Translations under genes and position numbers: made by a program | Part shown: positions 1 to 64,000 of the stretch, piece by piece | Layout: the number at the start of each line of letters is the position of its first letter | How positions within the stretch are numbered: the first letter of the stretch is position 1 | Notes under the pieces: model-generated | What the model saw: only the letters and a program-made list of their open reading frames with translations | What the model was told of the DNA's origin: nothing | The model's database searches: none | NCBI GenBank assembly: GCA_035532555.1 | Contig: DATKQS010000024.1 | Span: 11,225-75,224 of the forward strand | Direction: 5' to 3' | Length of the DNA stretch: 64,000 bases | Origin: Thermoplasmata archaeon | GTDB taxonomy: Archaea > Thermoplasmatota > Thermoplasmata > Lutacidiplasmatales > UBA184

Positions 1-2
1 CC

Positions 3-797
3 ATTCCGAATCTGGCGGGGGTCGCCGGTGTGTGGGTGGCCGAGAACGAGCGCCGGCTGTTCACCTCGAATCGAGCAGAGGATACCGTTAGCATCATCGA
101 TTTGGACACGACGAAGGAAACCTTCCGGGTTCCGACCGGCTCTCGGCCCAATGGGATGGCCTTCGACCCGGGCCGGGGAGTTCTCTTGGTGGCAGGGGTC
201 GGGAACCCGGAAATCCCCGGGGCCCCACCGACCCTCACCTTCGTGGACACGGCCCGTGGGAGGGTGATCGACCAGCTTCTCGCTCCAGGGAGAACCCGGT
301 GGGCGACCTATCACCCCGCGACTGACTCGTTCTATGTAAACATCGCCGACCCTCCCACCATCGCCGAGGTCAAAGCCTCCGACACCGGTCGGTTGGGCCG
401 TCTCATCCGCGTCCCCGCGAAGGGTCCCCATGGACTGGAACAGGACCCCGGGGGGACGCTCCTGTACTGTGCCTGCGACGAAGGTGTACTCGTGACCGTG
501 GAACTCCCTTCGGGGCGGGCAGAACGCGTCGGCGCCCTCGCGGGCGCTCCGGACGTCCTCTGGCTCAATCTCAAGCGACACCACCTCTACTGCGCGGTCG
601 AAGATCCCGGCGTGATCCACGTATTCGGGCTCGCCCCGTGCCGACTCCTCGAGACGGTGACGACGGCTCGGGGGGCCGGGACGCTGACCCTTGACCCGGC
701 CCGCAACGAAATCCACTCCTTCTGCCCCGACTCTCATGAGGACATCGTTCTCCGGGACCTGGAGGCAGTATCGTTGCTCGGCGGCGCTTCGCGGTGA
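3..797 (+). CDS. YVTN-family beta-propeller repeat protein (5'-partial; begins upstream of the window)
   Basis: ORF 30..797 translation has repeated 'DP/NP...LYV/LLVA' beta-propeller-like units typical of YncE/YVTN repeat proteins. The reading frame is open back to the window edge. Confidence 0.6.
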   Translation: MPNLAGVAGVWVAENERRLFTSNRAEDTVSIIDLDTTKETFRVPTGSRPNGMAFDPGRGVLLVAGVGNPEIPGAPPTLTFVDTARGRVIDQLLAPGRTRWATYHPATDSFYVNIADPPTIAEVKASDTGRLGRLIRVPAKGPHGLEQDPGGTLLYCACDEGVLVTVELPSGRAERVGALAGAPDVLWLNLKRHHLYCAVEDPGVIHVFGLAPCRLLETVTTARGAGTLTLDPARNEIHSFCPDSHEDIVLRDLEAVSLLGGASR

Positions 798-1202
798 ATC
801 CGATCGGACCCGGTTCGAATCGCGCGGGCGACGAGGCGGTGGTGTGGAACGGTGCGAGCCACCCTCCAGAAGACGCCGGCGCGAGTCTCGAAAAGGCGAC
901 TGCCACCCGGGATCCCACCGACCGAAGGGACCATACGGGACCAACCGTCCCCCCTCAGTTGTCGAGGGTGGACGGATGGTTAATCCCAGAATGGATTGCG
1001 ATCTGGCTCCCGACCTGCACGCGACGAGGCAGCTCCTCAAACGGGGTCTTGCTTGGACCGACCTGGAAAGAGCGGTCCGGGAGGGTTCCTGGCGGCCCGA
1101 GGGCGAGAACCGGTTCGACGTTGCGTACGGGCGATGGCATCTGAAGGTCCGCGCGGGCCGGTGTACCCTTAAGGTCTCGACCGGCTTTCCGGAGGACCGA
1201 CG

Positions 1203-1478
1203 ATGAGCGCGAAAGGGAAGCGTCTCCAGGGGAAGTCATGCCCCGAGTGCGGGGGTGTCCTGCTGGAAGAGGTTCGTCCGTTTTCCATGGAGCGTGTCTT
1301 CTTCGGCAACTACCCGTTCTGGGTCTGTTCCAAGTGCGGGGAGGTTCTGACACCACCCGAGACCTACAGCGTTTTGAAGAAGGTGGCGCGGGCCAAGGGA
1401 CTGTTCGGACATGGAGCAGCCAGCCTCGAAGTGCCTCACCCGGTGACGCCCGCCAGGGGTCTGAAGGCCCCGGCGTAG
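1203..1478 (+). CDS. YgiT/MqsA-type zinc-finger protein (CPxCG...CxxCGE)
   Basis: 91 aa with the motifs CPECGG...FWVCSKCGE, matching the YgiT-type zinc-finger signature. Confidence 0.6.
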   Translation: MSAKGKRLQGKSCPECGGVLLEEVRPFSMERVFFGNYPFWVCSKCGEVLTPPETYSVLKKVARAKGLFGHGAASLEVPHPVTPARGLKAPA

Positions 1479-1493
1479 GCTTCGCCGGCTCGG

Positions 1494-1755
1494 ATGAGGA
1501 AGGCGGTTCGCGACAAAGTCTGCCCCGAGTGCGGGGGGGCCCATCCTCCGTGGGAAGGAGGCATTCACCTTCCGCGGGGTCAACCTCGGGGCGTTCGAGG
1601 TCCGCATCTGCGGGCGGTGCGGGGAATCGTCCTTCACGCCCGCGGGCTCGAGAGCCATTGACCGAGCCGCGAAGGCGAAGGGGCTCTTCGGAACCGATGC
1701 GGAAGAGAACGCTCACTCCGCCCTTCACCCAAGGTCCACCCGAGCCCACACGTAG
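1494..1755 (+). pseudogene. Second YgiT-type zinc-finger paralog, frameshifted at a G7 homopolymer (1533-1539)
   Basis: ATG at 1494 gives MRKAVRDKVCPECGG, then runs off-frame after the G7 run. The -1 frame continues as ...FTFRGVNLGAFEVRICGRCGESSFTPAGSRAIDRAAKAKGLFG..., with the same architecture as the upstream gene, and reaches a stop at 1753-1755. Confidence 0.55.
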
Positions 1756-2233
1756 GTCACGTACCTCGCCGCCTTCGAGTCAGTGGTTCCCTGCTCCTGC
1801 ACTCATCGCGCTCCTCTCATCGACCACGCGGTCCCTTCTTGAAGTCCGCGCAGCGACTGCCGCCCGCGCGAACATCAAGAGGGCCCGGCCTCGGTCCTCG
1901 CTGGCACCGCTCGGCCTGAGGCCTGCGCGCTCGCTCCGCGTCGATGACCACAACGAGCGCGCAACGCGCCTCCGAGTTCGATGCCGCGAACCCCTTCGCC
2001 GAACTTTAGCCCACCCGAGCGAAACGCGCGCCGTTCCGCGCGAACCGGCCGGAGGCCACGACCACGCATGCGCGGTGGCTCGCTAACGCGGTTCCGAGTC
2101 GCGCGTGGTGTTCAAGGAAAAGGGCGACGAGGAGACGGGCGAGACCCGCTGTTTCAGCACCTTGGGAGTGACGAGCGACCGCGCCAACCGGACGAAGTGC
2201 GCGGAGGACCGAGAGGTCGCGCGGTGGCCCGCA

Positions 2234-2534
2234 GAAGTTCGATCGTGCAGATCGGCATCGGAGGAGACTACGGACCACTACACTGATCCGTGGCCATTCG
2301 CGTCAGTCGTCAGGAAAGTGGTTCGTAGTAGTACTCACCGACTGACGAGAGCCCGGCCCTTTTCGACGCTCATCCGACCGGCCTACTCGGTGCAAGAGAT
2401 CGCTAACTCCCTGACTGAAACGTGCCGACGAACCCACTTCGGTCCTCCACCGAAGGCGGCGAACCGTTTCCCCGGGGCGACGGGAGATCCGTCCCCCGGG
2501 ACCAACCCAGCCGCTCGAAGTCGGCTCCGCGAGT
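2234..2534. repeat. Repeat copy A: left part is ~88% identical to 29144-29250 and right part is ~80% identical to 15681-15906. It contains a pseudo-copy of the last 9 codons plus stop of ABCE1.
   Basis: Direct alignment of the three regions. The shared core is caggaaagtggttcgtagtagtactc at 2311-2336, which is the reverse complement of ...EYYYEPLS*. The plus-strand ORFs 2105..2554 and 15690..15908 across the repeats show no excess of synonymous changes and are probably not coding. Confidence 0.8.
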
Positions 2535-2673
2535 CCGATGCTCGCCGCGGGTAGTCGGTTTGTTTGGGTCCACGCGGACTTGAACCGACGACCTCCCGGC
2601 TCCGAGCCGGTCCACTCACCCTCGCCTACGCGAAATGCCACTCGGAGGGCCGGGGTTGCACCCTCGTTCCGCT

Positions 2674-3735
2674 TCAAGCAGTCGATGCCGGAATCGGATC
2701 AAGCGGGTGGGCCCTCGTACGTGCCGGTGGTACCTGGTCCGCATACCCAAGGCTCGCTTTGAAACGGTCGATCGCTCCGGTCTCCAAAGGAGCCGATCGG
2801 AGGCGGTCGGCAAGGAAGAGGCTGAAGAAGTCGCCGAGAACGACGCCCCCGAGCGTGTACTCCAGCGAATCGTTCCCAGGGAGTCGAACGACCCGGGCGA
2901 ACGCCGCCCGCCGGCGCACCAAGCGCTCGAAGTGGACACACCCCTGAGCGACCGGTCGCAATGTCTGCGCACAAGTCAGAAGGATAACGCCCCACCGATT
3001 GGCGTCGGAACTCGGGAGCGCATCCCAGCCGGCAATCGCGTTGTGAAACGCACCGGGAAGCTCATCTAACATCGCGAGGCGCTTGGCATTCTCTTCCACC
3101 CCCGTTTTCCAGCGGCGGGCGATCGGCAGGAGACCGGCCTCGGCGTAGATGATCGGGGTCCTTCGCCCGAGAGCCTCAGCGAGAGCTGCGGCCGGACCCC
3201 GAGGACTCGCGTACCGACTCCGCATCCTGTGGATCCGCCGAACCGTGCCGGCGATCCGATCCGCATTCGATACGGCCAGCCAGGAATCGAACAGTCCGAG
3301 GAGCCCCCCTAGGGCGGACCCGACGGTGGTCCGCGGGGGCCGATCGGGAGCGAGCCGAAAGATCGGGACTCCCTCTCGGTCCGCGCGTTCGTGCAGTTGG
3401 CCCCCGGCTGTGAAGACGATACGACACGCGCCGCGCCGTCCGGCCTCCTCGTACGCGCGCAGTACCTCCCAGGTCTCTCCTGAATGACTCGAGAGGATCA
3501 CAACCGAGCCGGGGCCATGCTCGGGAGGAAGCGAGGGGCCTCGGACCACCCGGATCGGCAAGCCTCCCTCTCCGCCGAGGACGACGCTCGCAAGCTCCCC
3601 TGCAGTAGCGGATCCCCCCATGCCGACGATGATCACCGGGGCCCGAGGGATGCGAAGGGCCGAGCCTGACAGGCATGCTCCTTCGCGGAATCCGGGCTCG
3701 ATATGATCGGGCAGCTCGCCGAGGAAGGTGCGCAT
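2674..3735 (-). CDS. SIS-domain bifunctional phosphoglucose/phosphomannose isomerase (archaeal PGI/PMI type)
   Basis: SIS-fold motifs (VIIVGMGGSATAGELASVV..., VVILSSHSGETWEVL) with a PGI/PMI C-terminal region. Start chosen at Met127 of the long ORF (MRTFLGELP); the ATG complement is at 3733-3735. The upstream part of the ORF is Arg-rich junk. Confidence 0.7.
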   Translation of the reverse strand: MRTFLGELPDHIEPGFREGACLSGSALRIPRAPVIIVGMGGSATAGELASVVLGGEGGLPIRVVRGPSLPPEHGPGSVVILSSHSGETWEVLRAYEEAGRRGACRIVFTAGGQLHERADREGVPIFRLAPDRPPRTTVGSALGGLLGLFDSWLAVSNADRIAGTVRRIHRMRSRYASPRGPAAALAEALGRRTPIIYAEAGLLPIARRWKTGVEENAKRLAMLDELPGAFHNAIAGWDALPSSDANRWGVILLTCAQTLRPVAQGCVHFERLVRRRAAFARVVRLPGNDSLEYTLGGVVLGDFFSLFLADRLRSAPLETGAIDRFKASLGYADQVPPARTRAHPLDPIPASTA

Positions 3736-3874
3736 CTGGTCTAGCTCGCTCACCCCAGGGCGAACCGGGGCTAGCGACGGTGAGGAGAATGATTGCGACG
3801 GGGCCTTGCTAGACGAACCGTCGGCGAGCCGGTCCGCTCGTCTCCGGTGGCGGCCGCGCCGGCCAGGGTGCCCC

Positions 3875-5908
3875 TCATCGAACCGCCGGTACATGCGGCG
3901 ACGCTCCCCTCCCTTCTCGGCCCGTCTTCGCGTGCCCGTTCTCCGAATACTGCCTTCGCAGTTGCTCGAATCGACGGGATGCAAAAACGAGGCGCTGCCC
4001 ACCTGTTTCGGTGCGGAATTCGTCCTCCGAAGTCCCTCGACGACGGGCGTGCGCGTTCCGGACGAGGCCCGCGAGCTGCAGGTACGTCGCGAGGAGGGGA
4101 TATGCGATCGCATTCAGCATTCGGATCCCCGTTGGGGCTCGTTGAGTCGCGATGCCGCCCGGCGATCGGGTCCGCGAGTCGTAGAGATAGGGGAGCTCGG
4201 CGCGCATCCACCCGGCGGAGGCCAACACTCCACGATAGTACTCCTCCCCATGGAGCACGTGGACGCTCAGAGCCTCACGGGCAAAGAGCAGATCGCGCGG
4301 TCGCGCGAACTCGGGAGACACCGCGCGATCTTCGAGCACGTAGTTGAGGCACGGGGTCGGGCCTCGGAGGGGAGCCGGTCGTCGCCGCGAGAGGAACAGC
4401 GAGAAGTACGCCCGAGCAAGGAACCACCAGAGCGCGCCGGACCGGGTCACGACGAACAGATCGAGGTCGTCGTCCGGGAGCGGCTCATCGAACGCCACCG
4501 AGCCCGTGATACCGATGCAGCGGACGAGATCCCTACTGAAGGAGAGTGGCCCGCGCCAAAGGGAGTCGGCGAACTGACGAAACTCGAACGCGCGGGGGCC
4601 CCGGTCTCCGGTGGGACTCACGGGCGTCGTCGGCGCGTATGCCTGCGCGTTCCGTACCTGCGCGAGCCACGGTCGCTCTCGGAGCCAGCGTTCGAGCGCG
4701 TCGACGCTCTCCGGTCCGTTGGCGGGGAGGAGCCGCTGGAGTCTCTCAAGGGGGATGCCGGTCCCGAACTCGCCTGCGACGAGAAGAAGCGACGCCACCC
4801 GGCGCTCCGTTGGGGTGGCGCCTGACGCCCCATCGAAGCTGGTCGACGATGACGTGCCCTGGGCGCCCGGCGGGGGCGTGGAGGAACCAATGCGCCGCCA
4901 ACGTACGTGGTCCCGTCGAGGCGGCAGCCGATCCCACGCCGCCAGACCATGGGCCGCGAGTTCCCACGTCGCCAGTCGGGCCAAGTGTCCAAGCCCCCCT
5001 TCGCGGTCAATCATCCCTCGGACCACTCGGACCGTGGCCGCCGGGTGGCGAAGGAACTCGCGGGGAATCGTCGCCGGGGCGTCCCCCAATACGGAGGAGA
5101 CCTGGGCATTGCCGACGTGGATTCGTCGCCGCTGGTGGAGATGGTCGCGCACCTCAGAGGGAACCCGGATCGAAACTCGGGCGTCAGGCGCGTACCACCC
5201 GCCCCCGGCATGCTGCGACAGCCAGACGGCGAGGTACGATCCGTCGTTGATAATCCCGTCTGGGATGGCTGGCACGCTCGGCAGACTTACGAGGAGCAGC
5301 TCGTCGGAAAGATGGCGACCCTCCCCGCGGGCGAGCAGCTCCGCATGGAACTCGTGGTGGAGGTCCCACATCCATCGGAACGTGGGGGCCCACCGCCCCG
5401 GCGCATCGTCCGGGACCACCGGACGCGCCATCACCGCATACGGAGCTGCCCGTGCTGCCCCGACCCGTACGAGTTCCGCGATTGCTCCGGGCTCGGCTCG
5501 GGCATCGCCATTGAGCAGCACAAGGGCATTCCCTTCGGCCCGCCGGAACACCTCTTGGAGGGCCCGGGCCTTTCCCCGGCGTTCCGGCTCCGTGATCAAG
5601 CGCACCCGGCGATCCTCTGACACAAGTCGCTCCGCGATCTCTACGGTCCGGTCCGCGCAGCCGCTCGCGACAATCCACAGGTCATTCCACCGAACGTCCG
5701 AAGGCAGTTCTTGGTCGAGTAGCGAGCGCACGGCCCCCTCGAGGTTCTGCTCCTCGTTGTAAGCGACGATCCCCCCGGAGAGGTTCGTTGGCGACTTCTC
5801 CTCGTACGTAAGGTTGTAGCCGGCAGACAGCCGAGGTGCGCTCGAGACCGACACGTTACTCTCGCCCCAAGCGGAGCGATGGCCCCACATCTGCCGGAAG
5901 CCGCGCAC
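3875..5908 (-). CDS. Family-2 glycosyltransferase fused to a C-terminal minimal nucleotidyltransferase (Pol-beta-like) domain
   Basis: N-terminal GT2 signature (GGIVAYNEEQNLEGAVRSL...LWIVASGCADRT...LLNGDA). The C-terminus has GITGSVAFDEPLPDDDLDLFVVT, the GS-x9-D-x-D nucleotidyltransferase motif. The start codon is uncertain. Confidence 0.65.
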   Translation of the reverse strand: MRGFRQMWGHRSAWGESNVSVSSAPRLSAGYNLTYEEKSPTNLSGGIVAYNEEQNLEGAVRSLLDQELPSDVRWNDLWIVASGCADRTVEIAERLVSEDRRVRLITEPERRGKARALQEVFRRAEGNALVLLNGDARAEPGAIAELVRVGAARAAPYAVMARPVVPDDAPGRWAPTFRWMWDLHHEFHAELLARGEGRHLSDELLLVSLPSVPAIPDGIINDGSYLAVWLSQHAGGGWYAPDARVSIRVPSEVRDHLHQRRRIHVGNAQVSSVLGDAPATIPREFLRHPAATVRVVRGMIDREGGLGHLARLATWELAAHGLAAWDRLPPRRDHVRWRRIGSSTPPPGAQGTSSSTSFDGASGATPTERRVASLLLVAGEFGTGIPLERLQRLLPANGPESVDALERWLRERPWLAQVRNAQAYAPTTPVSPTGDRGPRAFEFRQFADSLWRGPLSFSRDLVRCIGITGSVAFDEPLPDDDLDLFVVTRSGALWWFLARAYFSLFLSRRRPAPLRGPTPCLNYVLEDRAVSPEFARPRDLLFAREALSVHVLHGEEYYRGVLASAGWMRAELPYLYDSRTRSPGGIATQRAPTGIRMLNAIAYPLLATYLQLAGLVRNAHARRRGTSEDEFRTETGGQRLVFASRRFEQLRRQYSENGHAKTGREGRGASPHVPAVR

Positions 5909-6004
5909 GCGATTCGGTCACCACGCTCCAATCGAGGGGGGCCACGACGAGCTCAGTGTCGGCGCTTCCGAGCCGTCCCGCCGACAGAATCGATCGCGGC
6001 AGAG

Positions 6005-6982
6005 CTACTCCTCCGCATACTCGCTGTCGGAGAGTTGCTGCCGGACTCGGCGCGCTCCGACGGCGATGATAACCGAGACGACTCCCGCGAGACTCCCCAC
6101 GACCACAAGCTCGTAGAGGGGGATGCCCGCGATGGATGAGGGAACCGGAATCCCGATCACGGCCGCGTACCGAAGGGAGGAAAACTCTCCTGCCCCGGAG
6201 CCGATCGTCAGGTTGACCGACGCGAAGCTCGGAGTCAGCCGGATGAGGGGTACGACACCGACCGGCTCTGTGCGGCCCCCGACGCCGGCCGCGGTGGCGT
6301 TGTCCGAGAGCACCAGATACTCCCGGAGGGCTCCGGTCGCGGTGGACGAGCTTGTGATCTCGAGCGCGTCCGGGCCGGATGCGCCGAGACGCTCGGTGGA
6401 GGCGAATGCGGGCCAGACGGGAAGGTTCACGACGAGATGATCTCCCGAGGCCTGCCAGGTCCAGTTGGAGATTTGGAGAAGCGCCTCGACCGAGCTCGCA
6501 TTCCCTTCGTAGGCGTCGCCCCCTCCGGCGAGGATGTAGTCCACTTGGACCTCGGTCGTTCCGATCGGCGGTGCGGGTGCGCCGGGGACCACGAGCACCA
6601 GATCGGCGGTGTAGGCGAGGTCGAACTCGCTCGGGGTGCTCGCGTTCCGGAGCGTCCAGTTAGCTCCTGCCCAGTCGGCGAGGGCGACCACTTGGCCCGC
6701 CGGACTGACCTCGGCGATCCCCGCGACACCGGAGGAGAGGCCCGACTGCGGGACGTCCACCGCCGCGACCGCGACCGATGGGCTGGTCAGGTTGAAGTCG
6801 CACGCCACGAGTCCGTTGTTCCATCCGAGCGATGTCGACGGGGTCCACCGTCCCGAGGCGCCTTGCGCGGCGGCGAGCGGAGAGATCGCAACGATGAGTG
6901 CGAGGGTCACCGCAAACCCCGCCATCGCGAGGGCGACGGGAGCGGTGGCCCGGGCCCGGCTCCTCCTGCCATCTGCGATCAT
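6005..6982 (-). CDS. Secreted or surface-anchored glycoprotein: N-terminal signal with twin-Arg and hydrophobic segment, many N-x-S/T sequons, C-terminal TM anchor
   Basis: MIADGRRSRARATAPVALAMAGFAVTLALIVAISPLAAAQG signal peptide. At least 10 NxS/T sequons (NLTS, NWTL, NASTP, NASS, NWTW, NATA, NLTI...). C-terminal LYELVVVGSLAGVVSVIIAVGARRVRQQ anchor. The composition is Thr/Ser/Ala-rich. Confidence 0.65.
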   Translation of the reverse strand: MIADGRRSRARATAPVALAMAGFAVTLALIVAISPLAAAQGASGRWTPSTSLGWNNGLVACDFNLTSPSVAVAAVDVPQSGLSSGVAGIAEVSPAGQVVALADWAGANWTLRNASTPSEFDLAYTADLVLVVPGAPAPPIGTTEVQVDYILAGGGDAYEGNASSVEALLQISNWTWQASGDHLVVNLPVWPAFASTERLGASGPDALEITSSSTATGALREYLVLSDNATAAGVGGRTEPVGVVPLIRLTPSFASVNLTIGSGAGEFSSLRYAAVIGIPVPSSIAGIPLYELVVVGSLAGVVSVIIAVGARRVRQQLSDSEYAEE

Positions 6983-7060
6983 TGCGAAGGATGCGAGACG
7001 CTCCCAAGGTAACCCCTTTTTTGGTCCAAGTACGGAATCCATTGGTTCAGAGGCGCACCG

Positions 7061-7588
7061 CTATCGACGAAACAACTCAGACCAGGTTTCGAAGGCCCGT
7101 TCCACCCACTCGTCCGCCGGCCCGCTCCGGTACGTGACGAGGATTCGCGCGACACCCGCCGCATCGGTGACCTCGAACGTTCGGAGGCGACCTTCGCGTC
7201 CGGGTCGAACGACCCCGGTTTCGACGAGCCGTCGCAGATGGACCGAGAGGCGGCCGGCGCTCAAACCAGTTCGAACCTTCAGATCGGGAACGGTCTGGTG
7301 CGGAGTCTTGAGCAGCGCGATGAGGAGTCGGCGCGCCGACGCCGATCGCATGAGACGCAGGATGCGACGGTCGCCGAGCGGCACGCTCGCCACGAAGTAA
7401 TGGTCCTGGCGCTCGCTGCGCTCGCGATGGAGCAACCCCGACCCGGTAAGTCGATCGAGGTGATAGACCGTCTCGCCCCAACCCGTCCCGGCCTTTCGCT
7501 GGGCTTCCCGTCCGCTCAGCCCCGGAGTTCTCCGAACCGCGTCGTAAATGCGTCTTCGGGTCTCGAGGGCGAGCGGGTCCTCCTCCAT
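7061..7588 (-). CDS. Winged-helix (ArsR/MarR-like, tandem wHTH) transcriptional regulator
   Basis: Two HTH-like segments: RRRIYDAVRRTPGLSGREAQRKAG...VYHLDRL, and RRLLIALLKTPHQTVPDLKVRTGLSAGRLSVHLRRLVETG. Confidence 0.6.
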   Translation of the reverse strand: MEEDPLALETRRRIYDAVRRTPGLSGREAQRKAGTGWGETVYHLDRLTGSGLLHRERSERQDHYFVASVPLGDRRILRLMRSASARRLLIALLKTPHQTVPDLKVRTGLSAGRLSVHLRRLVETGVVRPGREGRLRTFEVTDAAGVARILVTYRSGPADEWVERAFETWSELFRR

Positions 7589-7591
7589 CGG

Positions 7592-7906
7592 CTAGCGGCG
7601 GCGGGGCCAGAGCGTGGTCGCCAAAAACAGAAGCGATGCGAGGAGCGCGAGCGTGAGGACGGGGAGTGCGGCGTCCGCGAACGACGGCGGGCCGACCGGT
7701 AACTGCCCCCACGTCCACACCGCTCCGAGGGCCGCTAGGACGAGGTTCGCCGAGGCGATGAGGAGAAATCTCGCATCCCGCACTCGGGTCCACGCCGCCA
7801 CGGTGACGCCGGCATTGATGGCAGAGACTCCCACGATCAGAATCGCGACGAACAGCTCGGCGAGACCCATGGAACGCAGGATGGGGCCCCCCCGGGTTAA
7901 AGCCAT
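7592..7906 (-). CDS. Small integral membrane protein (3 TM)
   Basis: Hydrophobic helices (LAELFVAILIVGVSAINAGV..., LLIASANLVLAALGAVWTW..., LPVLTLALLASLLFLATTLW). Start taken at the internal Met (MALTRGG). Adjacent to and co-directional with the wHTH regulator. Confidence 0.45.
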   Translation of the reverse strand: MALTRGGPILRSMGLAELFVAILIVGVSAINAGVTVAAWTRVRDARFLLIASANLVLAALGAVWTWGQLPVGPPSFADAALPVLTLALLASLLFLATTLWPRRR

Positions 7907-7998
7907 CGACTCGCCGAACGGGTTTGGACCAAGTAATTCCGTGTTTGGACCAAAAAGAGAGTGACACCCTCGACCACTCGACCGTTCGGAGCGATCGC

Positions 7999-8472
7999 AT
8001 GACGAGCATTCGGGACCGACTTGCAGATCCGGCCTTCTACTCACTCCCGTTCTTCCTCGCGTTCGCCCTCTCGGTGGTCATGCTGGCCACCGACAAGAAT
8101 CTCCAGACGAACTTCGGCACGGTCTCGAGCGGCTACTACTTCCATTGGTACGTCGTGCTGGTCACCGCCGTCGCGGAGATCGCCGGCGCGGTGCTCCTGC
8201 TCGTTGTTCGTTCCCGCGCCGCGTTCATCGGCGGGGTGATCGGCTCCGGCCTCCTGGCAGCGATCTTCCTCGGCGATATCTTCGCGTACAGCCAGGTCGG
8301 ATTCTCTTCGATGACCGACTTCGCGAACTACCTCTTCGGGATCACCTACTACGGGGGCAACATCCGCTACCTGTATGATGTCCTGCTCGCCGTCTATCTC
8401 GCGACGTTCCTCTTCGGACTGGTCGCGCTCGCCTTGACGCGACGGCCCCGGGCGAGCCCTCCGCGCGCGTGA
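7999..8472 (+). CDS. Integral membrane protein (4 TM), unknown function
   Basis: Hydrophobic profile. Start taken at MTSIRDRL. Confidence 0.45.
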   Translation: MTSIRDRLADPAFYSLPFFLAFALSVVMLATDKNLQTNFGTVSSGYYFHWYVVLVTAVAEIAGAVLLLVVRSRAAFIGGVIGSGLLAAIFLGDIFAYSQVGFSSMTDFANYLFGITYYGGNIRYLYDVLLAVYLATFLFGLVALALTRRPRASPPRA

Positions 8473-8542
8473 TCGGCGGAGCGATCGTTCGATCGGGGTT
8501 CGCGACCCACGGGGCGAGCGATCCCCGAAGCAGGTCGGCATC

Positions 8543-9862
8543 GTGAAACTTCCGGCGGTGGCGTGGAAGATTCTCCTCGCCGGGATCCTTCTTCGAGAGG
8601 CGTTCTCGTTCTGGACCGGAAACCCGTACGACCTTGAGGTCTGGATCCGTACGGGCCATGCCGCCGCGCAGGGCATCAACCCGTACGTGTCGTTCTGGCC
8701 GCCGGTTCCCTCGGTCAGCTTCGCCTTCTTGAACACCAATCTGCCGTCGGCAGCCTACCTTCCGTTCTGGCCCGCCGTCCTCGGGGAGATCTATCGGCTG
8801 TGGGAGGTAATCGGAGGCGGTAATCGCTTCGTCCTGTACTTCCTCATCAAGCAGCCGCCGATCCTGGGAGACGCCCTCACGGCGGTGCTCCTGTACGGAC
8901 TGACCCTGCGCTGGACCGGAAGGAGCGCGTCCGCGCTCGGGGCGCTCGCGTTCTGGTCGCTCTTCCCCTATGCGATCCTGATCTCGGCGATCTGGGGCCA
9001 GTTCGATTCGCTCGTGGTCGCCGCGATCCTCGCCGGTTTCTGGTACCGCAATCCGATCGAACGAAACCTCCTGTACGGCGTCGGCATCTTCGTGAAACTG
9101 ATCACGGCGATCTACCTCCCGCTCGAGTTCTTCCGGGCGCGCGGCGTGCGCCGGTTAACTTTCCTCGTGGCCCTTGCCGTCCCGGTCGCGTTGACCGTCC
9201 TTGTGCTCACCGCGGAAGGGTGGGGGTTCGGCGGGATCACGTCGACCGGACAATCCCAAAGTGCTGGGGGGGGCGGTGGAATGAACCTCGCGGGCGTGCT
9301 GACCGCGGCGCCCTTGGTGACCGTCCTCTCGACGGTCCCTCACTTGTTCACGTTGTTCTCCTACTTGTGGGTGCCCGGCGCGATCCTGGCCGGCTATGTG
9401 GCCGCTCGGTGGATCCGCCCGAACGACCCTCAGACGGAGTTGCGCGCCATGATGCTCGTCACGACTGTGTTCCTGCTGTTGCGCTGGGGCCTCTACGAAC
9501 AGTACATGATCTACATCTTTGCCCTGATGGCCCTCGACAGCGCGGCGTTCCATCCGGACCGCCGATCGTACCTCGTCTACCTCTGGTTGCTCTCGCTGGT
9601 CTTCCTGCTCATCAACAACGACCTCGGAGCCCGATTCGTCACCCCGCTCGACACCAATCTCTGGCCCACGCTCAGCAACTTCGACCAGAGTTCCGTCTAC
9701 GGGACCGTCCGATCCTGGGCGCTCGAGATCCTGGACGTGGTCGTCACGTTGAGCCTCGTCCAGTGGATCGTCGAGCTGGTACGGGACGGCGCTCGTCCCG
9801 TCCCGTGGCTTTGGCCGTGGACGAAATCCGCCGCGCTCGCCGCTCGGCCCTCCGAACCGTGA
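8543..9862 (+). CDS. Polytopic membrane protein, GT-C-fold glycosyltransferase-like (DUF2029 / PMT / mannosyltransferase-like)
   Basis: About 11-12 TM helices. N-terminal loop with the conserved D/E (WTGNPYDLEVW). Aromatic- and Pro-rich loops typical of GT-C enzymes. Lies in a glycosyltransferase neighbourhood. Confidence 0.55.
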   Translation: MKLPAVAWKILLAGILLREAFSFWTGNPYDLEVWIRTGHAAAQGINPYVSFWPPVPSVSFAFLNTNLPSAAYLPFWPAVLGEIYRLWEVIGGGNRFVLYFLIKQPPILGDALTAVLLYGLTLRWTGRSASALGALAFWSLFPYAILISAIWGQFDSLVVAAILAGFWYRNPIERNLLYGVGIFVKLITAIYLPLEFFRARGVRRLTFLVALAVPVALTVLVLTAEGWGFGGITSTGQSQSAGGGGGMNLAGVLTAAPLVTVLSTVPHLFTLFSYLWVPGAILAGYVAARWIRPNDPQTELRAMMLVTTVFLLLRWGLYEQYMIYIFALMALDSAAFHPDRRSYLVYLWLLSLVFLLINNDLGARFVTPLDTNLWPTLSNFDQSSVYGTVRSWALEILDVVVTLSLVQWIVELVRDGARPVPWLWPWTKSAALAARPSEP

Positions 9863-11040
9863 ACGGACCGGGCGTTCCCCACGCGGGGAGCGATCTCCGC
9901 ATCGTGGAACTCACCCAACGATTCCCCCCAGCCATCGGGGGAGTCGAGCGGCACGTGAAGGACCTGGCGACGAACCTCCACCGGACAGGAGCGTCGGTAG
10001 AAGTCATTACGTCGGATCTCTACCGCGACCGCCCGTTCACGCGTCTCTTCACCGCGTCGGAACCGCTCCCATTTCCGGTACGGCGGCATCGAGCGTTCCG
10101 CGGCTTTCCGGCCCCCCACGGACTCGGGATCGCTGCTCCCGGCATGGCGTGGGACGCCCTGCGCCTCACTCACGCAATCGTCCACGCCCACGCCTTCGGC
10201 TTCTTCCCTACGTGGGCCGGGCGCCTGGCCCAGCAACTCCGAGGGTTGCCACTGGTCATCACTCCGCATTTCGACGGAGGATCGGGCTCCCGACTCTACG
10301 CTCGAGCGGTGGCACGAGGGACGTTAGCCGGGGCAGACCGGGTGGTCGCGCTGACCCAGAGCGAGGCCATCTCGTTGGCGACCCTCGGAGTGGATCGCGA
10401 ACGGATTCGGGTGATTCCCAACGGGATCGGAACGGAGGATTTCCTCCCGAGGCGCGGTCCCAGGCCCGATGCCGGTCCGGTCACAATCCTCTACGTCGGC
10501 CGCATCGACCCCGAGCAGAAGGGACTCGACGATCTCCTTCGTGCAGTGGCTCTGCTGGAACGACCGGAGGCGGTATCGGTTCGACTGGTCGGGGAAGACT
10601 GGGGAGGAGCTACTGCCCTTCGATCTTTGGCAACGGGACTCGGGATCGACCACGTGATCATCTGGACGGGCGCCGTACCCCAGGACTCCCTCCGGCGCGA
10701 ATACGCCTCGGCGGACCTCTTCGTTCTCCCCTCCCACTTTGAGCCGTTCGGGATCGTGCTGTTGGAGGCGATGGCGGCGGGCCTACCGGTGCTCGCGACA
10801 CGGGTTGGAGGCATTCCGGAGGTCGTAGCGGACGGGGTCACGGGATCGCTGGTCCCATCGGGAGATCCTTCGGCCCTAGCCCACGCCCTCGACCGGCTGG
10901 CCTCCGATCCCTTGCTTCGGACCCGGCTGGGCGATTGTGGGCGCACGCGGGCACTCGATTTCAGCTGGCCGCGTTTGATCCCGAAATTTCTCGAGCTGTT
11001 CCACGAACTCGTCCGTGACGCATCTGGGTCCAGGCTCTGA
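9859..11040 (+). CDS. GT4 (GT-B fold, glycosyltransferase family 1) glycosyltransferase
   Basis: RIVELTQRFPPAIGGVERHV and EPFGIVLLEAMAAGLPVLATRVGGIPEVV are GT4 motifs. GTG start at 9859 overlaps the TGA of the upstream gene (GTGA). The long ORF 9220..11040 upstream of this is out-of-frame overlap with the GT-C gene. Confidence 0.75.
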   Translation: MNGPGVPHAGSDLRIVELTQRFPPAIGGVERHVKDLATNLHRTGASVEVITSDLYRDRPFTRLFTASEPLPFPVRRHRAFRGFPAPHGLGIAAPGMAWDALRLTHAIVHAHAFGFFPTWAGRLAQQLRGLPLVITPHFDGGSGSRLYARAVARGTLAGADRVVALTQSEAISLATLGVDRERIRVIPNGIGTEDFLPRRGPRPDAGPVTILYVGRIDPEQKGLDDLLRAVALLERPEAVSVRLVGEDWGGATALRSLATGLGIDHVIIWTGAVPQDSLRREYASADLFVLPSHFEPFGIVLLEAMAAGLPVLATRVGGIPEVVADGVTGSLVPSGDPSALAHALDRLASDPLLRTRLGDCGRTRALDFSWPRLIPKFLELFHELVRDASGSRL

Positions 11041-11518
11041 TGGACGTGAATGACACGCTCAGCGTCGCCCGCCTCATAGGCGATGCGGGGTGGCCCCACA
11101 GTGAGATGACCACCACGCCCTGCGAATCGAAACGCAGCCCGGGTTGCGGGGATATCCCCCGGCGGGGTTTCGGAGCCTGCGTTCTTCAAAACAAAGCCGG
11201 GGTGTGGGGAAGAGCTCGGATAACGGATTACCGGCTCGCCGTGGCGACGCCGCGCTCCGCGCTCCCCGAAGGGGGCGTAGTGCGACTTTGTGAGTCACTC
11301 GGGCGCGGTGTTTGACGGCCGCACGGCAAAACGACAATCGTACCGGCGCGGGGTGCCCGCCGAAGCCATCGACCTGCTCCTGGTCCATCGCGCTGCCAAG
11401 TCGCTCGGAGAGACATGGGATCGGAGTGCTGCGAGGCAGGGTCTCCATGTTGATGGCCTGCGCATGAGGGGAGCGCGAAGGCGCGCCACGAAAGCGGGAT
11501 GGCGGCAGTGCGGTAGGC

Positions 11519-11746
11519 CTATGCGCCGTTTGGATAGAGCGTGGAAATCAGTTCGAGGACTTGGGGCGTGCTGTATCCCGCGCGAGCCACGACTCGATCC
11601 TGGGTTCGGACTCGCTTAATCCCGAAGAACGTTCGGCTCACGAAAAGGAGGTAGGAATACCGCTTCATCGTGAAGCCGACGATTGCGCCCCCCGGTTCCA
11701 TCAAAATCTTGATAGTGTGATGTTCCGCAATCCAGCGCCGCACCAT
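11519..11746 (-). CDS. Hypothetical small protein in a locally low-GC patch (possible gene remnant)
   Basis: 75-aa ORF (MVRRWIAEHHTIKILMEPGGAIVGF...) inside a ~280-bp stretch of clearly lower GC, in the otherwise gene-free 11.04-11.9 kb interval. Confidence 0.25.
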   Translation of the reverse strand: MVRRWIAEHHTIKILMEPGGAIVGFTMKRYSYLLFVSRTFFGIKRVRTQDRVVARAGYSTPQVLELISTLYPNGA

Positions 11747-11905
11747 AGGCCCGGAAGCGATACAGACATTCTGACATATAGCAGATCGGCGGACAGAACT
11801 GCATCCACCCGACGACCGCCGAGCGGAGGGGGGCGTCTGCCCGGTGACCGCCGATCCGTCCCGCGGTCCCTTTCCAGGCGCGTCGGTGGCCCTACGCCCG
11901 ACCGA

Positions 11906-13138
11906 TCACGGGCCTGCGCTCGCCGCATGCGTATCGTGGCGAGAGAGGACCATCAGGAAAGAGTCCCCGAGAGATCGAAACGGCCCCCAGCGACCAATCC
12001 GCTCGTCCCAATGCGCAAGGAGGTCGAAGCGTCGCGAGAACCGTTCGACCCACTTCGCTCGGTTCGGCGGCGGGAGGAGGACTGTAACTCCTTCCAGCCA
12101 TTCCATTGAGAACTCCTCCTCGAAGCTCCGGCGAAACTCGTCGGGAGAATAGGCGTACGCGTCCACGCGGAAGCGGGAGAACCCAGCCCGGACGTGTCCT
12201 CGTACACGGCCCTGCACCTGACGGAATCGCCCCGAGAGACCGTACGCCATGATGTCGAACAGGCACCAGCGATTGTAGACCCCCGCTACGAATCGAGCCG
12301 GCGGGCGGAGCAGGGTCCCTAACGCGGCGGACACCGCCCGCAGGTCGGCCTCGCAGTTGAGCGCTCCGTAGGTCGAGTATCCCCCTTCGAACGCTCTGGG
12401 TCCATACTCCGCTTCCAATGTCGATAGCACGGACGCGCCAAGTCGCCGGGTCCGCAACCGCTCCCCGACCCCGGCAGCGCGCGCCTTGGACCGGACGATC
12501 TCCAACATGCGTTCTGAGATGTCCACACAGAGAATCTCATGGCCTGCCTCGAGCAGGGGAAGGGTCTCCAGGCCCGTGCCACAACCGATCTCTAGTAGAT
12601 GGTAGGAGGAGCGAAAGCACTCCTCGAGGAGGCGCGACGAGCGCTCGCGGAGCAAACAGCTGATCCGGTTGGTGGCGATCTGTTCGTCATATTCCGGCGC
12701 GATGCTATCGAACTCCGCGGTCAGCCAGCGGAGGTACGAGACTCCGTCGGGGGTCGGCCGGACTTCGGGAGATCCCAACTCGATGCGTAGGACGCGATCG
12801 GACCGTTCGAACCAGCGGGCAGAAGCCGCGTCCCCGTACTTTAATCGGAACAGCCCCAACACGCGAGCCCTCTCCTCCGGAGCGGAGAGGAGGTAGGGGG
12901 CTCCCTCTAACGTCCCTGCCGAAACATGGACGCGAGCCATTCCACGTCGCAGAACCTCGACCGGCCACACCGCTGAAGGATCCGAAGCGACGAGAAATAT
13001 CGTGGTCGATTCTCGAACGAACCGCAACGGGACCCGCCCGGAGGCAAGGAGGAGCTGGAGGAGATCCGGCTCCCCCGGCTCAGAGGTCACAAATCGCTCA
13101 TGCACAGAGGTCGCTCCGATTTCCCGAGGATCCGGCAC
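11906..13138 (-). CDS. Two-domain protein: N-terminal ~170-aa domain of unknown function fused to a class I SAM-dependent methyltransferase
   Basis: The MTase motif I (LLEIGCGTGLETLPLLEAGHEILCVDISERML) is in the central part. The N-terminal ~170 aa (ending ...DSIAPEYDEQIA) has no recognisable motif. Confidence 0.7.
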   Translation of the reverse strand: MPDPREIGATSVHERFVTSEPGEPDLLQLLLASGRVPLRFVRESTTIFLVASDPSAVWPVEVLRRGMARVHVSAGTLEGAPYLLSAPEERARVLGLFRLKYGDAASARWFERSDRVLRIELGSPEVRPTPDGVSYLRWLTAEFDSIAPEYDEQIATNRISCLLRERSSRLLEECFRSSYHLLEIGCGTGLETLPLLEAGHEILCVDISERMLEIVRSKARAAGVGERLRTRRLGASVLSTLEAEYGPRAFEGGYSTYGALNCEADLRAVSAALGTLLRPPARFVAGVYNRWCLFDIMAYGLSGRFRQVQGRVRGHVRAGFSRFRVDAYAYSPDEFRRSFEEEFSMEWLEGVTVLLPPPNRAKWVERFSRRFDLLAHWDERIGRWGPFRSLGDSFLMVLSRHDTHAASAGP

Positions 13139-13472
13139 GACCGCATGTAGGTACGAAGGGTTGAGGTCATGGTGGAAGGATAGGCGTTCGTCTGTGCCGT
13201 GGATGTCTAAGCGGGTATATCACCGCCTCCGCCACGGCAGACGCGCTCGCGAGCAGGGCCCGCGGTCTCGCGCTAGAACGATTCGGGACACCACCTGTCG
13301 ATAGCGACGGATCCAATCTGGTGTCGCGGTTTTCTGGCTCGCGCCGCCATTGAAATCGAGGCGACCGAAGAGGACTCACATCGGAGGTCTGTTTCCCTAC
13401 TTCTCGCAGGATTCTACAAGGACGAGCGCAGACCCTTGCGACCGGGCTAGCGAGGGCCGGCGGGTGGGGCAC

Positions 13473-14411
13473 TCACACTCCCTTCCCATCGGGTGGGCTT
13501 GTGGAGGACGGCCGTAGACCTTCATGATATCCTTGGATGAGCGCGATGAAAAGAGCCATGGGTCGGCCATCTGGGCGCACGATCGCGGCCAGCATCTTGG
13601 GGACCAAGAACCCGAGGGCGTGGTAGCTCGCGCGTACCACGAAGAGCGGACGAGTACCGTTCCACCGTCGGTGGAATCGGAGCCAGTCCATCACCTCCAA
13701 GCGCGCGCGTGCGGGGTCACCCACCGTGTGCTCGGCCCAGTATCCCGGAATTCCGGGCGGCTCCACATCGTGCTCCGTGAGGATACCCGTATTCGCGCAG
13801 ACGTACCAGCCGGCCTTCTTCAGGCGCTGGCAAAAGTCCGCTGAGCTGTTCACCGGCAAGCATTCGTCGAATCCGCCGACCTCGCGGAAGGCATCCCAGC
13901 GGACCATAGATAGGTTCGGGAGGGCGTCAGTATCGAGGAGCTTCCCTTCGAGGTCCGGGCGCCGCGGGCGGTTTCGACCGACCAAGGAGAATCCCCACCG
14001 ATCCGTGCGGAATGGGGTCGCGTACACCCAGATGAGCGCGGGACGGCGATGATAGAGGACCGCCGGCATCACCGCGCCACACCGCGGATCTCGATCGAGC
14101 GTGCCAGCGAGTTCTGCGAGAAGCTGAGGTGGGAGGCGATTGTCATCATCGATGAAGACCACGTAGGGGGTCCCGGTCCGGGCAGCTCCCAGGTTCTTCG
14201 CGCGTGAGATGAAGAGCCTACGCTCGGAGCGGATCACAATCAGTGGCAAATCGGGAAACGCTCGATCCCAGGGAACAGGCGGATCGGAGTCGTCCACCAC
14301 CACGACCCGGATCGGGGCTCGACTTTGGACTCGCAAGTCCTGGAGCAGGTTTGTCAACCGCCTGGGACGATCTCGCGTGACGATGACCACGCTGAGGGGT
14401 ACTGCCTCCAT
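13473..14411 (-). CDS. Family-2 glycosyltransferase
   Basis: LSVVIVTRDRPRRLTNLLQDL...VVVVDDSDPP...FIDDDN, the GT2 DxD/DDD signature. Confidence 0.8.
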   Translation of the reverse strand: MEAVPLSVVIVTRDRPRRLTNLLQDLRVQSRAPIRVVVVDDSDPPVPWDRAFPDLPLIVIRSERRLFISRAKNLGAARTGTPYVVFIDDDNRLPPQLLAELAGTLDRDPRCGAVMPAVLYHRRPALIWVYATPFRTDRWGFSLVGRNRPRRPDLEGKLLDTDALPNLSMVRWDAFREVGGFDECLPVNSSADFCQRLKKAGWYVCANTGILTEHDVEPPGIPGYWAEHTVGDPARARLEVMDWLRFHRRWNGTRPLFVVRASYHALGFLVPKMLAAIVRPDGRPMALFIALIQGYHEGLRPSSTSPPDGKGV

Positions 14412-14557
14412 TCCGTGACTCTACCGCATTCCACTTCATCGGGACTTCTATCGGTATCGGCCTCCGGGACATTCTCCTCGAGGAGGGAGGGAGGCGCCCG
14501 CATCAATCGGACGGAGATCTGCGAGCCCGCGACTCCGAATCAACAGGAAGGTTCTCT

Positions 14558-15511
14558 CTACCCGGTCCCCCCGCCGCGGGGAAACATCTCGCGGAGGAGG
14601 CCGGGAACACCTGCTCGATAGCTGGAGTACTGCGTCCTCCAGCCCAGCTCCCTGAGCTTAGCGTTTGAGGTGGGCCGGTCGGCAGCGAGATGTCGCGCGA
14701 CCGTCTCTCCCATCTCACGCACCGCCTCCTCAAGGGCGAGGTTTCGCGGGGGTGGTGCGCCGAGTTCGGCGGCAACAAAATCGGCAAACTCGCGAAGGGG
14801 GGCCGGATGCCCATCCACGACGTTGTACACCTCACCGGCCGACCCCGATTCGAGAACGGTGCGGAACGCTGACCCGGTATCCCACCGGTCGATGAATGAC
14901 CAGCGGTTCGCCCCTTCGCCGACGACCCTGTAATCTCCGACCCGGATCGATTCTGCCATGTAGCGGAACCACGACCCGTTCCCATAGACCATCCCCGGAC
15001 GCACGGCCAGCACCTCCAAACCATCCTGCGTGTTCGCTTCCAAACCGGCCCGCTCCGCGTCGTAGTTGATCTGCGACTCGCCCCGAGGATCGACGGGTGA
15101 GTCCTCACCGATTGGCCCTGGCTGACCGCTGTACACCCAATATCCTGAGCCGATCACGAGACGAGATACCCCTTCCCGTAGAGCTACCTCCACGAGATTC
15201 CGGGCACCCTCAACGCGTACTCTTGTCGGGTCCTCTCCCACCGGAGGGTTCGCTGCCACATGGATAACCCCCGAGCAGCCCGACACGGCCATTAGAAGGG
15301 AGGGAACGTCCAGAATGTCCCCCAGCACCGGGGTTCCTCCATCCTCTGTGACGCGAGCCCCCTTGAGTGGGTCGCGGACGAGGCCTCGCACCTCGTGGCC
15401 GGCCCTCGATAAGGCTCGAACGACCGACCGACCCAGGAAACCGCTGGCACCGACCACGAGAACCCTGTCCACCTTGCCGACCCTGACAGGCGAAGCGACC
15501 GTCGTCGGCAT
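14558..15511 (-). CDS. NAD-dependent epimerase/dehydratase (extended SDR)
   Basis: N-terminal Rossmann motif VLVVGASGFLGRSVVRALSRAGHEVRGLVR, with length and architecture of NAD(P)-dependent sugar epimerases. Confidence 0.8.
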   Translation of the reverse strand: MPTTVASPVRVGKVDRVLVVGASGFLGRSVVRALSRAGHEVRGLVRDPLKGARVTEDGGTPVLGDILDVPSLLMAVSGCSGVIHVAANPPVGEDPTRVRVEGARNLVEVALREGVSRLVIGSGYWVYSGQPGPIGEDSPVDPRGESQINYDAERAGLEANTQDGLEVLAVRPGMVYGNGSWFRYMAESIRVGDYRVVGEGANRWSFIDRWDTGSAFRTVLESGSAGEVYNVVDGHPAPLREFADFVAAELGAPPPRNLALEEAVREMGETVARHLAADRPTSNAKLRELGWRTQYSSYRAGVPGLLREMFPRGGGTG

Positions 15512-15680
15512 AGGAACCTCCGTGGTGTTCGACGACGTTCATGCCGACGGCCCGGTTAACCATTCCGCCCTTTGCACCCGGACTTACGGGACGCCGCGGC
15601 CCGGGCTCGAGGGACGAGGATCCTCCCCATAGGGAGAGTCGCAACTCCTCCTCAACCAGCGGTGGCCAAGGACATGCAGC

Positions 15681-15906
15681 GTCAGGAAAGTGCTTCGTAG
15701 TAGTACTCGCCGACTGACGAGAGCCCGGCCCTTTTCGTCGCTGATCCGGCCCGACTATTCCGACCGCGACATCGCCAACTCTCTGATCGAGACGTGCCGA
15801 CGTAGTCGCTCCGGTCCTCCACCGAAGGCGACGAACCACTTCCCCGGGGCGACGGGAGAACCGTCCCCCGGGATCAACCCTGCCGGCCGGAATCGGCTCC
15901 GCGAGT
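15681..15906. repeat. Repeat copy B: ~80% identical to 2308-2534. It carries the ABCE1-3'-end core (15681-15708) but a unique left flank.
   Basis: Direct alignment with copy A. Conserved blocks (tgccgac; cggtcctccaccgaaggcg; ttccccggggcgacgggaga.ccgtcccccggga) alternate with highly diverged blocks. Confidence 0.8.
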
Positions 15907-16393
15907 GAGAGCCGTGCCGGGGCCAGTGGCTTACTTTGGAGTGGATTACCGTCAGGCGATCCTAGCCCCGGTCATCCTTGGAAGATGCCCGTGCTGGGAT
16001 GCCTTAGGCTCGGCTAACGAACATCGACGCGACGACCCCGAGCCCGGCCAAGTAGCTGACCATCTCGGAATCGGTCGGCCCAAACTTTGCCTGCTGAATC
16101 CTCCTGTCCTTCGAGCCGAGAGCAACCGCGACTACGGTCTTCTTGTGGACGGCCCGCTCTACGCAGATGCCTCCCATTGAGGAGCACCTCAGACTCGGAT
16201 ACAGGAGGGCGGCATGACCCTCCGCGCCGTCAGAGAGAAGATGGCATGTCCTCAGTTCGCGGTGAGATTACGAACCGGTCCATGGAGCGGGAGAGCCTCG
16301 GCCGGCCGGTGCCGCCTTACCGGAACTCCGAAACGTTTCGGCACGTCCTTTAGTTCGAAGCCGCGTCTCCATGCCTTCAGGGACGGGGAAGAC

Positions 16394-16717
16394 ATGTCCG
16401 GGGTCGAGCGCAGCAGTGTCGTTGCCGGTCTCAAAGGGGAACCAGCCGAAGGCGGCCAGCGCGTGCTGGACATCCGGGGGGTAAGCCCCGCCGAGCGCCA
16501 TCCTCGCATCTTCGGAACATTCACCAATCTCGAGTTCGGGGAATCCTTCGTGCTAGTGAATGACCACGACCCGAAGCCGCTCTTCTACCAGCTCCAGGCC
16601 GAATACACTGGCCAGTTTTCCTGGGAGTACCTCGAACAGGGACCGAAAACCTGGCGTGTGCGAATCGGCAAGCAGGGGTCCGCAGTGGACCGGACACCTC
16701 TCCACACTATCCCCTGA
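16394..16717 (+). CDS. DUF2249-domain protein
   Basis: VLDIRGVSPAERHPRIFGTFTNLEFGESFVLVNDHDPKPLFYQLQAEY matches DUF2249, a domain recurrent in NO-response and hemerythrin clusters. Start taken at the internal Met (MSGVER). Confidence 0.6.
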   Translation: MSGVERSSVVAGLKGEPAEGGQRVLDIRGVSPAERHPRIFGTFTNLEFGESFVLVNDHDPKPLFYQLQAEYTGQFSWEYLEQGPKTWRVRIGKQGSAVDRTPLHTIP

Positions 16718-16762
16718 CGGCCGGCGGGGCCGCGGTCGGTAGGATCTTCCCTCGGACGGTGC

Positions 16763-17890
16763 GTGGGACCTCCCGTGGTAACGCGCTCTCGGGTCCGATT
16801 CCTAGGCATCGCCCTGACACTCCTCGCGTTGGCGCTGGGCCTCTGGGCGGCGCTGTGGCTAATCGGGTGGCCGATCCCGCTCCTCAGTACTTCGCTCCCG
16901 GACGCCCACGGCGTTCTGATGGTGAACGGAGTCCTTGCGAGCCTTATCGGCATTGAGCGGGCCGTAGCGCTTGAACAGCGAGTTTTCTATCTCGCCCCAT
17001 TGCTCACCGCCGTCGGTGCGATTTCGCTCGCTCTGAGTGGGGACGCCGCCCTCGCCTTTCCGGTCATCACCAGCGGTGCGGTGGCCCTTCTGCTGATTTT
17101 CCTAGTGATCCTTCGACGCCAGCCCGCGTTGCACACCGTTGTCCAGGTCCTGGGCGCCGCCTGCCTTGTCGGAGGCAACGTCCTGGGCTGGAGCGGGCTC
17201 GACATCCCGTTCCTGATCCCGTGGTGGGGTACCTTCCTGGTCCTCCTGCTTGGGGCCGAGAGGCTGGAACTGAGCCGGGTTCTCCGCCTGAACATGCTCG
17301 ACAAACTCACGTTCGCAATCTCGGTCGCGCTCGCTCTCCTCGGATGTGTCCTCTCCGCCCTCTTTTTCGCGTCCGGGTTTCTGGTGGTAGCCTCAGGATG
17401 GATCCTCGTCGCGGTCTGGCTGTTGTTCCACGACATCGCGTACCAGAACCTTTCGCGACCCGGCCTTCCCCGATTCACGGCGTTCTGTTTGCTCAGCGGC
17501 TATGCGTGGCTCCTTGTGGGCGGAGGGATCGTGTACTCCGAGGGCGGAATCCTTCTCGGATTCTCCTACGATGCGGGCCTCCATGCGGTCTTCCTGGGCT
17601 TCGTCCTCTCGCTGGTGTTTGCCCATTCTCTGATCATTCTGCCCGCGGTTCTGGGCAAGAGGCTCCCATTCCATCGAGTCCTCTACCTTCCGGTCGCACT
17701 CCTGTACACCTCCCTGGCCGCTCGAATCTATGCAGACTTCGGCAGCCTTCCGGTCCTGCGCGAATGGGCCGGCCTGTTCAACGTCGTCGCAATCGTTCTC
17801 TTCGGAGCACTCCTTCCCGCGCTCTACCTCTATGAACGCATTCCGTTCCGACGGGCCTACGGCGTGGATGCTTCGACGTTCTACCCTTGA
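16763..17890 (+). CDS. NnrS-like polytopic membrane protein (12 TM)
   Basis: 375 aa, about 12 TM helices. Conserved His in early TM regions (AHGVLMVNGVL..., AHSLIILPAV), resembling the NnrS family. Immediately downstream of the DUF2249 gene. Confidence 0.5.
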   Translation: MGPPVVTRSRVRFLGIALTLLALALGLWAALWLIGWPIPLLSTSLPDAHGVLMVNGVLASLIGIERAVALEQRVFYLAPLLTAVGAISLALSGDAALAFPVITSGAVALLLIFLVILRRQPALHTVVQVLGAACLVGGNVLGWSGLDIPFLIPWWGTFLVLLLGAERLELSRVLRLNMLDKLTFAISVALALLGCVLSALFFASGFLVVASGWILVAVWLLFHDIAYQNLSRPGLPRFTAFCLLSGYAWLLVGGGIVYSEGGILLGFSYDAGLHAVFLGFVLSLVFAHSLIILPAVLGKRLPFHRVLYLPVALLYTSLAARIYADFGSLPVLREWAGLFNVVAIVLFGALLPALYLYERIPFRRAYGVDASTFYP

Positions 17891-17970
17891 GGTGTCTCTC
17901 AGCAGAGGTGGAGTTCCTCCGTGAACTCGTCGCCATCGTACCGGCCCACACGGACTTGAAATCGGGGCCC

Positions 17971-18669
17971 TTACGCGTAGCCGAACTGGCGCTTTGCCGC
18001 CGGACTCATCTTCTCCGGCCCCCAAGGGGGATCCCATACGACGGTGACGACGGCCTCGCGAATGCCCGGGATCCTCTCGGCGACGGCCTTGACCTCGTCC
18101 TGGAGCATGCCGGCGACCGGGCAGCCTGGACTAGTCATGGTCATCCGAACGCCCACTTTTCCATCTTCTGGCCACTCGATGTCATAGATTAGGCCCAGGT
18201 CCAAGATGTTGACCGGGATCTCGGGATCATAGACCCGCCGGAGGGCCTCCCGGAGCTGGCGTTCCCGCTCGTTCTCGGTGCGATGGACCCCTGCCGAGTC
18301 GACGGCTGCGGGGGTCGAACCCGGCCCTTCCACCGTTCGGTCCGATGTAGAGGATACCGGCGGATGGGTGCTGAAGTGGGGGCCTACGATCGAGAAACTT
18401 TGCTGGGGGGACCCCTCATGGAAATCCACGGTCGCACCGTCGAGATAGACCCGACTGGCCGTGTCCACGACCAGCCGCGCCGCGCCGAAGTCGAGGGTCT
18501 CATCTCCCGACCGGGGCCTCGATAGGTACATCTGTACTGTCGGGTGCATGCCGGGGAGTATCCCAAGCCGCACGATCGCGGGAGGCGGACTCCGGGCGAT
18601 GGCCGCAGCAATCGCATCCCGGGCCGCAGTCGTGACCTCGAAGCGGAAGGCAAGTTCCTTTTTGGCCAT
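17971..18669 (-). CDS. Fusion protein: N-terminal HesB/IscA-like domain and C-terminal DUF59 (MIP18/SufT-like Fe-S assembly) domain
   Basis: N-terminus ELAFRFEVTTAARDAIAAAIA...IVRLGILPG...RLVVDTASRVYLDGATVDF is IscA-like. C-terminus YDPEIPVNILDLGLIYDIEW...MTMTSPGCPVAGML...VWDPPWGPEKMSPAAKRQFGYA is the DUF59 signature. Confidence 0.7.
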   Translation of the reverse strand: MAKKELAFRFEVTTAARDAIAAAIARSPPPAIVRLGILPGMHPTVQMYLSRPRSGDETLDFGAARLVVDTASRVYLDGATVDFHEGSPQQSFSIVGPHFSTHPPVSSTSDRTVEGPGSTPAAVDSAGVHRTENERERQLREALRRVYDPEIPVNILDLGLIYDIEWPEDGKVGVRMTMTSPGCPVAGMLQDEVKAVAERIPGIREAVVTVVWDPPWGPEKMSPAAKRQFGYA

Positions 18670-19196
18670 GTTCCCTCGCCGACAGGGATATCCCGGGCTT
18701 GGATTACAAGCCCTCGCCGAACCGTTTCGGTGTTCGAGCGAGCGGGATGGCGGATGGGTTTGGAAGCCTCCGGCTCATCGTGCCCGTAGATCTCGAACGT
18801 GGGTCTGAAGGAGGATTGAGCCCTCACACGACGCGGGCGATCCGTTCCGCACGATATGGAAGTAGGACGCGTGCGGGCGATTGCGGGAGGGGCGAAGAGC
18901 GAGGGGAGGGCGCTTCGAGACGGACGCCAAGCGCACGGCAAGGTCCTTCGAACAAGTCTAGGTAGAAACCGGAGGCGACGCCAGAAAGCCGCTCAGGTTC
19001 GAGCGGAGGGCAGATAGTCACCCAGAGTGTCGCCGGTCGATGAGATTCCACGCGCGTAGCTACCGACCCACGGGTGTAAACCCGGACCGTGCCACGAGAA
19101 GAGACTCTCTCTTCGCCGCTCGATCCTGATGCACGACTTGGTCAAGGGGCCGCGGTAAGAACGCGGCGGTGCAGCCTCGTTCGATGGGAAGGGGTC

Positions 19197-19688
19197 CGGA
19201 TGTTCGAATGGGTTCCACTGATTCTCGTGATCCATGTGTTGGGGGCCATAATCTGGGTGGGCGGCAACATCTCTCTCGCGATCGCCGTCTGGGGCATTCG
19301 GAGGTCGTTTCCGAACCAGCCGGAGACGGTATCTCGGGTCATCTCTGAGGTCGGTAGGGCTTTCGCGTGGGTCATGTGGCCGGCGCTAGCCGCCACCCTA
19401 GCGACCGGGCTCGCCAACCTCTCGTGGTACACGCCTCCGGCGGAGAACTGGACCGGGATTCCCGGGGCAGAGTGGATCGTCACGAGCTTCGCTGTAGCCG
19501 CGCTCATGGTGATCTCGGCGGGATTGCACACTTTCGTGGTGGGGCCGAGGATCCGGGTCCTACGAAGCCGGAGAACCCCGTCGCCGCAATTGACGACCCT
19601 CGTGCGCTTCAATCACGTCCTCGAAGCGCTGACCCTAATGACCGCCATCTTGATTGTGATCGTGATGGTCATTCTCGCTTCGCTCTGA
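19197..19688 (+). CDS. Small integral membrane protein (4 TM), DUF-type
   Basis: Start taken at MFEWVPLILVIHVLGAIIWVGGNISLAIAVWG. Hydrophobic profile. Confidence 0.45.
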   Translation, partial: RMFEWVPLILVIHVLGAIIWVGGNISLAIAVWGIRRSFPNQPETVSRVISEVGRAFAWVMWPALAATLATGLANLSWYTPPAENWTGIPGAEWIVTSFAVAALMVISAGLHTFVVGPRIRVLRSRRTPSPQLTTLVRFNHVLEALTLMTAILIVIVMVILASL

Positions 19689-20943
19689 TCTCCGGGGAAA
19701 GTGGCGAAGCCTTAGGGGCCCGTAGCACCGCGAGGTAGGAATTCACGAACTCCGTCGCCATCTTCTCCACGGACGCACGCGCGATGACCCAGGCTCGGCC
19801 GCGTTCGGAAAACTCGCGAGCGAGGATCCCGTCGTTGAGCAGGAGCTCGATCGCCGCGGTCAGTGCTCCAAGGTCCTGAGGATCGACGATGAGACCTGCC
19901 GACGATTCGCGTGCGATCTCGCCGGGACCTCCTCGACACGTGACCACACATGCCGCCCCCGACGCCATCGCTTCGAGGAGGGCCACCGACGAGGTGTCGG
20001 ACAGCGAGGGAAGCACAAAGATCTGAGTCTGCGCGAGCAGGGCTGCCTTCTCTCGTTCGAGCACCGGCCCCAGGTACTGGGCGCGTGCGGACAGGGCAGT
20101 CCCGGGGCGCAACCGCTCTTCCATCGAAGGTCGCTCGGGTCCCTCACCCGCCACGACGGCCAGCCAACGCGTCGCAGTTCCCAGTCGCTCAACCGCGTCG
20201 AGGAATCGATGGACCCCCTTGTCCCGGGTGAGTCGCCCGAGGAACGTGATCAGCGGAACCCCCTCCACGCCCCATCGGGCCCTCCAGTCGGGAGAGGCGA
20301 TCCCCGGTCGAAAGGTCGTGGTGTCGATCCCGTTCTCCACGATTCGAGGAGGCGCGTGGAGGTGGGACCGCCCTGGCGCGCGGAGGGCCGCCCCCGCCGC
20401 CACCGTTGGTGCGGTCGCTAGATCGGACGAACGGCAAAGTTCAACGCTGAACCTTCCCCATCCCCGGTAGAACGCGCGCGACAGCCGACTCGTCCCCGCC
20501 CCCCGCAACATGTCGGTCAGGTTTGTGTGGTACGTAGCGACCTTGGGGACGTGCCACCATCGAGCGGCGAGCCAACCGGCGAGTCCAACGAACCCGGGTG
20601 TGTGAACATGGACCACGTCAAAGCGATGTCCTCCGGAAAGAAACGACGGCCACGGAAAGAGTGCGATGCGGTACTGAGGGTAGCTCGGAGCCGGTAGGGA
20701 CAGATGTCGGTACACGGTCACACCGTTCGCGAGCCGTTCCCGTCGCTTCTGCCCCGGCAACCGGACTGTAAACACCGAAAGCTCGTGGCCGCGGGCGGCG
20801 AGTTCCGCGGCGAGTGCGGCCGTGGTCCCCGCAACGCCGTCGTGCGTGGGCAGGAAGCTGTCGGTAAAGAACGCGATTCTGAGCAACGAGCCGCTTCGGA
20901 GACCGGCACCGGCGGCCCGCTCAGGTCCGGATTGGCTCGTCAA
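19669..20943 (-). CDS. GT4 (GT-B) glycosyltransferase
   Basis: RIAFFTDSFLPTHDGVAGTT..., HVHTPGFVG, and FVLPSLSDTSSVALLEAMASGAACVVTCRGGPGE are GT4 motifs. Confidence 0.8.
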   Translation of the reverse strand: MTSQSGPERAAGAGLRSGSLLRIAFFTDSFLPTHDGVAGTTAALAAELAARGHELSVFTVRLPGQKRRERLANGVTVYRHLSLPAPSYPQYRIALFPWPSFLSGGHRFDVVHVHTPGFVGLAGWLAARWWHVPKVATYHTNLTDMLRGAGTSRLSRAFYRGWGRFSVELCRSSDLATAPTVAAGAALRAPGRSHLHAPPRIVENGIDTTTFRPGIASPDWRARWGVEGVPLITFLGRLTRDKGVHRFLDAVERLGTATRWLAVVAGEGPERPSMEERLRPGTALSARAQYLGPVLEREKAALLAQTQIFVLPSLSDTSSVALLEAMASGAACVVTCRGGPGEIARESSAGLIVDPQDLGALTAAIELLLNDGILAREFSERGRAWVIARASVEKMATEFVNSYLAVLRAPKASPLSPEIRAKRE

Positions 20944-20968
20944 TGGCTGATGTCCTTCCGTAGGCTGC

Positions 20969-21217
20969 CTACGTACCGGACGCGGGAGGATAAGGCTCCG
21001 AGCGCGCCCCAGGAGAACCGGCAGGCACCATCGAATCCGAAGGTGGGACGGCCCGTCTCCAACTCCGCCCGAGAGGATAGTCCGGGTAGGGTGGGCGTTC
21101 CCGAGGGCAGTGATCGCAGTCGCACGCTTCCGCGCGATAGGGATGGCGGAAGTTGTGGACCCCCTCTTCCCATGGATAGCAGGAGACGCAAATGCAGAAC
21201 CGGCAATCGTGGGACAT
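20969..21217 (-). CDS. Possible small Cys/His-rich protein
   Basis: 82-aa ORF with CRFCICVSCYPWEEGVHNFRHPYRAEACDCDHC. Could be a metal-binding mini-protein, but there is no family-level support. Confidence 0.2.
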   Translation of the reverse strand: MSHDCRFCICVSCYPWEEGVHNFRHPYRAEACDCDHCPRERPPYPDYPLGRSWRRAVPPSDSMVPAGSPGARSEPYPPASGT

Positions 21218-21429
21218 CGCTCTCCCTCCCAGCGACCGTACTCTCTGGAAACCCTTGAAGCGGAATCCGAATGGGTTCGGTCGGAACTTCCCGAGCCCGC
21301 GCGGACCCTCTCATCCTCTCGCGGTGGACACCGACCGAAAAGATCCGGGGCGGCCGAACCCTTTCGGTCTTCCCTTCTTGCCGAGAGAAGTCTCTGCCTC
21401 TTGCGGGGGCAGACCTCGTCAGCGAACTC

Positions 21430-21981
21430 ATGTCGAAGCCGGCCGGAGCCCTAGAGGAACTGCACCGGGAGCACGAGGTCGCCGAGCGCCTGCTGGAACG
21501 ACTCGTGGAACTCGGAGACCGGATGAAGTCGGGGGAGCGAGTCGATGCCAAGGCCGTCCGCTTCGGAGTCGGCCTGCTAGACGCGTACCTTCACCGTGTT
21601 CACGCCTCGCAGATGGACCGCGAACTCCGCCCCGAAGCGCAGGGCGTCGCGATGCCGGGCTGCTTTGAGCACCTGGACCGGATGCGAACCAACCATGAAC
21701 AGATGCGGGCTCGAGCGCGGGAGCTCCTCGCCCTCATCGGCAGATGGGCTTCCGGGGACGAATCCTGCCGTGGGGCAGCCGGCGACAAGCTCATCGACCT
21801 CGCAAGCAGGGACCATGACGCCGCCACCTACGAGGAGGCGTACCCGCTCATCTGCCTGGAGTCAGCGCTACCCGAAGACGCCGAGAACCGCCTCTCGAAC
21901 CGGTTCTCGGATCATGCGGGGACCCGGGCGGCGCTCGAGGCGAACATCGAACGGTTCCTCTCCGAGACCGTGGCGATCTAG
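21430..21981 (+). CDS. Hemerythrin-like (HHE cation-binding) domain protein
   Basis: LEELHREHEVAERLLERL, then H/E-rich helices (HRVHASQMDRE, CFEHLDRMRTNHEQM). Paralogous to 23752..24633. Start taken at MSKPAG. Confidence 0.55.
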   Translation: MSKPAGALEELHREHEVAERLLERLVELGDRMKSGERVDAKAVRFGVGLLDAYLHRVHASQMDRELRPEAQGVAMPGCFEHLDRMRTNHEQMRARARELLALIGRWASGDESCRGAAGDKLIDLASRDHDAATYEEAYPLICLESALPEDAENRLSNRFSDHAGTRAALEANIERFLSETVAI

Positions 21982-22062
21982 ATTCCCCATTCGAGGGTAC
22001 TCGGACCTCCGAGCTGCCGCTCGTCCGTTAAGGAAGCCGGGGGTTCGGTCGCGGGCCCCCGT

Positions 22063-22797
22063 TCAGTACCGCTCCACAAAGACATGGTCCTTGGGGCAGT
22101 TCAGGTGGAGCGCGAGCTCCTGGGTCTCGTTCACCATGGCCGGGACGCCGCAGACGTAGACATCCGAGTTCGATAAGTCTGGGAATCGCTCGCGCAGAGC
22201 TCCTTCCACGTGGCCAACGGCACCGTGCCACGTCCCATTTGCCGGAGGGCGCGAGAGGACCGGTACGAAGTGGAACGCCGGCCAAGCGATCTCAAGTGCG
22301 CGCATCTCGTCGAAGTAGAACAGATCCTCCCGGAAGCGCTCGCCGAAGATGAGCCAGGTGGGGGTTTGGGGGGAGTGAGCTCGGATATCGTCCAGCATGG
22401 GGATGAATGGGGCGAGCCCCGTCCCGGTCGCCACGAACACGGCGGTCCTATCTCCGGGAGGATCCAGCAGGAAGCGTCCCAGTGGAGCTAGCCCCTTCAG
22501 CGTCGGGTGGCTCTCGGGGGCGAGGCCGCAGAGGAAGGTCGAGCCGTATCCGCCAGGGACCTGCTTGATGAGCAGATCGAACTGCCCGACCTTCCCGGCC
22601 GCTGAGAAGAACGAGTAGGAACGGGTGATCGAGTTCCCCGCCCTCGAGAGGTAGAAGGTAACGTACTGGCCGGGAGCGAACGCGAAGCTGTCATCCCGGG
22701 CCGTACGGAAGGTTAGGACGTGGACCGAGGGTACGATGATCCGGTTCGACTCAAGGGTGAATTCCCTCTTGCGCGGTGTCTCCATGATACTGGACAA
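22063..22797 (-). CDS. FNR-type FAD/NAD(P)-binding oxidoreductase (ferredoxin-NADP reductase family)
   Basis: RSYS FAD-binding motif (NSITRSYSFFS), FVATGTGLAPFIPML NAD(P)-binding motif, and C-terminal YVCGVPAMV. Confidence 0.8.
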   Translation of the reverse strand: MSSIMETPRKREFTLESNRIIVPSVHVLTFRTARDDSFAFAPGQYVTFYLSRAGNSITRSYSFFSAAGKVGQFDLLIKQVPGGYGSTFLCGLAPESHPTLKGLAPLGRFLLDPPGDRTAVFVATGTGLAPFIPMLDDIRAHSPQTPTWLIFGERFREDLFYFDEMRALEIAWPAFHFVPVLSRPPANGTWHGAVGHVEGALRERFPDLSNSDVYVCGVPAMVNETQELALHLNCPKDHVFVERY

Positions 22798-22869
22798 GGC
22801 GGCCAGCGGCTTACCGGTGCGCCGAAACGGTTCGGTGGACGGCCGTTGCCCCCTCGCGTGAGGGGCGTC

Positions 22870-23592
22870 CTAGCTCCCCGGCGGCCAGCGCTCGAGCAGT
22901 TTCTTCTCGACGATTGCCAACGCCTCGGAAAGGCTTGAGACCGCCATCCGTTCCTGGGCGGCAAGACGGGTCAGGGTAATCTTGCGGGGAACGTCGAAGT
23001 ATCCGGCCGCCATCGCCCGTTGGAGCAACTCGGCCTGACGAGGAGTGAGCGCCTCTCTTCCAGTCGTGACCTCTGAGTGACGGACCGACTCGAGGATCAC
23101 TCCCGGTGCGCGCTGTGACAACTGGTCGAGGAGTTGGCGTATCTTCTGCTCCGAAGCGATCACGACCCACGATGCCTCTCCGGCCCGTATCGTGAATGGA
23201 AAGCGTCGCAGCAGGTAGAGCTTCCGGAAAATCGGAATGAACGGGGAGGTGCGGTGGATCACTCGGAGGTGAACCTCCCGGGGCCCGGACGTGAGGAACT
23301 CCACCTTTTCCACCAGGTCTATGGCGTGGAGCTGGTCGGCCCAAGGGCCGGGTTCGGTTACGTGGAGGCGCACCTCGCTGAGGCTCCGACGCGCCCCCAG
23401 GTCAAGGTTGCTCAGCACCTCGATGGTCACGTCGGGGTGCTCCCGGGAGAAGCGGGCAATCCAAGCGGAGTCCGGGAGGGGCACCCGCAAGCGACAGATG
23501 CGCGTCGGCCCGGGAACGGGCTGGGGGGCTTTCGTCGGATGGACCCGTCGGGTCGTCCCCCGCGACCGGGCGAGCTGGGCGCGAGGGACCAT
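22870..23592 (-). CDS. Bat-like (bacterio-opsin activator family) HTH_10 transcriptional regulator
   Basis: C-terminal LTPRQAELLQRAMAAGYFDVPRKITLTRLAAQERMAVSSLSEALAIVEKKLL is the archaeal HTH_10 signature. Confidence 0.75.
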   Translation of the reverse strand: MVPRAQLARSRGTTRRVHPTKAPQPVPGPTRICRLRVPLPDSAWIARFSREHPDVTIEVLSNLDLGARRSLSEVRLHVTEPGPWADQLHAIDLVEKVEFLTSGPREVHLRVIHRTSPFIPIFRKLYLLRRFPFTIRAGEASWVVIASEQKIRQLLDQLSQRAPGVILESVRHSEVTTGREALTPRQAELLQRAMAAGYFDVPRKITLTRLAAQERMAVSSLSEALAIVEKKLLERWPPGS

Positions 23593-23751
23593 GCCCCGCG
23601 AGCCGCCGGGGAGGGCATATTCGTTTCGGAGCCCCCGGAAGTCGAATCGGGGAATCCAATTCGCCGGAGCATCGTCCGCCGAACCCTCTAGGTCCGCGCC
23701 TTAACCGACGACACAACCATACCGTCGCGAAAGTCCCACGGAGAAAAAACG

Positions 23752-24633
23752 ATGAACGCAATCGAAGCACAGGACCCACTAGACGAGCTAGAGCGTGAGA
23801 ACGACGTCGCGGAGAAGTTGATCGAGCGTCTAGCGGAGATGGCGATAGTGTTGAAGGAGGGCCGGAACCTACCGCCCGGAGAAATCAGCGAAGGACTCCG
23901 CCTCCTCGAGCAGTATCGCACCGTGCATGCCGCTCGAGTCGACGTCGACCTGAAGGTCGAGGCAAGGCCCTGGGCGATGAGCACCTGCTTTCAGCATCTC
24001 GATGCGATCGCCAACGATCACCAGACGGAAGGCGATAGGATCGCCCGGGCCCAGGAGGCGCTGAAGGAGTTCACACTCGATCCTGAGGAAGCCAGGGCAC
24101 GACTATCCCAGGCGTTGGCCGACCTGACAGAGAAGGACCACCAGAGCTTGGTTTACGAGAATGACTACCCCCTCTCCTGCCTCCGGGCCGCGCTCCCCGA
24201 CGGTGCTGCTTCTCGAGTCTCCGCGGCGTTCGAGGCGACATCCTCCGCTATCGCGGACTTGGATGGGCACATCGTCCGGTATCTGGAGCATGCACCGGGA
24301 ACGCCAGGGCATGGGTTGACCGTGCGCTGCAGCCGGGCGAACTGCGAGGCGAGCGCCGAGTCGCACGTGGTATCCTCGAACGATGGCCGATTGGGAATCG
24401 AGGTACCTCTAGGCTGGCAGGTGGCTCCCCAATCGCCGAACTTCAGTAAGGACCGGACCATCCGTCTAAAGGTCGATTTCTGTTGCCCGGCGCACCACGA
24501 GAAGTGTTTGGCGCACGAGGGAAAGGCGCTCCCCATGTGGATGGATGAGGGGGGTCTCGGGCCGCAAAGAGAAACGACTGCAGGTCGTGGGTCCGGTGGC
24601 TGCTGCGGACCGATCCCAGAGGATGCCCGGTGA
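23752..24633 (+). CDS. Hemerythrin-like domain protein with a Cys-rich C-terminal extension
   Basis: LDELERENDVAEKLIERL plus H/E helices, paralogous to 21430..21981. C-terminal CSRANCE...FCCPAHHEKCLAHE...GGCCGP suggests metal binding. Confidence 0.55.
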   Translation: MNAIEAQDPLDELERENDVAEKLIERLAEMAIVLKEGRNLPPGEISEGLRLLEQYRTVHAARVDVDLKVEARPWAMSTCFQHLDAIANDHQTEGDRIARAQEALKEFTLDPEEARARLSQALADLTEKDHQSLVYENDYPLSCLRAALPDGAASRVSAAFEATSSAIADLDGHIVRYLEHAPGTPGHGLTVRCSRANCEASAESHVVSSNDGRLGIEVPLGWQVAPQSPNFSKDRTIRLKVDFCCPAHHEKCLAHEGKALPMWMDEGGLGPQRETTAGRGSGGCCGPIPEDAR

Positions 24634-25151
24634 GGCTCGACTTGCTTCCATCCGCAGTGGCTCCACCCATTCACCGCGCCGTCCCCTCCTCGGATGGCCT
24701 GCGACTCATCGCGTCCGGCATGGTGTACTTGCTCGTCGTGTGCGGCGTCGTGCTCGTCACGAGTGCCCAGTCGATCCTCGGAGGAGCGGCTTCTGTGCCG
24801 AGCCGCCTGTTCGACGATCGGGACCTGGTCGCCCTCTTCGGCTGGGTGGGAATGATGATCACCGGGGTGAGCGTCATCATCATACCTAACCACCTCGGAG
24901 TCCGTCTTCGACCGCTGTATCTCCCACGGCTTCACTTCGTTCTGGCGAACGTCGGGCTTGCCGGGTTCTTCGGTGCGGACCTTCTAGCGCCCGGGTCCGC
25001 TGCACCGGAGGTCTTCTTGGGGTTGGTCGCGGCTTCGTTCTTGATCTTCGGGCTCGGAGCACTCGCGACGGTTGCTCCCTTCGTTCATCTCTCTCGGTCC
25101 CGGTCAAGGGTCGCGACCACGACCTCAGGCGAGCATCGAACGACGGACTGA
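24630..25151 (+). CDS. Integral membrane protein (4-5 TM)
   Basis: Hydrophobic helices. Start overlaps the stop of the upstream hemerythrin-like gene. The real start may be the internal Met at ~24720. Confidence 0.45.
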   Translation: MRLDLLPSAVAPPIHRAVPSSDGLRLIASGMVYLLVVCGVVLVTSAQSILGGAASVPSRLFDDRDLVALFGWVGMMITGVSVIIIPNHLGVRLRPLYLPRLHFVLANVGLAGFFGADLLAPGSAAPEVFLGLVAASFLIFGLGALATVAPFVHLSRSRSRVATTTSGEHRTTD

Positions 25152-25527
25152 GCGACGCCTCTTCGTTCCGGGGAACTCGTCGAATTTCTCGACCCGGACG
25201 AATGAACTAGCGTGTCCAGACCAGTTCGATCGTGAGATGAGCGGTCGCTCCTCCTGCAAGGAATAAGACGCCGCAGCGAAGATTGCCGCGTCGATATCTC
25301 GAATCAGTCGTCCGTCTCTTTCTTCTGCTGACAGCCGCCGGTCTCCCACAGCGCGTGGCATCCTCGTGCCCGGACCGATCCATGGCTATCGTTAGAAGAA
25401 GGGCGGAGCGGTCTGCGGGAGGAATGCGAGAGCTCGTCTCGGGCCCACCCTCTCCGGATACCAGGCGGCTCTGCTCGTTCTACTACTACCACTCGGTGCC
25501 GTAACACGCGCCGCTCGGGCGTGCGAC

Positions 25528-25812
25528 TCACTTGTAGACCGACTGGTAGGTCTTCCCCTCGTCGTCCCAGATCGTGATGCAAGAACCCTCGCATTCCGTT
25601 AAGCAGGCGTTGCAGAGAATGCAGTCGGGGCCCTGCTCGGCCACGGACTTCTCCGCACGGAATTGGAACTTCGCCGCGACCTCGGCATCGTCTATAACAT
25701 CGGGGAATTCGGTGCGGACGTGCATCACGAACACGTTCACGGGGCAGACGTCGAAGCAGTGCCGGCAACCCGTGCACTTCTCGGTTTGGACCTTGACGTC
25801 CACGGATCTCAT
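25528..25812 (-). CDS. 2x[4Fe-4S] ferredoxin
   Basis: CTGCRHCFDVCP and CILCNACLTECE cluster motifs. Start at the internal Met (MRSVDVKV). Confidence 0.8.
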   Translation of the reverse strand: MRSVDVKVQTEKCTGCRHCFDVCPVNVFVMHVRTEFPDVIDDAEVAAKFQFRAEKSVAEQGPDCILCNACLTECEGSCITIWDDEGKTYQSVYK

Positions 25813-26207
25813 CCCCCCAGGCCCGGCATGCAACCGGCATGGCAGAGGGCGAGGTTCTGGGGAACGTTCAACCCCCCGGCAACCAGAGGCAACCGAAGAG
25901 CCAAACTGAGACAAGATCCCTGCGGGGCACGAGACGAAGGGCCGGTAGGTAGAGCCACCTCCCCTTCGCACACGGAACACCTCGGACCCAGTTTGTCGAG
26001 CTCCCACTGGAGCGCAAGAGCGTACATCGGAGCGGTGGGACGGTAGGATCCGGGCGGCTGAGCCCTCCAGACCTCCTCGTGACGTTCCACCAGTCGGCGA
26101 ATCACGCTCTCTAGCACCTCGTGTTGGCTACGGAAGTGCGTCTTGGCCAGCGCATTCAACCTCACCCGCGTCCACTCGTTCGCCGGGCTGACGTTCTGGT
26201 TCCTCAT
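25809..26207 (-). CDS. Hypothetical protein with a possible ribbon-helix-helix N-terminus, immediately upstream of ferredoxin
   Basis: MRNQNVSPANEWTRVRLNALAKTHFRSQHEVLESVIRRLVERHEE. Its stop abuts the ferredoxin start. Confidence 0.35.
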   Translation of the reverse strand: MRNQNVSPANEWTRVRLNALAKTHFRSQHEVLESVIRRLVERHEEVWRAQPPGSYRPTAPMYALALQWELDKLGPRCSVCEGEVALPTGPSSRAPQGSCLSLALRLPLVAGGLNVPQNLALCHAGCMPGLGG

Positions 26208-26642
26208 CTTCCCTCTCTATTCCGTACGGTCAATACGAAGCGATTGGATAACGCCGGTCATGGAGGTCCTGTCCCGCTGCTAGCACGGAATTCCTTCACA
26301 CGGGGGTCCGAGAGTTTCCGCCAGTCCCCACGGCCTCTGCGTCGACGCGTGATAACAGCAGTTCCGACTCCCTCGCGTGGGATCCGACGGTCACCCGGTC
26401 GGGCGGACCCGGGCCTACGATGAGCGGAGTGTCTTCCGATCGCACCCGCGTCGGAGCTACAAGAGCCACCCGTACGTCGAACGGATTGAGCTACAGGTCG
26501 GACCCGGCGCCGCATCGTTTTCGCGGCGGGAGCGAAGAGCATCTTCTGGAGATCGGGAACCATCTTCACCATGGTCACGATGAGCATCCAACGTCCTCCA
26601 CGAAGACTCGGCCCTCACCTCAGCCGGTGGCCGGTCTCCCCT

Positions 26643-27014
26643 TCAACCCCGGAGGCGTTCCTCGAGGGACTCTCGGAGGACAGAGGCATTGCAGTGCTCG
26701 GCGTCGTGCGCAGCGAAGAGGAGGGTGACGACCCCGGAGCGCGCTTCCCGCACGAGTCGGTCGAGTAGGTCGGAGTGCTTCCCGAGTTCCGTGCGGTAGC
26801 GTCTCCGAAAGGCGGGGTACTTCTGGGGGTCGTGCCCAAACCAAGTACGAAGTCCCGGCGAAGGGGCGAGGTCCTTGAGCCACTCTGTGAGACGGAGACT
26901 CTCCTTCTTGAGTCCCCGCGGCCAGAGTCGGTCGATAAGGTAGCGCCGCCCATCGGTCGGCGCGGGTGGCTCATAGACCCGCTTGGTTTGGATGCTCATA
27001 CGGGTTGCCTGCAC
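26643..27014 (-). CDS. DUF488-family protein
   Basis: RVYEPPAPTDGRRYLIDRLWPRGLKKESLRLTEWLKDLAPSPGLRTWFGHDPQKYPAFRRRYRTEL matches the DUF488 signature. Confidence 0.7.
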   Translation of the reverse strand: MQATRMSIQTKRVYEPPAPTDGRRYLIDRLWPRGLKKESLRLTEWLKDLAPSPGLRTWFGHDPQKYPAFRRRYRTELGKHSDLLDRLVREARSGVVTLLFAAHDAEHCNASVLRESLEERLRG

Positions 27015-27277
27015 GGATGAGAGACTATTGAATCATTTGTCGCGCGACACACTTTCGGTGCGTCACGATCGAGGACTCCACCTCTTCTCGGGCGTCACGA
27101 CCCGCGACGTCCCACTCTGACGGCGGGGTCAGGACATTCCCCGCCTCCGGGCCACCCTCCCTCCGGCGGGCAAACCGCTCCGGTCGCATCGAATGTGCCG
27201 TCGACCTTGAAGATGGCTACTGTCCTCAAGAACCGTGTCTGGGTTCTGAGGAATGTGCGGCTTCCTCGGGAGGACCC

Positions 27278-27753
27278 CTACGGCTCGTGCCGGTTCTGCT
27301 CGGGCTCCCCGAGCTCCCGGTGCACCGCCCTTGCATCGCTGTCGGAAAGGTGCGTGTCGAACCAAGGGTAGACGGCATCTTCCTCGCGAGCGTTGTGAGC
27401 CCAGAGGACGTTGACGAGCTCGAACTCCAGATCCTCGGTCGACGCCAGCCCTTCGTCCAGCCGGAGTCGGATCCTTCGCAGAACCTCCTCGATCCGTCGG
27501 TGCTCGTCCAGCATCCGGTCGACCAAGGCGCGACGGGAGGGATCCGCTTCCGCAAAGACGGGGAAGAGAAGCCGCTCTTCGACCTCGATGTGGCGACTCA
27601 GGTCGGTCGCGAACCGCTCGAAGCGTCCGCGACGCTGAGCCGCCGCGGATACGGGAGTCGCCTGGAACTCCTCGAACTTCAGGTTGAGTTCTCGGTGGTC
27701 GTTCGACAGCAGATGCGACGGCAGCTCGTTCGTGTGGTTCATCGGCTGCTCCA
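27278..27753 (-). CDS. Hemerythrin HHE cation-binding domain protein
   Basis: HRELNLKFEEF...HIEVEERLLFPVF...HRRIEEVL...NAREEDAVYPWF is the classic H/E pattern. Start at MEQPMNHT (ATG complement 27751-27753) overlaps the end of the upstream membrane gene. The longer ORF extending to 28897 is an out-of-frame artefact. Confidence 0.7.
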
Positions 27754-29007
27754 TCTTTCTCGAATGGTCCGGATCTCCTCGCTGGTCAGTCCCGGCAGGG
27801 GATTGAGTCCCCTGTAAAGGACCGGTACCGTACCGACCCCCCATGCAATGGCCACTCCGAGAAGGATGGCCCCCGAGAACGGCGCCAACCAACTGGTACC
27901 TACCCATCCTCGGGCGCCCGCCGTTGCGGCGGCGGCCACCCCGGCAACCCATACCACGGAGAGCGCCCAGAGCATGCGTCGGGTCCAGGCGTGGGAGATA
28001 CGCTGGAACGGCGCGATCATCCCGAACCACATGGCCAGGATCATGAGCCCCACGAAGCCCAGGACGTTGACGAGTGCGTGGGCAATGACCAAGGTGTAAT
28101 TCGACTCGGAGACCATCCAGAGGCCGATCGCTCCACCGACCAGAAAGAACGTCGCTCCCATCAGGTGTAGGCCGGCCTCGGCACGACGAGTCCGGGCCCG
28201 CCTCACGAGGATGATCAGCATGGAAACGAACAGGATCCCGAATGCGGCCTCGGGCGCCGCGAAGACGACGATGTCGCCGGTCGGGAGAGGAGGGGTTGCG
28301 AGCATACCGCTGGGAACGAGGATCGCGCCCGCGATGGCGAGGCCGGCGAGCAGGTAGACCAGCGGACGCGAAACGTCTGCGCCCAGGAACCGGGGCACGA
28401 GGCGGAGGCTGACCGCCGTGATGAGGAGAATGACGTGCCCGAGGACGAACAGGTGTACCGCGCCGAGCCACCAGCCATACCCGGGCCCCTCCGCAAATCC
28501 GGAAAGGACGAACATCCCTCCCGCGCTCACCGCTGATGCCCACGAAGCAAGAAAGAGGGGAACCGTGACGGCATCGCCCGGCCGGGCCTCGGGACCGGGA
28601 GTCTCCACCCGGGGTTGAAAGAGTCCGTAGGCGAAGAGACCGGAAACAGTTCCCACGCCGCCCAGGAACAACATCGCCCCGAGGGAGAAGACCCATCCCG
28701 GGATTGGAGGTGAGGTCGCTTCGGAGAGGCCGACGGCCCCGAGGACGAGTCCCCCCTCGGCGAGGAGGAACGCAGCCTGAGCAACCCATGGGGGTGGCTG
28801 GGGTCGCCGAGCGATCGTCGGAAAGAGGTGGAGAGCGAATCCGGCCGTTGTGAACCCGACGAAGCCGATGAGGAGAAGCCAGAGGAGAAAGTCCCAACGC
28901 ACGGTGAGTGCCCCTACTCCCGAGCCCAGCAGCAACACGGCACCTGCCGCCGCGAGATGGACCAGAGCTGAGGTGAGAAACTGACGGGAAACAGCGGAGA
29001 GTGGCAC
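27739..29007 (-). CDS. Polytopic membrane protein (~12 TM), possibly NnrS-like, forming an operon with the hemerythrin gene
   Basis: 422 aa, strongly hydrophobic with about 12 predicted helices and conserved His (ALHLFPTIARR, HLFVLGHVILLI, HALVNVLGFV). Confidence 0.5.
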   Translation of the reverse strand: MPLSAVSRQFLTSALVHLAAAGAVLLLGSGVGALTVRWDFLLWLLLIGFVGFTTAGFALHLFPTIARRPQPPPWVAQAAFLLAEGGLVLGAVGLSEATSPPIPGWVFSLGAMLFLGGVGTVSGLFAYGLFQPRVETPGPEARPGDAVTVPLFLASWASAVSAGGMFVLSGFAEGPGYGWWLGAVHLFVLGHVILLITAVSLRLVPRFLGADVSRPLVYLLAGLAIAGAILVPSGMLATPPLPTGDIVVFAAPEAAFGILFVSMLIILVRRARTRRAEAGLHLMGATFFLVGGAIGLWMVSESNYTLVIAHALVNVLGFVGLMILAMWFGMIAPFQRISHAWTRRMLWALSVVWVAGVAAAATAGARGWVGTSWLAPFSGAILLGVAIAWGVGTVPVLYRGLNPLPGLTSEEIRTIRERWSSR

Positions 29008-29143
29008 GCCTCGCTAAGCGCTGGCGGACCTATATTCTCCGCTAGGCCCGCTCCGTGTCTCCGCCCTGACCCTCCAGCCTGCGCCGCACACGATGCTCTT
29101 GGACGTGCGTCGGTTCAGGGGCGACAGCGCTCTTTCGACCCGT

Positions 29144-29250
29144 AGAACTTCGATTGTGCAGATCGGCGTCGGAAGAGACTACGGACCACCACACGGATCG
29201 CTGGCCATTCGCGTCCGTCATCAGGAAAGTGGTTCGTAGTAGTACTCGCC
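29144..29250. repeat. Repeat copy C: ~88% identical to 2234-2342. It spans the native ABCE1 stop (29219-29221) plus ~75 bp downstream.
   Basis: Alignment with copy A. The core corresponds to the real ABCE1 C-terminus ...GEYYYEPLS*. Confidence 0.8.
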
Positions 29251-30996
29251 CGCCGACCGCTGCTCTCGATCGAGGGCCGAGCCTTCCTGGTTGATCCGCG
29301 GGCGTAGGGTTTCCGCGTCGCGGCGGAAGGTGATGTCGATGTTCCGCAGGAGGCGGTTCATCCCCTCCCGCATCGGAAAGGGGCCCTCGCCCAGACCGGC
29401 GGCGCCCGCATCGCGGGAGGAGAAGACCATCAACGCGTCGCACGCGATGTCGAGGAAGTACACGTCGTGGTCCACGACGAGGGCCGACATCGCTTGGCGT
29501 TCCACCTGGCGTCGGATCAGGCGCGCCATGGACATGCGCTCGTCGGCGTCCAGATAAGCGGAGGGCTCGTCCAGAAGATAGAGTTGCGCGGGGCGCGCGA
29601 GGGCGAGCGCCACGGCCGCCCGTTGGAGCTCTCCGCCCGAGAGATCGGGGAGCGCGACGTCGAGCACCTCGTCCAGGTGAAGGCCGGGAACCAAGTCGCG
29701 CTCGAAGAGCGCCGCGTCGAACGTCGGATCGGCCGCGAGGGCCACCATCCGCTCGCGTAGGCTCGCCTTGTGGGTCGCGCGGAGGTACTGCGGCTTGTAA
29801 CTGACGGTCACCGAGGCCGGAGGTGCGCCCCGGGTGGGGGATTCGACCCCGGCGAGCATGCGGACGAAGGTGGTCTTGCCGGTGGCGTTCGGCCCGACGA
29901 TTCCCACGGTCTCCCCCTTCGCGAGGCTCCCGGCGCCGACGGAGAGATGGAACTTCGGGAACTCTTTCTCGAGTGGGGGAAACGACACGATCGCATCGAG
30001 GCGGGTCGTGGGCTTGGGCGGATGCGCGACGAAGCGGATCGGGTCCGTGCGGAAGCGGACGTTCTCCTCCCGCAGGTAGCCCTGAAGGTAGGTGTTGATC
30101 GCGGTGCGCATGGGCATCGCGCGCGTGATGACCCCGAAGGCCGAGGACTCCCCGTACAGCAGATGCGCCTGGTCGGCGAGGTAGTCGAGCAGCGCGAGGT
30201 CGTGTTCGATCACGAGAACGCTCTTGCGCTCGCCGAGGCGGCGCAACGTCCGCGCGATCTGGAGGCGATGGACGATGTCGAGGTACCCCGAGGGCTCGTC
30301 AAAGAGGTAGAGATCGGCCTCGGTGGCGAGCGTCCGCGCGATCGCGGCGAGCTGGAGCTCTCCGCCCGAGAGCTCGGAAAGAGGTCGTTCGGCCCTCGCG
30401 CTCAGCCCGACCGAGTCGAGGGCCGGGGCGGCCTCGCCTCCGCCGGCCGCCACATACGCTTCCGCGGTCATCGGCTCATCCGCGATCCGATCCACGTACT
30501 GCGGCTTCACCACCGTGCGCAACTCGCCCCGAGCGATCTTCTGGAAGTGGGCGTGCAGGGTTGTCCCGCGGTAATGCTCGACGACGGCCTCCCACTCCGG
30601 ACGCTTCGTGTAGTCTCCGAGATTGGGGATCTCGACACCGGCGAGAATCCGGAGCGCCGTGGACTTCCCGGTTCCGTTCGGACCCAGGAGTCCCGTGATC
30701 CCCTTGCTGGGAGGCGCGGGGAGCCGGTAGAGGCGGAACCCGTTGTAGCCGTACCGGTGCACGATCTCCGATTCGTCCGCCTCGGGGGTGTTGAGGATCT
30801 TGATCGCGTCGAACGGGCACTTGTGGATGCAGATCCCGCAACCGATGCACAGGGTCTCGGAGATGATCGGCTTGCCGGTGGGCCCCTCGACGATGCAGGC
30901 CTGCCCCATTCGGTTCACCGGGCAGTACTCCGCGCACTCCCACTGGCACTCCTTGGGGTGACAGCGGTCGTTCAGCAGGATGGCGATCCGGCTCAT
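29221..30996 (-). CDS. abce1: ABCE1/RLI ribosome-recycling factor (Fe-S cluster domain plus twin ABC ATPase)
   Basis: N-terminal MSRIAILLNDRCHPKECQWECAEYCPVNRMG...CIGCGICIHKCPFDAI (two 4Fe-4S motifs). Two NBDs (GLLGPNGTGKST, GIVGPNATGKTT). C-terminus ...ITFRRD...YYYEPLS. Confidence 0.95.
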   Translation of the reverse strand: MSRIAILLNDRCHPKECQWECAEYCPVNRMGQACIVEGPTGKPIISETLCIGCGICIHKCPFDAIKILNTPEADESEIVHRYGYNGFRLYRLPAPPSKGITGLLGPNGTGKSTALRILAGVEIPNLGDYTKRPEWEAVVEHYRGTTLHAHFQKIARGELRTVVKPQYVDRIADEPMTAEAYVAAGGGEAAPALDSVGLSARAERPLSELSGGELQLAAIARTLATEADLYLFDEPSGYLDIVHRLQIARTLRRLGERKSVLVIEHDLALLDYLADQAHLLYGESSAFGVITRAMPMRTAINTYLQGYLREENVRFRTDPIRFVAHPPKPTTRLDAIVSFPPLEKEFPKFHLSVGAGSLAKGETVGIVGPNATGKTTFVRMLAGVESPTRGAPPASVTVSYKPQYLRATHKASLRERMVALAADPTFDAALFERDLVPGLHLDEVLDVALPDLSGGELQRAAVALALARPAQLYLLDEPSAYLDADERMSMARLIRRQVERQAMSALVVDHDVYFLDIACDALMVFSSRDAGAAGLGEGPFPMREGMNRLLRNIDITFRRDAETLRPRINQEGSALDREQRSAGEYYYEPLS

Positions 30997-30999
30997 CGC

Positions 31000-31704
31000 T
31001 CACTCCTCCCGACGATCGTCGACGACCCGGCCGTCCCGCATCGTGATGTGCCGGTGGGAGCGGGCCGCCACCTCCGGATTGTGGGTGACGGTCACGACGG
31101 TCGCGCCGGAAGCGGATCCGACCGAGTCGATCAGGGCGAGGACGGTCTCCGTCGCTGCGCTGTCGAGCTCCCCGGTCGGCTCATCCGCGAGCAAGAGGCC
31201 CGGACGGTTCGCGAGCGCCCTCGCGATCGCGACGCGCTGTTCCTCTCCGCCGGAGAGCTGATGCGGGAACGAGCCCGCGCGGGGAGCGAGACCTACCTCC
31301 TCGAGGAGCTCGTCCGCCCGGTGGGCACGCTCGGCCCGGTCCACACCGGCGGCGCGCATGGGCAGTTCGATGTTCTCGCGGGCGGTCATCGTGGGGAGTA
31401 GGTAGAAGCGCTGAAAGATGAATCCAATCCCCGTCAGGCGCAGGTGGGCCCGCTCTCGCTCGGAGCGCCCTCCGACGGGCCGTCCGTTCCACCGGACCTC
31501 TCCGGCGGTCGGGGTGTCAAGCAGCCCGAGCATGTTCATCAGCGTCGTCTTTCCGCATCCGCTCGGGCCCGCGACGCTGACCCGCTCCCCGGGTTCGAGG
31601 GTCAAGGAGATGTCTCGGAGGGCATCGACAGGGGTCGTCGAAGGAAGGTAACGCTTCCACACCCGGACGATCTCGATGGTCGGAGCCGGGCTCAGCGGGT
31701 TCAT
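31000..31704 (-). CDS. ABC transporter ATP-binding protein (MacB/LolD-type)
   Basis: Walker A (GPSGCGKTT), LSGGEEQRVAIARAL, and LLLADEPTGELD. Confidence 0.9.
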   Translation of the reverse strand: MNPLSPAPTIEIVRVWKRYLPSTTPVDALRDISLTLEPGERVSVAGPSGCGKTTLMNMLGLLDTPTAGEVRWNGRPVGGRSERERAHLRLTGIGFIFQRFYLLPTMTARENIELPMRAAGVDRAERAHRADELLEEVGLAPRAGSFPHQLSGGEEQRVAIARALANRPGLLLADEPTGELDSAATETVLALIDSVGSASGATVVTVTHNPEVAARSHRHITMRDGRVVDDRREE

Positions 31705-32954
31705 CGCAGCGCCTCCACGATGTCCAGGCGCATCGCCGAGCGCGCGGCGAGGCCGCTCGCGAGGCAGGCGAGCGCCAGCACGCCGGCCGCGATCAAGCCG
31801 AGCAGGATCGGGTCGTACGTCGCGAGCGACGCGGCCTGCTTCACGGCGCCCGTCCCGTACGCCGCGAGGATCGAGATCACGATCACCCCGAGCGCCGTAC
31901 CGCCGACGATCCCGGCCGCCGCGAGAGCCTCTCCGCGGGCGAGAATGCCGACCGCTATCCAGCGGGGCGGCAGACCGAGGGCCCGGCGGATCCCGATCGA
32001 ACGACGCTCCGACTCCACGCGCCGGATGAGGACGATGGCGAGAAAGATGAGCCCGACCGCAAGACCCACGGAGGACAGGGCCAGATAGAACCCGGTCAGG
32101 ATCGCGTTGGCGTTCTCGAGTTGCTGCGCCTGCTGCAGCTGGGTGGTGACGCCGTAGTACGGGACGAGCGACTGGATCTGAGCGGCGACCGCATTGATCT
32201 GGGACGGATCGTTCTCGGCGGTCCCGCTCAGAGCGACCTGGACCGTGTCCGAGGCGTCGAGGAGGGAGGAGGGAGTCGCGCTCGTCCGCGCCCAGCCCGT
32301 CAGCACTTGGAGATCGGACAGGGGAACGATCACGGCGAACGCCCCGGTCGGGCCCAGAAGGGATGGCGGGACTCCGAACACCCCGGTGACGCGGTAGGCG
32401 GTACCGAGGCTCTGATTCGCGGAGGGCGACAGCACGATCGACTGGCCGACCCGGATGCCCGACGCGGCCTCGAACGGGGTGGAGATGAGGACATCGAGGG
32501 TCGTCGGCCCCGCGTACGTCCCGTTGGCGTAGTGGATCAGGTCGGTCGGATCGCCGAGCGGCAGCGGAGACGGAAACAGGCCGGCCTCGGATGGGCCGAG
32601 GGTCGGAGTGAACTGATCGGGGATGACCCCCTCCGCCAGCACCGCGGTCGGGGTGATGCCTCCGGCGTAGATGTCGATCGGAACGCTGAGCACCGGGGAG
32701 GAGGCCGCGACGCGCGGGATCGCATTGAACTCCGAAACGAGCCCATGGGACAACGAGACCCCGTGCATCCCGGCCGACGACACCGAGATCACGTACCCGG
32801 TTTGCTGCAACTGGGCAATCTCGTGCGCCGACACTCCTCCGCCCACCGATACGAGGATCACGGGGAGGGCTACCGCGACCGCGATCGCGATCGCGGCGAG
32901 CACGATCTGTAGGCGGGAGTGGCGGGTCGGGCTCCGCCAGGAGATCGATCTCAT
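31701..32954 (-). CDS. ABC transporter permease, FtsX/MacB-like
   Basis: N-terminal TM, large periplasmic loop, C-terminal FtsX-type 3-TM bundle. 4-nt overlaps with both neighbours. Confidence 0.75.
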   Translation of the reverse strand: MRSISWRSPTRHSRLQIVLAAIAIAVAVALPVILVSVGGGVSAHEIAQLQQTGYVISVSSAGMHGVSLSHGLVSEFNAIPRVAASSPVLSVPIDIYAGGITPTAVLAEGVIPDQFTPTLGPSEAGLFPSPLPLGDPTDLIHYANGTYAGPTTLDVLISTPFEAASGIRVGQSIVLSPSANQSLGTAYRVTGVFGVPPSLLGPTGAFAVIVPLSDLQVLTGWARTSATPSSLLDASDTVQVALSGTAENDPSQINAVAAQIQSLVPYYGVTTQLQQAQQLENANAILTGFYLALSSVGLAVGLIFLAIVLIRRVESERRSIGIRRALGLPPRWIAVGILARGEALAAAGIVGGTALGVIVISILAAYGTGAVKQAASLATYDPILLGLIAAGVLALACLASGLAARSAMRLDIVEALR

Positions 32955-34258
32955 GGCGCGCGCAGCTCCTCGGCGATCGGCAGCTGCATTGCCCGGGCGG
33001 CCGGCGCGATGCCGGCGACGAGGCCTATCGCGACGACGATCGCGACGCCTGTCCCGATCACCCCGAAATCGAAGGAGACGAAGGAGAACCCGGCCGGGAG
33101 CCCGCTGACTCGCTGGAGCAGGATGATGTTGAGCGCGTTGGTGGCGAGGAAGGCGAGCGGCAATCCGATCGCGAGACCGATGAGGGAGAGGAGGACCGAT
33201 TCCTCCACGACCATCCGCCCGACGGAGGCTCGCGTGTGGCCGATCGCGCGACGCAGCGCGATCTCCCGGGAGCGATCGTCAACGCTCATCAGGACGACGG
33301 TGGTCGTGAACAGCGCCGCCACCACGAGACCGATCGCGCCGACGATCTCCCCGAACGTGCGGTAGAGCGAGACCGCGTCCTGGATGGCCCCCAGGATGCT
33401 CTGGAGCGTGAAGACGCTCAGTTGGGGGAACGCTCCTGCGATCCGGGTCGCGTCCGCGGATGGATTGGATGCGTTGTATAGGTGGATGAGGATCAGCGAG
33501 GCGTAGTCCGTCGACGCGTGCGCGCTTCCGAGCATCGTCTGGAGCTCGGAGAGGTAGAAGAACCCGAGGAACGCCGATGGCAGAAGCCAGAAGGGCCCCG
33601 AGATGCCGACGACCCGGAACCCCGTCGCCTGAGCATACCATCCTTGCACCTGCGTGGGACCCGAGGCAGACGATGGGCTCGCCCACACGAGGTCGCCCAC
33701 GTCCACATGCATCACCGACGCGAGGCCCTGATCGAGCACGACCTCGCCGGTCGCGGGGCCGTTGTACGTCCCGTTCGCGTAGTGGGGATCTCCGGGGTAG
33801 GTGAACCCGGGTCCGGAGTAGAGCGTCGGGACCTCGATCCCGGTGTTGTCGGAGGGAATCCAGCCCACGGATCCCGATCCGGTCAGGGCCCACGCGCTCG
33901 GGATCGCGCTGCCGTTTTGAGAGCTGTTCGCGGCGGCCCATAATGACGCATTCCCGAACACGAGATCGCTGAGGAGCCACGGGCTCGCGACCTCGACGTT
34001 GGAGTCGGTCGCCGGGATCTGCTTCGAGAGGGGGTGCGCCTGCAGGATGGGGGGGAAGGTCGACGAGGAGAGGCTCGTGTTCGCGCTCGTCGAGAGCAGA
34101 TCGATGCCGCTCGATGTGGCCAGCTGGGTCGAGTTCGTCTGGATGCCCGAGGAAAGGGCGAGGAGGAGGACGACCAGTGCGGCCGCAAGACCGATGCCGA
34201 GCGACGCCAGGCTCGAGCGACCGGGTCTTCGCCGGATCGCATCGAAGGCCGGGTGCAC
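32951..34258 (-). CDS. ABC transporter permease, FtsX/MacB-like (second permease)
   Basis: Same architecture as 31701..32954, with C-terminal ...IALRRAIGHTRASVGRMVVEESVLLSLIGLAIGLPLAF... Confidence 0.75.
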   Translation of the reverse strand: MHPAFDAIRRRPGRSSLASLGIGLAAALVVLLLALSSGIQTNSTQLATSSGIDLLSTSANTSLSSSTFPPILQAHPLSKQIPATDSNVEVASPWLLSDLVFGNASLWAAANSSQNGSAIPSAWALTGSGSVGWIPSDNTGIEVPTLYSGPGFTYPGDPHYANGTYNGPATGEVVLDQGLASVMHVDVGDLVWASPSSASGPTQVQGWYAQATGFRVVGISGPFWLLPSAFLGFFYLSELQTMLGSAHASTDYASLILIHLYNASNPSADATRIAGAFPQLSVFTLQSILGAIQDAVSLYRTFGEIVGAIGLVVAALFTTTVVLMSVDDRSREIALRRAIGHTRASVGRMVVEESVLLSLIGLAIGLPLAFLATNALNIILLQRVSGLPAGFSFVSFDFGVIGTGVAIVVAIGLVAGIAPAARAMQLPIAEELRAP

Positions 34259-34274
34259 GGCTACCTCGCCCGAC

Positions 34275-35195
34275 CTACGACTCCGATGGTCGACGGAGCT
34301 CGCCGAACGTCGTCTCGTGCGAGGATTCGACGTTGTACTTGTGGATCGACTCTTCGCTGACGGTTCCTACGCGCACGACGACGTGGTCCGGTATCTTGGG
34401 AAACCGGGCGGGGAGATCGGCGAGCAGATCGCGCATCACGTCCTCGACGAACTTCGGATTGCGGTGGGCGTTCAGGACGAGCTGGGCCTCGTCTCCGCGC
34501 TTGAGGATCGCGTAGGTCGGCGAGGACTGGGCGTGCTCGATTGCCTCCAACAGATGCGTGGCATCGACCTCGATCCCCGGTGGGAGCTCGAACAATAGAC
34601 GCGTGCGGTTGCGCTGGTTGTGGGTGATCATCGGCAGACCCTTCAGCGAAGGATCCGCCAGCAGCGGGTACTCGGCCGTCAGGCGCTCGCGGCACGTCTC
34701 CATCGCGCAGGGACACGCCGTCATCCCGACGGCCTCGGCGCCGATGCCCCGGGTCAGGGTCACCTGGCCGTCGGCCCCCCGGTGGGCGCGGGTCTCGGCG
34801 AGGATGGTGAAATCCTCGAAGCTCTCTCGCCCCGGAGCGATCCCCTTCCTGAGGAAGAACTCCGCCTCCGCACTGACGGTCGCGTCGTTCGCGTATTGGT
34901 GCCGTACGAGGAGCTCCTCGGCGATCTTGGCGCACGCGGCCTCGAAGCTCTCCACGGGCTTCTGCGCGGTCCAGTCGACGATCTCCGCCAGGAGCTCCGC
35001 GTTCCGAGAGAGATCGGATCCCTTGCGGTGGGCCGGAAGGTCGACCGCGACGCTGAAGCTCGCGCTGAGGACGTGGTCGATCCCGTCGCGGATGACGTGG
35101 ATCGGTTTGCGGATCCCGGTGATCCCGACCTGGCGGAGCTCGTACCGCCCGCGCGTCGGCGCCATCGCGTGGACGTCCTTCATCGGTCGCTCCAC
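34275..35195 (-). CDS. mptA: GTP cyclohydrolase MptA (FolE2 / GTP cyclohydrolase IV family)
   Basis: 306 aa. GITGIRKPIHV..., GMTACPCAME Cys motif, and length typical of FolE2/MptA. Confidence 0.65.
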   Translation of the reverse strand: MERPMKDVHAMAPTRGRYELRQVGITGIRKPIHVIRDGIDHVLSASFSVAVDLPAHRKGSDLSRNAELLAEIVDWTAQKPVESFEAACAKIAEELLVRHQYANDATVSAEAEFFLRKGIAPGRESFEDFTILAETRAHRGADGQVTLTRGIGAEAVGMTACPCAMETCRERLTAEYPLLADPSLKGLPMITHNQRNRTRLLFELPPGIEVDATHLLEAIEHAQSSPTYAILKRGDEAQLVLNAHRNPKFVEDVMRDLLADLPARFPKIPDHVVVRVGTVSEESIHKYNVESSHETTFGELRRPSES

Positions 35196-35289
35196 GAGAA
35201 GAGGGTCTTTAACTCGTTCCCCCGGCGCTCTAGCACGGACACCCGGCGGGAGTACGCCTTATACGAAGCGTGCCGGTGTACACCTTCGT

Positions 35290-35688
35290 ATGTCCGAAGA
35301 CGTGCCGTCCCCTCCCGTCGCTCCCGCCAGTACACCCGCTTCCGCGCCCGGGGCTTCCCCCGTGGTCACGGGGCAGGGCGGGCTCTACGCGGAACGGGAA
35401 GCGAAACTCGTCGCCGAACTCAAGAAGATCTACGACCCGGAGATCCCGATGAACATCGTCGATCTCGGCCTCATCTACGGGTTCGATTGGACGGGCGATG
35501 ATGTCGTCCTCCGAATGACCCTGACCGCGCCCGGCTGCCCGGTCGCCGGGATCCTCGCCGACGAGATCAAGGCCGCGATGGAGAAAGTGCCCGACGTGCA
35601 CTCCGCCAAGGTCGATATGATCTGGGATCCCCCCTGGACGCCGGACCGGATGAGCGACTTCGCGAAACGCCAGTTCGGATACGCGTGA
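35290..35688 (+). CDS. DUF59-domain protein (MIP18/SufT-like Fe-S cluster assembly factor)
   Basis: YDPEIPMNIVDLGLIYGFDW...MTLTAPGCPVAGIL...IWDPPWTPDRMSDFAKRQFGYA. Start at MSEDVP (ATG 35290). The longer ORF from 34558 is antisense overlap of mptA. Confidence 0.75.
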   Translation: MSEDVPSPPVAPASTPASAPGASPVVTGQGGLYAEREAKLVAELKKIYDPEIPMNIVDLGLIYGFDWTGDDVVLRMTLTAPGCPVAGILADEIKAAMEKVPDVHSAKVDMIWDPPWTPDRMSDFAKRQFGYA

Positions 35689-35735
35689 TCCCCCCGGCGA
35701 ACCGTTAAGGCAGCCGACCGGTCGGACAGGCTCGC

Positions 35736-36422
35736 ATGCCCGGAATCGAGAGCGAGTGGCGCAAGGCTATCGAGGAGGAGCGCGCGCTCAAGGACGAGTT
35801 CATGGCCCGTCATACGGAGTCACCGTTCGTGGCCGAACGGGTTCCCTTCAACCCTCTGAACTACTTTCCGGTCGACGCCAAGTACCGCCTGCCGGCGCGG
35901 CTCGAGCGCCGAGCGACCCCCGAGGAGGCGTTCCTGCGCACCAACCGCGACGGTTCCGCCGTCATGCGGTACCTGGGGGACCTGGTCTTCTCCCTGGAAG
36001 GACACCGCCATCGTCTTCGGGTCTACCACGCGGGGGAGGGAGTAGGGACGAGCGTCTTCGTACCGTTCCGCGACCGCACGAGCGGAAAGGAGTCCTACGG
36101 ACCGGGACGCTACCTCGTCTTCACCTTGACAGAAGACGACCGCTACGATCTCGATTTCAACGCCGCGTTCAATCCGTACTGTGCGTACACGGACGCCTAC
36201 GAATGTGGCTTCCCGCCCGCCGAGAACGATCTGCCGATCGCCATCCGGGCCGGGGAGAAGGCCTGGTTGAAAGACGCGAACCCGAGCTCGCCCTCCGGCG
36301 CGATCCTCGAGATGACTCGCAGGCAGCTAGCCGCCCGGGCGCGCAAGCCGGCGCCGAAGACGCCGGCCAAGGCCCGACCGCGCCGCGCAACGACGGCGGG
36401 CCGGCGCCGTACTCGCTCCTGA
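35736..36422 (+). CDS. DUF1684-domain protein
   Basis: WRKAIEEERALKDEFMARHTESPF...FNPLNYFPVD..YRL.ARLE.....L..NRDGSA..Y matches the DUF1684 signature. Confidence 0.65.
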   Translation: MPGIESEWRKAIEEERALKDEFMARHTESPFVAERVPFNPLNYFPVDAKYRLPARLERRATPEEAFLRTNRDGSAVMRYLGDLVFSLEGHRHRLRVYHAGEGVGTSVFVPFRDRTSGKESYGPGRYLVFTLTEDDRYDLDFNAAFNPYCAYTDAYECGFPPAENDLPIAIRAGEKAWLKDANPSSPSGAILEMTRRQLAARARKPAPKTPAKARPRRATTAGRRRTRS

Positions 36423-36536
36423 GCGGGAAAGACTCAAGCCACGCCATCGTATTGCAATCGCCGACGGCTGTGGAGTCAGCCGCCGCGCTCACGCGCGGGA
36501 ACCGCCCTCGACGCCAATGACTCCTGGGAGGAGGAA

Positions 36537-36980
36537 ATGGGTGGAGCAAGGCGGAACGTGACACGTGCCGAGCAGAGCGTGTCCTCTGAGAAGATCGCCC
36601 TTTCGGCGGAACTACGCAGGGCGCTTGCGCCTTGGATCGACGTGGACGCAGTGGATGGGGAGGCGTTCGAGGCGTGGCTCTTCACGGTGCTCGCGATCCT
36701 TCCTCGCCCCGACTCACCCGCGGCCGTGAAGGACGGGGATCGGGTCCGGGCTCTCTCTCTCGCGCTCGTCCACGCGGCGCAGGAGCGCGCGGTGAGCCAC
36801 TTTCAAGCGGCCGAATATTTCCGCGACAACCAGATGCTTGCACGACGGGTCAAGGCCTTGGAGGCGATCCTGAGGGCAGCGAAACAGCGGGGATTCGCGA
36901 GCCCGGAGCCCACCGAAGATGCCCTCGGAAGCCGCGCCGCTGCCCGGTACCTGCCTCGCGGGAACGAATCCGAACCGTAG
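36537..36980 (+). CDS. Hypothetical protein
   Basis: 147-aa ORF with protein-like composition and no recognisable family. Confidence 0.35.
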   Translation: MGGARRNVTRAEQSVSSEKIALSAELRRALAPWIDVDAVDGEAFEAWLFTVLAILPRPDSPAAVKDGDRVRALSLALVHAAQERAVSHFQAAEYFRDNQMLARRVKALEAILRAAKQRGFASPEPTEDALGSRAAARYLPRGNESEP

Positions 36981-36994
36981 ACCTCCGTCGGCGC

Positions 36995-37630
36995 CTATAG
37001 CTGCGGGATGATGGCGATGGCTCCGTTGAGCACAAACTGAATCGCGACCGCCGCGAGCAACAGGCCGAAGATCCGGGTCATCGCCATGACGCCCACCCGG
37101 CCGAGGCCGCGCAGGATGATCTGGCCGTACCGGAAGATTACGTACGTCGCGATCCCCACGATCACGATCGCGATGAAGGTCGCCGAGATGCCCAGAGCGT
37201 CGCTCGACGCGCTCGACTCATAGATCATCACGGTCGAGATCGCGCCGGGGCCGGCGAGGAGCGGGATCGCGATGGGGAAGACCGCGACCTCGTCCCGTGC
37301 CTGGGCCGCGTCCTCCCGATCGGCGTGCGTGAGCTTGGTCGGTCCAATCTCCCCCCGCAGCATGTCGTAGGCGATGATGAACAACAGGATCCCGCCGGCG
37401 ATCTCGAACGCTGGGAACCCGAACCCGTAGGCCGTGAACAGGAACCGACCGACCAGGGTGAAGGCGACCAAGATCCCCGTCATGATCAGGACGGCTCGGC
37501 GCAGGATCCGCTCTCGGTCCTCCGGGGAGAACTCGCTCGTCAGACCGACGAAGAACGGGAGCGTTCCGACCGGGTCCACGACGACGAACGTACTGGCGAC
37601 GACCGCCAGGAGGAAGCCGAGATCGTTCAT
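36995..37630 (-). CDS. MarC-family (UPF0056) integral membrane protein
   Basis: MNDLGFLLAVVASTFVVVDPVGTLPFF... and six TM helices, a typical MarC pattern. Confidence 0.8.
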   Translation of the reverse strand: MNDLGFLLAVVASTFVVVDPVGTLPFFVGLTSEFSPEDRERILRRAVLIMTGILVAFTLVGRFLFTAYGFGFPAFEIAGGILLFIIAYDMLRGEIGPTKLTHADREDAAQARDEVAVFPIAIPLLAGPGAISTVMIYESSASSDALGISATFIAIVIVGIATYVIFRYGQIILRGLGRVGVMAMTRIFGLLLAAVAIQFVLNGAIAIIPQL

Positions 37631-37712
37631 CGTGGACGCCTCCCTCGTTCAGAGGGTCGGTAGCCCTTCTTTAAGCGTTACTCTGCCGGCCGTGCGGCGG
37701 CAGGGCATGGGG

Positions 37713-38495
37713 CTAGCGGACACCCACCAGGACCCGGTTATCGAGATCCTGCCAGAGAACGCCGACCTCGCGGAAGCCCGCCGTGACCAGCGCGCGCCAG
37801 TGCAGATTCAATCCCGAGGCGGGGTCGTTGCCGTGCGCGTGCGGGTATCGACGCTCGTGCTCGGCCCACTCTTCCCCGAGGCCGGGCTCCTTCGAGACCT
37901 CCCGCCACCACTCTGACCACGGCCGAGCATCGGCCAGGGCACGGTCGCGAGCCCGGTGATGACGGATCTCCCCGGCGAGGCGAACGATCCGGCTCTTGCT
38001 CCCCGGGTCCGCAGGCAGACTATCCCCGTTGAGGAAGATCGCCCCCGGTCGAAGTCGTCGCGCAAGTCCCTTGTAGAACCGGCGAAGCTCGGGAGGCTTC
38101 AGCCAATGCAGCGCGGTCGTCGAGACGGCCGCGTCGAAGCGCCCGCGGGGCACCGATCGGTCCCAATCCGGAGCCCGCAGGTCCGCATCGACCCACGTCA
38201 ACCGATCGTGGACGGTTCCGAGCCCGTTCCGACCGATCGCGAGCAGGACGGGATCGTGGTCGATCGCGACGACCCGGGCGCCGGGGCAGCGTCGGAGGAC
38301 CCGTTCCGAGAGAGAGCCGGTGCCGCAGCCGATGTCCAGCGCGCGGAATCGGGACGGGAACGCGACCGACAGGATCTCGGTCATCGCCTCGAACCGCGCC
38401 TCGCGCTCGGGGATGTGCAGCGCCTGCATCTCGTCCCAGCTCTGCCGCAGGGCCTTCCAGTTCGGCGATCGGGTCCGAGTTCGCGTTCGTTCCAT
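37713..38495 (-). CDS. Class I SAM-dependent methyltransferase
   Basis: Motif I RALDIGCGTGSLSERVL and motif II ARVVAIDHDP. Start at MERTRTR (ATG complement 38493-38495). The ORF extension to 39932 is an artefact. Confidence 0.75.
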   Translation of the reverse strand: MERTRTRTRSPNWKALRQSWDEMQALHIPEREARFEAMTEILSVAFPSRFRALDIGCGTGSLSERVLRRCPGARVVAIDHDPVLLAIGRNGLGTVHDRLTWVDADLRAPDWDRSVPRGRFDAAVSTTALHWLKPPELRRFYKGLARRLRPGAIFLNGDSLPADPGSKSRIVRLAGEIRHHRARDRALADARPWSEWWREVSKEPGLGEEWAEHERRYPHAHGNDPASGLNLHWRALVTAGFREVGVLWQDLDNRVLVGVR

Positions 38496-38569
38496 GGTGT
38501 CGGATGGACCGGCGAGGAGATACCCTTGACTCGGTGCGGCTTCCGCAGGTGGGAGGCCGGGCTCGAGGT

Positions 38570-39787
38570 CTACAGCCCGGGAAGCGCCACGACGGCGCCG
38601 AAGGGGACCCGCACGGGTTGTGGCATGACCCAGAGCACGGGGAACGGAGGAGCTCGCTCCGGGAACGTGCCCTGCCCATCCGTGAGGTACACCAACCCGG
38701 TCGGACGGATCGCGCCGGAGCGCGAGGCCCACTCGAACGCGGGGCGGAAATCCGTACCTCCGCGCCCGTGGAACTCGAGAGGGACGGGAACCCCGGGTCG
38801 GATCTCTCGCACGGATCGGACTGCGTCGTCCGCCTCGAGGACCACCAAGCGGCCGGATCCACCCACGAGATCCGCGATGCCTTGGACCTCGGAGAGGAAT
38901 GCGCGCGCGCTCGCCGGATCGATGGAACCGGAGGTGTCGATCGCGATCGCGAGGGTGCCCACGGACCGGGTCCGAGTGCCGGGGAGGATGAGCCCGACCG
39001 AAAGATAGCGTCGGTTCGGCGGGATCCACGAGTAGTCTTGTGCGTACGCACGCTGCAGGAAGCGGACCAGCTCCGATCGCCAGTAGAGCTGCGGGCGGCC
39101 GATCGATGCGAGGATCTCTTCGGCCGCCTCTCGGCCCTCCCCCGTGTAGGCCATCGACTGCGCCGCCTGGACGATCCGGTCGCGCCAGCGCTCCTGGAGA
39201 TCGCGGCCCGAGCTCGCTTCCCCGGACGGTTCCTGCCAGCACTCGGCGATGTCCGCTACGATCGCATCCTCCGGCGGGTTCTCCTCGGGCGGCGGCAGGA
39301 GGGCGTAGATCTCTTCGGTCGAGCGATCCCGTGCGAGATCGACCGGTGCCTTGAGCGGCAGGACCTCGCGATAGTCGTAGGCGCTCCGAAGGAACAGCGG
39401 GACGAGGGAGAGATCGCTCGCGCTCTGCCACTTGCGCGCGTCGCGCCCTTCGCCCCGCCACGGGTGCCCGAGAGCCCAATGCAGCAGCACGTGGAGGAAG
39501 TGGCCCTCGAGCCGCATCGGGGGCGCCGTTCGAACGAAATCGGGGCGGTAGTACAGGACCCGACCGTCGCACGCGATGCTGCGCACCGTCGTCGACTCCT
39601 TCCAGGGCATTCCGAGTGCGAGTACGCCGAGGAACGGGTTGCGCATGAGGAAGTGGAAGCGCGCGCCCTCCAGGATCCGCGCGGCTTCGAGATCGAGAGT
39701 CGACTCGAGGGGTGCGACGACCGGCGACTCCGGCCCACGAGATGGGCGCGCCGCGCGAGGGCCGGACCGCCGTCGCGCTCGGGCCAT
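38570..39787 (-). CDS. VWA-domain protein with N-terminal DUF2201 (putative metallopeptidase-like) domain, a CoxE/ViaA-like MoxR partner
   Basis: N-terminal ...FLHVLLHWALGHPW... is DUF2201-like. C-terminal AIAIDTSGSIDP... is the vWA MIDAS motif (DxSGS). ATG overlaps the MoxR stop (ATGA at 39785-39789). Confidence 0.7.
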   Translation of the reverse strand: MARARRRSGPRAARPSRGPESPVVAPLESTLDLEAARILEGARFHFLMRNPFLGVLALGMPWKESTTVRSIACDGRVLYYRPDFVRTAPPMRLEGHFLHVLLHWALGHPWRGEGRDARKWQSASDLSLVPLFLRSAYDYREVLPLKAPVDLARDRSTEEIYALLPPPEENPPEDAIVADIAECWQEPSGEASSGRDLQERWRDRIVQAAQSMAYTGEGREAAEEILASIGRPQLYWRSELVRFLQRAYAQDYSWIPPNRRYLSVGLILPGTRTRSVGTLAIAIDTSGSIDPASARAFLSEVQGIADLVGGSGRLVVLEADDAVRSVREIRPGVPVPLEFHGRGGTDFRPAFEWASRSGAIRPTGLVYLTDGQGTFPERAPPFPVLWVMPQPVRVPFGAVVALPGL

Positions 39788-40848
39788 CAGCCCAGCGCCT
39801 CGACGTTCTGCGCCGCCCACGCGCGGAACGCCGGCAGCTGGGCGGCGGAGGGGTTCGCGCGCACCAGGTCCCGTATGAGCAGTACCTCGAGCTCGCGGAG
39901 ACCGTTCTTGCCGAGCGCTTGCGCGTATTCAATCATGCGCGGCACCCGGCCCTTCTCGCGCGCGTAGCGAGCCACGAGCCCGGTGACGACCGCGTAGCCC
40001 GTCGCAGGGTCCGGCGGGATCAGGTCGGCCCCGGCGATGATCTTCTCGAGACTCGGCCGCGCGTTGAGCGACTTGCGGAAGAGATCGAACTCGGTCGCGG
40101 GGCCCGCTCCGACGCATCCCTCGATCGCCGCTCGCATCTCCCGGTCTCCGAGATCGAGCGCGAGGACCCGGCTGACCATCTCCCAGGTGCGTGGGCAGGG
40201 GTACGCCTTCGAGCTCCCCGGTGACTGGGAGAGAAGCGTGGGCCGGAACTCCAGGAATGCGATGACGGACGGATCGATCCCGGCGCCGAACGCCCAGCTC
40301 TTCCAGCTCTCGAGGTCGGGGACGAGTTCGAGGTGTTCGAACCGGGAGAGCAGCGCGGAGGGCATCGCGTGAGCGATCGACTGGTCGCTCTCCCGGTTCC
40401 CGGCCGCGACCACGTACCAACCCGGAGGAAGGGAGTACTCCCCCACCTTGCGGTCGAGAACGAGCTGGTAGACGGATGCTTGTACGAGCGGAGGAGCCGC
40501 ATTGAGCTCGTCCAGGAACAGGATCCCCTTGCCGCCCGACGGCAGGAACTCCGGGGGCGCCCAGCGGACCTTCCCCCGATACGGCACCGGGAGCCCGCGA
40601 AGATCGACCGGATCCATCAGGAGCATCCTCAGATCGATGACCCGTAGGTTCCCGGCCTCCGCGATCTGGCGGACGATCGAACTCTTGCCGACGCCGGGGG
40701 GCCCCCAGATGAAGATCGGCGGCCACTTCGCCTCCAGATGCGCTTCGAGCACGCGACGCAGCTCCGGAGCCGTGACTCGACCCCCGTACTCTCCCGCGGA
40801 GAGCCCGGCCTCGTCGAGTGCGGTGGCGAGCGAACCCGGGTCGCTCAC
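39787..40848 (-). CDS. MoxR-family AAA+ ATPase (AAA_5)
   Basis: Walker A IWGPPGVGKSSIVRQIAE, Walker B ILFLDELNAAPP, sensor VVAAGNR. Confidence 0.85.
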   Translation of the reverse strand: MSDPGSLATALDEAGLSAGEYGGRVTAPELRRVLEAHLEAKWPPIFIWGPPGVGKSSIVRQIAEAGNLRVIDLRMLLMDPVDLRGLPVPYRGKVRWAPPEFLPSGGKGILFLDELNAAPPLVQASVYQLVLDRKVGEYSLPPGWYVVAAGNRESDQSIAHAMPSALLSRFEHLELVPDLESWKSWAFGAGIDPSVIAFLEFRPTLLSQSPGSSKAYPCPRTWEMVSRVLALDLGDREMRAAIEGCVGAGPATEFDLFRKSLNARPSLEKIIAGADLIPPDPATGYAVVTGLVARYAREKGRVPRMIEYAQALGKNGLRELEVLLIRDLVRANPSAAQLPAFRAWAAQNVEALG

Positions 40849-41849
40849 GGATCCTCGGTGTCGCCGGCGCGCACGTTGGGGAGCTCTTCGGTCAACGCCA
40901 TCGTCACGAGCTCCGTAGAGAAAGCGCTTCGCAGGCGATCGCGTGCGCGGGCGCAGCGGGCCGCGAACGCGCTCCCCTCCGCGGCGAGCGCGGGCATCGC
41001 GTGGCCGACGTAGGTGCCGAGCGTGGCCGCGAGGCCGGTCGGGAGGTGCGCGTCATCCGCGTCGAGCTGGAAGTACAGACGGCTCGGAGACCCATCCCAC
41101 GACATATCCCCGAGGCGAGGGAAACGCAGGAATCGCAGTTCGACGCCGTCCTCGTATCGGATCGTTCGCCCGCGCAGGGCCGATTCGATCGGTCCCCTCG
41201 GGAGATCGTGCACAAGGGCCCGGAAGAGGCGGGCATCTTCCCCGCTCGGGACCTTCGCAGACCCTCCGGGAATGTCGATGTGCGGAGGAATGGGTTCGAT
41301 GAGGGCATCGAGCATCTTGGCGAACCCCGCCACCCCAGCCTCCCCTTGGCTGATCCCAACGGACTCCTCGTCGGGCACGATGGGAGACTCCTCGGCGAGA
41401 TCCGCGAGGAAGGGCTTGAGCTCCTCGAAGCGCCCGGCGATTCGTTGGCAGCAGCCGACCCACCGGGCGAGCCAGGCCGAGGGGGAGGCGGCAGTCGCGG
41501 CTGGATCGAGCGTGGAGGTGGGGACATCGGCGATGGCGGTGACCGAGGCCCACGGTGCATAGCGTCGGCCGACCTCGATCGCCTGTACTGCGAGGACCAA
41601 TTCTCGAAGCTCCGCGAAGAACCGCTCTGCGGTGTCGGTCTCGCCGGCTTTCTCTTCATAGAAGCTGATCAGCGCCGGCTTCGTCCAGGCGGATTCGCCT
41701 CCCTCCCCAGAGAGATGCGCGAGCCAACGGATCAGTCCGGGGCCGACCTCGAGCGAGCGGATCGCACGATCCGCTTCGATCCAAGCTCCGGCTCCTTCCG
41801 GTACCGATGGGCCGTGGGAAGTCGTCGCCTTCGAAGGGGGCTTGGGCAC
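40845..41849 (-). CDS. Hypothetical protein, first gene of the MoxR/VWA operon
   Basis: 334 aa with no recognisable domain. 4-nt overlap with the MoxR start. Confidence 0.5.
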   Translation of the reverse strand: MPKPPSKATTSHGPSVPEGAGAWIEADRAIRSLEVGPGLIRWLAHLSGEGGESAWTKPALISFYEEKAGETDTAERFFAELRELVLAVQAIEVGRRYAPWASVTAIADVPTSTLDPAATAASPSAWLARWVGCCQRIAGRFEELKPFLADLAEESPIVPDEESVGISQGEAGVAGFAKMLDALIEPIPPHIDIPGGSAKVPSGEDARLFRALVHDLPRGPIESALRGRTIRYEDGVELRFLRFPRLGDMSWDGSPSRLYFQLDADDAHLPTGLAATLGTYVGHAMPALAAEGSAFAARCARARDRLRSAFSTELVTMALTEELPNVRAGDTEDP

Positions 41850-41859
41850 GTCGACCTCC

Positions 41860-42516
41860 TCAGGCGGCGCGGACGGGCGCGGCTCCGGACGAGCCCTCGC
41901 GCAGGAACTTGATCCCCACCACGATCACCCAGAGGAGCGCCGGCGCGACGACCAGCCGCTCCCACCCGCCGTGACCGAGGAGCCAGGAGAGGTTGAGGCC
42001 GAACATGACGAGCGCGATCGCGGTCACGAAGAATCCCACGATCGACGGGATCGTCCACGCGTGCCAGTGGGAATCATCCCAGCCGGCGAGGCCCACGAAG
42101 AGTAGGGTGAACCCGGCCGCGATGAACGCGAGCGAGGCGGCGGATATGTGAATCGGATAGTTGAGGTGCTCGTTGAAGATCCCGACGCCGATCGCTCCAA
42201 TGCCGACGAGCGCGTAGGTGATGACCCCGAGGCGTCCGAACGCTCCGGGCGGCACTCCCCGGCGCATCGCCATCAGGCCAATCAGGACGAGCGCGCCGAG
42301 CGCGATCGCCGAGAGGTTGAGCATCCAATAGTACGGGAACGCCACGAGCGACGGGTCGCCGAGATTGCTGATCGTATTGTTCTGGAAGCTGTAGTTCTGG
42401 CCCTGCGCGATCAGGATGAGCGCCTCCGCGGTCGTCACGACGGCGAACTGGATGGGGCCGACAATCATCGCGATCGCCCCCGTGCGCTGGCCCTGGTCGA
42501 GGCGGCTCGTGCTCAT
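41860..42516 (-). CDS. DUF998-like integral membrane protein (6 TM)
   Basis: Hydrophobic profile. Lies 10 nt upstream of the MoxR-operon leader gene. Confidence 0.5.
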   Translation of the reverse strand: MSTSRLDQGQRTGAIAMIVGPIQFAVVTTAEALILIAQGQNYSFQNNTISNLGDPSLVAFPYYWMLNLSAIALGALVLIGLMAMRRGVPPGAFGRLGVITYALVGIGAIGVGIFNEHLNYPIHISAASLAFIAAGFTLLFVGLAGWDDSHWHAWTIPSIVGFFVTAIALVMFGLNLSWLLGHGGWERLVVAPALLWVIVVGIKFLREGSSGAAPVRAA

Positions 42517-42544
42517 GATCCGAGGCGTTCCGAGCCGACCACCA

Positions 42545-43291
42545 TCATAAGCTTCCCGGCGAGGAAGCCGTCGCAGGGGCAGGGGTTCGTCGTGGGCGGA
42601 CTGGGCGCTCCCGGTGGGTGAGCCCGCCGCTGTGCCAGGTCACGATGATGATCGTGTAGAATGCGTACCCGGCGTACGTCGGATTGTACTGGGCGATGCT
42701 CGCGGCCACCGAGAAGATGCCGGCAATCAGGAAGGAGGTCTGGGCGGTCCTCTCGAGGGAGAGCCGATCGGCCGTCGGGTGGGCGAGCTCGGGCTTGCCG
42801 CTGACGTGCAGCGCGATCAGGCCCATCGTCATTCCCGCCGCGCACTGGACCGCGGAATACAGCGCGACCGTGACCCCCGTGGACCCGTAGAGGCCGTTGA
42901 GGCCGGTCACGAACGGCGTCACCGCGATGAACATGAGGAACGCGATGTTCGTCCAGTTGAGAATGGCGTCGACGCCGCGAATGTGCCGGAAGATCCGGCG
43001 GTGGAGCGTCCACCACACGGCGATGACGAGGAATGCGACGACGTAGCTGATGAACAGGCTCGTCTCCGAACCAAGGAATCTGGAGATGGCCACGCCGGTG
43101 GGCAGGCCGGCGTAGGGTGGGGAGTTCAGGGCCACCGCCGAGGGAATCGACAGGTTGATGACGAGCAGGGTCATCGCGAACGCGAATACGCCGTCGCTCA
43201 AGGCGAGGAGGCGGCCGGTGTCCTCGGTGATCGCGACCGAGTCGGCGGTGCGGATAAAGTCCGGTACGAGCTCGTCCTTCTCCCGCCCCAC
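42545..43291 (-). CDS. DUF1211 / TMEM175-family putative K+ channel
   Basis: RLLALSDGVFAFAMTLLVINLSIP matches the R-x-x-FSDGVFAIAITLLVLEL family signature. 6-TM profile. Confidence 0.7.
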   Translation of the reverse strand: MGREKDELVPDFIRTADSVAITEDTGRLLALSDGVFAFAMTLLVINLSIPSAVALNSPPYAGLPTGVAISRFLGSETSLFISYVVAFLVIAVWWTLHRRIFRHIRGVDAILNWTNIAFLMFIAVTPFVTGLNGLYGSTGVTVALYSAVQCAAGMTMGLIALHVSGKPELAHPTADRLSLERTAQTSFLIAGIFSVAASIAQYNPTYAGYAFYTIIIVTWHSGGLTHRERPVRPRRTPAPATASSPGSL

Positions 43292-43404
43292 GAAATTCCG
43301 GGAGCGTCTGCCGGTACTTCAACCGCATGGCCCATGGCACGCGCGCCGGCGTGCTGAAGTCCTCCGGCAGAGCCATTAAATCGCCCGCCGGGCTCCGCCT
43401 GGGA

Positions 43405-43842
43405 ATGGTAGCAAAGCGCACGGCCCAGGCGGTTTGGGAAGGGGATCTGGCGAAGGGACACGGTCACGTCACCGGGACGAGCGGGGGACTTCCCGATGTC
43501 GCGGTGAGCTGGGCCTCGCGTACCGAAGCCTCCGGGGGAAAGACGAGCCCCGAAGAGCTCCTCGCGGCGGCGCATGCGGCCTGCTTTTCGATGGCGCTCT
43601 CCGCGGGTCTGGGGCGGATGCAGAAGCCTCCCCAGCGGCTCGAGGTAAGCGTCACCGTCACGTTCGACAAGGTCGGGGAAGCGTGGAAAGTGACGACGAG
43701 CGAGGTCACGGTCGTCGGCACGGTTCCCGGCATTTCCGCCGAGGAGTTCGAGAAGGCCGCTCAAGGTGCCGGACAGAACTGCCCGATCTCCGGAGCGCTG
43801 AAGGGCAACGTGGCCGTCACGGTCCACGCGAAGCTCGCCTAG
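43405..43842 (+). CDS. OsmC/Ohr-family peroxiredoxin-like protein
   Basis: ...SPEELLAAAHAACFSMALSAGLG...GISAEEFEKAAQGAGQNCPISGALKGN; the OsmC fold has two conserved Cys. Start at MVAKRT. Confidence 0.7.
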   Translation: MVAKRTAQAVWEGDLAKGHGHVTGTSGGLPDVAVSWASRTEASGGKTSPEELLAAAHAACFSMALSAGLGRMQKPPQRLEVSVTVTFDKVGEAWKVTTSEVTVVGTVPGISAEEFEKAAQGAGQNCPISGALKGNVAVTVHAKLA

Positions 43843-43849
43843 ACTGCAA

Positions 43850-44500
43850 TCACGCCGGCTCGAGGTCGGCGAAGACGAACCCGTCGCGCTCCACGACCGC
43901 TCCCGGTCGCACGGCGACGGGGGCCCGGAACATCGGGCCGTCGGAGACGAACGTGTGGAACTCTCCGTTCTCTCCGCAGGGATCGACCCCGGCCGGCAGT
44001 TCGCACAGGAGGGTCTCGTCGAACGACCGCCCCGCGAACGTCCCGGGAAGCTTCCGGGAATCGACGGCGACGATCGTGGCGCGCATCCCACTCGCGATCA
44101 TCTCGTGGGCGAGGTCGCGGGTGGCGCGTCCCCATAGGGGGAAGACCGGTCGGATCCCGGTCCCGCGGAGCTTGTCCTCTCGATAGCTGCGGATATCCTC
44201 GAGGTAGAGATCCCCGAAGACGATCCGGCTCACCCCTTCCCCCCTCAGTCGCGCGATCATCGCTCCCATCCGTTCCTCGTAGATCGCGTTGGGGCACGGG
44301 AACGGGATCGATACCGGATAGAGCGGAAGCCCGGCCGCATCCGCTTGGCGTTCGAGCAGTTCCTCCCGCACCCCGTGCATCGATACCCGCGCGAACGTCT
44401 CCGTGATCGTCGTGAGCAAGCCGACGATCTCGAGTTCGCCCGCACGACGGGCCAGATGGAGCGAGTACGCGGAGTCCTTTCCGCTGCTCCAGGAGACCAC
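43850..44500 (-). CDS. PP-loop ATP pyrophosphatase of the Dph6 / MJ0570 (DUF71) family
   Basis: MVSWSSGKDSAYSLHLA PP-loop (SGGKDS). Archaeal diphthine-ammonia-ligase-like domain. Confidence 0.6.
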   Translation of the reverse strand: MVSWSSGKDSAYSLHLARRAGELEIVGLLTTITETFARVSMHGVREELLERQADAAGLPLYPVSIPFPCPNAIYEERMGAMIARLRGEGVSRIVFGDLYLEDIRSYREDKLRGTGIRPVFPLWGRATRDLAHEMIASGMRATIVAVDSRKLPGTFAGRSFDETLLCELPAGVDPCGENGEFHTFVSDGPMFRAPVAVRPGAVVERDGFVFADLEPA

Positions 44501-44574
44501 GGCCCGCGGGCGATCCTCCGATCGTCGCTCGACGCCGGTCGGGTCCGTCGCACGCGTCGTCGTGCCTCCTCCCC

Positions 44575-46209
44575 TCAGAAGTCCCCGAGACTGCGCTGGG
44601 CGTCCCGGCGGGCCGCCGAGGCGGCGCTCGCGGTGGTGGGTCGGGCCGGCGCGGCCGCCGCTCGCGGCACTTCCTCGTCCGGCGCCAGGAGCTCCTCGAC
44701 GGCGCGGCTCTCGGGCTCCACGTGCCGCAGGTAGGCGATCTCCTCTGGGGTCAGCTCGAGGTCCCGGACCAGAGAGCGTTGGGTGTTGCGGAGAGGGCTG
44801 CCGGTGGGTCCGCTCGACGCCGGCCGCAAGAAATCCTCCAAGAACGGAAGACCGACCTCACGCACCTTCTCCCGCGAAAGATGGAACGCTCCACCGTACT
44901 TGCCCGCGATCGATTCCCGCAAGGCCCGCGCGCCCCTCGAGCGGCCCATCTCCCCGAGGAACTCGGGAAAGTGAGCCGGTCCGGTCGAGGTGCCGGGGCG
45001 ATCGCGGACGCGGATGCCAACTCCGCCGGTCATCAGCTCGGAGGCGTAGCTCCACAGTCCGTAGTTCCTCCAGCGACGCGCGCGGTTCAGATACAGATCG
45101 GCGTGGGCGAGAGGGACGTAGGCCGCGGCGCGGTGGGCCGCGTCGACCGAGAACCGTGGTAGATTCTCCTCGATCCATGGAAAGAGATCTTCCGGCGTGG
45201 CATCCACCCGGTCCCGTACCTCGGTGCTTCGGTAGAATCGCGCTTGGGTCAGGGCCTCCTCGGTTACGAAGGCGAGATCGGAGCCAAGATCTCGGTTTCC
45301 GAGCGCGCTCATCTGCGCGGGCCCGGGAGGTAGGGGCGAGATCGCATCGACGTCGTTGAGCGCTGCGCGCAGATCGCCGTGCGCTCGGTGGACGATGCTT
45401 TCGATGGCCCGGCCTTCGATCGCGAGTCCTTCCCGGCGGGCGATGCGGGTGATGCAGGTACGCACGTCGACATCCGAGATCGGGTAGAAGCGGATGCGCG
45501 CGACCCCCGTTCGCAGGGCCGCGGAGTGCCGCGTCAATTCCCGTTCGTCATTGACGATCAGCAGGAGGGGCTGTCGGGTCGTTCGCACGAGCTCGGCGAT
45601 CGCACCGATTCCGCCTCGATCGGAAAGATCGATCTTGCGGGAGCTTCCTCGCCAGTCCGCGAGATCGCGTTGGGCCGGGGCGAGCGCCGTCCAGCGATGA
45701 TTGCCCGGGACGCGGGGGACCGCTTCCCAGCCTTCGAACGCGGGCGGGGCTCCGGCCCTTCCGAGCCCCCACGTGACGTTCAGGGCGTCGACGGTCCCGT
45801 ACCGCCCGCGGAGGTACTCCCGCCAGCCGATCGGAGCGGGCGCCTTGCGCGCTTGCTCGCCGAGCCGGCCAGTAAGGCAATCCGCCTCGTCGAGCACGAT
45901 CAAGGTCCGTTGGTGCACCGGGTCGAACGGTCCCTCCGATAGAGTGCGGAGCCCGGCGGCCCGGCCCGCGACCTTCTGGATGGCATCGGCGTTGCGGGCG
46001 TCGGAGGCGTTCATCTCCACGACGCCCCACCGTAGATCTGCGGCGAGCGCGAGCGCCGCCGACGTCTTTCCCACTCCGGGAGGCCCGGACAGGATGGCGG
46101 CCCGGCGCGTGGGAGGCGGCCCGGGCCGGGTCCAGCCCTCGGCCCAGTTCCGCAGCTCGGCGCGGGCCCGGGGGTTGCCTGCAAGATCGTCGAGCCGGAT
46201 CGGTCGCAT
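44575..46209 (-). CDS. rfcL: Replication factor C large subunit
   Basis: MRPIRLDDLAGNPRARAELRNWAEGW..., ILSGPPGVGKTSAALALAADL, NASDARN, LIVLDEADCL. Start at Met284 of the long ORF (ATG complement 46207-46209). Confidence 0.8.
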   Translation of the reverse strand: MRPIRLDDLAGNPRARAELRNWAEGWTRPGPPPTRRAAILSGPPGVGKTSAALALAADLRWGVVEMNASDARNADAIQKVAGRAAGLRTLSEGPFDPVHQRTLIVLDEADCLTGRLGEQARKAPAPIGWREYLRGRYGTVDALNVTWGLGRAGAPPAFEGWEAVPRVPGNHRWTALAPAQRDLADWRGSSRKIDLSDRGGIGAIAELVRTTRQPLLLIVNDERELTRHSAALRTGVARIRFYPISDVDVRTCITRIARREGLAIEGRAIESIVHRAHGDLRAALNDVDAISPLPPGPAQMSALGNRDLGSDLAFVTEEALTQARFYRSTEVRDRVDATPEDLFPWIEENLPRFSVDAAHRAAAYVPLAHADLYLNRARRWRNYGLWSYASELMTGGVGIRVRDRPGTSTGPAHFPEFLGEMGRSRGARALRESIAGKYGGAFHLSREKVREVGLPFLEDFLRPASSGPTGSPLRNTQRSLVRDLELTPEEIAYLRHVEPESRAVEELLAPDEEVPRAAAAPARPTTASAASAARRDAQRSLGDF

Positions 46210-46324
46210 CCGCTCTGACAGAGGCAGACGTGCGGACGCGGACCGGCCGGGTTCGACCATCGGGCAGGTAGTTCTCGCGGCGCTTAATAGGGCCGGGCGG
46301 GCTCCAAGCTCCGGGCCCTTCCGC

Positions 46325-47299
46325 ATGGAGCTTCGTCGGATTCTCGGCGGCGATCGGGAGGCCTCCATCCTCGGCCTCTCGCTCGACTCGATCTGGACGT
46401 CCATCCACCCCGCCGAACCCGCGGCACGCCGGCTCGTGTCCATCGCCCAGGAAGGGGGCGCTCGACTCTTCGACACGGCCGACTCGCTCCATCCGAAGCG
46501 TACGGAGGCGATGCTCGACCGCGTCGATCGATTCGAACCGGGCACGCTGTGGATGCTTGAGCGATCTCCTTCGGCGCTTGGAGTCGATCCGGCATCGCGG
46601 CGCTTCGACCGCGGCGATGCCGGGATCGAAGCTCGCCTCCGAAGGTCCTTGGCGGAGATCCCCACCCGGCCCGACCTGGCCCGCTGGGTCCAATGGCGCG
46701 GGAGCGCCTCCCATCCGGAATGGGAGGACGAGGCCACCGCGTGCCTCCGGGAGCTCCAACGGGCCGGGGAGATCGCAGGGTGGAGCCTGCGTCGGTCCGC
46801 GGTGGCTGAGTCGACCGCAGTTCCTGCGGGAGTGGCGCTGAGCGGGGAGATCTCGCTGTTGGACCGAACGTGGGCCGGCATTCTTCGGACGACCGAACGA
46901 ACCGCCTCGTTCTTTGCACGGGACCCAATGGCCGCGGGTCGTCTCGATGGAACGAGATGGGATCGCTCCCTCAGTGCGACGGGAGGCCGGAGCGTGCCCG
47001 CTCCATTGAGGCGCTGGCAGGAGGAGGTGGCGCCGGTCCTTGAATTCGGATTCCTCACCGATGGACATCGCCGGACCCTGGCGCAGGCGGCGCTTCAGTA
47101 CGTCGCGGGCCTACCGGGCGTCGCATCGATCCTTGTCCCGCTCCCGCCGGCGGAACGACTCGCGGAATTCCTCGCGTTCGCGAACGCACCCGGCCTCTCC
47201 GAACCGGAGAGCGATCGTATCTCCCGGTCGATGGAGTTGGGGCCGGAGGCGCCCGGAGCGGGTCGTCTTGAGCGCGTGGGATCTTCGAGTGAGCCATGA
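46325..47299 (+). CDS. Aldo/keto reductase family oxidoreductase
   Basis: MELRRILGGDREASILGLSLDSIW... is an AKR-like N-terminus. ATG 46325. The 5' part of the ORF from 45701 is antisense to rfcL. Confidence 0.5.
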   Translation: MELRRILGGDREASILGLSLDSIWTSIHPAEPAARRLVSIAQEGGARLFDTADSLHPKRTEAMLDRVDRFEPGTLWMLERSPSALGVDPASRRFDRGDAGIEARLRRSLAEIPTRPDLARWVQWRGSASHPEWEDEATACLRELQRAGEIAGWSLRRSAVAESTAVPAGVALSGEISLLDRTWAGILRTTERTASFFARDPMAAGRLDGTRWDRSLSATGGRSVPAPLRRWQEEVAPVLEFGFLTDGHRRTLAQAALQYVAGLPGVASILVPLPPAERLAEFLAFANAPGLSEPESDRISRSMELGPEAPGAGRLERVGSSSEP

Positions 47300-47751
47300 G
47301 CCCGACGATCCCGATAGGTGCGACGGCCCCGGAGTTTGCCGCGCCTCGCCAAGACGGGAGCCTGCTCCGGCTTTCCGAGTACCGTGGCCGCCCGGTGATC
47401 CTGTACTTCTTTCCGAGGGCCGGGACCCCCGGGTGCACCCGGGAGGCCGAGGGGTTTGCCGAACGGTACCGCGAGCTCCAGGCGAAGGGGGTCGAGGTGG
47501 TGGGAATCAGCACGGATCCGGTGGAACGGCAGGCCCGCTTTGCCGCCGATTGCCGGGTCCCCTTCCCGCTCCTCTCCGACGCCGACCACGCCGTCGCCCG
47601 TTCGTACGGAGTGCTCGGGCTCCTCGGACTCTCGAAGCGAGTTACCTTCGTCCTCAGCGCGGACGGGGTTGTCGTCGACGTGATCTCTGGCCTCCTGCCG
47701 GGCCCCCACGTCCGCGGCGCGATCGACCGGTTCCTGACCTCCCCGGTGTAG
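47296..47751 (+). CDS. bcp: Peroxiredoxin, Bcp type (AhpC/TSA family)
   Basis: PVILYFFPRAGTPGCTREAEGF is the peroxidatic Cys motif. ATGA overlap with the upstream gene. Confidence 0.85.
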   Translation: MSPTIPIGATAPEFAAPRQDGSLLRLSEYRGRPVILYFFPRAGTPGCTREAEGFAERYRELQAKGVEVVGISTDPVERQARFAADCRVPFPLLSDADHAVARSYGVLGLLGLSKRVTFVLSADGVVVDVISGLLPGPHVRGAIDRFLTSPV

Positions 47752-47778
47752 GTCGATCCCACGCGGGGTCGGATCGCG

Positions 47779-47982
47779 TTACTCGTTCTCGTAGTCGAAG
47801 TAGATCCGCACCGTCGCGTGGTACTCCGCGACCTTCTGTCCCTCGATCCGGCCCTCGAACTCGGTGGCGCGGAACCACTTCAGGTTCCGGACGCTCTTCG
47901 CGGTGGTTTCCACCGCATTCTCGACCGCTTTCGCAAACGACTCCTTCGACGTGCCGACGACCTCGGTGATCTTCTGGACCAT
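47779..47982 (-). CDS. Dodecin-family flavin-binding protein
   Basis: 67 aa (MVQKITEVVGTSKESFAKAVENAVETTAKSVRNLKWFRATEFEGRIEGQKV..YHATVRIYF) with dodecin length and pattern. Confidence 0.75.
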   Translation of the reverse strand: MVQKITEVVGTSKESFAKAVENAVETTAKSVRNLKWFRATEFEGRIEGQKVAEYHATVRIYFDYENE

Positions 47983-48157
47983 GGGAGAACCTCGCCGAGG
48001 GAAAGGTACGCCCCGCGCATAATCGTCGCGAGGGGGCCACCCGTCCTGGCCGCGCTCGACCGACGGACCGGAACGGTCACAGTGTGATTTGGCGCAGTTG
48101 CTTCGTCACGGCAACCATTATCCGCCCCGCATCCCGACGGGCCTCGAGGCGTGCATG

Positions 48158-48964
48158 TCCGACTTCCTGACCTTCTTCGTCCTCACGGCGGTCATGGGAC
48201 TCTCGATTTTCATCTCGTTGCCGCTCGTCATGAGCCGACGGATCCCGGTCGCCTGGATCGTGATGTTCAGCGCGGTCGCGATCGGCATCCTGATCTTCCT
48301 GATCGCCGACATCTTCTCCGACGTCGCCTCGGTCAATGTTGGAAGCGCTCAGTACCTGACGAACCCGACACTGGACGCGCTGTTCGTGGGCGGAGTCGCT
48401 CTCGCGTACGTGATCCTCTACTTCATCGATAATCGGGCGCCCGCGCTCGCCAAGGCGGAGGGTCAAGAGTCCTCGCTCGGCGACTTCAATCCGAGCCGAG
48501 TGGCGCTGATCATCGCGATCGGGATGGGATTCCAGAACCTCACCGAGGGCCTGGTCTTCGGCTTCAACTGGGTCGCGGGCAACGTCAGCCTCCTCGGGGT
48601 CATCTTCGTCGGATTCTTCGTCCAGAACATCACCGAAGGCTTCCCGATCGGAGCGCCGTTCATGGGACGGACGGAACGCCCGCGCGGCCGGATCGTGGCG
48701 TACTTCATGATCGGCGGTCTCACGACGATCCTCGGCGGAGTGGTGGGCTACCTGCTCGGCACGAACCCGGGAGCGTACTACACGCAGATCCTGGTCTTCT
48801 TCGACGCGATCGCGATCGGAGCCCTCGTCTACGTCATCTTGCCGATGATCCGGGTCGCGTTCCGCAAGGAAGGCACCACCACGGCCCACTTCTCGAAGCA
48901 GCGCCTGGTCTACTTCGGGGTCCTGGCCGGATTCCTTCTCGGATTCGTGGTGAACTCGTTCTAG
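48158..48964 (+). CDS. ZIP-family divalent metal (zinc) transporter
   Basis: 8 TM; ...FQNLTEGLVFGF... and ...FVQNITEGFPIGAPF... are ZIP signature HNxxEG-like motifs. Confidence 0.7.
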   Translation, partial: SDFLTFFVLTAVMGLSIFISLPLVMSRRIPVAWIVMFSAVAIGILIFLIADIFSDVASVNVGSAQYLTNPTLDALFVGGVALAYVILYFIDNRAPALAKAEGQESSLGDFNPSRVALIIAIGMGFQNLTEGLVFGFNWVAGNVSLLGVIFVGFFVQNITEGFPIGAPFMGRTERPRGRIVAYFMIGGLTTILGGVVGYLLGTNPGAYYTQILVFFDAIAIGALVYVILPMIRVAFRKEGTTTAHFSKQRLVYFGVLAGFLLGFVVNSF

Positions 48965-49006
48965 ACGGAGCGGAGGTGGGCCCCCAACGCGACGGGCGGA
49001 GCGGCG

Positions 49007-49567
49007 CTACGGCTCTGCGAGTTCGCTGGATGCGTCGGCCGGAAGACCGAGGGTCGTGAGGATGTCCTCGTGCGATCGGCCGAACTCGGAAGGTGCCGCC
49101 TTCGCAAGATCGACCAGGCGCAGCCTCTTCCACGGATGCAGCGACGGGAGTCGGGAGGAGGCGAGGCGGCCCCGATAGATGAACTGGAGATCCCAGTGCT
49201 TGGTGTGCTGGGAGCGGGGCACGTAGAACTGGGAGTCCAGGATCGGCGGATCCCACGTGGCGGAGAGGTTTCCCAGCTGCTCGCGCAGGATCCGGGTCGC
49301 GGCGTGATTGGGACCCTCGCCGAAGAGTAGATGCGAGGCCGGCAGGACCCAGCGACCCTCGTTGAGTTCGACCTCCTCTCGAGCGAGGCCCGCGAAGTGG
49401 TCCCACGGCGCCTCGGGGTTCATCTGTCCCACCAGCACCTGCTTCGGGTCCCCGGGGGGACTGAAGATCAGGAACGCCGACAGGCAGATGTCCTCGGAAG
49501 GGAGCTCGTGGATGCTGAACGGTGCGTCGCTGCGCGTGAACCGGCAGAAGATCCGGTCGGTCGCCAT
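49007..49567 (-). CDS. Hypothetical protein, possible NUDIX-like fold
   Basis: GEGPNHAATRILREQLG loosely resembles a Nudix box. Start at MATDRIF. Confidence 0.35.
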   Translation of the reverse strand: MATDRIFCRFTRSDAPFSIHELPSEDICLSAFLIFSPPGDPKQVLVGQMNPEAPWDHFAGLAREEVELNEGRWVLPASHLLFGEGPNHAATRILREQLGNLSATWDPPILDSQFYVPRSQHTKHWDLQFIYRGRLASSRLPSLHPWKRLRLVDLAKAAPSEFGRSHEDILTTLGLPADASSELAEP

Positions 49568-50056
49568 CGCCGGGCCGAGCTTCGTGTGGTTGTAACGGTT
49601 CGGGTGAGGCTCGGGCCAGACACCCCCGTTTCCCGTCCCCTGTTCTCTGCCCGACAACCCGCGATGAGCTGGGCGAGGTGGTGGGCTGAGGGCGGTCGGA
49701 TCTGGAGAACCTCGGATCGCTCGGGGTGGATGGGTCGGCCGGGGCCAGCGCGCCAGGAGGTATGGAGGTCGACTCGCTCATCTTGCTGGAGCGGCCGGAT
49801 GCCCGCCGATCGTTCCCGTGGTCCGTGGATTGAGGGGAGAGGTCGGAACCCTTCCCGCTCTCCTCCTGCTGCGGACGACACTCCACGGGCCGGTCGACGC
49901 AACGAGCCGCTTCGTTCGGAGTCGCGTCTTCGTCGCCAGCAGCACCGGCAGCGGAATCCTCCTCGCCCCCATCTCCGTGCGCCCCCTTGTCGAGTGCTCT
50001 GGCACGGCTTCGGGGCCTGAAGGGGATCGATCGCGCGACCCGCCCTCGCACGCGCG

Positions 50057-50129
50057 AGCCGCCGGAGAGGATTGAACTCCCGACCTGCTGATTACAAATC
50101 AGCCGCTCTACCAACTGAGCTACGGCGGC
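50057..50129 (-). tRNA. tRNA-Thr (anticodon TGT), 73 nt, no encoded CCA
   Basis: Reverse complement: GCCGCCG-TA-GCTC-AGTTGGTAGAGC-G-GCTGA-TTTGTAA-TCAGC-AGGTC-GGGAG-TTCAATC-CTCTC-CGGCGGC-T. The acceptor stem (7 bp), D, anticodon and T arms all pair. Confidence 0.85.
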
Positions 50130-50190
50130 ACCGGGTTGGGGATGCTGTCTCGGGGACTTAAATCAGGTCGCGCCCCCCCGTCGCCGCTTT

Positions 50191-51897
50191 ATGGCGCCTC
50201 CGGTGGTAGCCGGTGTGGCTTCGAACGACCCCGCGCACCACAACATCCACGCCCCACGGGGCCCGGACCTTTCCTGCAAGGGCTGGAGCCAGGAGGCCGC
50301 CCTGCGCCTGCTGATGAATAATCTCGATCCCGAGGTCGCTCGGGATCCGGATCATCTCATCGTGTACGGGGGGCGCGGCAAGGCCGCGCGGAATTGGGAG
50401 GCGTACGATCGGATCGTCGCGGCGCTTCGCACGCTCGGGAACGACGAGACGCTCCTCGTGCAGTCGGGCAAGCCCGTCGGGATCTTTCCGACGCACCCCG
50501 CCGCACCGCGCGTGCTGATATCGAACGCGATGATCGTGCCCCGCTGGGCGACCGACGAGATCTTCTGGGACCTCGAGGCGAGGGGCCTGACCATGTACGG
50601 CCAGATGACGGCCGGCAGCTGGGTGTACATCGGCACGCAGGGGATCCTGCAGGGCACGTACGAGACGCTCGCATCGCTGAGCCGAGTCGAGTTCCAAGCA
50701 CCGGACCTCACCGGACACTGGATGCTCTCGAGTGGCCTCGGAGAGATGGGAGGAGCCCAGCCGCTGGCCGTGACGATGCTGGGCGGCGTCGCCCTCATCG
50801 TGGACGTCGATCCCCGCGCGATCGATCGCCGGCTCCGGCTGAAGTACCTCGATGTGCAGGCCCCCTCGCTCGACGAAGCGCTGGCGCTCGTCCACGACGC
50901 GGTCGAGGGTCGTCGGCCCCTCTCCGTCGGTCTTCAGGCGAACGCGGCGGACGTGTACCCGGAGATCGTGCGCAAGGGGATCGTGCCCCACGTGGTCAGC
51001 GATCAGACGGCGGCCCACGATCTGCGGGTGGGCTACATCCCGCAGGGGCTGACGGTGGAGGAAGCGGCCCGCGCTCGTGTCGACGACCCTGCGGCCTACC
51101 TCGTCCGGGTCCGCGCTTCGCTCGCCATGGAGGCCCGGGCCATCCTCGCGATGCAACGGCAGGGGGCGAAGACGTTCGACTACGGCAATAACTTCCGGAC
51201 CCAGGCGAAGGAGTCCGGGGTACCGGATGCGTTCGAGATTCCCGGATACGTACCGAAGTACATCCGGCCGCTGTTCGCCGTCGGGAGCGGGCCGTTCCGC
51301 TGGATCGCGCTCAGCGGCGATCCCGAGGACATCCGCCAAATCGACCGGATGATCTTGGACGAGTTCCGGGAGAACGAGCCGCTCTGCCGATGGATCCGGC
51401 TTGCCGGGGAGAAGGTACGCTTCCAGGGACTCCCCGCCCGGATCTGTTACATGGGCTACGGGGAGCGGGAGCGCTTCGGACATCTCGTCAACGCGCTCGT
51501 GCGCGACCACGACCTCGTCGCGCCGATCGCCATCGGACGCGACCACCACGATACGGGGAGCGTCGCGAGCCCGTTCCGAGAGACCGAGGCGATGCGGGAC
51601 GGCTCGGACGCGATCGCCGACTGGCCGATCCTCAACGCCCTCCTGAACGTCGCGAGCGGGGCGAGCTGGGTCTCGGTCCATCACGGCGGAGGCGTCGGGA
51701 TCGGGAACTCGATCCACGCGGGCCTCGTGATCGTGGCCGACGGAACGGCGGAGGCCGACGAGCGGATCCGCCGGGCGTTGCACAACGATCCCGGGATCGG
51801 AGTCGCGCGCCACGCCGATGCGGGATATCCAGAGTCGCGCGCGCTGTTGGCCTCCGCCCGGTTCCGGGTGCCGGGCGAGCCACCGGCGCCGCCGTAG
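50191..51897 (+). CDS. hutU: Urocanate hydratase
   Basis: 568 aa. ...[22 protein letters not shown]...[15 protein letters not shown]...[25 protein letters not shown]... are diagnostic urocanase blocks. Confidence 0.85.
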
Positions 51898-51940
51898 CGG
51901 CGCGCGCCGCGCTTTAGTACGCACTCGCCTTCGAACGGCC

Positions 51941-53044
51941 ATGTCCCCGGATTCTGCACAACCCGATCTGCTCGCCCGAAGAGTCCTGTCCCAGAGGATC
52001 CAACTCCGCCCGAAGGAGACGGTCACGATCGAGGCGTGGCCCACCGCCTTGCCTTGGGCCAATGCGTTCGTGCGGCAAGCTCGTCGGATCGGCGCGAAGC
52101 CGATCCTGCTCTACGACGACGAGGCGTCCTACTGGAAGGAGGTGCTCTCGGGCGGGGCGCCGGGCCTCGGTCGACCCGGGGCCCACGAGTGGGCCGTACT
52201 CGAGCACTCCGACGTCTACATCTACTTCTGGGGACCGGAGGACCGAAGCCGGATGCGCGCGTTGCCGGACGCGACCCAGGAGGCGCTGACGGCGTTCAAT
52301 GCGCGCTGGTACGAGGTTGCGACGAAGGCCGGTCTGCGTGGCCTTCGCATGGAAATCGCCCGCGCCACCGAGGCCAATGCGCGATACTACGGGGTCAATC
52401 TGGGCCGGTGGGAGCGAGAGCTCGTTACGGCCAGTATGCGGAATCCGGCGGAGTTCGATCGGCCCAGCGCCCGACTCCGGCGCGCCCTGGAGCACGGAAC
52501 GATCGTACGGATCCGGCATCCCAACGGGACCGACCTATCCCTCGCGCTCGCGGACCGGGAGGCGAGGAGCTTCCTCGGGCGGGTGACCCGGGAGACCATG
52601 AAACGCCGGTTCGGCATGCTCGCGAGCGTGCCGACCGCGGCGGTGGTGGTCTCGGTGGATGAATCAACGGCCGAGGGAACGATCGTTTCGGATCGGGAGA
52701 ACTACCTCCCCTCCGGCCCGGTGGTGAAGGGCGCCTGGAAATTCTCGGACGGACGCCTACGGTCCGCTCGCTACGCATCCGGAGGGGCCCGGTTCCGTGG
52801 GCCCTACGCCATGGGTGGCGATGGAAAGGATCGGCCGGCATTCCTCGAGATCGGACTCGACCCGGCGCTCCGTGTCTCGCCGGAGCTCGAGGATAGCGAA
52901 CTGGGCGCGATCACCGTCGGCATCGGCGCCAACGCCGGTTACGGGGGCAAGAGCAAGTCGAGTTTCAGTAGCTGGCTGACCGTACGAGGCGCGGAGCTGT
53001 CGATCGACGGAACGGTCGTGGTCAAGGGCGGGCGGGTCCGCTAG
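51941..53044 (+). CDS. Aminopeptidase, M29 (aminopeptidase T/S) family-like
   Basis: Start at MSPDSAQ (ATG 51941). Length and the N-terminal ...RIQLRPKETVTIEAWPTALPWANAFVRQARRIGAKPILLYDDE pattern fit M29. Assignment is tentative. Confidence 0.45.
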   Translation: MSPDSAQPDLLARRVLSQRIQLRPKETVTIEAWPTALPWANAFVRQARRIGAKPILLYDDEASYWKEVLSGGAPGLGRPGAHEWAVLEHSDVYIYFWGPEDRSRMRALPDATQEALTAFNARWYEVATKAGLRGLRMEIARATEANARYYGVNLGRWERELVTASMRNPAEFDRPSARLRRALEHGTIVRIRHPNGTDLSLALADREARSFLGRVTRETMKRRFGMLASVPTAAVVVSVDESTAEGTIVSDRENYLPSGPVVKGAWKFSDGRLRSARYASGGARFRGPYAMGGDGKDRPAFLEIGLDPALRVSPELEDSELGAITVGIGANAGYGGKSKSSFSSWLTVRGAELSIDGTVVVKGGRVR

Positions 53045-53063
53045 GCCGGCCCGGGGACCGGGA

Positions 53064-53519
53064 TCAGGGCGAACGCACCCGATCGCGGGCCCGCGCAACG
53101 ACCGTTCGGTCGGTCTCGTAGGTGACGGTGCTCACGGCCTCTTCCGGCGCGAGCCATGCGTGTCGGTCGAAGATCGGCTCGAGCCGAACCGACCGCGTGG
53201 GGGTGTAGGCGAGGAAGTAGATCGCCGTCTTGAGCACGTTCGAACCCTCGCGCGGCCGATAGAAGCGGTACGCGATCTCGCCAATCTCCTCTCGGAGGTC
53301 CACCGAATCGATGCCGGTCTCTTCGACGATCTCCCGACGCGCGGCCTGCGCTAAGGACTCTCCCGGGTCGACGTGGCCCTTCGGGAGACACCAACGGTCC
53401 TCGTCCGCGAGGTGGATCAGCAGGAACTCACCGCTCGGTTCGTGGACCACGACCGCACCCGCGGAGAGTTCCGGCACGATCGGCGCGTCGGCTCGAAAGG
53501 GGAGGGTTCCCGATTTCAC
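53064..53519 (-). CDS. NUDIX hydrolase
   Basis: Nudix box GHVDPGESLAQAARREIVEETGI. Confidence 0.8.
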   Translation of the reverse strand: MKSGTLPFRADAPIVPELSAGAVVVHEPSGEFLLIHLADEDRWCLPKGHVDPGESLAQAARREIVEETGIDSVDLREEIGEIAYRFYRPREGSNVLKTAIYFLAYTPTRSVRLEPIFDRHAWLAPEEAVSTVTYETDRTVVARARDRVRSP

Positions 53520-53614
53520 GGGGGCCCCGATGGACCCTCGGCTCTTAGCCCCTCCACCGGAAGCGGAATCCCGCCGATGAACGCTTATGGGGCCGTACGC
53601 CTCCGCCTCGCCGG

Positions 53615-55207
53615 ATGCTCGGCCCCGAGGAGGAATATCACGACCTCGCGACGCTCGTGGTCGCGAAGGCCGCGAAGAACGAGGAGAAGGTCGCGGTACG
53701 CTTCGGCAACAAGACCCTCTCCTATCGCGATCTCGATCGCGAGAGTCGGCGAGTGGCCTCCGGCCTCCAGGCCGCGGGAATCGGGCACGGAGATCGGGTC
53801 GCCGCGTTCCTGTTCAACGGCCCAGAGTTCCTCTCGCTCTGGTTCGGGCTCTCCCGCCTCGGGGCCGTCCTGGTTCCGCTGAACACGGCCCTCAAGGGAG
53901 AGATCCTCCGCTACGAGCTCGATGATGCCGCCCCGAAGGCGATCGTCGTTGACGTTCGGCTCTGGCCCACCTACGCCGCGGTCCGTGGTCCGAGCCCTAT
54001 CCCGAGGGAATGGATCCTCACGCCGGGGACTTCGGTCGATGCGCTCCCACCGGACGTCGCGAACTTTGCATCGTTGCCGAGCGACGCGCCGCTCGGTCCC
54101 GTGGACCCTCCGCAGCCGTGGGAGGCCGCGGCGATCATGTACACGAGTGGCACGACCGGGCCTCCCAAGGGAGTCCTCGTGCCGCACGAGGGCTACCTCG
54201 TTACTTCGGCCGAGATCGGGCGAAGAAGCCGCCTTCACGACGGCGCGGTGCTGTTCACGGGGCTCCCCCTGTTCCACTGCAACGCCCAGGAGATGACGAC
54301 CCTCGCCGCGATGCTCAACGATCTCACGGCCGCCTTCGAGGAGCGGTTCCACGCGAGCACCTACTGGGAGACCGCCGCCGCGATGGGAGCGACCCACGTT
54401 TCGCTGTTGATCTCGATGATCAACGTGCTGTACAAGCAGCCCGAGAAGCCGACCGATCGCCATCACACCGTGCGCGTCGCCCTCACCGCCGGAACGACGA
54501 AGCAGATCTGGCCGGAGTTCGAGAAGCGCTTCGGCCTGACCGTGATCGAGCTCTACGGGATGACCGAGTGCGGGTGCACGACGCTCATGAATCCCCCGAA
54601 CGCGATCCGGGTCGGCTCGATCGGAACTCCCCTCGACTTCGTCGAGGCCGAGGTGGTGGACGAGCAGGATCGCCCCGTGCCGAACGGAGAGCGGGGCGAG
54701 CTGATCGTTCGGCCCCGACGACCGTTCACGATGTTCCTCGGCTATCTCAACAAATCCGAACAGACCGTCGACGCCTGGAGGAACCTGTGGTTCCACACGG
54801 GGGACTACGTGACGCGCGACGCGGACGGGTACTACTACTTCGTCGACCGTAAGAAGGATGTCATCCGCCGCCGCGGGGAGAACATCGCGCCGTATGACGT
54901 GGAGACTGCGATCAACCACCACCCCGCCGTCTTCGAGTCCGTCGTGGTGGCCGTCCCCTCCCCGCTCGGAGAGGACGACGTGAAGGCGTTCGTGCAGCTC
55001 AAGCCCGGCGCGACGGTGGACCCCAAGGCGCTGTTCGAGTTCGCGAGCGAGCGCCTTCCGTTCTTCATGGTGCCGAAGTACATCGAGTTCCTGGACGAGA
55101 TCCCCAAGACGGCCAATCAGAAGGCCCAGCGCTACCTCCTCCGGGGACGGCGCGGAGGTCAGGAGTACGACCGAGACACCCTCGACGTCGTCCTCCGCAA
55201 GCCGTAG
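53615..55207 (+). CDS. AMP-dependent acyl-CoA synthetase/ligase
   Basis: MYTSGTTGPPKGV AMP-binding motif, ...WFHTGD..., and length ~530 aa. Confidence 0.85.
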   Translation: MLGPEEEYHDLATLVVAKAAKNEEKVAVRFGNKTLSYRDLDRESRRVASGLQAAGIGHGDRVAAFLFNGPEFLSLWFGLSRLGAVLVPLNTALKGEILRYELDDAAPKAIVVDVRLWPTYAAVRGPSPIPREWILTPGTSVDALPPDVANFASLPSDAPLGPVDPPQPWEAAAIMYTSGTTGPPKGVLVPHEGYLVTSAEIGRRSRLHDGAVLFTGLPLFHCNAQEMTTLAAMLNDLTAAFEERFHASTYWETAAAMGATHVSLLISMINVLYKQPEKPTDRHHTVRVALTAGTTKQIWPEFEKRFGLTVIELYGMTECGCTTLMNPPNAIRVGSIGTPLDFVEAEVVDEQDRPVPNGERGELIVRPRRPFTMFLGYLNKSEQTVDAWRNLWFHTGDYVTRDADGYYYFVDRKKDVIRRRGENIAPYDVETAINHHPAVFESVVVAVPSPLGEDDVKAFVQLKPGATVDPKALFEFASERLPFFMVPKYIEFLDEIPKTANQKAQRYLLRGRRGGQEYDRDTLDVVLRKP

Positions 55208-55253
55208 CGTCGATCGGGGCCCCCCGATCGTCCTCCTCGACGCCAACGCGCTC

Positions 55254-55610
55254 GTGCTGTGCGCCCGGGCTACCTTCCCTCTCGAAGCCGAGATCGAGCG
55301 CCTCGTGGGACCGACACGGATCGCGGTGCCGGCCTCCGTCCTCCGCGAGCTCGACGGCCTCCTCCAGCGAGGGACCCCGGAGGCGGGGCTCGCCCGGGCC
55401 CTGGCCGGGCGGTTTGCCTCGATCGATTCCCCCGGAAGCGGCGACGACGCGATCTTGGAACTCGCCGTCGAGCGTCACGCCTTCGTGGTGACCTCGGATC
55501 GAGATCTGTCCGATCGACTCGTGAACGCCGGGCTCGACGTTCTCATGCCGAGGGACCGGGACCGGCTTGTCCGCCGGGCCGGCCGATCGCGACCCGCCGG
55601 TAACGGTTAA
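55254..55610 (+). CDS. PIN-like domain protein (start uncertain)
   Basis: ...ILELAVERHAFVVTSDRDLSDRL is PIN-like. A canonical N-terminal motif (IVLLDANAL) lies in-frame upstream of the first GTG at 55254, with no ATG/GTG/TTG before it. Confidence 0.35.
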   Translation: MLCARATFPLEAEIERLVGPTRIAVPASVLRELDGLLQRGTPEAGLARALAGRFASIDSPGSGDDAILELAVERHAFVVTSDRDLSDRLVNAGLDVLMPRDRDRLVRRAGRSRPAGNG

Positions 55611-55658
55611 GACTCGTACCCCGCTCGCCGGGATGGAGCGCGTGGGTGGGATAGGGCG

Positions 55659-56708
55659 ATGCGAGACGACGACAAGCTGTTGGACCTTCCGGACGCGGAG
55701 TTCGGGAGCGGCGTCATCGGGGTCTGCGACGTCTGCGGCACCCGCCAGGCCGTGATCGTCCTGCAGAAGGAGCGCTTCAAGCTCTGCGTCATCGATTTTC
55801 TCAACAAAACCTGGCGGAAGAGCACGAACGCCCCCGGCGCTCCGCTCCCCCCGTACCGCAGCGAACGGATCTGGTTTCCGAGCAAGGCGGTCCCGGGCGG
55901 GAGCGCACCGGCCATCGTGCTGACTCCGACCAAGCCGGTCCGCCACCCCGCCGTCCTCATCACTCCCGACGTCTACGGCCTGACGACCACGGTCCTGGAC
56001 GCGGCGATCCGGTTCGCACGAGAAGGATTCGAGGTCCTGCTGCCCGACCTGACGAAGAGCGCGGGGTTCGGCGCGTCGCTCCACTTCGCGCTCCGCGGAG
56101 ACGTACGGTTCCGTGGAGGGGTCGCGATCCGGTCCGAGCGGGTCGCGACGGTCCTCGAGCTCTACACCGACGCGCTCGATACCCTTCGAGCCCGCGACAT
56201 GGTGGACCCGGCTCGCACGGCGCTCTTCGGGACGAGCTACGGAGCGAGCCTCGCGCTCGCCCTCGCCGCTCAAGATCCCAAGCTCGCCGCCGTGGCGCTC
56301 GCCTATCCGGTGGGCACGAATCCTCCGGACCTCGCCAAGCTCGTCACCGTGCCGATCCTCTGCATCTCGGGGGACCGGGATCGCCTCGCCCAGAAGGCCC
56401 GGGCCCAGCTCGACCACGCTCGGATGGAGACCCGCAGCGCCTTCGAGTTCGTGGATCTGCCCGGCGCGCGGCACGACTTCCTCTCTCGGGATTCCTCCCA
56501 TTACGATGTCGCGACCGCCGAAGAGGGTTGGACCCGCATCATCGGGTTCCTCCGTCGGCAGCTCTTGCCTCCGCCCCCGAAGCCGCCGTCGGTGCCGAGC
56601 AAACCGGCCGCGCCCGCTGCGGCCTCCCCGGCTGTGCGTCCCGCGGCAGCCGCGGCGACCTCGGCCGCCCCCGTCGCGACCGCCCCGCCGCCTCCGGCGC
56701 CGAGTTGA
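55659..56708 (+). CDS. Dienelactone-hydrolase-family alpha/beta hydrolase with N-terminal Cys motif and Pro/Ala-rich tail
   Basis: ...LITPDVYGLTTTVLDAAIRFAREGFEVLLPDL...LFGTSYGASLA...ISGDRD... shows the DLH architecture. Confidence 0.6.
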   Translation: MRDDDKLLDLPDAEFGSGVIGVCDVCGTRQAVIVLQKERFKLCVIDFLNKTWRKSTNAPGAPLPPYRSERIWFPSKAVPGGSAPAIVLTPTKPVRHPAVLITPDVYGLTTTVLDAAIRFAREGFEVLLPDLTKSAGFGASLHFALRGDVRFRGGVAIRSERVATVLELYTDALDTLRARDMVDPARTALFGTSYGASLALALAAQDPKLAAVALAYPVGTNPPDLAKLVTVPILCISGDRDRLAQKARAQLDHARMETRSAFEFVDLPGARHDFLSRDSSHYDVATAEEGWTRIIGFLRRQLLPPPPKPPSVPSKPAAPAAASPAVRPAAAAATSAAPVATAPPPPAPS

Positions 56709-56715
56709 CCCTTCC

Positions 56716-57111
56716 CTACTCGACCGGGATCGAGCTCACGTCCTGGACCAGCTGACGTGCCGCCCGGGTGAACCGCAGAAGCTTCGCCATGTTCCCCCGC
56801 ACCTTGAGAGTGCCTCCCATGATGGCCTGCACCGGGTCGATCTGGCGGCCGAGCACCCGCTGCCAGTTCTCCGCCGACGCTTCGAACACGAACTCGCTCT
56901 CCGTGCTCCGAGAGTCCGCGACGAACTGGGCTCCGCGGCACTGACCGTTCGCGAGATCGAGGTGGATCCCGGGCGCGGGCGCATCGACCGCACCACCGGT
57001 CACCCGCAGGAGAATGTCACCCTCCCAGCCGCGTGCCGCGTCGGCGTACTCGGTGTCTCGGTTCACCACCGCGCGAAGAGCGTTGGCCCACGGCTGAGAA
57101 GGAAACTTCAT
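56716..57111 (-). CDS. SCP2 sterol-carrier-like domain protein
   Basis: ...MGGTLKVRGNMAKLLRF... is the C-terminal SCP2 signature. Confidence 0.65.
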   Translation of the reverse strand: MKFPSQPWANALRAVVNRDTEYADAARGWEGDILLRVTGGAVDAPAPGIHLDLANGQCRGAQFVADSRSTESEFVFEASAENWQRVLGRQIDPVQAIMGGTLKVRGNMAKLLRFTRAARQLVQDVSSIPVE

Positions 57112-57144
57112 GGTCCACCGATGCGCGCCGGTCGCTTAAGCGGC

Positions 57145-58107
57145 TCAGGAGTACTCGTAGAAGCCGCGCCCCGTCTTTCGACCTAGGTGCCCGGCATCGA
57201 CCAATCGACGCAGCGTCGGGGAGGGGCGGTACTTCGGGTCGCCGAATTCGCGCTGGAGCGTCTCCGACACTTCCAAGGCGACATCGAGCCCGATGAGGTC
57301 CGCGAGCTCGAAGGGTCCCATCGGAAACCCCGCCCCGGACTTCATCGCGAGGTCGACGTCCCGGGAGGAAGCCAGGCCCTCTTCGAGCACGAAGCACGCT
57401 TCGTTGAGGACCGGGAGGAGGATCCGGTTGACGACAAATGCCGGCGACTCCTTCACCCGGATCGGAACGATCGGGAATCGGTGGTTGCGCAGCCCCTGCA
57501 GGAATTCGATCGTGTCGGTCACGACGTCCTCTCGAGTATCGACGCCGCCCGCCACCTCGACCAGGGGGAGCGTGTACGGCGGGTTGAAGAAGTGAGTGAC
57601 GAGCGTCTGGGAGACGTGCTGGAGACCGCGGGCGAGCCGGGTGATCGAGAGGGAGGAGGTGTTCGAACCAATCACCGCGTGCTCGGGGAGGACCGCGTCG
57701 AGCGCTTCGAGCACCGGCCGCTTGACCTCGGTGCGCTCGAAGACCGCCTCGACCACGAAGTCCACGTCCCGGAACTCGTCGTACGTGGTGGTCCCGCGGA
57801 CGCGTGCCACCACCTCCGCTCCACGGGCCGGCGTGAACTTGGGCGCGAGCTTCGCGCGGAGCGTCGTGATCTGAGCATCCGTGAGCTGGACGCCGAGCGC
57901 TCCGATCCGTTCGATCTCCGTGTCCGCGCGCCCGGCGTTGTACGCGACGAGCTCGTCGACGTGGCCCCGCACTCGGCCGAGGCCCTTCGTCACGAGCTCA
58001 TCGCTGACGTCCTTGAGAACTACCGGAATCCCATTGAACGCGAGGACCTCGGCGATCGCCGATCCCATGGCTCCGGCTCCCACCACGCCCGCATGCGTGA
58101 CGCGCAT
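57145..58107 (-). CDS. 3-hydroxyacyl-CoA dehydrogenase
   Basis: VVGAGAMGSAIAEVLAFNGIPVVLKD Rossmann motif, with HBD N- and C-domain pattern. Confidence 0.85.
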   Translation of the reverse strand: MRVTHAGVVGAGAMGSAIAEVLAFNGIPVVLKDVSDELVTKGLGRVRGHVDELVAYNAGRADTEIERIGALGVQLTDAQITTLRAKLAPKFTPARGAEVVARVRGTTTYDEFRDVDFVVEAVFERTEVKRPVLEALDAVLPEHAVIGSNTSSLSITRLARGLQHVSQTLVTHFFNPPYTLPLVEVAGGVDTREDVVTDTIEFLQGLRNHRFPIVPIRVKESPAFVVNRILLPVLNEACFVLEEGLASSRDVDLAMKSGAGFPMGPFELADLIGLDVALEVSETLQREFGDPKYRPSPTLRRLVDAGHLGRKTGRGFYEYS

Positions 58108-58337
58108 CGACTACCCTCGACCGAAGGAGCACGGGGGCGTGAATAGGCTATCGGCGGTCGTGCCGTCGAAGCCACAGAGTTTAAGGGCGGACGCTTCTCG
58201 GTGTTATCGCGCGGGGATGGCCCAGCCCGGTAAGGCGCAGGATTGCTAATCCTGTGGTGATTTCACCTCGGGGGTTCAAAGGGAGGCCGGGGGAGTCCCG
58301 GCCTTCGGAAAGTCCCCCTCCCCGCGCTCCGTGATCC

Positions 58338-58655
58338 CTATCCGGGCGGCGCGGAGTTGAAACGATACACGTCGCCTTCCTTGCGAATGCCGACCGTGTC
58401 GCCGATCACCGGCAACGGACCCTCCACGATCCCGAGCAGGCGAACCGCTTCGGTGAGCTCGACCAGCGCGATCCGGTGAGGGGCGCTCCAACCTTCGGCG
58501 GGGCTCGTGAGCTCCGTGACGGCGACCACGGTTCCGAGGGGCGGGACCTCCACCGCGAGCGCCTCCCGCATGCCGCAGCGAGGGCAGGGGCCGTTGCCCG
58601 GAACGTACAGCCCCTGACACGAGACGCAGCGCCGGAGTTGGAGGGGGGGCACCAT
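58338..58655 (-). CDS. DUF35 Zn-ribbon/OB-fold protein (thiolase scaffold partner)
   Basis: RCVSCQGLYVPGNGPCPRCG zinc ribbon followed by an OB-fold segment, with the usual position next to thiolase. Start at internal Met (MVPPLQL). Confidence 0.65.
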   Translation of the reverse strand: MVPPLQLRRCVSCQGLYVPGNGPCPRCGMREALAVEVPPLGTVVAVTELTSPAEGWSAPHRIALVELTEAVRLLGIVEGPLPVIGDTVGIRKEGDVYRFNSAPPG

Positions 58656-58657
58656 GG

Positions 58658-59791
58658 TCAGGACGCCTCCCGGCCGAGGATCGTCACGAAGTTGTGGGAA
58701 GCCATTCCGCCGATCGACTGGGCGAGCCCGATCCGGGGAAGGCGCGGAAGCGCTCGCGGCCCGGCCTCGCCCCGGAGCTGGCACGCCACCTCCGCGATCT
58801 CGGCGAGCCCGGAGGCGCCGATGGGGTGGCCGCGGCCGAGCACGCCCCCGGATGGATTGACGGGAAGTCGGCCGTCCGGCGCTACCCAGCCCTGCGCGAA
58901 CCAGTTCCCGGCCTCTCCCGGACCGCAGACCCCGAGATCCTCGAGGTCGATGAGCGCGAACGGCGCGAACGCATCGTGGAGTTCGATCACTTCGAGCTCC
59001 TTGCGGGTGATGCGAGCCATCTCGTACGCGCGCCTCGCCGCGACCCGCGTCGCCGCGAAGGTCGTGAGATCGACCCGGTCGATCAGCCGCATCGCGTCCA
59101 GCCCCTGTCCGAAACCGAGGACCGAGGCGGGTCCGGCGCCTTTCTCCACGACGAGCGCTACGGCCCCGTCGGAGATGGCGGGGCAGTGCAACAGACGCAG
59201 GGGTAGGGCTACGGGCCGGCTCGCGGAGACCTCGTCCGCGCGGACGGGGGTCTGGAACTGGGCGTTGGGATTCAGCGCGGCCCGGGCCCGCATGTGGACG
59301 CTGACGAGGTCGAACACCGACGGGGACACGCCGTACCGAGCACAGTAGCGCTGCGCGATGAGCGCGGCGAGCCCGGGCATGGTCGCGCCAGCGGCCACCT
59401 CACTCGGGTGAAGCGAGTTCGCCAGCGCGCGGGTCACTTCCGGCGTCGGGGGGCCGGTCATCTTCTCTGCGGCCACGACGAGCGCCCGCTCGTATCGGCC
59501 GGACTCGATCGCGAGCACCGCTGCCTGGAAGGCGGCCGCGCCGGACGCGGAGGCCGCGTCGACGCGGAAGCCGGCGGTCGACTCCATGCCGATCCGGCTC
59601 GCGAGCCGCGGGACGGTGCTCTCGAGACCATTGACCGCGCCGGTCAGCATGCTGCCGACGACGAGCAGGTCCACCGGCTTGCGTCCGAGTCCCTCGAGAG
59701 CGAGGGTCGCGGCCTCCGCCGCTAGGTCGAGCCATCCCTCGGTCCGCCGGCCGAACCGGCCGAGCCCGAGCGCGCTGACGTGGACGGTCAT
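58658..59791 (-). CDS. Thiolase-domain protein (archaeal acetyl-CoA C-acyltransferase / SCP-x-like)
   Basis: 377 aa with thiolase fold markers (...VVGSMLTGAV..., ...GHPIGASGL...). Confidence 0.8.
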   Translation of the reverse strand: MTVHVSALGLGRFGRRTEGWLDLAAEAATLALEGLGRKPVDLLVVGSMLTGAVNGLESTVPRLASRIGMESTAGFRVDAASASGAAAFQAAVLAIESGRYERALVVAAEKMTGPPTPEVTRALANSLHPSEVAAGATMPGLAALIAQRYCARYGVSPSVFDLVSVHMRARAALNPNAQFQTPVRADEVSASRPVALPLRLLHCPAISDGAVALVVEKGAGPASVLGFGQGLDAMRLIDRVDLTTFAATRVAARRAYEMARITRKELEVIELHDAFAPFALIDLEDLGVCGPGEAGNWFAQGWVAPDGRLPVNPSGGVLGRGHPIGASGLAEIAEVACQLRGEAGPRALPRLPRIGLAQSIGGMASHNFVTILGREAS

Positions 59792-60330
59792 GTCGTCGTC
59801 TCCGCGCTCGGCGTCTCCGTGAGGAACCTCACCGTGGAGAGGAATCGGGAGAGCGGCATACCCTGCTCCCAGTGGATGATCGCATTGCCCTCTCGGGTGG
59901 TATCGAGCGTGGGGAGCCGGCGGCAGACCAGGTTCAGGATCCCTCGGATCGGTGCCTTCGTTCCGATGTACATCCGCCAGGGATCGGGATCGCGGTAGCC
60001 CACCCTACGGTACGCGTACAGCACCGTGAGCCCCACCCGCGCGACCGCCTTGCGGTGGCCCTCGAGCTGAACGAGTCCCCGGCCCCCCGCGGCGGTGAAG
60101 TAGATCGTATCCTCCGCGGAGGATTTGACCTCGAGCGGGAACGCGAACTCCCGGCGCAGTGCGATCAGGTCCAGCCCGAGGGAGCCGGCGGCGCGGATCA
60201 CGAGGAACGGCTCGTCGATGATCCGTTCGAACTCGGTGCGATCGCTCGGTTCGAGCCCCTTCGCGTAGGCGCGCACGGCACGGGGGTCCCCCTGGAGGAG
60301 GTCTTTGAGCTCGCGCTCGTAGGCCGATGC
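59788..60330 (-). CDS. hjc: Holliday junction resolvase Hjc (PD-(D/E)xK nuclease)
   Basis: YERELKDLL...VIRAAGSLGLDLIALRREFAFPLEVKSS matches the Hjc consensus (ERELxxLL...R.AGS...DLVA...IEVK). There is no ATG before the domain. A GTG at ~60330 (VRRYASAYEREL) is the most plausible start. The long Arg-rich N-terminal extension of the ORF is an artefact. Confidence 0.65.
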   Translation of the reverse strand, partial: ASAYERELKDLLQGDPRAVRAYAKGLEPSDRTEFERIIDEPFLVIRAAGSLGLDLIALRREFAFPLEVKSSAEDTIYFTAAGGRGLVQLEGHRKAVARVGLTVLYAYRRVGYRDPDPWRMYIGTKAPIRGILNLVCRRLPTLDTTREGNAIIHWEQGMPLSRFLSTVRFLTETPSAETTT

Positions 60331-60373
60331 GTACCGACGCACGGACTCCTCAGCTCGAACGGTAGCTAATAAG

Positions 60374-61849
60374 GTGGTCTTGCACTCGTACTGCCTCGTG
60401 CCCTCCACTCCGCGCGTCGAGATCGCCGAGGCCGACCTTCCGATCGCGCGGGTGCTCGCCGCGGTCGTGCAGGATGCGGACCGTCGGCGCCGGATCCGGG
60501 GGATCGCGACCCAGGGCGCGACGTTCCGCCTCTCCGAGCTGCGCACTCGCCTATTGCGCGAGCGCGTCTTCCAGGACCCGAGCCGCCTGATCCTGCGGCT
60601 GCGGCGGCGGGGCCTCCTCATCGATCTGCCGGAGGGAAAGACGGACCGCAGCTACCACGTGGCCTACCCCGAGGAGCTCCGGGCGCTGCTGCTCGAGGAG
60701 GTCGCCCGGTCCGATACGTTCGAGCCCACGGCGCTCCAGCCCGTCCCGGACGAGCACGCCGAGATCCGATCGATGGATTCGGAGTTCCTGCAGCGTCTGC
60801 GCGAGATCCTCACGCGCCGCCTCGACGAGACGATCGAGTTCGGCGCGACGTTCGACATCGGCCGGTTGGCCGACTACCTTCGGGGGCTCTTCGGCGAGGC
60901 CCTGTACTTCGATTCGCTGATCGCGATCCTTCAACAGTACGCGCTCGCGGACGTCCCGCTCCTCGCCCCGACCGGCCGGTCCACGGGATCGACCGGCTTC
61001 CATCTCGCCCTCTTCGGGCCGCCGGGAACGGGAAAGACGTTCTCGATCGACGATATGATCCGCGGGAACCCGAAGAGCGGAGTGCCACCCCATGGGCTCC
61101 CGGGCCGCAACCGGTACTGCGGCGGGATCACGCCCGTGCAGTTCCTTCGGGTCGGCGCGGCCTACAGCGGACGAACGTTCAATTTCATCGTGCCCGAGTT
61201 CAATGACTGGTTCAAGTACCGTGGCATGGTCGAACCGCTGAAGCTCGTGATGGAGCAGCGCGAGGTGAAGTGGGAGACGACGTTTGGAACGGTCGGGCCG
61301 TACACCTTCCACTCCTTCTTCAGCGTCAACTACAACGTGCGGACGGCCGGGGCGCAGGACTACTGGACGACGATCTCGGATCCCAACTTCGCCGCGCTCG
61401 AGGACCGGATGCTGTTGCGCTTCCATCCCATGACGCGGGAGCGATTCCGCGCGGTCGAGGCGAGCGCGGAGCGGCTCGAGCTCGGTGAGCTCGACTTCTC
61501 CTTCGGGGAGCGGATCCACGACCATCTCACGCTCGTCCATGCGATCGAGACGGGCCATCCGCTCCTCGCGGGCAAGTTCCCCTCGCGATCGGTGCGTCTC
61601 GACCGCGGGCTGTACGGGAGCCTGCGCACCGTCTCCGAGGAGGCCCTGCGCACCACCGAGCATCCGAAGTTCTCCCCGCGCCTCAAGTCGCGCGCGGTGA
61701 AGCTCGCGGCGGCGGCTTCCCTCCTGACGTACTTCCACGTCCCGGGTACCGAATCCATCGGGATCGGCCCGGCCGAGGCCGAGTTCGCGCGTCGTTTCTA
61801 CGAGGACGAGATCCGCTCGCGCCAGGGCCGACAGGGATCTATCGAGTGA
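60374..61849 (+). CDS. P-loop NTPase of unrecognised family (Walker A GPPGTGKT at ~aa 205), divergent from hjc
   Basis: 491 aa. N-terminal ~200-aa domain, FHLALFGPPGTGKTFSIDDM, and a C-terminal ~250-aa region with no familiar AAA+ sensor motifs. GTG start at 60374 follows TAATAAG. Confidence 0.6.
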   Translation: MVLHSYCLVPSTPRVEIAEADLPIARVLAAVVQDADRRRRIRGIATQGATFRLSELRTRLLRERVFQDPSRLILRLRRRGLLIDLPEGKTDRSYHVAYPEELRALLLEEVARSDTFEPTALQPVPDEHAEIRSMDSEFLQRLREILTRRLDETIEFGATFDIGRLADYLRGLFGEALYFDSLIAILQQYALADVPLLAPTGRSTGSTGFHLALFGPPGTGKTFSIDDMIRGNPKSGVPPHGLPGRNRYCGGITPVQFLRVGAAYSGRTFNFIVPEFNDWFKYRGMVEPLKLVMEQREVKWETTFGTVGPYTFHSFFSVNYNVRTAGAQDYWTTISDPNFAALEDRMLLRFHPMTRERFRAVEASAERLELGELDFSFGERIHDHLTLVHAIETGHPLLAGKFPSRSVRLDRGLYGSLRTVSEEALRTTEHPKFSPRLKSRAVKLAAAASLLTYFHVPGTESIGIGPAEAEFARRFYEDEIRSRQGRQGSIE

Positions 61850-61894
61850 CCCGGCCCCTTCGGGGAGTCGAGGATCCGTCGCGCGCGAGGCGCC

Positions 61895-62881
61895 TTACCC
61901 GGGCGCGTTCATCACGCGGCCGGAGTGGGCATCGACGAGGAAGACCACCGTTCCGCCCTTGTGCTCGATCGTGACCTGCCAGATCGGAGCGTGGAGGAGT
62001 TCGCCTTCCGAGACCTGGACGTCCGACTGGAAGTGGCTCACCATGCGGTGGCGCTTGTGGGCCTGCTCGGATTGGAGCTGGGTCACGTAGGCCTTCGCCG
62101 CGTTCTTCGCGGCCTCTTCCGTGAGGTCCCCGTTCAGGATCGGCGCACCGTTCGGGACGCTCTTTCGATCGAAGAACGTGCGCTCCGTCAGCGCGAATGC
62201 GTAGTCCTTGGGTTGGTAGTTCGAGAGCGCGCGGACGGCGAGGACGGGGTACTCATACTCCCCGGTGATGATGTCCTGCCGCGTCGAGTTCACGCTGGGC
62301 CCCGCCATGATCGGGATGAACATGCCCCCCCCTCCCATCTGCCGGTTGACCGCGCCGCCGATCGCCGCGCTCAGCGCCATCGTCGCCACGGTCGATCCGA
62401 CGCCGACGGCGATGTCCGTGTACTGGTAGTTGGTGCTCGCCGAGACCGGCAGGATCCAGTACGGGATCATCGACAGCTTGTGATCGACGATCTTCGACTC
62501 CTCGAACTTCTTCCGGTTGAAGAACCCGGTGTCCATGAAGGCGCGGACGATCCCGAGCATCGCGTCCGGATCGATCAGCTTCGGCACGAGCATCGTGTGC
62601 TTGGAAATCTCGTTCCATCCGCTCCCCCCCAGCGAGACGGAACTCCCGCAGTAGTCGCAGGTGATCACCGTCTCCCCGAAGACCGGCTTGAGCGGGGCGC
62701 CGCACGAGGGACACTTGAACTCCTGCACGCCACCGGCGGCCGCCGGAGCGACGGTCGGGGCGGCATGGGAGGTCGAGGTAGAGGCCCCTGCGGCACTCGC
62801 GCCGCCCGGGGTCGGGGTACCGCATTTGAAGCAGAACTTCGCGTCGTCGGGGAGCTGCTGGCCGCACTTCACGCAAAACAT
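61895..62881 (-). CDS. Double zinc-ribbon protein with C-terminal ~230-aa uncharacterised domain
   Basis: MFCVKCGQQLPDDAKFCFKCGTP...FKCPSCGAPL...ITCDYCGSS, then a globular domain with no known motif. Confidence 0.6.
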   Translation of the reverse strand: MFCVKCGQQLPDDAKFCFKCGTPTPGGASAAGASTSTSHAAPTVAPAAAGGVQEFKCPSCGAPLKPVFGETVITCDYCGSSVSLGGSGWNEISKHTMLVPKLIDPDAMLGIVRAFMDTGFFNRKKFEESKIVDHKLSMIPYWILPVSASTNYQYTDIAVGVGSTVATMALSAAIGGAVNRQMGGGGMFIPIMAGPSVNSTRQDIITGEYEYPVLAVRALSNYQPKDYAFALTERTFFDRKSVPNGAPILNGDLTEEAAKNAAKAYVTQLQSEQAHKRHRMVSHFQSDVQVSEGELLHAPIWQVTIEHKGGTVVFLVDAHSGRVMNAPG

Positions 62882-62921
62882 TCGTTACTCTCCGTTCGAA
62901 CCTCGGTCCGCAGACCGTCGC

Positions 62922-63992
62922 CTAGGAGCCGAGCGCAGCCCCGCAGTTCGGACAGAACTTTCCACTCCCGGCCACCACCGCCGAGCACTTGGGGCAGGTA
63001 CGGGGCGCCGGTGCGGCGAGTGACGCGCCGCAGGCCGGACAGAACTTCTGGCCGGGAGCGGTCGCCGCGCCGCACTTCGGGCACGGAGGGCCGCCGGCGG
63101 GTGCCGGAGCGGCACCGATGGCCGCCCCGCATGCCGGGCAGAATCGGGTGCCCGGCGGCACCAGTGCCCCGCACTTCGGGCAGGGAGAGGAGGGACCGCC
63201 GCCATACATCCCGCTCATCTGGCCGGACATACCGTAGCCGATCCCCATTCCCGCGCCGAGACCGACGCCGGCGCCGGCGAGCGAACCCGCCGTTCCCGAG
63301 GTGTTGGACGCGGCCTCCGTCATCGCTTGGCCCGCCTGGTACTGCATGTAGTTGACGCCGAGAACGCCCATTTGGGATCGCGTGTTGACGGCCTTCTGCA
63401 CTTCATCGGGCAGGTTGACCGAAAGGCCCTGGAGCTGGTTCATCTCGACCCCGAGCGGGCCGAAGTGATCCGGGGCGGCTCCGAGCACCGCCTGTTCGAT
63501 CGTCGTCAGCTGGACGGCGAGGTCGGTGACGCGCACGCCCTGCTCCTTGAGCTTCCCGAGGGTGTTGTAGACGAGGATGACCATCTGGTCCCGCAGCCGG
63601 GTCTCGACATCGTCGCTCGACGCGGCCCCGAACGTTCCCACGAACTGGTTGATGAACACGTCCGCCGCGCTCACGCGCCAGCGGAAGCTGCCGAACACGC
63701 GCAGGCTGACGAGGCCGAAGTCCGGGTCGCGGAAGATGTACGGCTCCGAGCTGCCGAACTTGCCATCGAAGATGCGCTTCTGCAGGTAGTAGACCTCGGC
63801 CTCCTGTTGGACGCCCGAGAGCGCCTTGACGAGCCCGCCGACCACCGGCGCGTTCAGGCTCGTGAGGGCGTATCGGTCGGGACGGTCGATGTAGGAGAGG
63901 ACCTTTCCGTCGCGGTAGAACACCGCCATCTCGTCCTCTCGGACGACGATGTTGTCGTTGAGGCGGATGTTGCGCGGAACGCGCCACATCAC
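62922..63992 (-). CDS. SPFH/band-7-like domain protein with three C-terminal zinc-ribbon repeats (COG4260-like virion-core-protein family)
   Basis: The N-terminal ~210 aa is SPFH-like. A Gly/Ala/Met-rich linker follows, then three repeats of CPKCGA...FCPACGA. Confidence 0.6.
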   Translation of the reverse strand: MMWRVPRNIRLNDNIVVREDEMAVFYRDGKVLSYIDRPDRYALTSLNAPVVGGLVKALSGVQQEAEVYYLQKRIFDGKFGSSEPYIFRDPDFGLVSLRVFGSFRWRVSAADVFINQFVGTFGAASSDDVETRLRDQMVILVYNTLGKLKEQGVRVTDLAVQLTTIEQAVLGAAPDHFGPLGVEMNQLQGLSVNLPDEVQKAVNTRSQMGVLGVNYMQYQAGQAMTEAASNTSGTAGSLAGAGVGLGAGMGIGYGMSGQMSGMYGGGPSSPCPKCGALVPPGTRFCPACGAAIGAAPAPAGGPPCPKCGAATAPGQKFCPACGASLAAPAPRTCPKCSAVVAGSGKFCPNCGAALGS

Positions 63993-64000
63993 GTTGGGGC

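Follow-up and report, generated by a model that had tools for sequence, protein, structure and literature searches.

The window, which is the whole 64,000-nucleotide stretch of DNA that was analysed, carries four minus-strand genes for a leader protein, an AAA_5-type AAA+ ATPase, a DUF2201 protein and a class I SAM methyltransferase (MTase) (Table 1). The preliminary description had placed these genes correctly, and its gene order, domain assignments and intact MIDAS hold by coordinates, Pfam and the invariant motif residues. The flanking membrane proteins it named (DUF998, TMEM175 and MarC) were also confirmed by Pfam. It had further linked the first three genes by 4-nt overlaps. This is correct for the leader and the ATPase gene, where the ATPase GTG start lies over the leader stop codon (GTGA), but not for the ATPase and DUF2201 genes, which overlap by 1 nt (TGATG) with the ATG start or by 34 nt with an upstream GTG at 39820. 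The gap of about 75 nt between the DUF2201 gene and the MTase is 74 nt as called, but about 140 nt if the MTase begins at Met23. Met23 is the MTase start chosen by many gene callers. A mechanical ORF of 739 aa (37713..39932) was rejected as a gene; it is a high-GC artefact in which only the last 260 aa are the MTase. At the other end, GGAGG stands 5 nt upstream of the leader GTG start. Since the leader begins only 10 nt past the DUF998 stop codon, the transcription unit in the window's lineage may be longer than the triad of leader, ATPase and DUF2201 genes.

Table 1. Positions of the genes, the upstream spacer and the sequence motifs in the window
Feature	Position	Strand	Description
Leader	40845..41849	-	334 aa, GTG start; first gene of the conserved triad
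AAA_5-type AAA+ ATPase	39787..40848	-	353 aa, GTG start; Pfam AAA_5
DUF2201 protein	38570..39787	-	405 aa; zincin-like N-domain (DUF2201_N) and C-terminal VWA; Pfam
Class I SAM methyltransferase (MTase)	37713..38495	-	260 aa; Pfam Methyltransf_25; neighbour outside the module
Spacer, DUF998 stop to leader GTG	41850..41859	-	10 nt GGAGGTCGAC; Shine-Dalgarno-like GGAGG; read from the sequence
Leader residues 95–113	41511..41567	-	RRYAPWASVTAIADVPTST; densest invariant cluster; candidate docking motif
Walker A GPPGVGKS	40681..40704	-	G52, G54, K55 and S56 invariant in archaeal, bacterial and phage homologues
Walker B FLDE	40507..40518	-	F111, L112 and D113 invariant; E114 nearly so
Degenerate zincin motif HVLLHWALGH	39464..39493	-	three His kept; HExxH catalytic Glu replaced by Val
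MIDAS DTSGS, residues 284–288	38924..38938	-	D284, S286 and S288 invariant

The leader gene always lies directly upstream of the ATPase gene, and the DUF2201 gene comes next wherever the contig extends far enough. The full order was found in L001/L007, L002, L003/L009, L004, L005, L006, L008/L023 and L021, and the contigs L022 and L024 end early, with the leader followed by the ATPase. The divergent triad loci have differing flanks; identity to the window is 69–75% for the ATPase, 54–61% for the DUF2201 protein and 45–49% for the leader. Leader and ATPase keep their stop-start coupling: they overlap by 4 nt in the window and L001 and by 1 nt in L002, and 5 nt separate them in L003. All four genes are under purifying selection (dN/dS 0.09–0.22). 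The gene-neighbourhood check on co-occurrence proposed in the preliminary description was therefore answered differently for the two outer genes: the leader recurs with ATPase and DUF2201, but the MTase does so only in close relatives. These results show that the conserved functional unit consists of three genes (leader, ATPase and DUF2201) rather than four, and that the triad is fixed in the chromosome of one Thermoplasmata clade from acidic environments.

The MTase had been described as an appended member of the module. In such a four-gene operon it would be integral and would methylate either the client or one of the MoxR-VWA components. It shares its strand with the VWA gene and follows it after 74 nt that contain neither a recognisable promoter nor a recognisable terminator, which agrees with such an operon, and the adjacency is kept in the close relatives L004, L005, L006 and L021. 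However, it is kept only there, where the leaders are 80–92% identical and shared descent would be expected to preserve synteny. Four divergent lineages (L001, L002, L003 and L008) have the triad but no MTase, and the other Thermoplasmata L019 and L020 have the window's backbone with the orthologous MTase beside MarC but no triad. The backbone common to the window, L019 and L020 comprises RFC-large, OsmC, MTase, MarC, DUF1684, FeS_assembly_P, MptA and FtsX; that of L020 additionally has DiphSyn and DUF998, with the MTase directly after DUF998. The MTase (Pfam Methyltransf_25, 63 bits; SAM motif DIGCGTG) belongs to a large family (1733 matches), and with more than 1700 members this family is far wider than that of the leader. 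In L005, dS rises from 0.08–0.23 for DUF998 and the triad to 0.89 for the MTase and 0.64 for MarC, which places a break at the VWA-MTase boundary. Because there are triad loci without the MTase and backbones with the MTase but without the triad, the MTase lies outside the module. It is a bystander from an ancestral DUF998-MTase-MarC backbone and adjoins the cassette in one genus-level group. In light of these phyletic patterns the four-gene operon is largely refuted, and we regard it as highly improbable. Since the 74-nt gap has no recognisable promoter, co-transcription of the MTase with the triad is possible in this genus, even if functionally not required.

The leader is an acidic (pI 4.9), soluble protein. 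It had been described as having no recognisable domain, and indeed no match was found in Pfam, NCBIfam, PADLOC or PHROGs. Its homologues number 14 among 5.8e9 proteins, with 5 representatives among 1.84e9, and 54 columns are invariant across the 14. Its dN/dS against close relatives is 0.15–0.22. Given the homologues with their invariant columns and this dN/dS, the leader is a genuine gene, and the earlier concern that its ORF might be an artefact is dispelled. The AlphaFold check suggested earlier was carried out: the AF2 model (pLDDT 79.7, pTM 0.81) is a helical bundle with a small sheet, and the fold had no match in PDB or BFVD. The leader is restricted to one Thermoplasmata clade and fits no family and no known fold.

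The ATPase scores 35 bits against Pfam AAA_5 (cut-off 22) and 24 bits against AAA_3, which is under the cut-off of 27. The label MoxR used in the preliminary description is thus acceptable in the broad sense only, and the nearest solved structures to the ATPase family profile are midasin (4.7e-28), NorQ (1.3e-8) and CbbQ (4e-7). The invariant Walker motifs support a catalytically active ATPase.

The DUF2201 protein matches Pfam DUF2201_N with 88 bits and DUF2201 with 92 bits. Its modelled C-domain (AF2) matches integrin I-domains and the ArnB paralog VWA2, and this structure match to the model confirms the VWA fold. The downstream MIDAS residues are present as well, Thr345 (GGTDF) being nearly invariant and Asp370 (LTDG) invariant. 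A search of the N-domain for an HExxH-like metal site had been recommended, and the site found there is incomplete: the DUF2201 family alignment shows H99, H103 and H108 as invariant or nearly invariant, but the catalytic Glu is lost. The motif is H[VAIT]xxH in 17 of 17 proteins of the Thermoplasmata clade, whereas HExxH is present in 94 of the 103 other proteins listed. The clade-wide loss of the Glu is accompanied by the three His and a complete MIDAS. The DUF2201 protein is accordingly best described, from its sequence, as a predicted peptidase-dead adaptor, although a missing Glu is no strict proof of lost catalysis. An active protease, in which the zincin uses a non-canonical general base, possibly from the leader, and cleaves substrate delivered by the ATPase, would explain why the three metal ligands are strictly kept in a domain under purifying selection, and several Glu and Asp residues of the leader are invariant. 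However, the Glu is replaced in the 17 proteins by Val, Ala, Ile or Thr, all of which are unable to serve as a base, and no compensating conserved acidic residue near the motif was identified in the alignment. We therefore consider an active protease quite unlikely.

Phage N4 gp24-gp25 typify the family of the ATPase-DUF2201 pair. N4 gp24 (AAA+ ATPase) and gp25 (vWFA/DUF2201), which represent PHROG families 1297 and 1314, are core genes of N4-like phages (Schitoviridae). The ATPase matches phrog_1297 (5e-90) and the DUF2201 protein phrog_1314 (1.4e-62), both over the full length, and each archaeal protein aligns end to end with its N4 counterpart. The gene order (ATPase, then DUF2201), Walker A and B, the MIDAS DxSGS and the zincin-like N-domain with three His are conserved between the two systems. 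In contrast, N4 gp25 retains HExxH (HELWH), N4 has no leader-like gene, and the N4 pair belongs to the middle genes of a phage, not to an archaeal chromosomal cassette. The pair is also common on plasmids and other mobile elements, and DUF2201 homologues were found in 514 phage and 105 plasmid records. A DUF3150-like gene is also present on 60 of these 105 plasmids, and triads of AAA ATPase, DUF3150-like protein and DUF2201 occur on bacterial plasmids, ICEs and prophages (L011, L015, L016, L017 and L026). These triads share with the archaeal one the two core families and a tightly linked third protein of about 300 aa and no known function. However, the DUF3150-like gene lies between the ATPase and DUF2201 genes, whereas the archaeal leader is upstream of the ATPase, and hhalign detected no homology between the two third proteins (probability 0.5%). 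The DUF2201 proteins of the DUF3150-like triads also differ from the archaeal clade in their intact HExxH and mobile-element context. What is new here is the loss of the Glu in all 17 DUF2201 proteins of the clade together with the acquired, clade-restricted 334-aa partner.

Beyond the clade, the closest relatives of the DUF2201 protein and the ATPase (35–38% identity) are in phage-like contigs, and the cassette is missing from related genomes with the same backbone. Both observations would suit a remnant, left by an integrated virus or mobile element, that is decaying and has no host function. Against a remnant, dN/dS is 0.09–0.22, every motif but the Glu is intact, and the cassette persists even where leader identity between lineages has fallen to 45%. 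No integrase, flanking repeats or GC anomaly was found around the cassette, whose GC content matches the neighbourhood, and the leader was not found in the viral collections searched. A remnant is very unlikely. The cassette is instead a single-copy, vertically inherited unit in a conserved housekeeping neighbourhood.

The preliminary description had also raised the ternary MoxR-vWA conflict and signalling systems. In a conflict or defence system of this kind, an NTPase-vWA pair would work with a variable third sensor or effector. Ternary systems of this kind are on record (PMC7159879; Kaur et al. 2020), and the archaeal locus resembles them in combining a MoxR-like ATPase and a vWA protein with a third protein that varies between lineages (DUF3150-like on plasmids, 672 aa long in L027/L028, the leader in the archaeal clade). 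The pair's nearest relatives in phages and mobile elements point in the same direction. However, the locus has no VMAP, iSTAND, FtsH or beta-propeller third component, the leader has no Pfam match, and the vWA protein is of the DUF2201 family with no C-terminal effector. PADLOC gave no system-level match, only weak P-loop or generic MTase-domain matches, and the sole candidate catalytic domain appears inactivated. The locus differs further in its archaeal host and in not being mobile. It is present as one vertically inherited copy on which purifying selection acts, with housekeeping neighbours, equal GC content and no flanking repeats. The conflict-system reading was not upheld, and a defence function is unlikely.

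In NorQ/NorD, CbbQ/CbbO and midasin (Rea1), a MIDAS-bearing VWA module captures a client for ATP-driven remodelling. By analogy, the three-gene cassette probably encodes a machine for ATP-driven remodelling, in which the adaptor is peptidase-dead and the leader serves as client or co-adaptor. NorD and CbbO differ from the archaeal adaptor in that they are not DUF2201 proteins and have no zincin-like N-domain. No nor or cbb client genes are nearby at the archaeal locus, where the orphan leader is the only candidate client. The chaperone analogy draws on these distant relatives because the function of the gp24/gp25-DUF2201 family is unknown in the literature (PMC4193335, PMC2784036, PMC7650795). 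In the proposed remodelling machine, the ATPase would form a ring and remodel, at the expense of ATP, a protein that the DUF2201 adaptor holds. Two sites of the adaptor would grip this ligand: the MIDAS metal, whose coordination is completed by an acidic side chain from the ligand, and the now non-catalytic zincin groove. The leader would be a dedicated client or co-adaptor, although it could alternatively be a regulator or substrate-mimic rather than a client. Its docking site would most likely be the invariant loop RRYAPWAxxxAIxDxPxxT, in which Asp108 is the candidate MIDAS ligand. Within residues 95–113, R96, Y97, A98, P99, W100, A101, A105, I106, D108, P110 and T113 are invariant. Residues 100–110 have pLDDT below 50 in the AF2 model, and this loop, modelled with low confidence, is probably flexible.

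The four genes at 37713..41849 of the window are co-directional on the minus strand, as the preliminary description placed them when it proposed a four-gene operon of a hypothetical leader, a MoxR ATPase, a DUF2201-VWA protein and a class I SAM methyltransferase (MTase). Pfam bore out the domain calls of AAA_5, both DUF2201 domains and Methyltransf_25, and confirmed the flanking MarC, DUF998 and TMEM175 genes. The junctions required some correction. The leader and the ATPase are tightly coupled in translation and overlap by 4 nt (GTGA), as described, but the ATPase/VWA overlap is not 4 nt; it is 1 nt (TGATG), or 34 nt when counted from an upstream GTG start. The gap between the VWA gene and the MTase measures 74 nt instead of about 75 nt. 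The stop codon of DUF998 is 10 nt upstream of the leader start, which is preceded by GGAGG.

Genes of the leader–ATPase–DUF2201 triad and the neighbouring methyltransferase in the window
Feature	Position	Strand	Length and start
Leader	40845..41849	-	334 aa, GTG start
AAA+ ATPase	39787..40848	-	353 aa
DUF2201_N + DUF2201 VWA protein	38570..39787	-	405 aa counted from ATG
Class I SAM methyltransferase	37713..38495	-	260 aa

A mechanically called ORF containing the MTase (37713-39932, minus strand) reaches 739 aa because its frame has no stop codon across the VWA gene. It is a high-GC artefact, and only its last 260 aa are the MTase, whose start is often placed at Met23 by gene callers (238 aa). 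The triad of leader, ATPase and DUF2201 protein has no meaningful repeats, direct or inverted, on its flanks, and no GC anomaly was found there. The promoter/terminator scan, which used bacterial consensus on an archaeal and high-GC sequence, gave counts at the level of the shuffled control. Rfam and ARAGORN detected a single RNA gene in the window, a tRNA-Thr(TGT) at 50056-50129 on the minus strand.

The window proteins were searched by tblastn against every related locus, and membership of the MTase was judged by its co-occurrence with the triad across lineages. The order leader, ATPase, DUF2201 is kept at every related locus with enough contig. In close relatives (loci L004, L005, L006 and L021), the leader is 80–92% identical and the synteny TMEM175-DUF998-triad-MTase-MarC is retained as far as each contig reaches. 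At the divergent loci (L001/L007, L002, L003/L009 and L008/L023), the triad alone is kept, with identities to the window of 45–49% for the leader, 69–75% for the ATPase and 54–61% for the DUF2201 protein; the flanks differ and the MTase is absent. The leader therefore accompanies the ATPase-DUF2201 pair in the gene-neighbourhood comparison, but the MTase does so only in close relatives. The MTase belongs to a large family (1733 matches), and two Thermoplasmata contigs reached through its homologues (L019 and L020) carry it on the backbone of the window (RFC-large, OsmC, MTase, MarC, DUF1684, FeS_assembly_P, MptA and FtsX; 53–84% amino-acid identity to the window proteins). L020 additionally carries DiphSyn and DUF998, with the MTase directly after DUF998. 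The triad is absent from both contigs. Because the same backbone is found with the MTase but without the triad, the MTase counts among the genes of the backbone. The close relatives taken alone would fit a four-gene operon that includes a functional MTase, but these phyletic patterns contradict it, as the triad occurs without the MTase (L001, L002, L003, L008) and the MTase without the triad (L019, L020). The observation of the gene cluster thus stands and its interpretation holds in part, with MTase membership among the parts that fail; annotation of the MTase as a component of the system should be avoided.

The backbone spans 32951-47058 of the window and is kept in syntenic order across divergent Thermoplasmata: FtsX, MptA/GCHY-1, FeS_assembly_P, DUF1684, MarC, MTase, DUF998, OsmC, a diphthine-ammonia ligase-like gene and the RFC large subunit. 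In the lineage of the window, DUF998 and the MTase are separated by the triad, and TMEM175 is limited to close relatives. The dS between the window and L005 is 0.08–0.23 for DUF998, leader, ATPase and VWA, and jumps to 0.89 for the MTase and 0.64 for MarC (L005 11351-12846 versus window 36995-38495). This jump suggests a recombination breakpoint at the boundary of VWA and MTase, and is consistent with separate histories of the two sides. The distribution of the triad may stem from an ancient insertion with subsequent rearrangement or loss in part of the lineages. In close relatives, the TMEM175 homologues in L005 (6565-7243) and L025 (2897-3619) and the DUF998 homologue in L022 (1234-1576) are split over several frames, being either frameshifted pseudogenes or assembly errors. 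The assignment of the MTase itself, judged by a Rossmann-fold MTase domain with a GxGxG SAM motif, holds: Methyltransf_25 scores 63.2 bits (cut-off 27) and the SAM motif DIGCGTG is at residues 54-60, while no equivalog-level NCBIfam match was found.

The ATPase belongs to the AAA_5 clade (35 bits versus a cut-off of 22). A strict MoxR protein was taken to have AAA_3 above the gathering score and canonical MoxR as its closest similarity. AAA_3 reaches only 24.0 bits, below its cut-off of 27, and the nearest solved relatives by profile are the AAA domains of midasin (4.7e-28), NorQ (1.3e-8) and CbbQ (4e-7), with the canonical MoxR structure 2r44 matched at 7e-4 only. The name 'MoxR' is therefore right in the broad AAA_5 sense but not in the strict one. 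Walker A (GPPGVGKS), Walker B (FLDE), sensor-1 (N151) and the Arg finger (R169) are invariant across homologues, and the ATPase carries every catalytic motif. It matches phrog_1297, the family of the phage N4 ATPase gp24, at 5e-90 (residues 25-352 on profile positions 9-353 of 356) and is 32% identical to N4 gp24. This full-length phrog_1297 match, together with the adjoining gp25-like gene, identifies the ATPase as N4 gp24-like.

The third gene of the triad encodes PF13203 DUF2201_N (88.2 bits, cut-off 23.2) followed by PF09967 DUF2201 (91.8 bits, cut-off 26.4), both above the gathering cut-offs by which DUF2201 proteins were defined, and matches phrog_1314, the family of N4 gp25, over its full length at 1.4e-62. 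A VWA domain was recognised by a DxSxS...T...D metal-ion-dependent adhesion site (MIDAS) on a Rossmann-like VWA fold. The MIDAS proposed earlier is borne out, with D284, S286 and S288 of DTSGS and T345 and D370 all invariant or nearly so, and the modelled C-domain resembles integrin I-domains and ArnB-VWA2 (Foldseek probability 1.0, E-values down to 4.6e-4). The suggested check for an HExxH-like metal site gave a divided answer: the three His are kept but the catalytic Glu is replaced by Val (HVLLHWALGH). The motif of the wider DUF2201 family is HExxHxxxxH, and its Glu is kept in 94 of the 103 other listed DUF2201 proteins; the Thermoplasmata clade has H[VAIT]xxHxxxxH in all 17 proteins. A zincin metallopeptidase has HExxH with the catalytic Glu and a third His ligand, and the window protein lacks this Glu. 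A still-active DUF2201 protease could use the retained ligands, but it would need another base, and the Glu is lost in 17/17 clade members. Since the general base is missing while the metal ligands remain, the simplest reading of the zincin-like domain is a binding module and not a peptidase. The protein is a candidate adaptor whose MIDAS is intact and whose zincin site has no Glu. The DUF2201 profile matched only VWA proteins in the PDB, plus a marginal M48 peptidase match (E 0.58), so that the basis for the zincin assignment is Pfam together with the His motif. A literature search on COG3864, on DUF3150 and on DUF2201 together with MoxR found nothing functional.

Phage N4 gp24 and gp25 align end to end with the ATPase and the DUF2201 protein. 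The literature lists them as core genes of N4-like phages, expressed on middle transcripts, and describes what they do as unknown (PMC4193335, PMC2784036, PMC7650795). The gp24/gp25-type pair is widespread in phages and plasmids, with DUF2201 homologues in 514 phage and 105 plasmid records, and phage-like contigs encode the proteins that come next in similarity to those of Thermoplasmata (35–38% identity). The cassette is an archaeal and chromosomal version of this pair with an orphan partner and, judged from sequence, a dead peptidase site. It would exemplify a mobile-element module turned into a host gene set. Its main value is in giving easier access to what the gp24/gp25 family does, since with a single dedicated partner and a dead peptidase it would be a simpler system for asking what the pair binds and remodels. 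A decaying provirus remnant would also explain the phage-like relatives, but it is contradicted by the intact motifs and by the purifying selection on the three-gene unit.

The leader gene is genuine, though of very narrow distribution, and not an ORF artefact. Its family alignment has 54 invariant columns and its dN/dS against close relatives is 0.15–0.22. A word-indexed search of 5.8e9 proteins returned 14 homologues, and a full HMMER search with the family profile found 5 true relatives among 1.84e9 representatives. Scanning 185,579 species genomes gave 7 loci (all in Thermoplasmata or 'Methanobacteriota' MAGs), and a metagenome scan gave 5; none was found in viral contigs and collections or in the phage database. 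As previously noted, it has no recognisable domain: Pfam gave nothing at E<=0.01, and NCBIfam, PADLOC and PHROGs gave no match. AF2 gives a fairly confident model (pLDDT 79.7, pTM 0.81) of a helical bundle with a small beta-sheet, for which Foldseek found no fold match in PDB or BFVD (best E-values >1). The densest invariant block, RRYAPWAxxxAIxDxPxxT (residues 95-113), sits in a loop modelled at pLDDT below 50. Strong conservation inside a flexible loop is expected of docking motifs.

The leader profile also weakly resembles the thioredoxin/PDI active-site segment WCGHCQRLxPxW (window 41370-41490, residues ~121-160), with matches to PDIA6 (E 7e-4), TXNDC5 and, in the large search, multi-Trx proteins. 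Membership of the thioredoxins would call for the beta-alpha-beta thioredoxin fold with a CxxC active site. The match is only local (~30-60 residues, to PDI active-site segments), and the AF2 model puts the segment in one long helix. The assignment was rejected because the family does not conserve the Cys residues and the Trx fold is absent; the similarity is either confined to a local motif or a relic.

The mechanism proposed here is modelled on midasin, NorQ/NorD and CbbQ/CbbO. The DUF2201 adaptor would capture a protein through its MIDAS, and possibly also in the dead zincin groove, and the ATPase ring would remodel that protein. The leader would be a dedicated client or co-adaptor of the ATPase-DUF2201 pair that docks via its invariant loop, where Asp108 is the candidate residue for completing the MIDAS. 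A role in defence or conflict had also been raised from the ternary MoxR-vWA-VMAP systems, which combine a MoxR-vWA pair, as is present here, with a third component carrying VMAP (or iSTAND, FtsH or a beta-propeller) and an effector fused to the vWA. It found no positive evidence: no third component with any of these domains was found, the vWA protein carries DUF2201_N and DUF2201 only with no fused effector, and PADLOC gives no system match.

Other pairs are accompanied by other proteins. In bacterial plasmid, ICE and prophage loci (L011, L015, L016, L017 and L026), a DUF3150-like protein of ~295 aa accompanies the pair, and its gene lies between ATPase and DUF2201 where both flankers share a strand. 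Of the 105 plasmids with DUF2201, 60 carry it (Burkholderia, Cupriavidus, Ralstonia and others), but only 3 of the 514 phage records do. A further Glu-less DUF2201 protein, P0110 (motif HLxxH; L027 539-5421 and L028 2146-7028), has the locus order of a 672-aa orphan without Pfam match, an AAA_5 ATPase, DUF2201 and a 151-aa protein. Its surroundings look cellular (FeoAB, GGDEF). Neither the DUF3150-like nor the 672-aa protein is detectably related to the leader by hhalign (probabilities of 0.5% or less). P0110, a single example, suggests that Glu-less versions on chromosomes gain partners of their own. A broader reading, which we consider rather unlikely, is that AAA_5-DUF2201 pairs form an undescribed general class of three-component machines with a third subunit swapped between lineages (DUF3150-like on proteobacterial plasmids, the 672-aa protein in L027/L028, the leader in Thermoplasmata); the archaeal cassette would then be an exapted peptidase-dead virus or plasmid derivative, remodelling or holding a dedicated host protein of new fold via a MIDAS-Asp contact with the leader loop.

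N4 gp25 (L013, NC_008720.1, 3854-4996), PHROG 1314 and many of the 514 homologue-bearing phage records bear the label 'HNH endonuclease'. Domain analysis of N4 gp25 found DUF2201_N (293 bits) and the DUF2201 VWA (158 bits) and no match to an HNH domain. This widespread label is unsupported by domain analysis and looks like a propagated mis-annotation.
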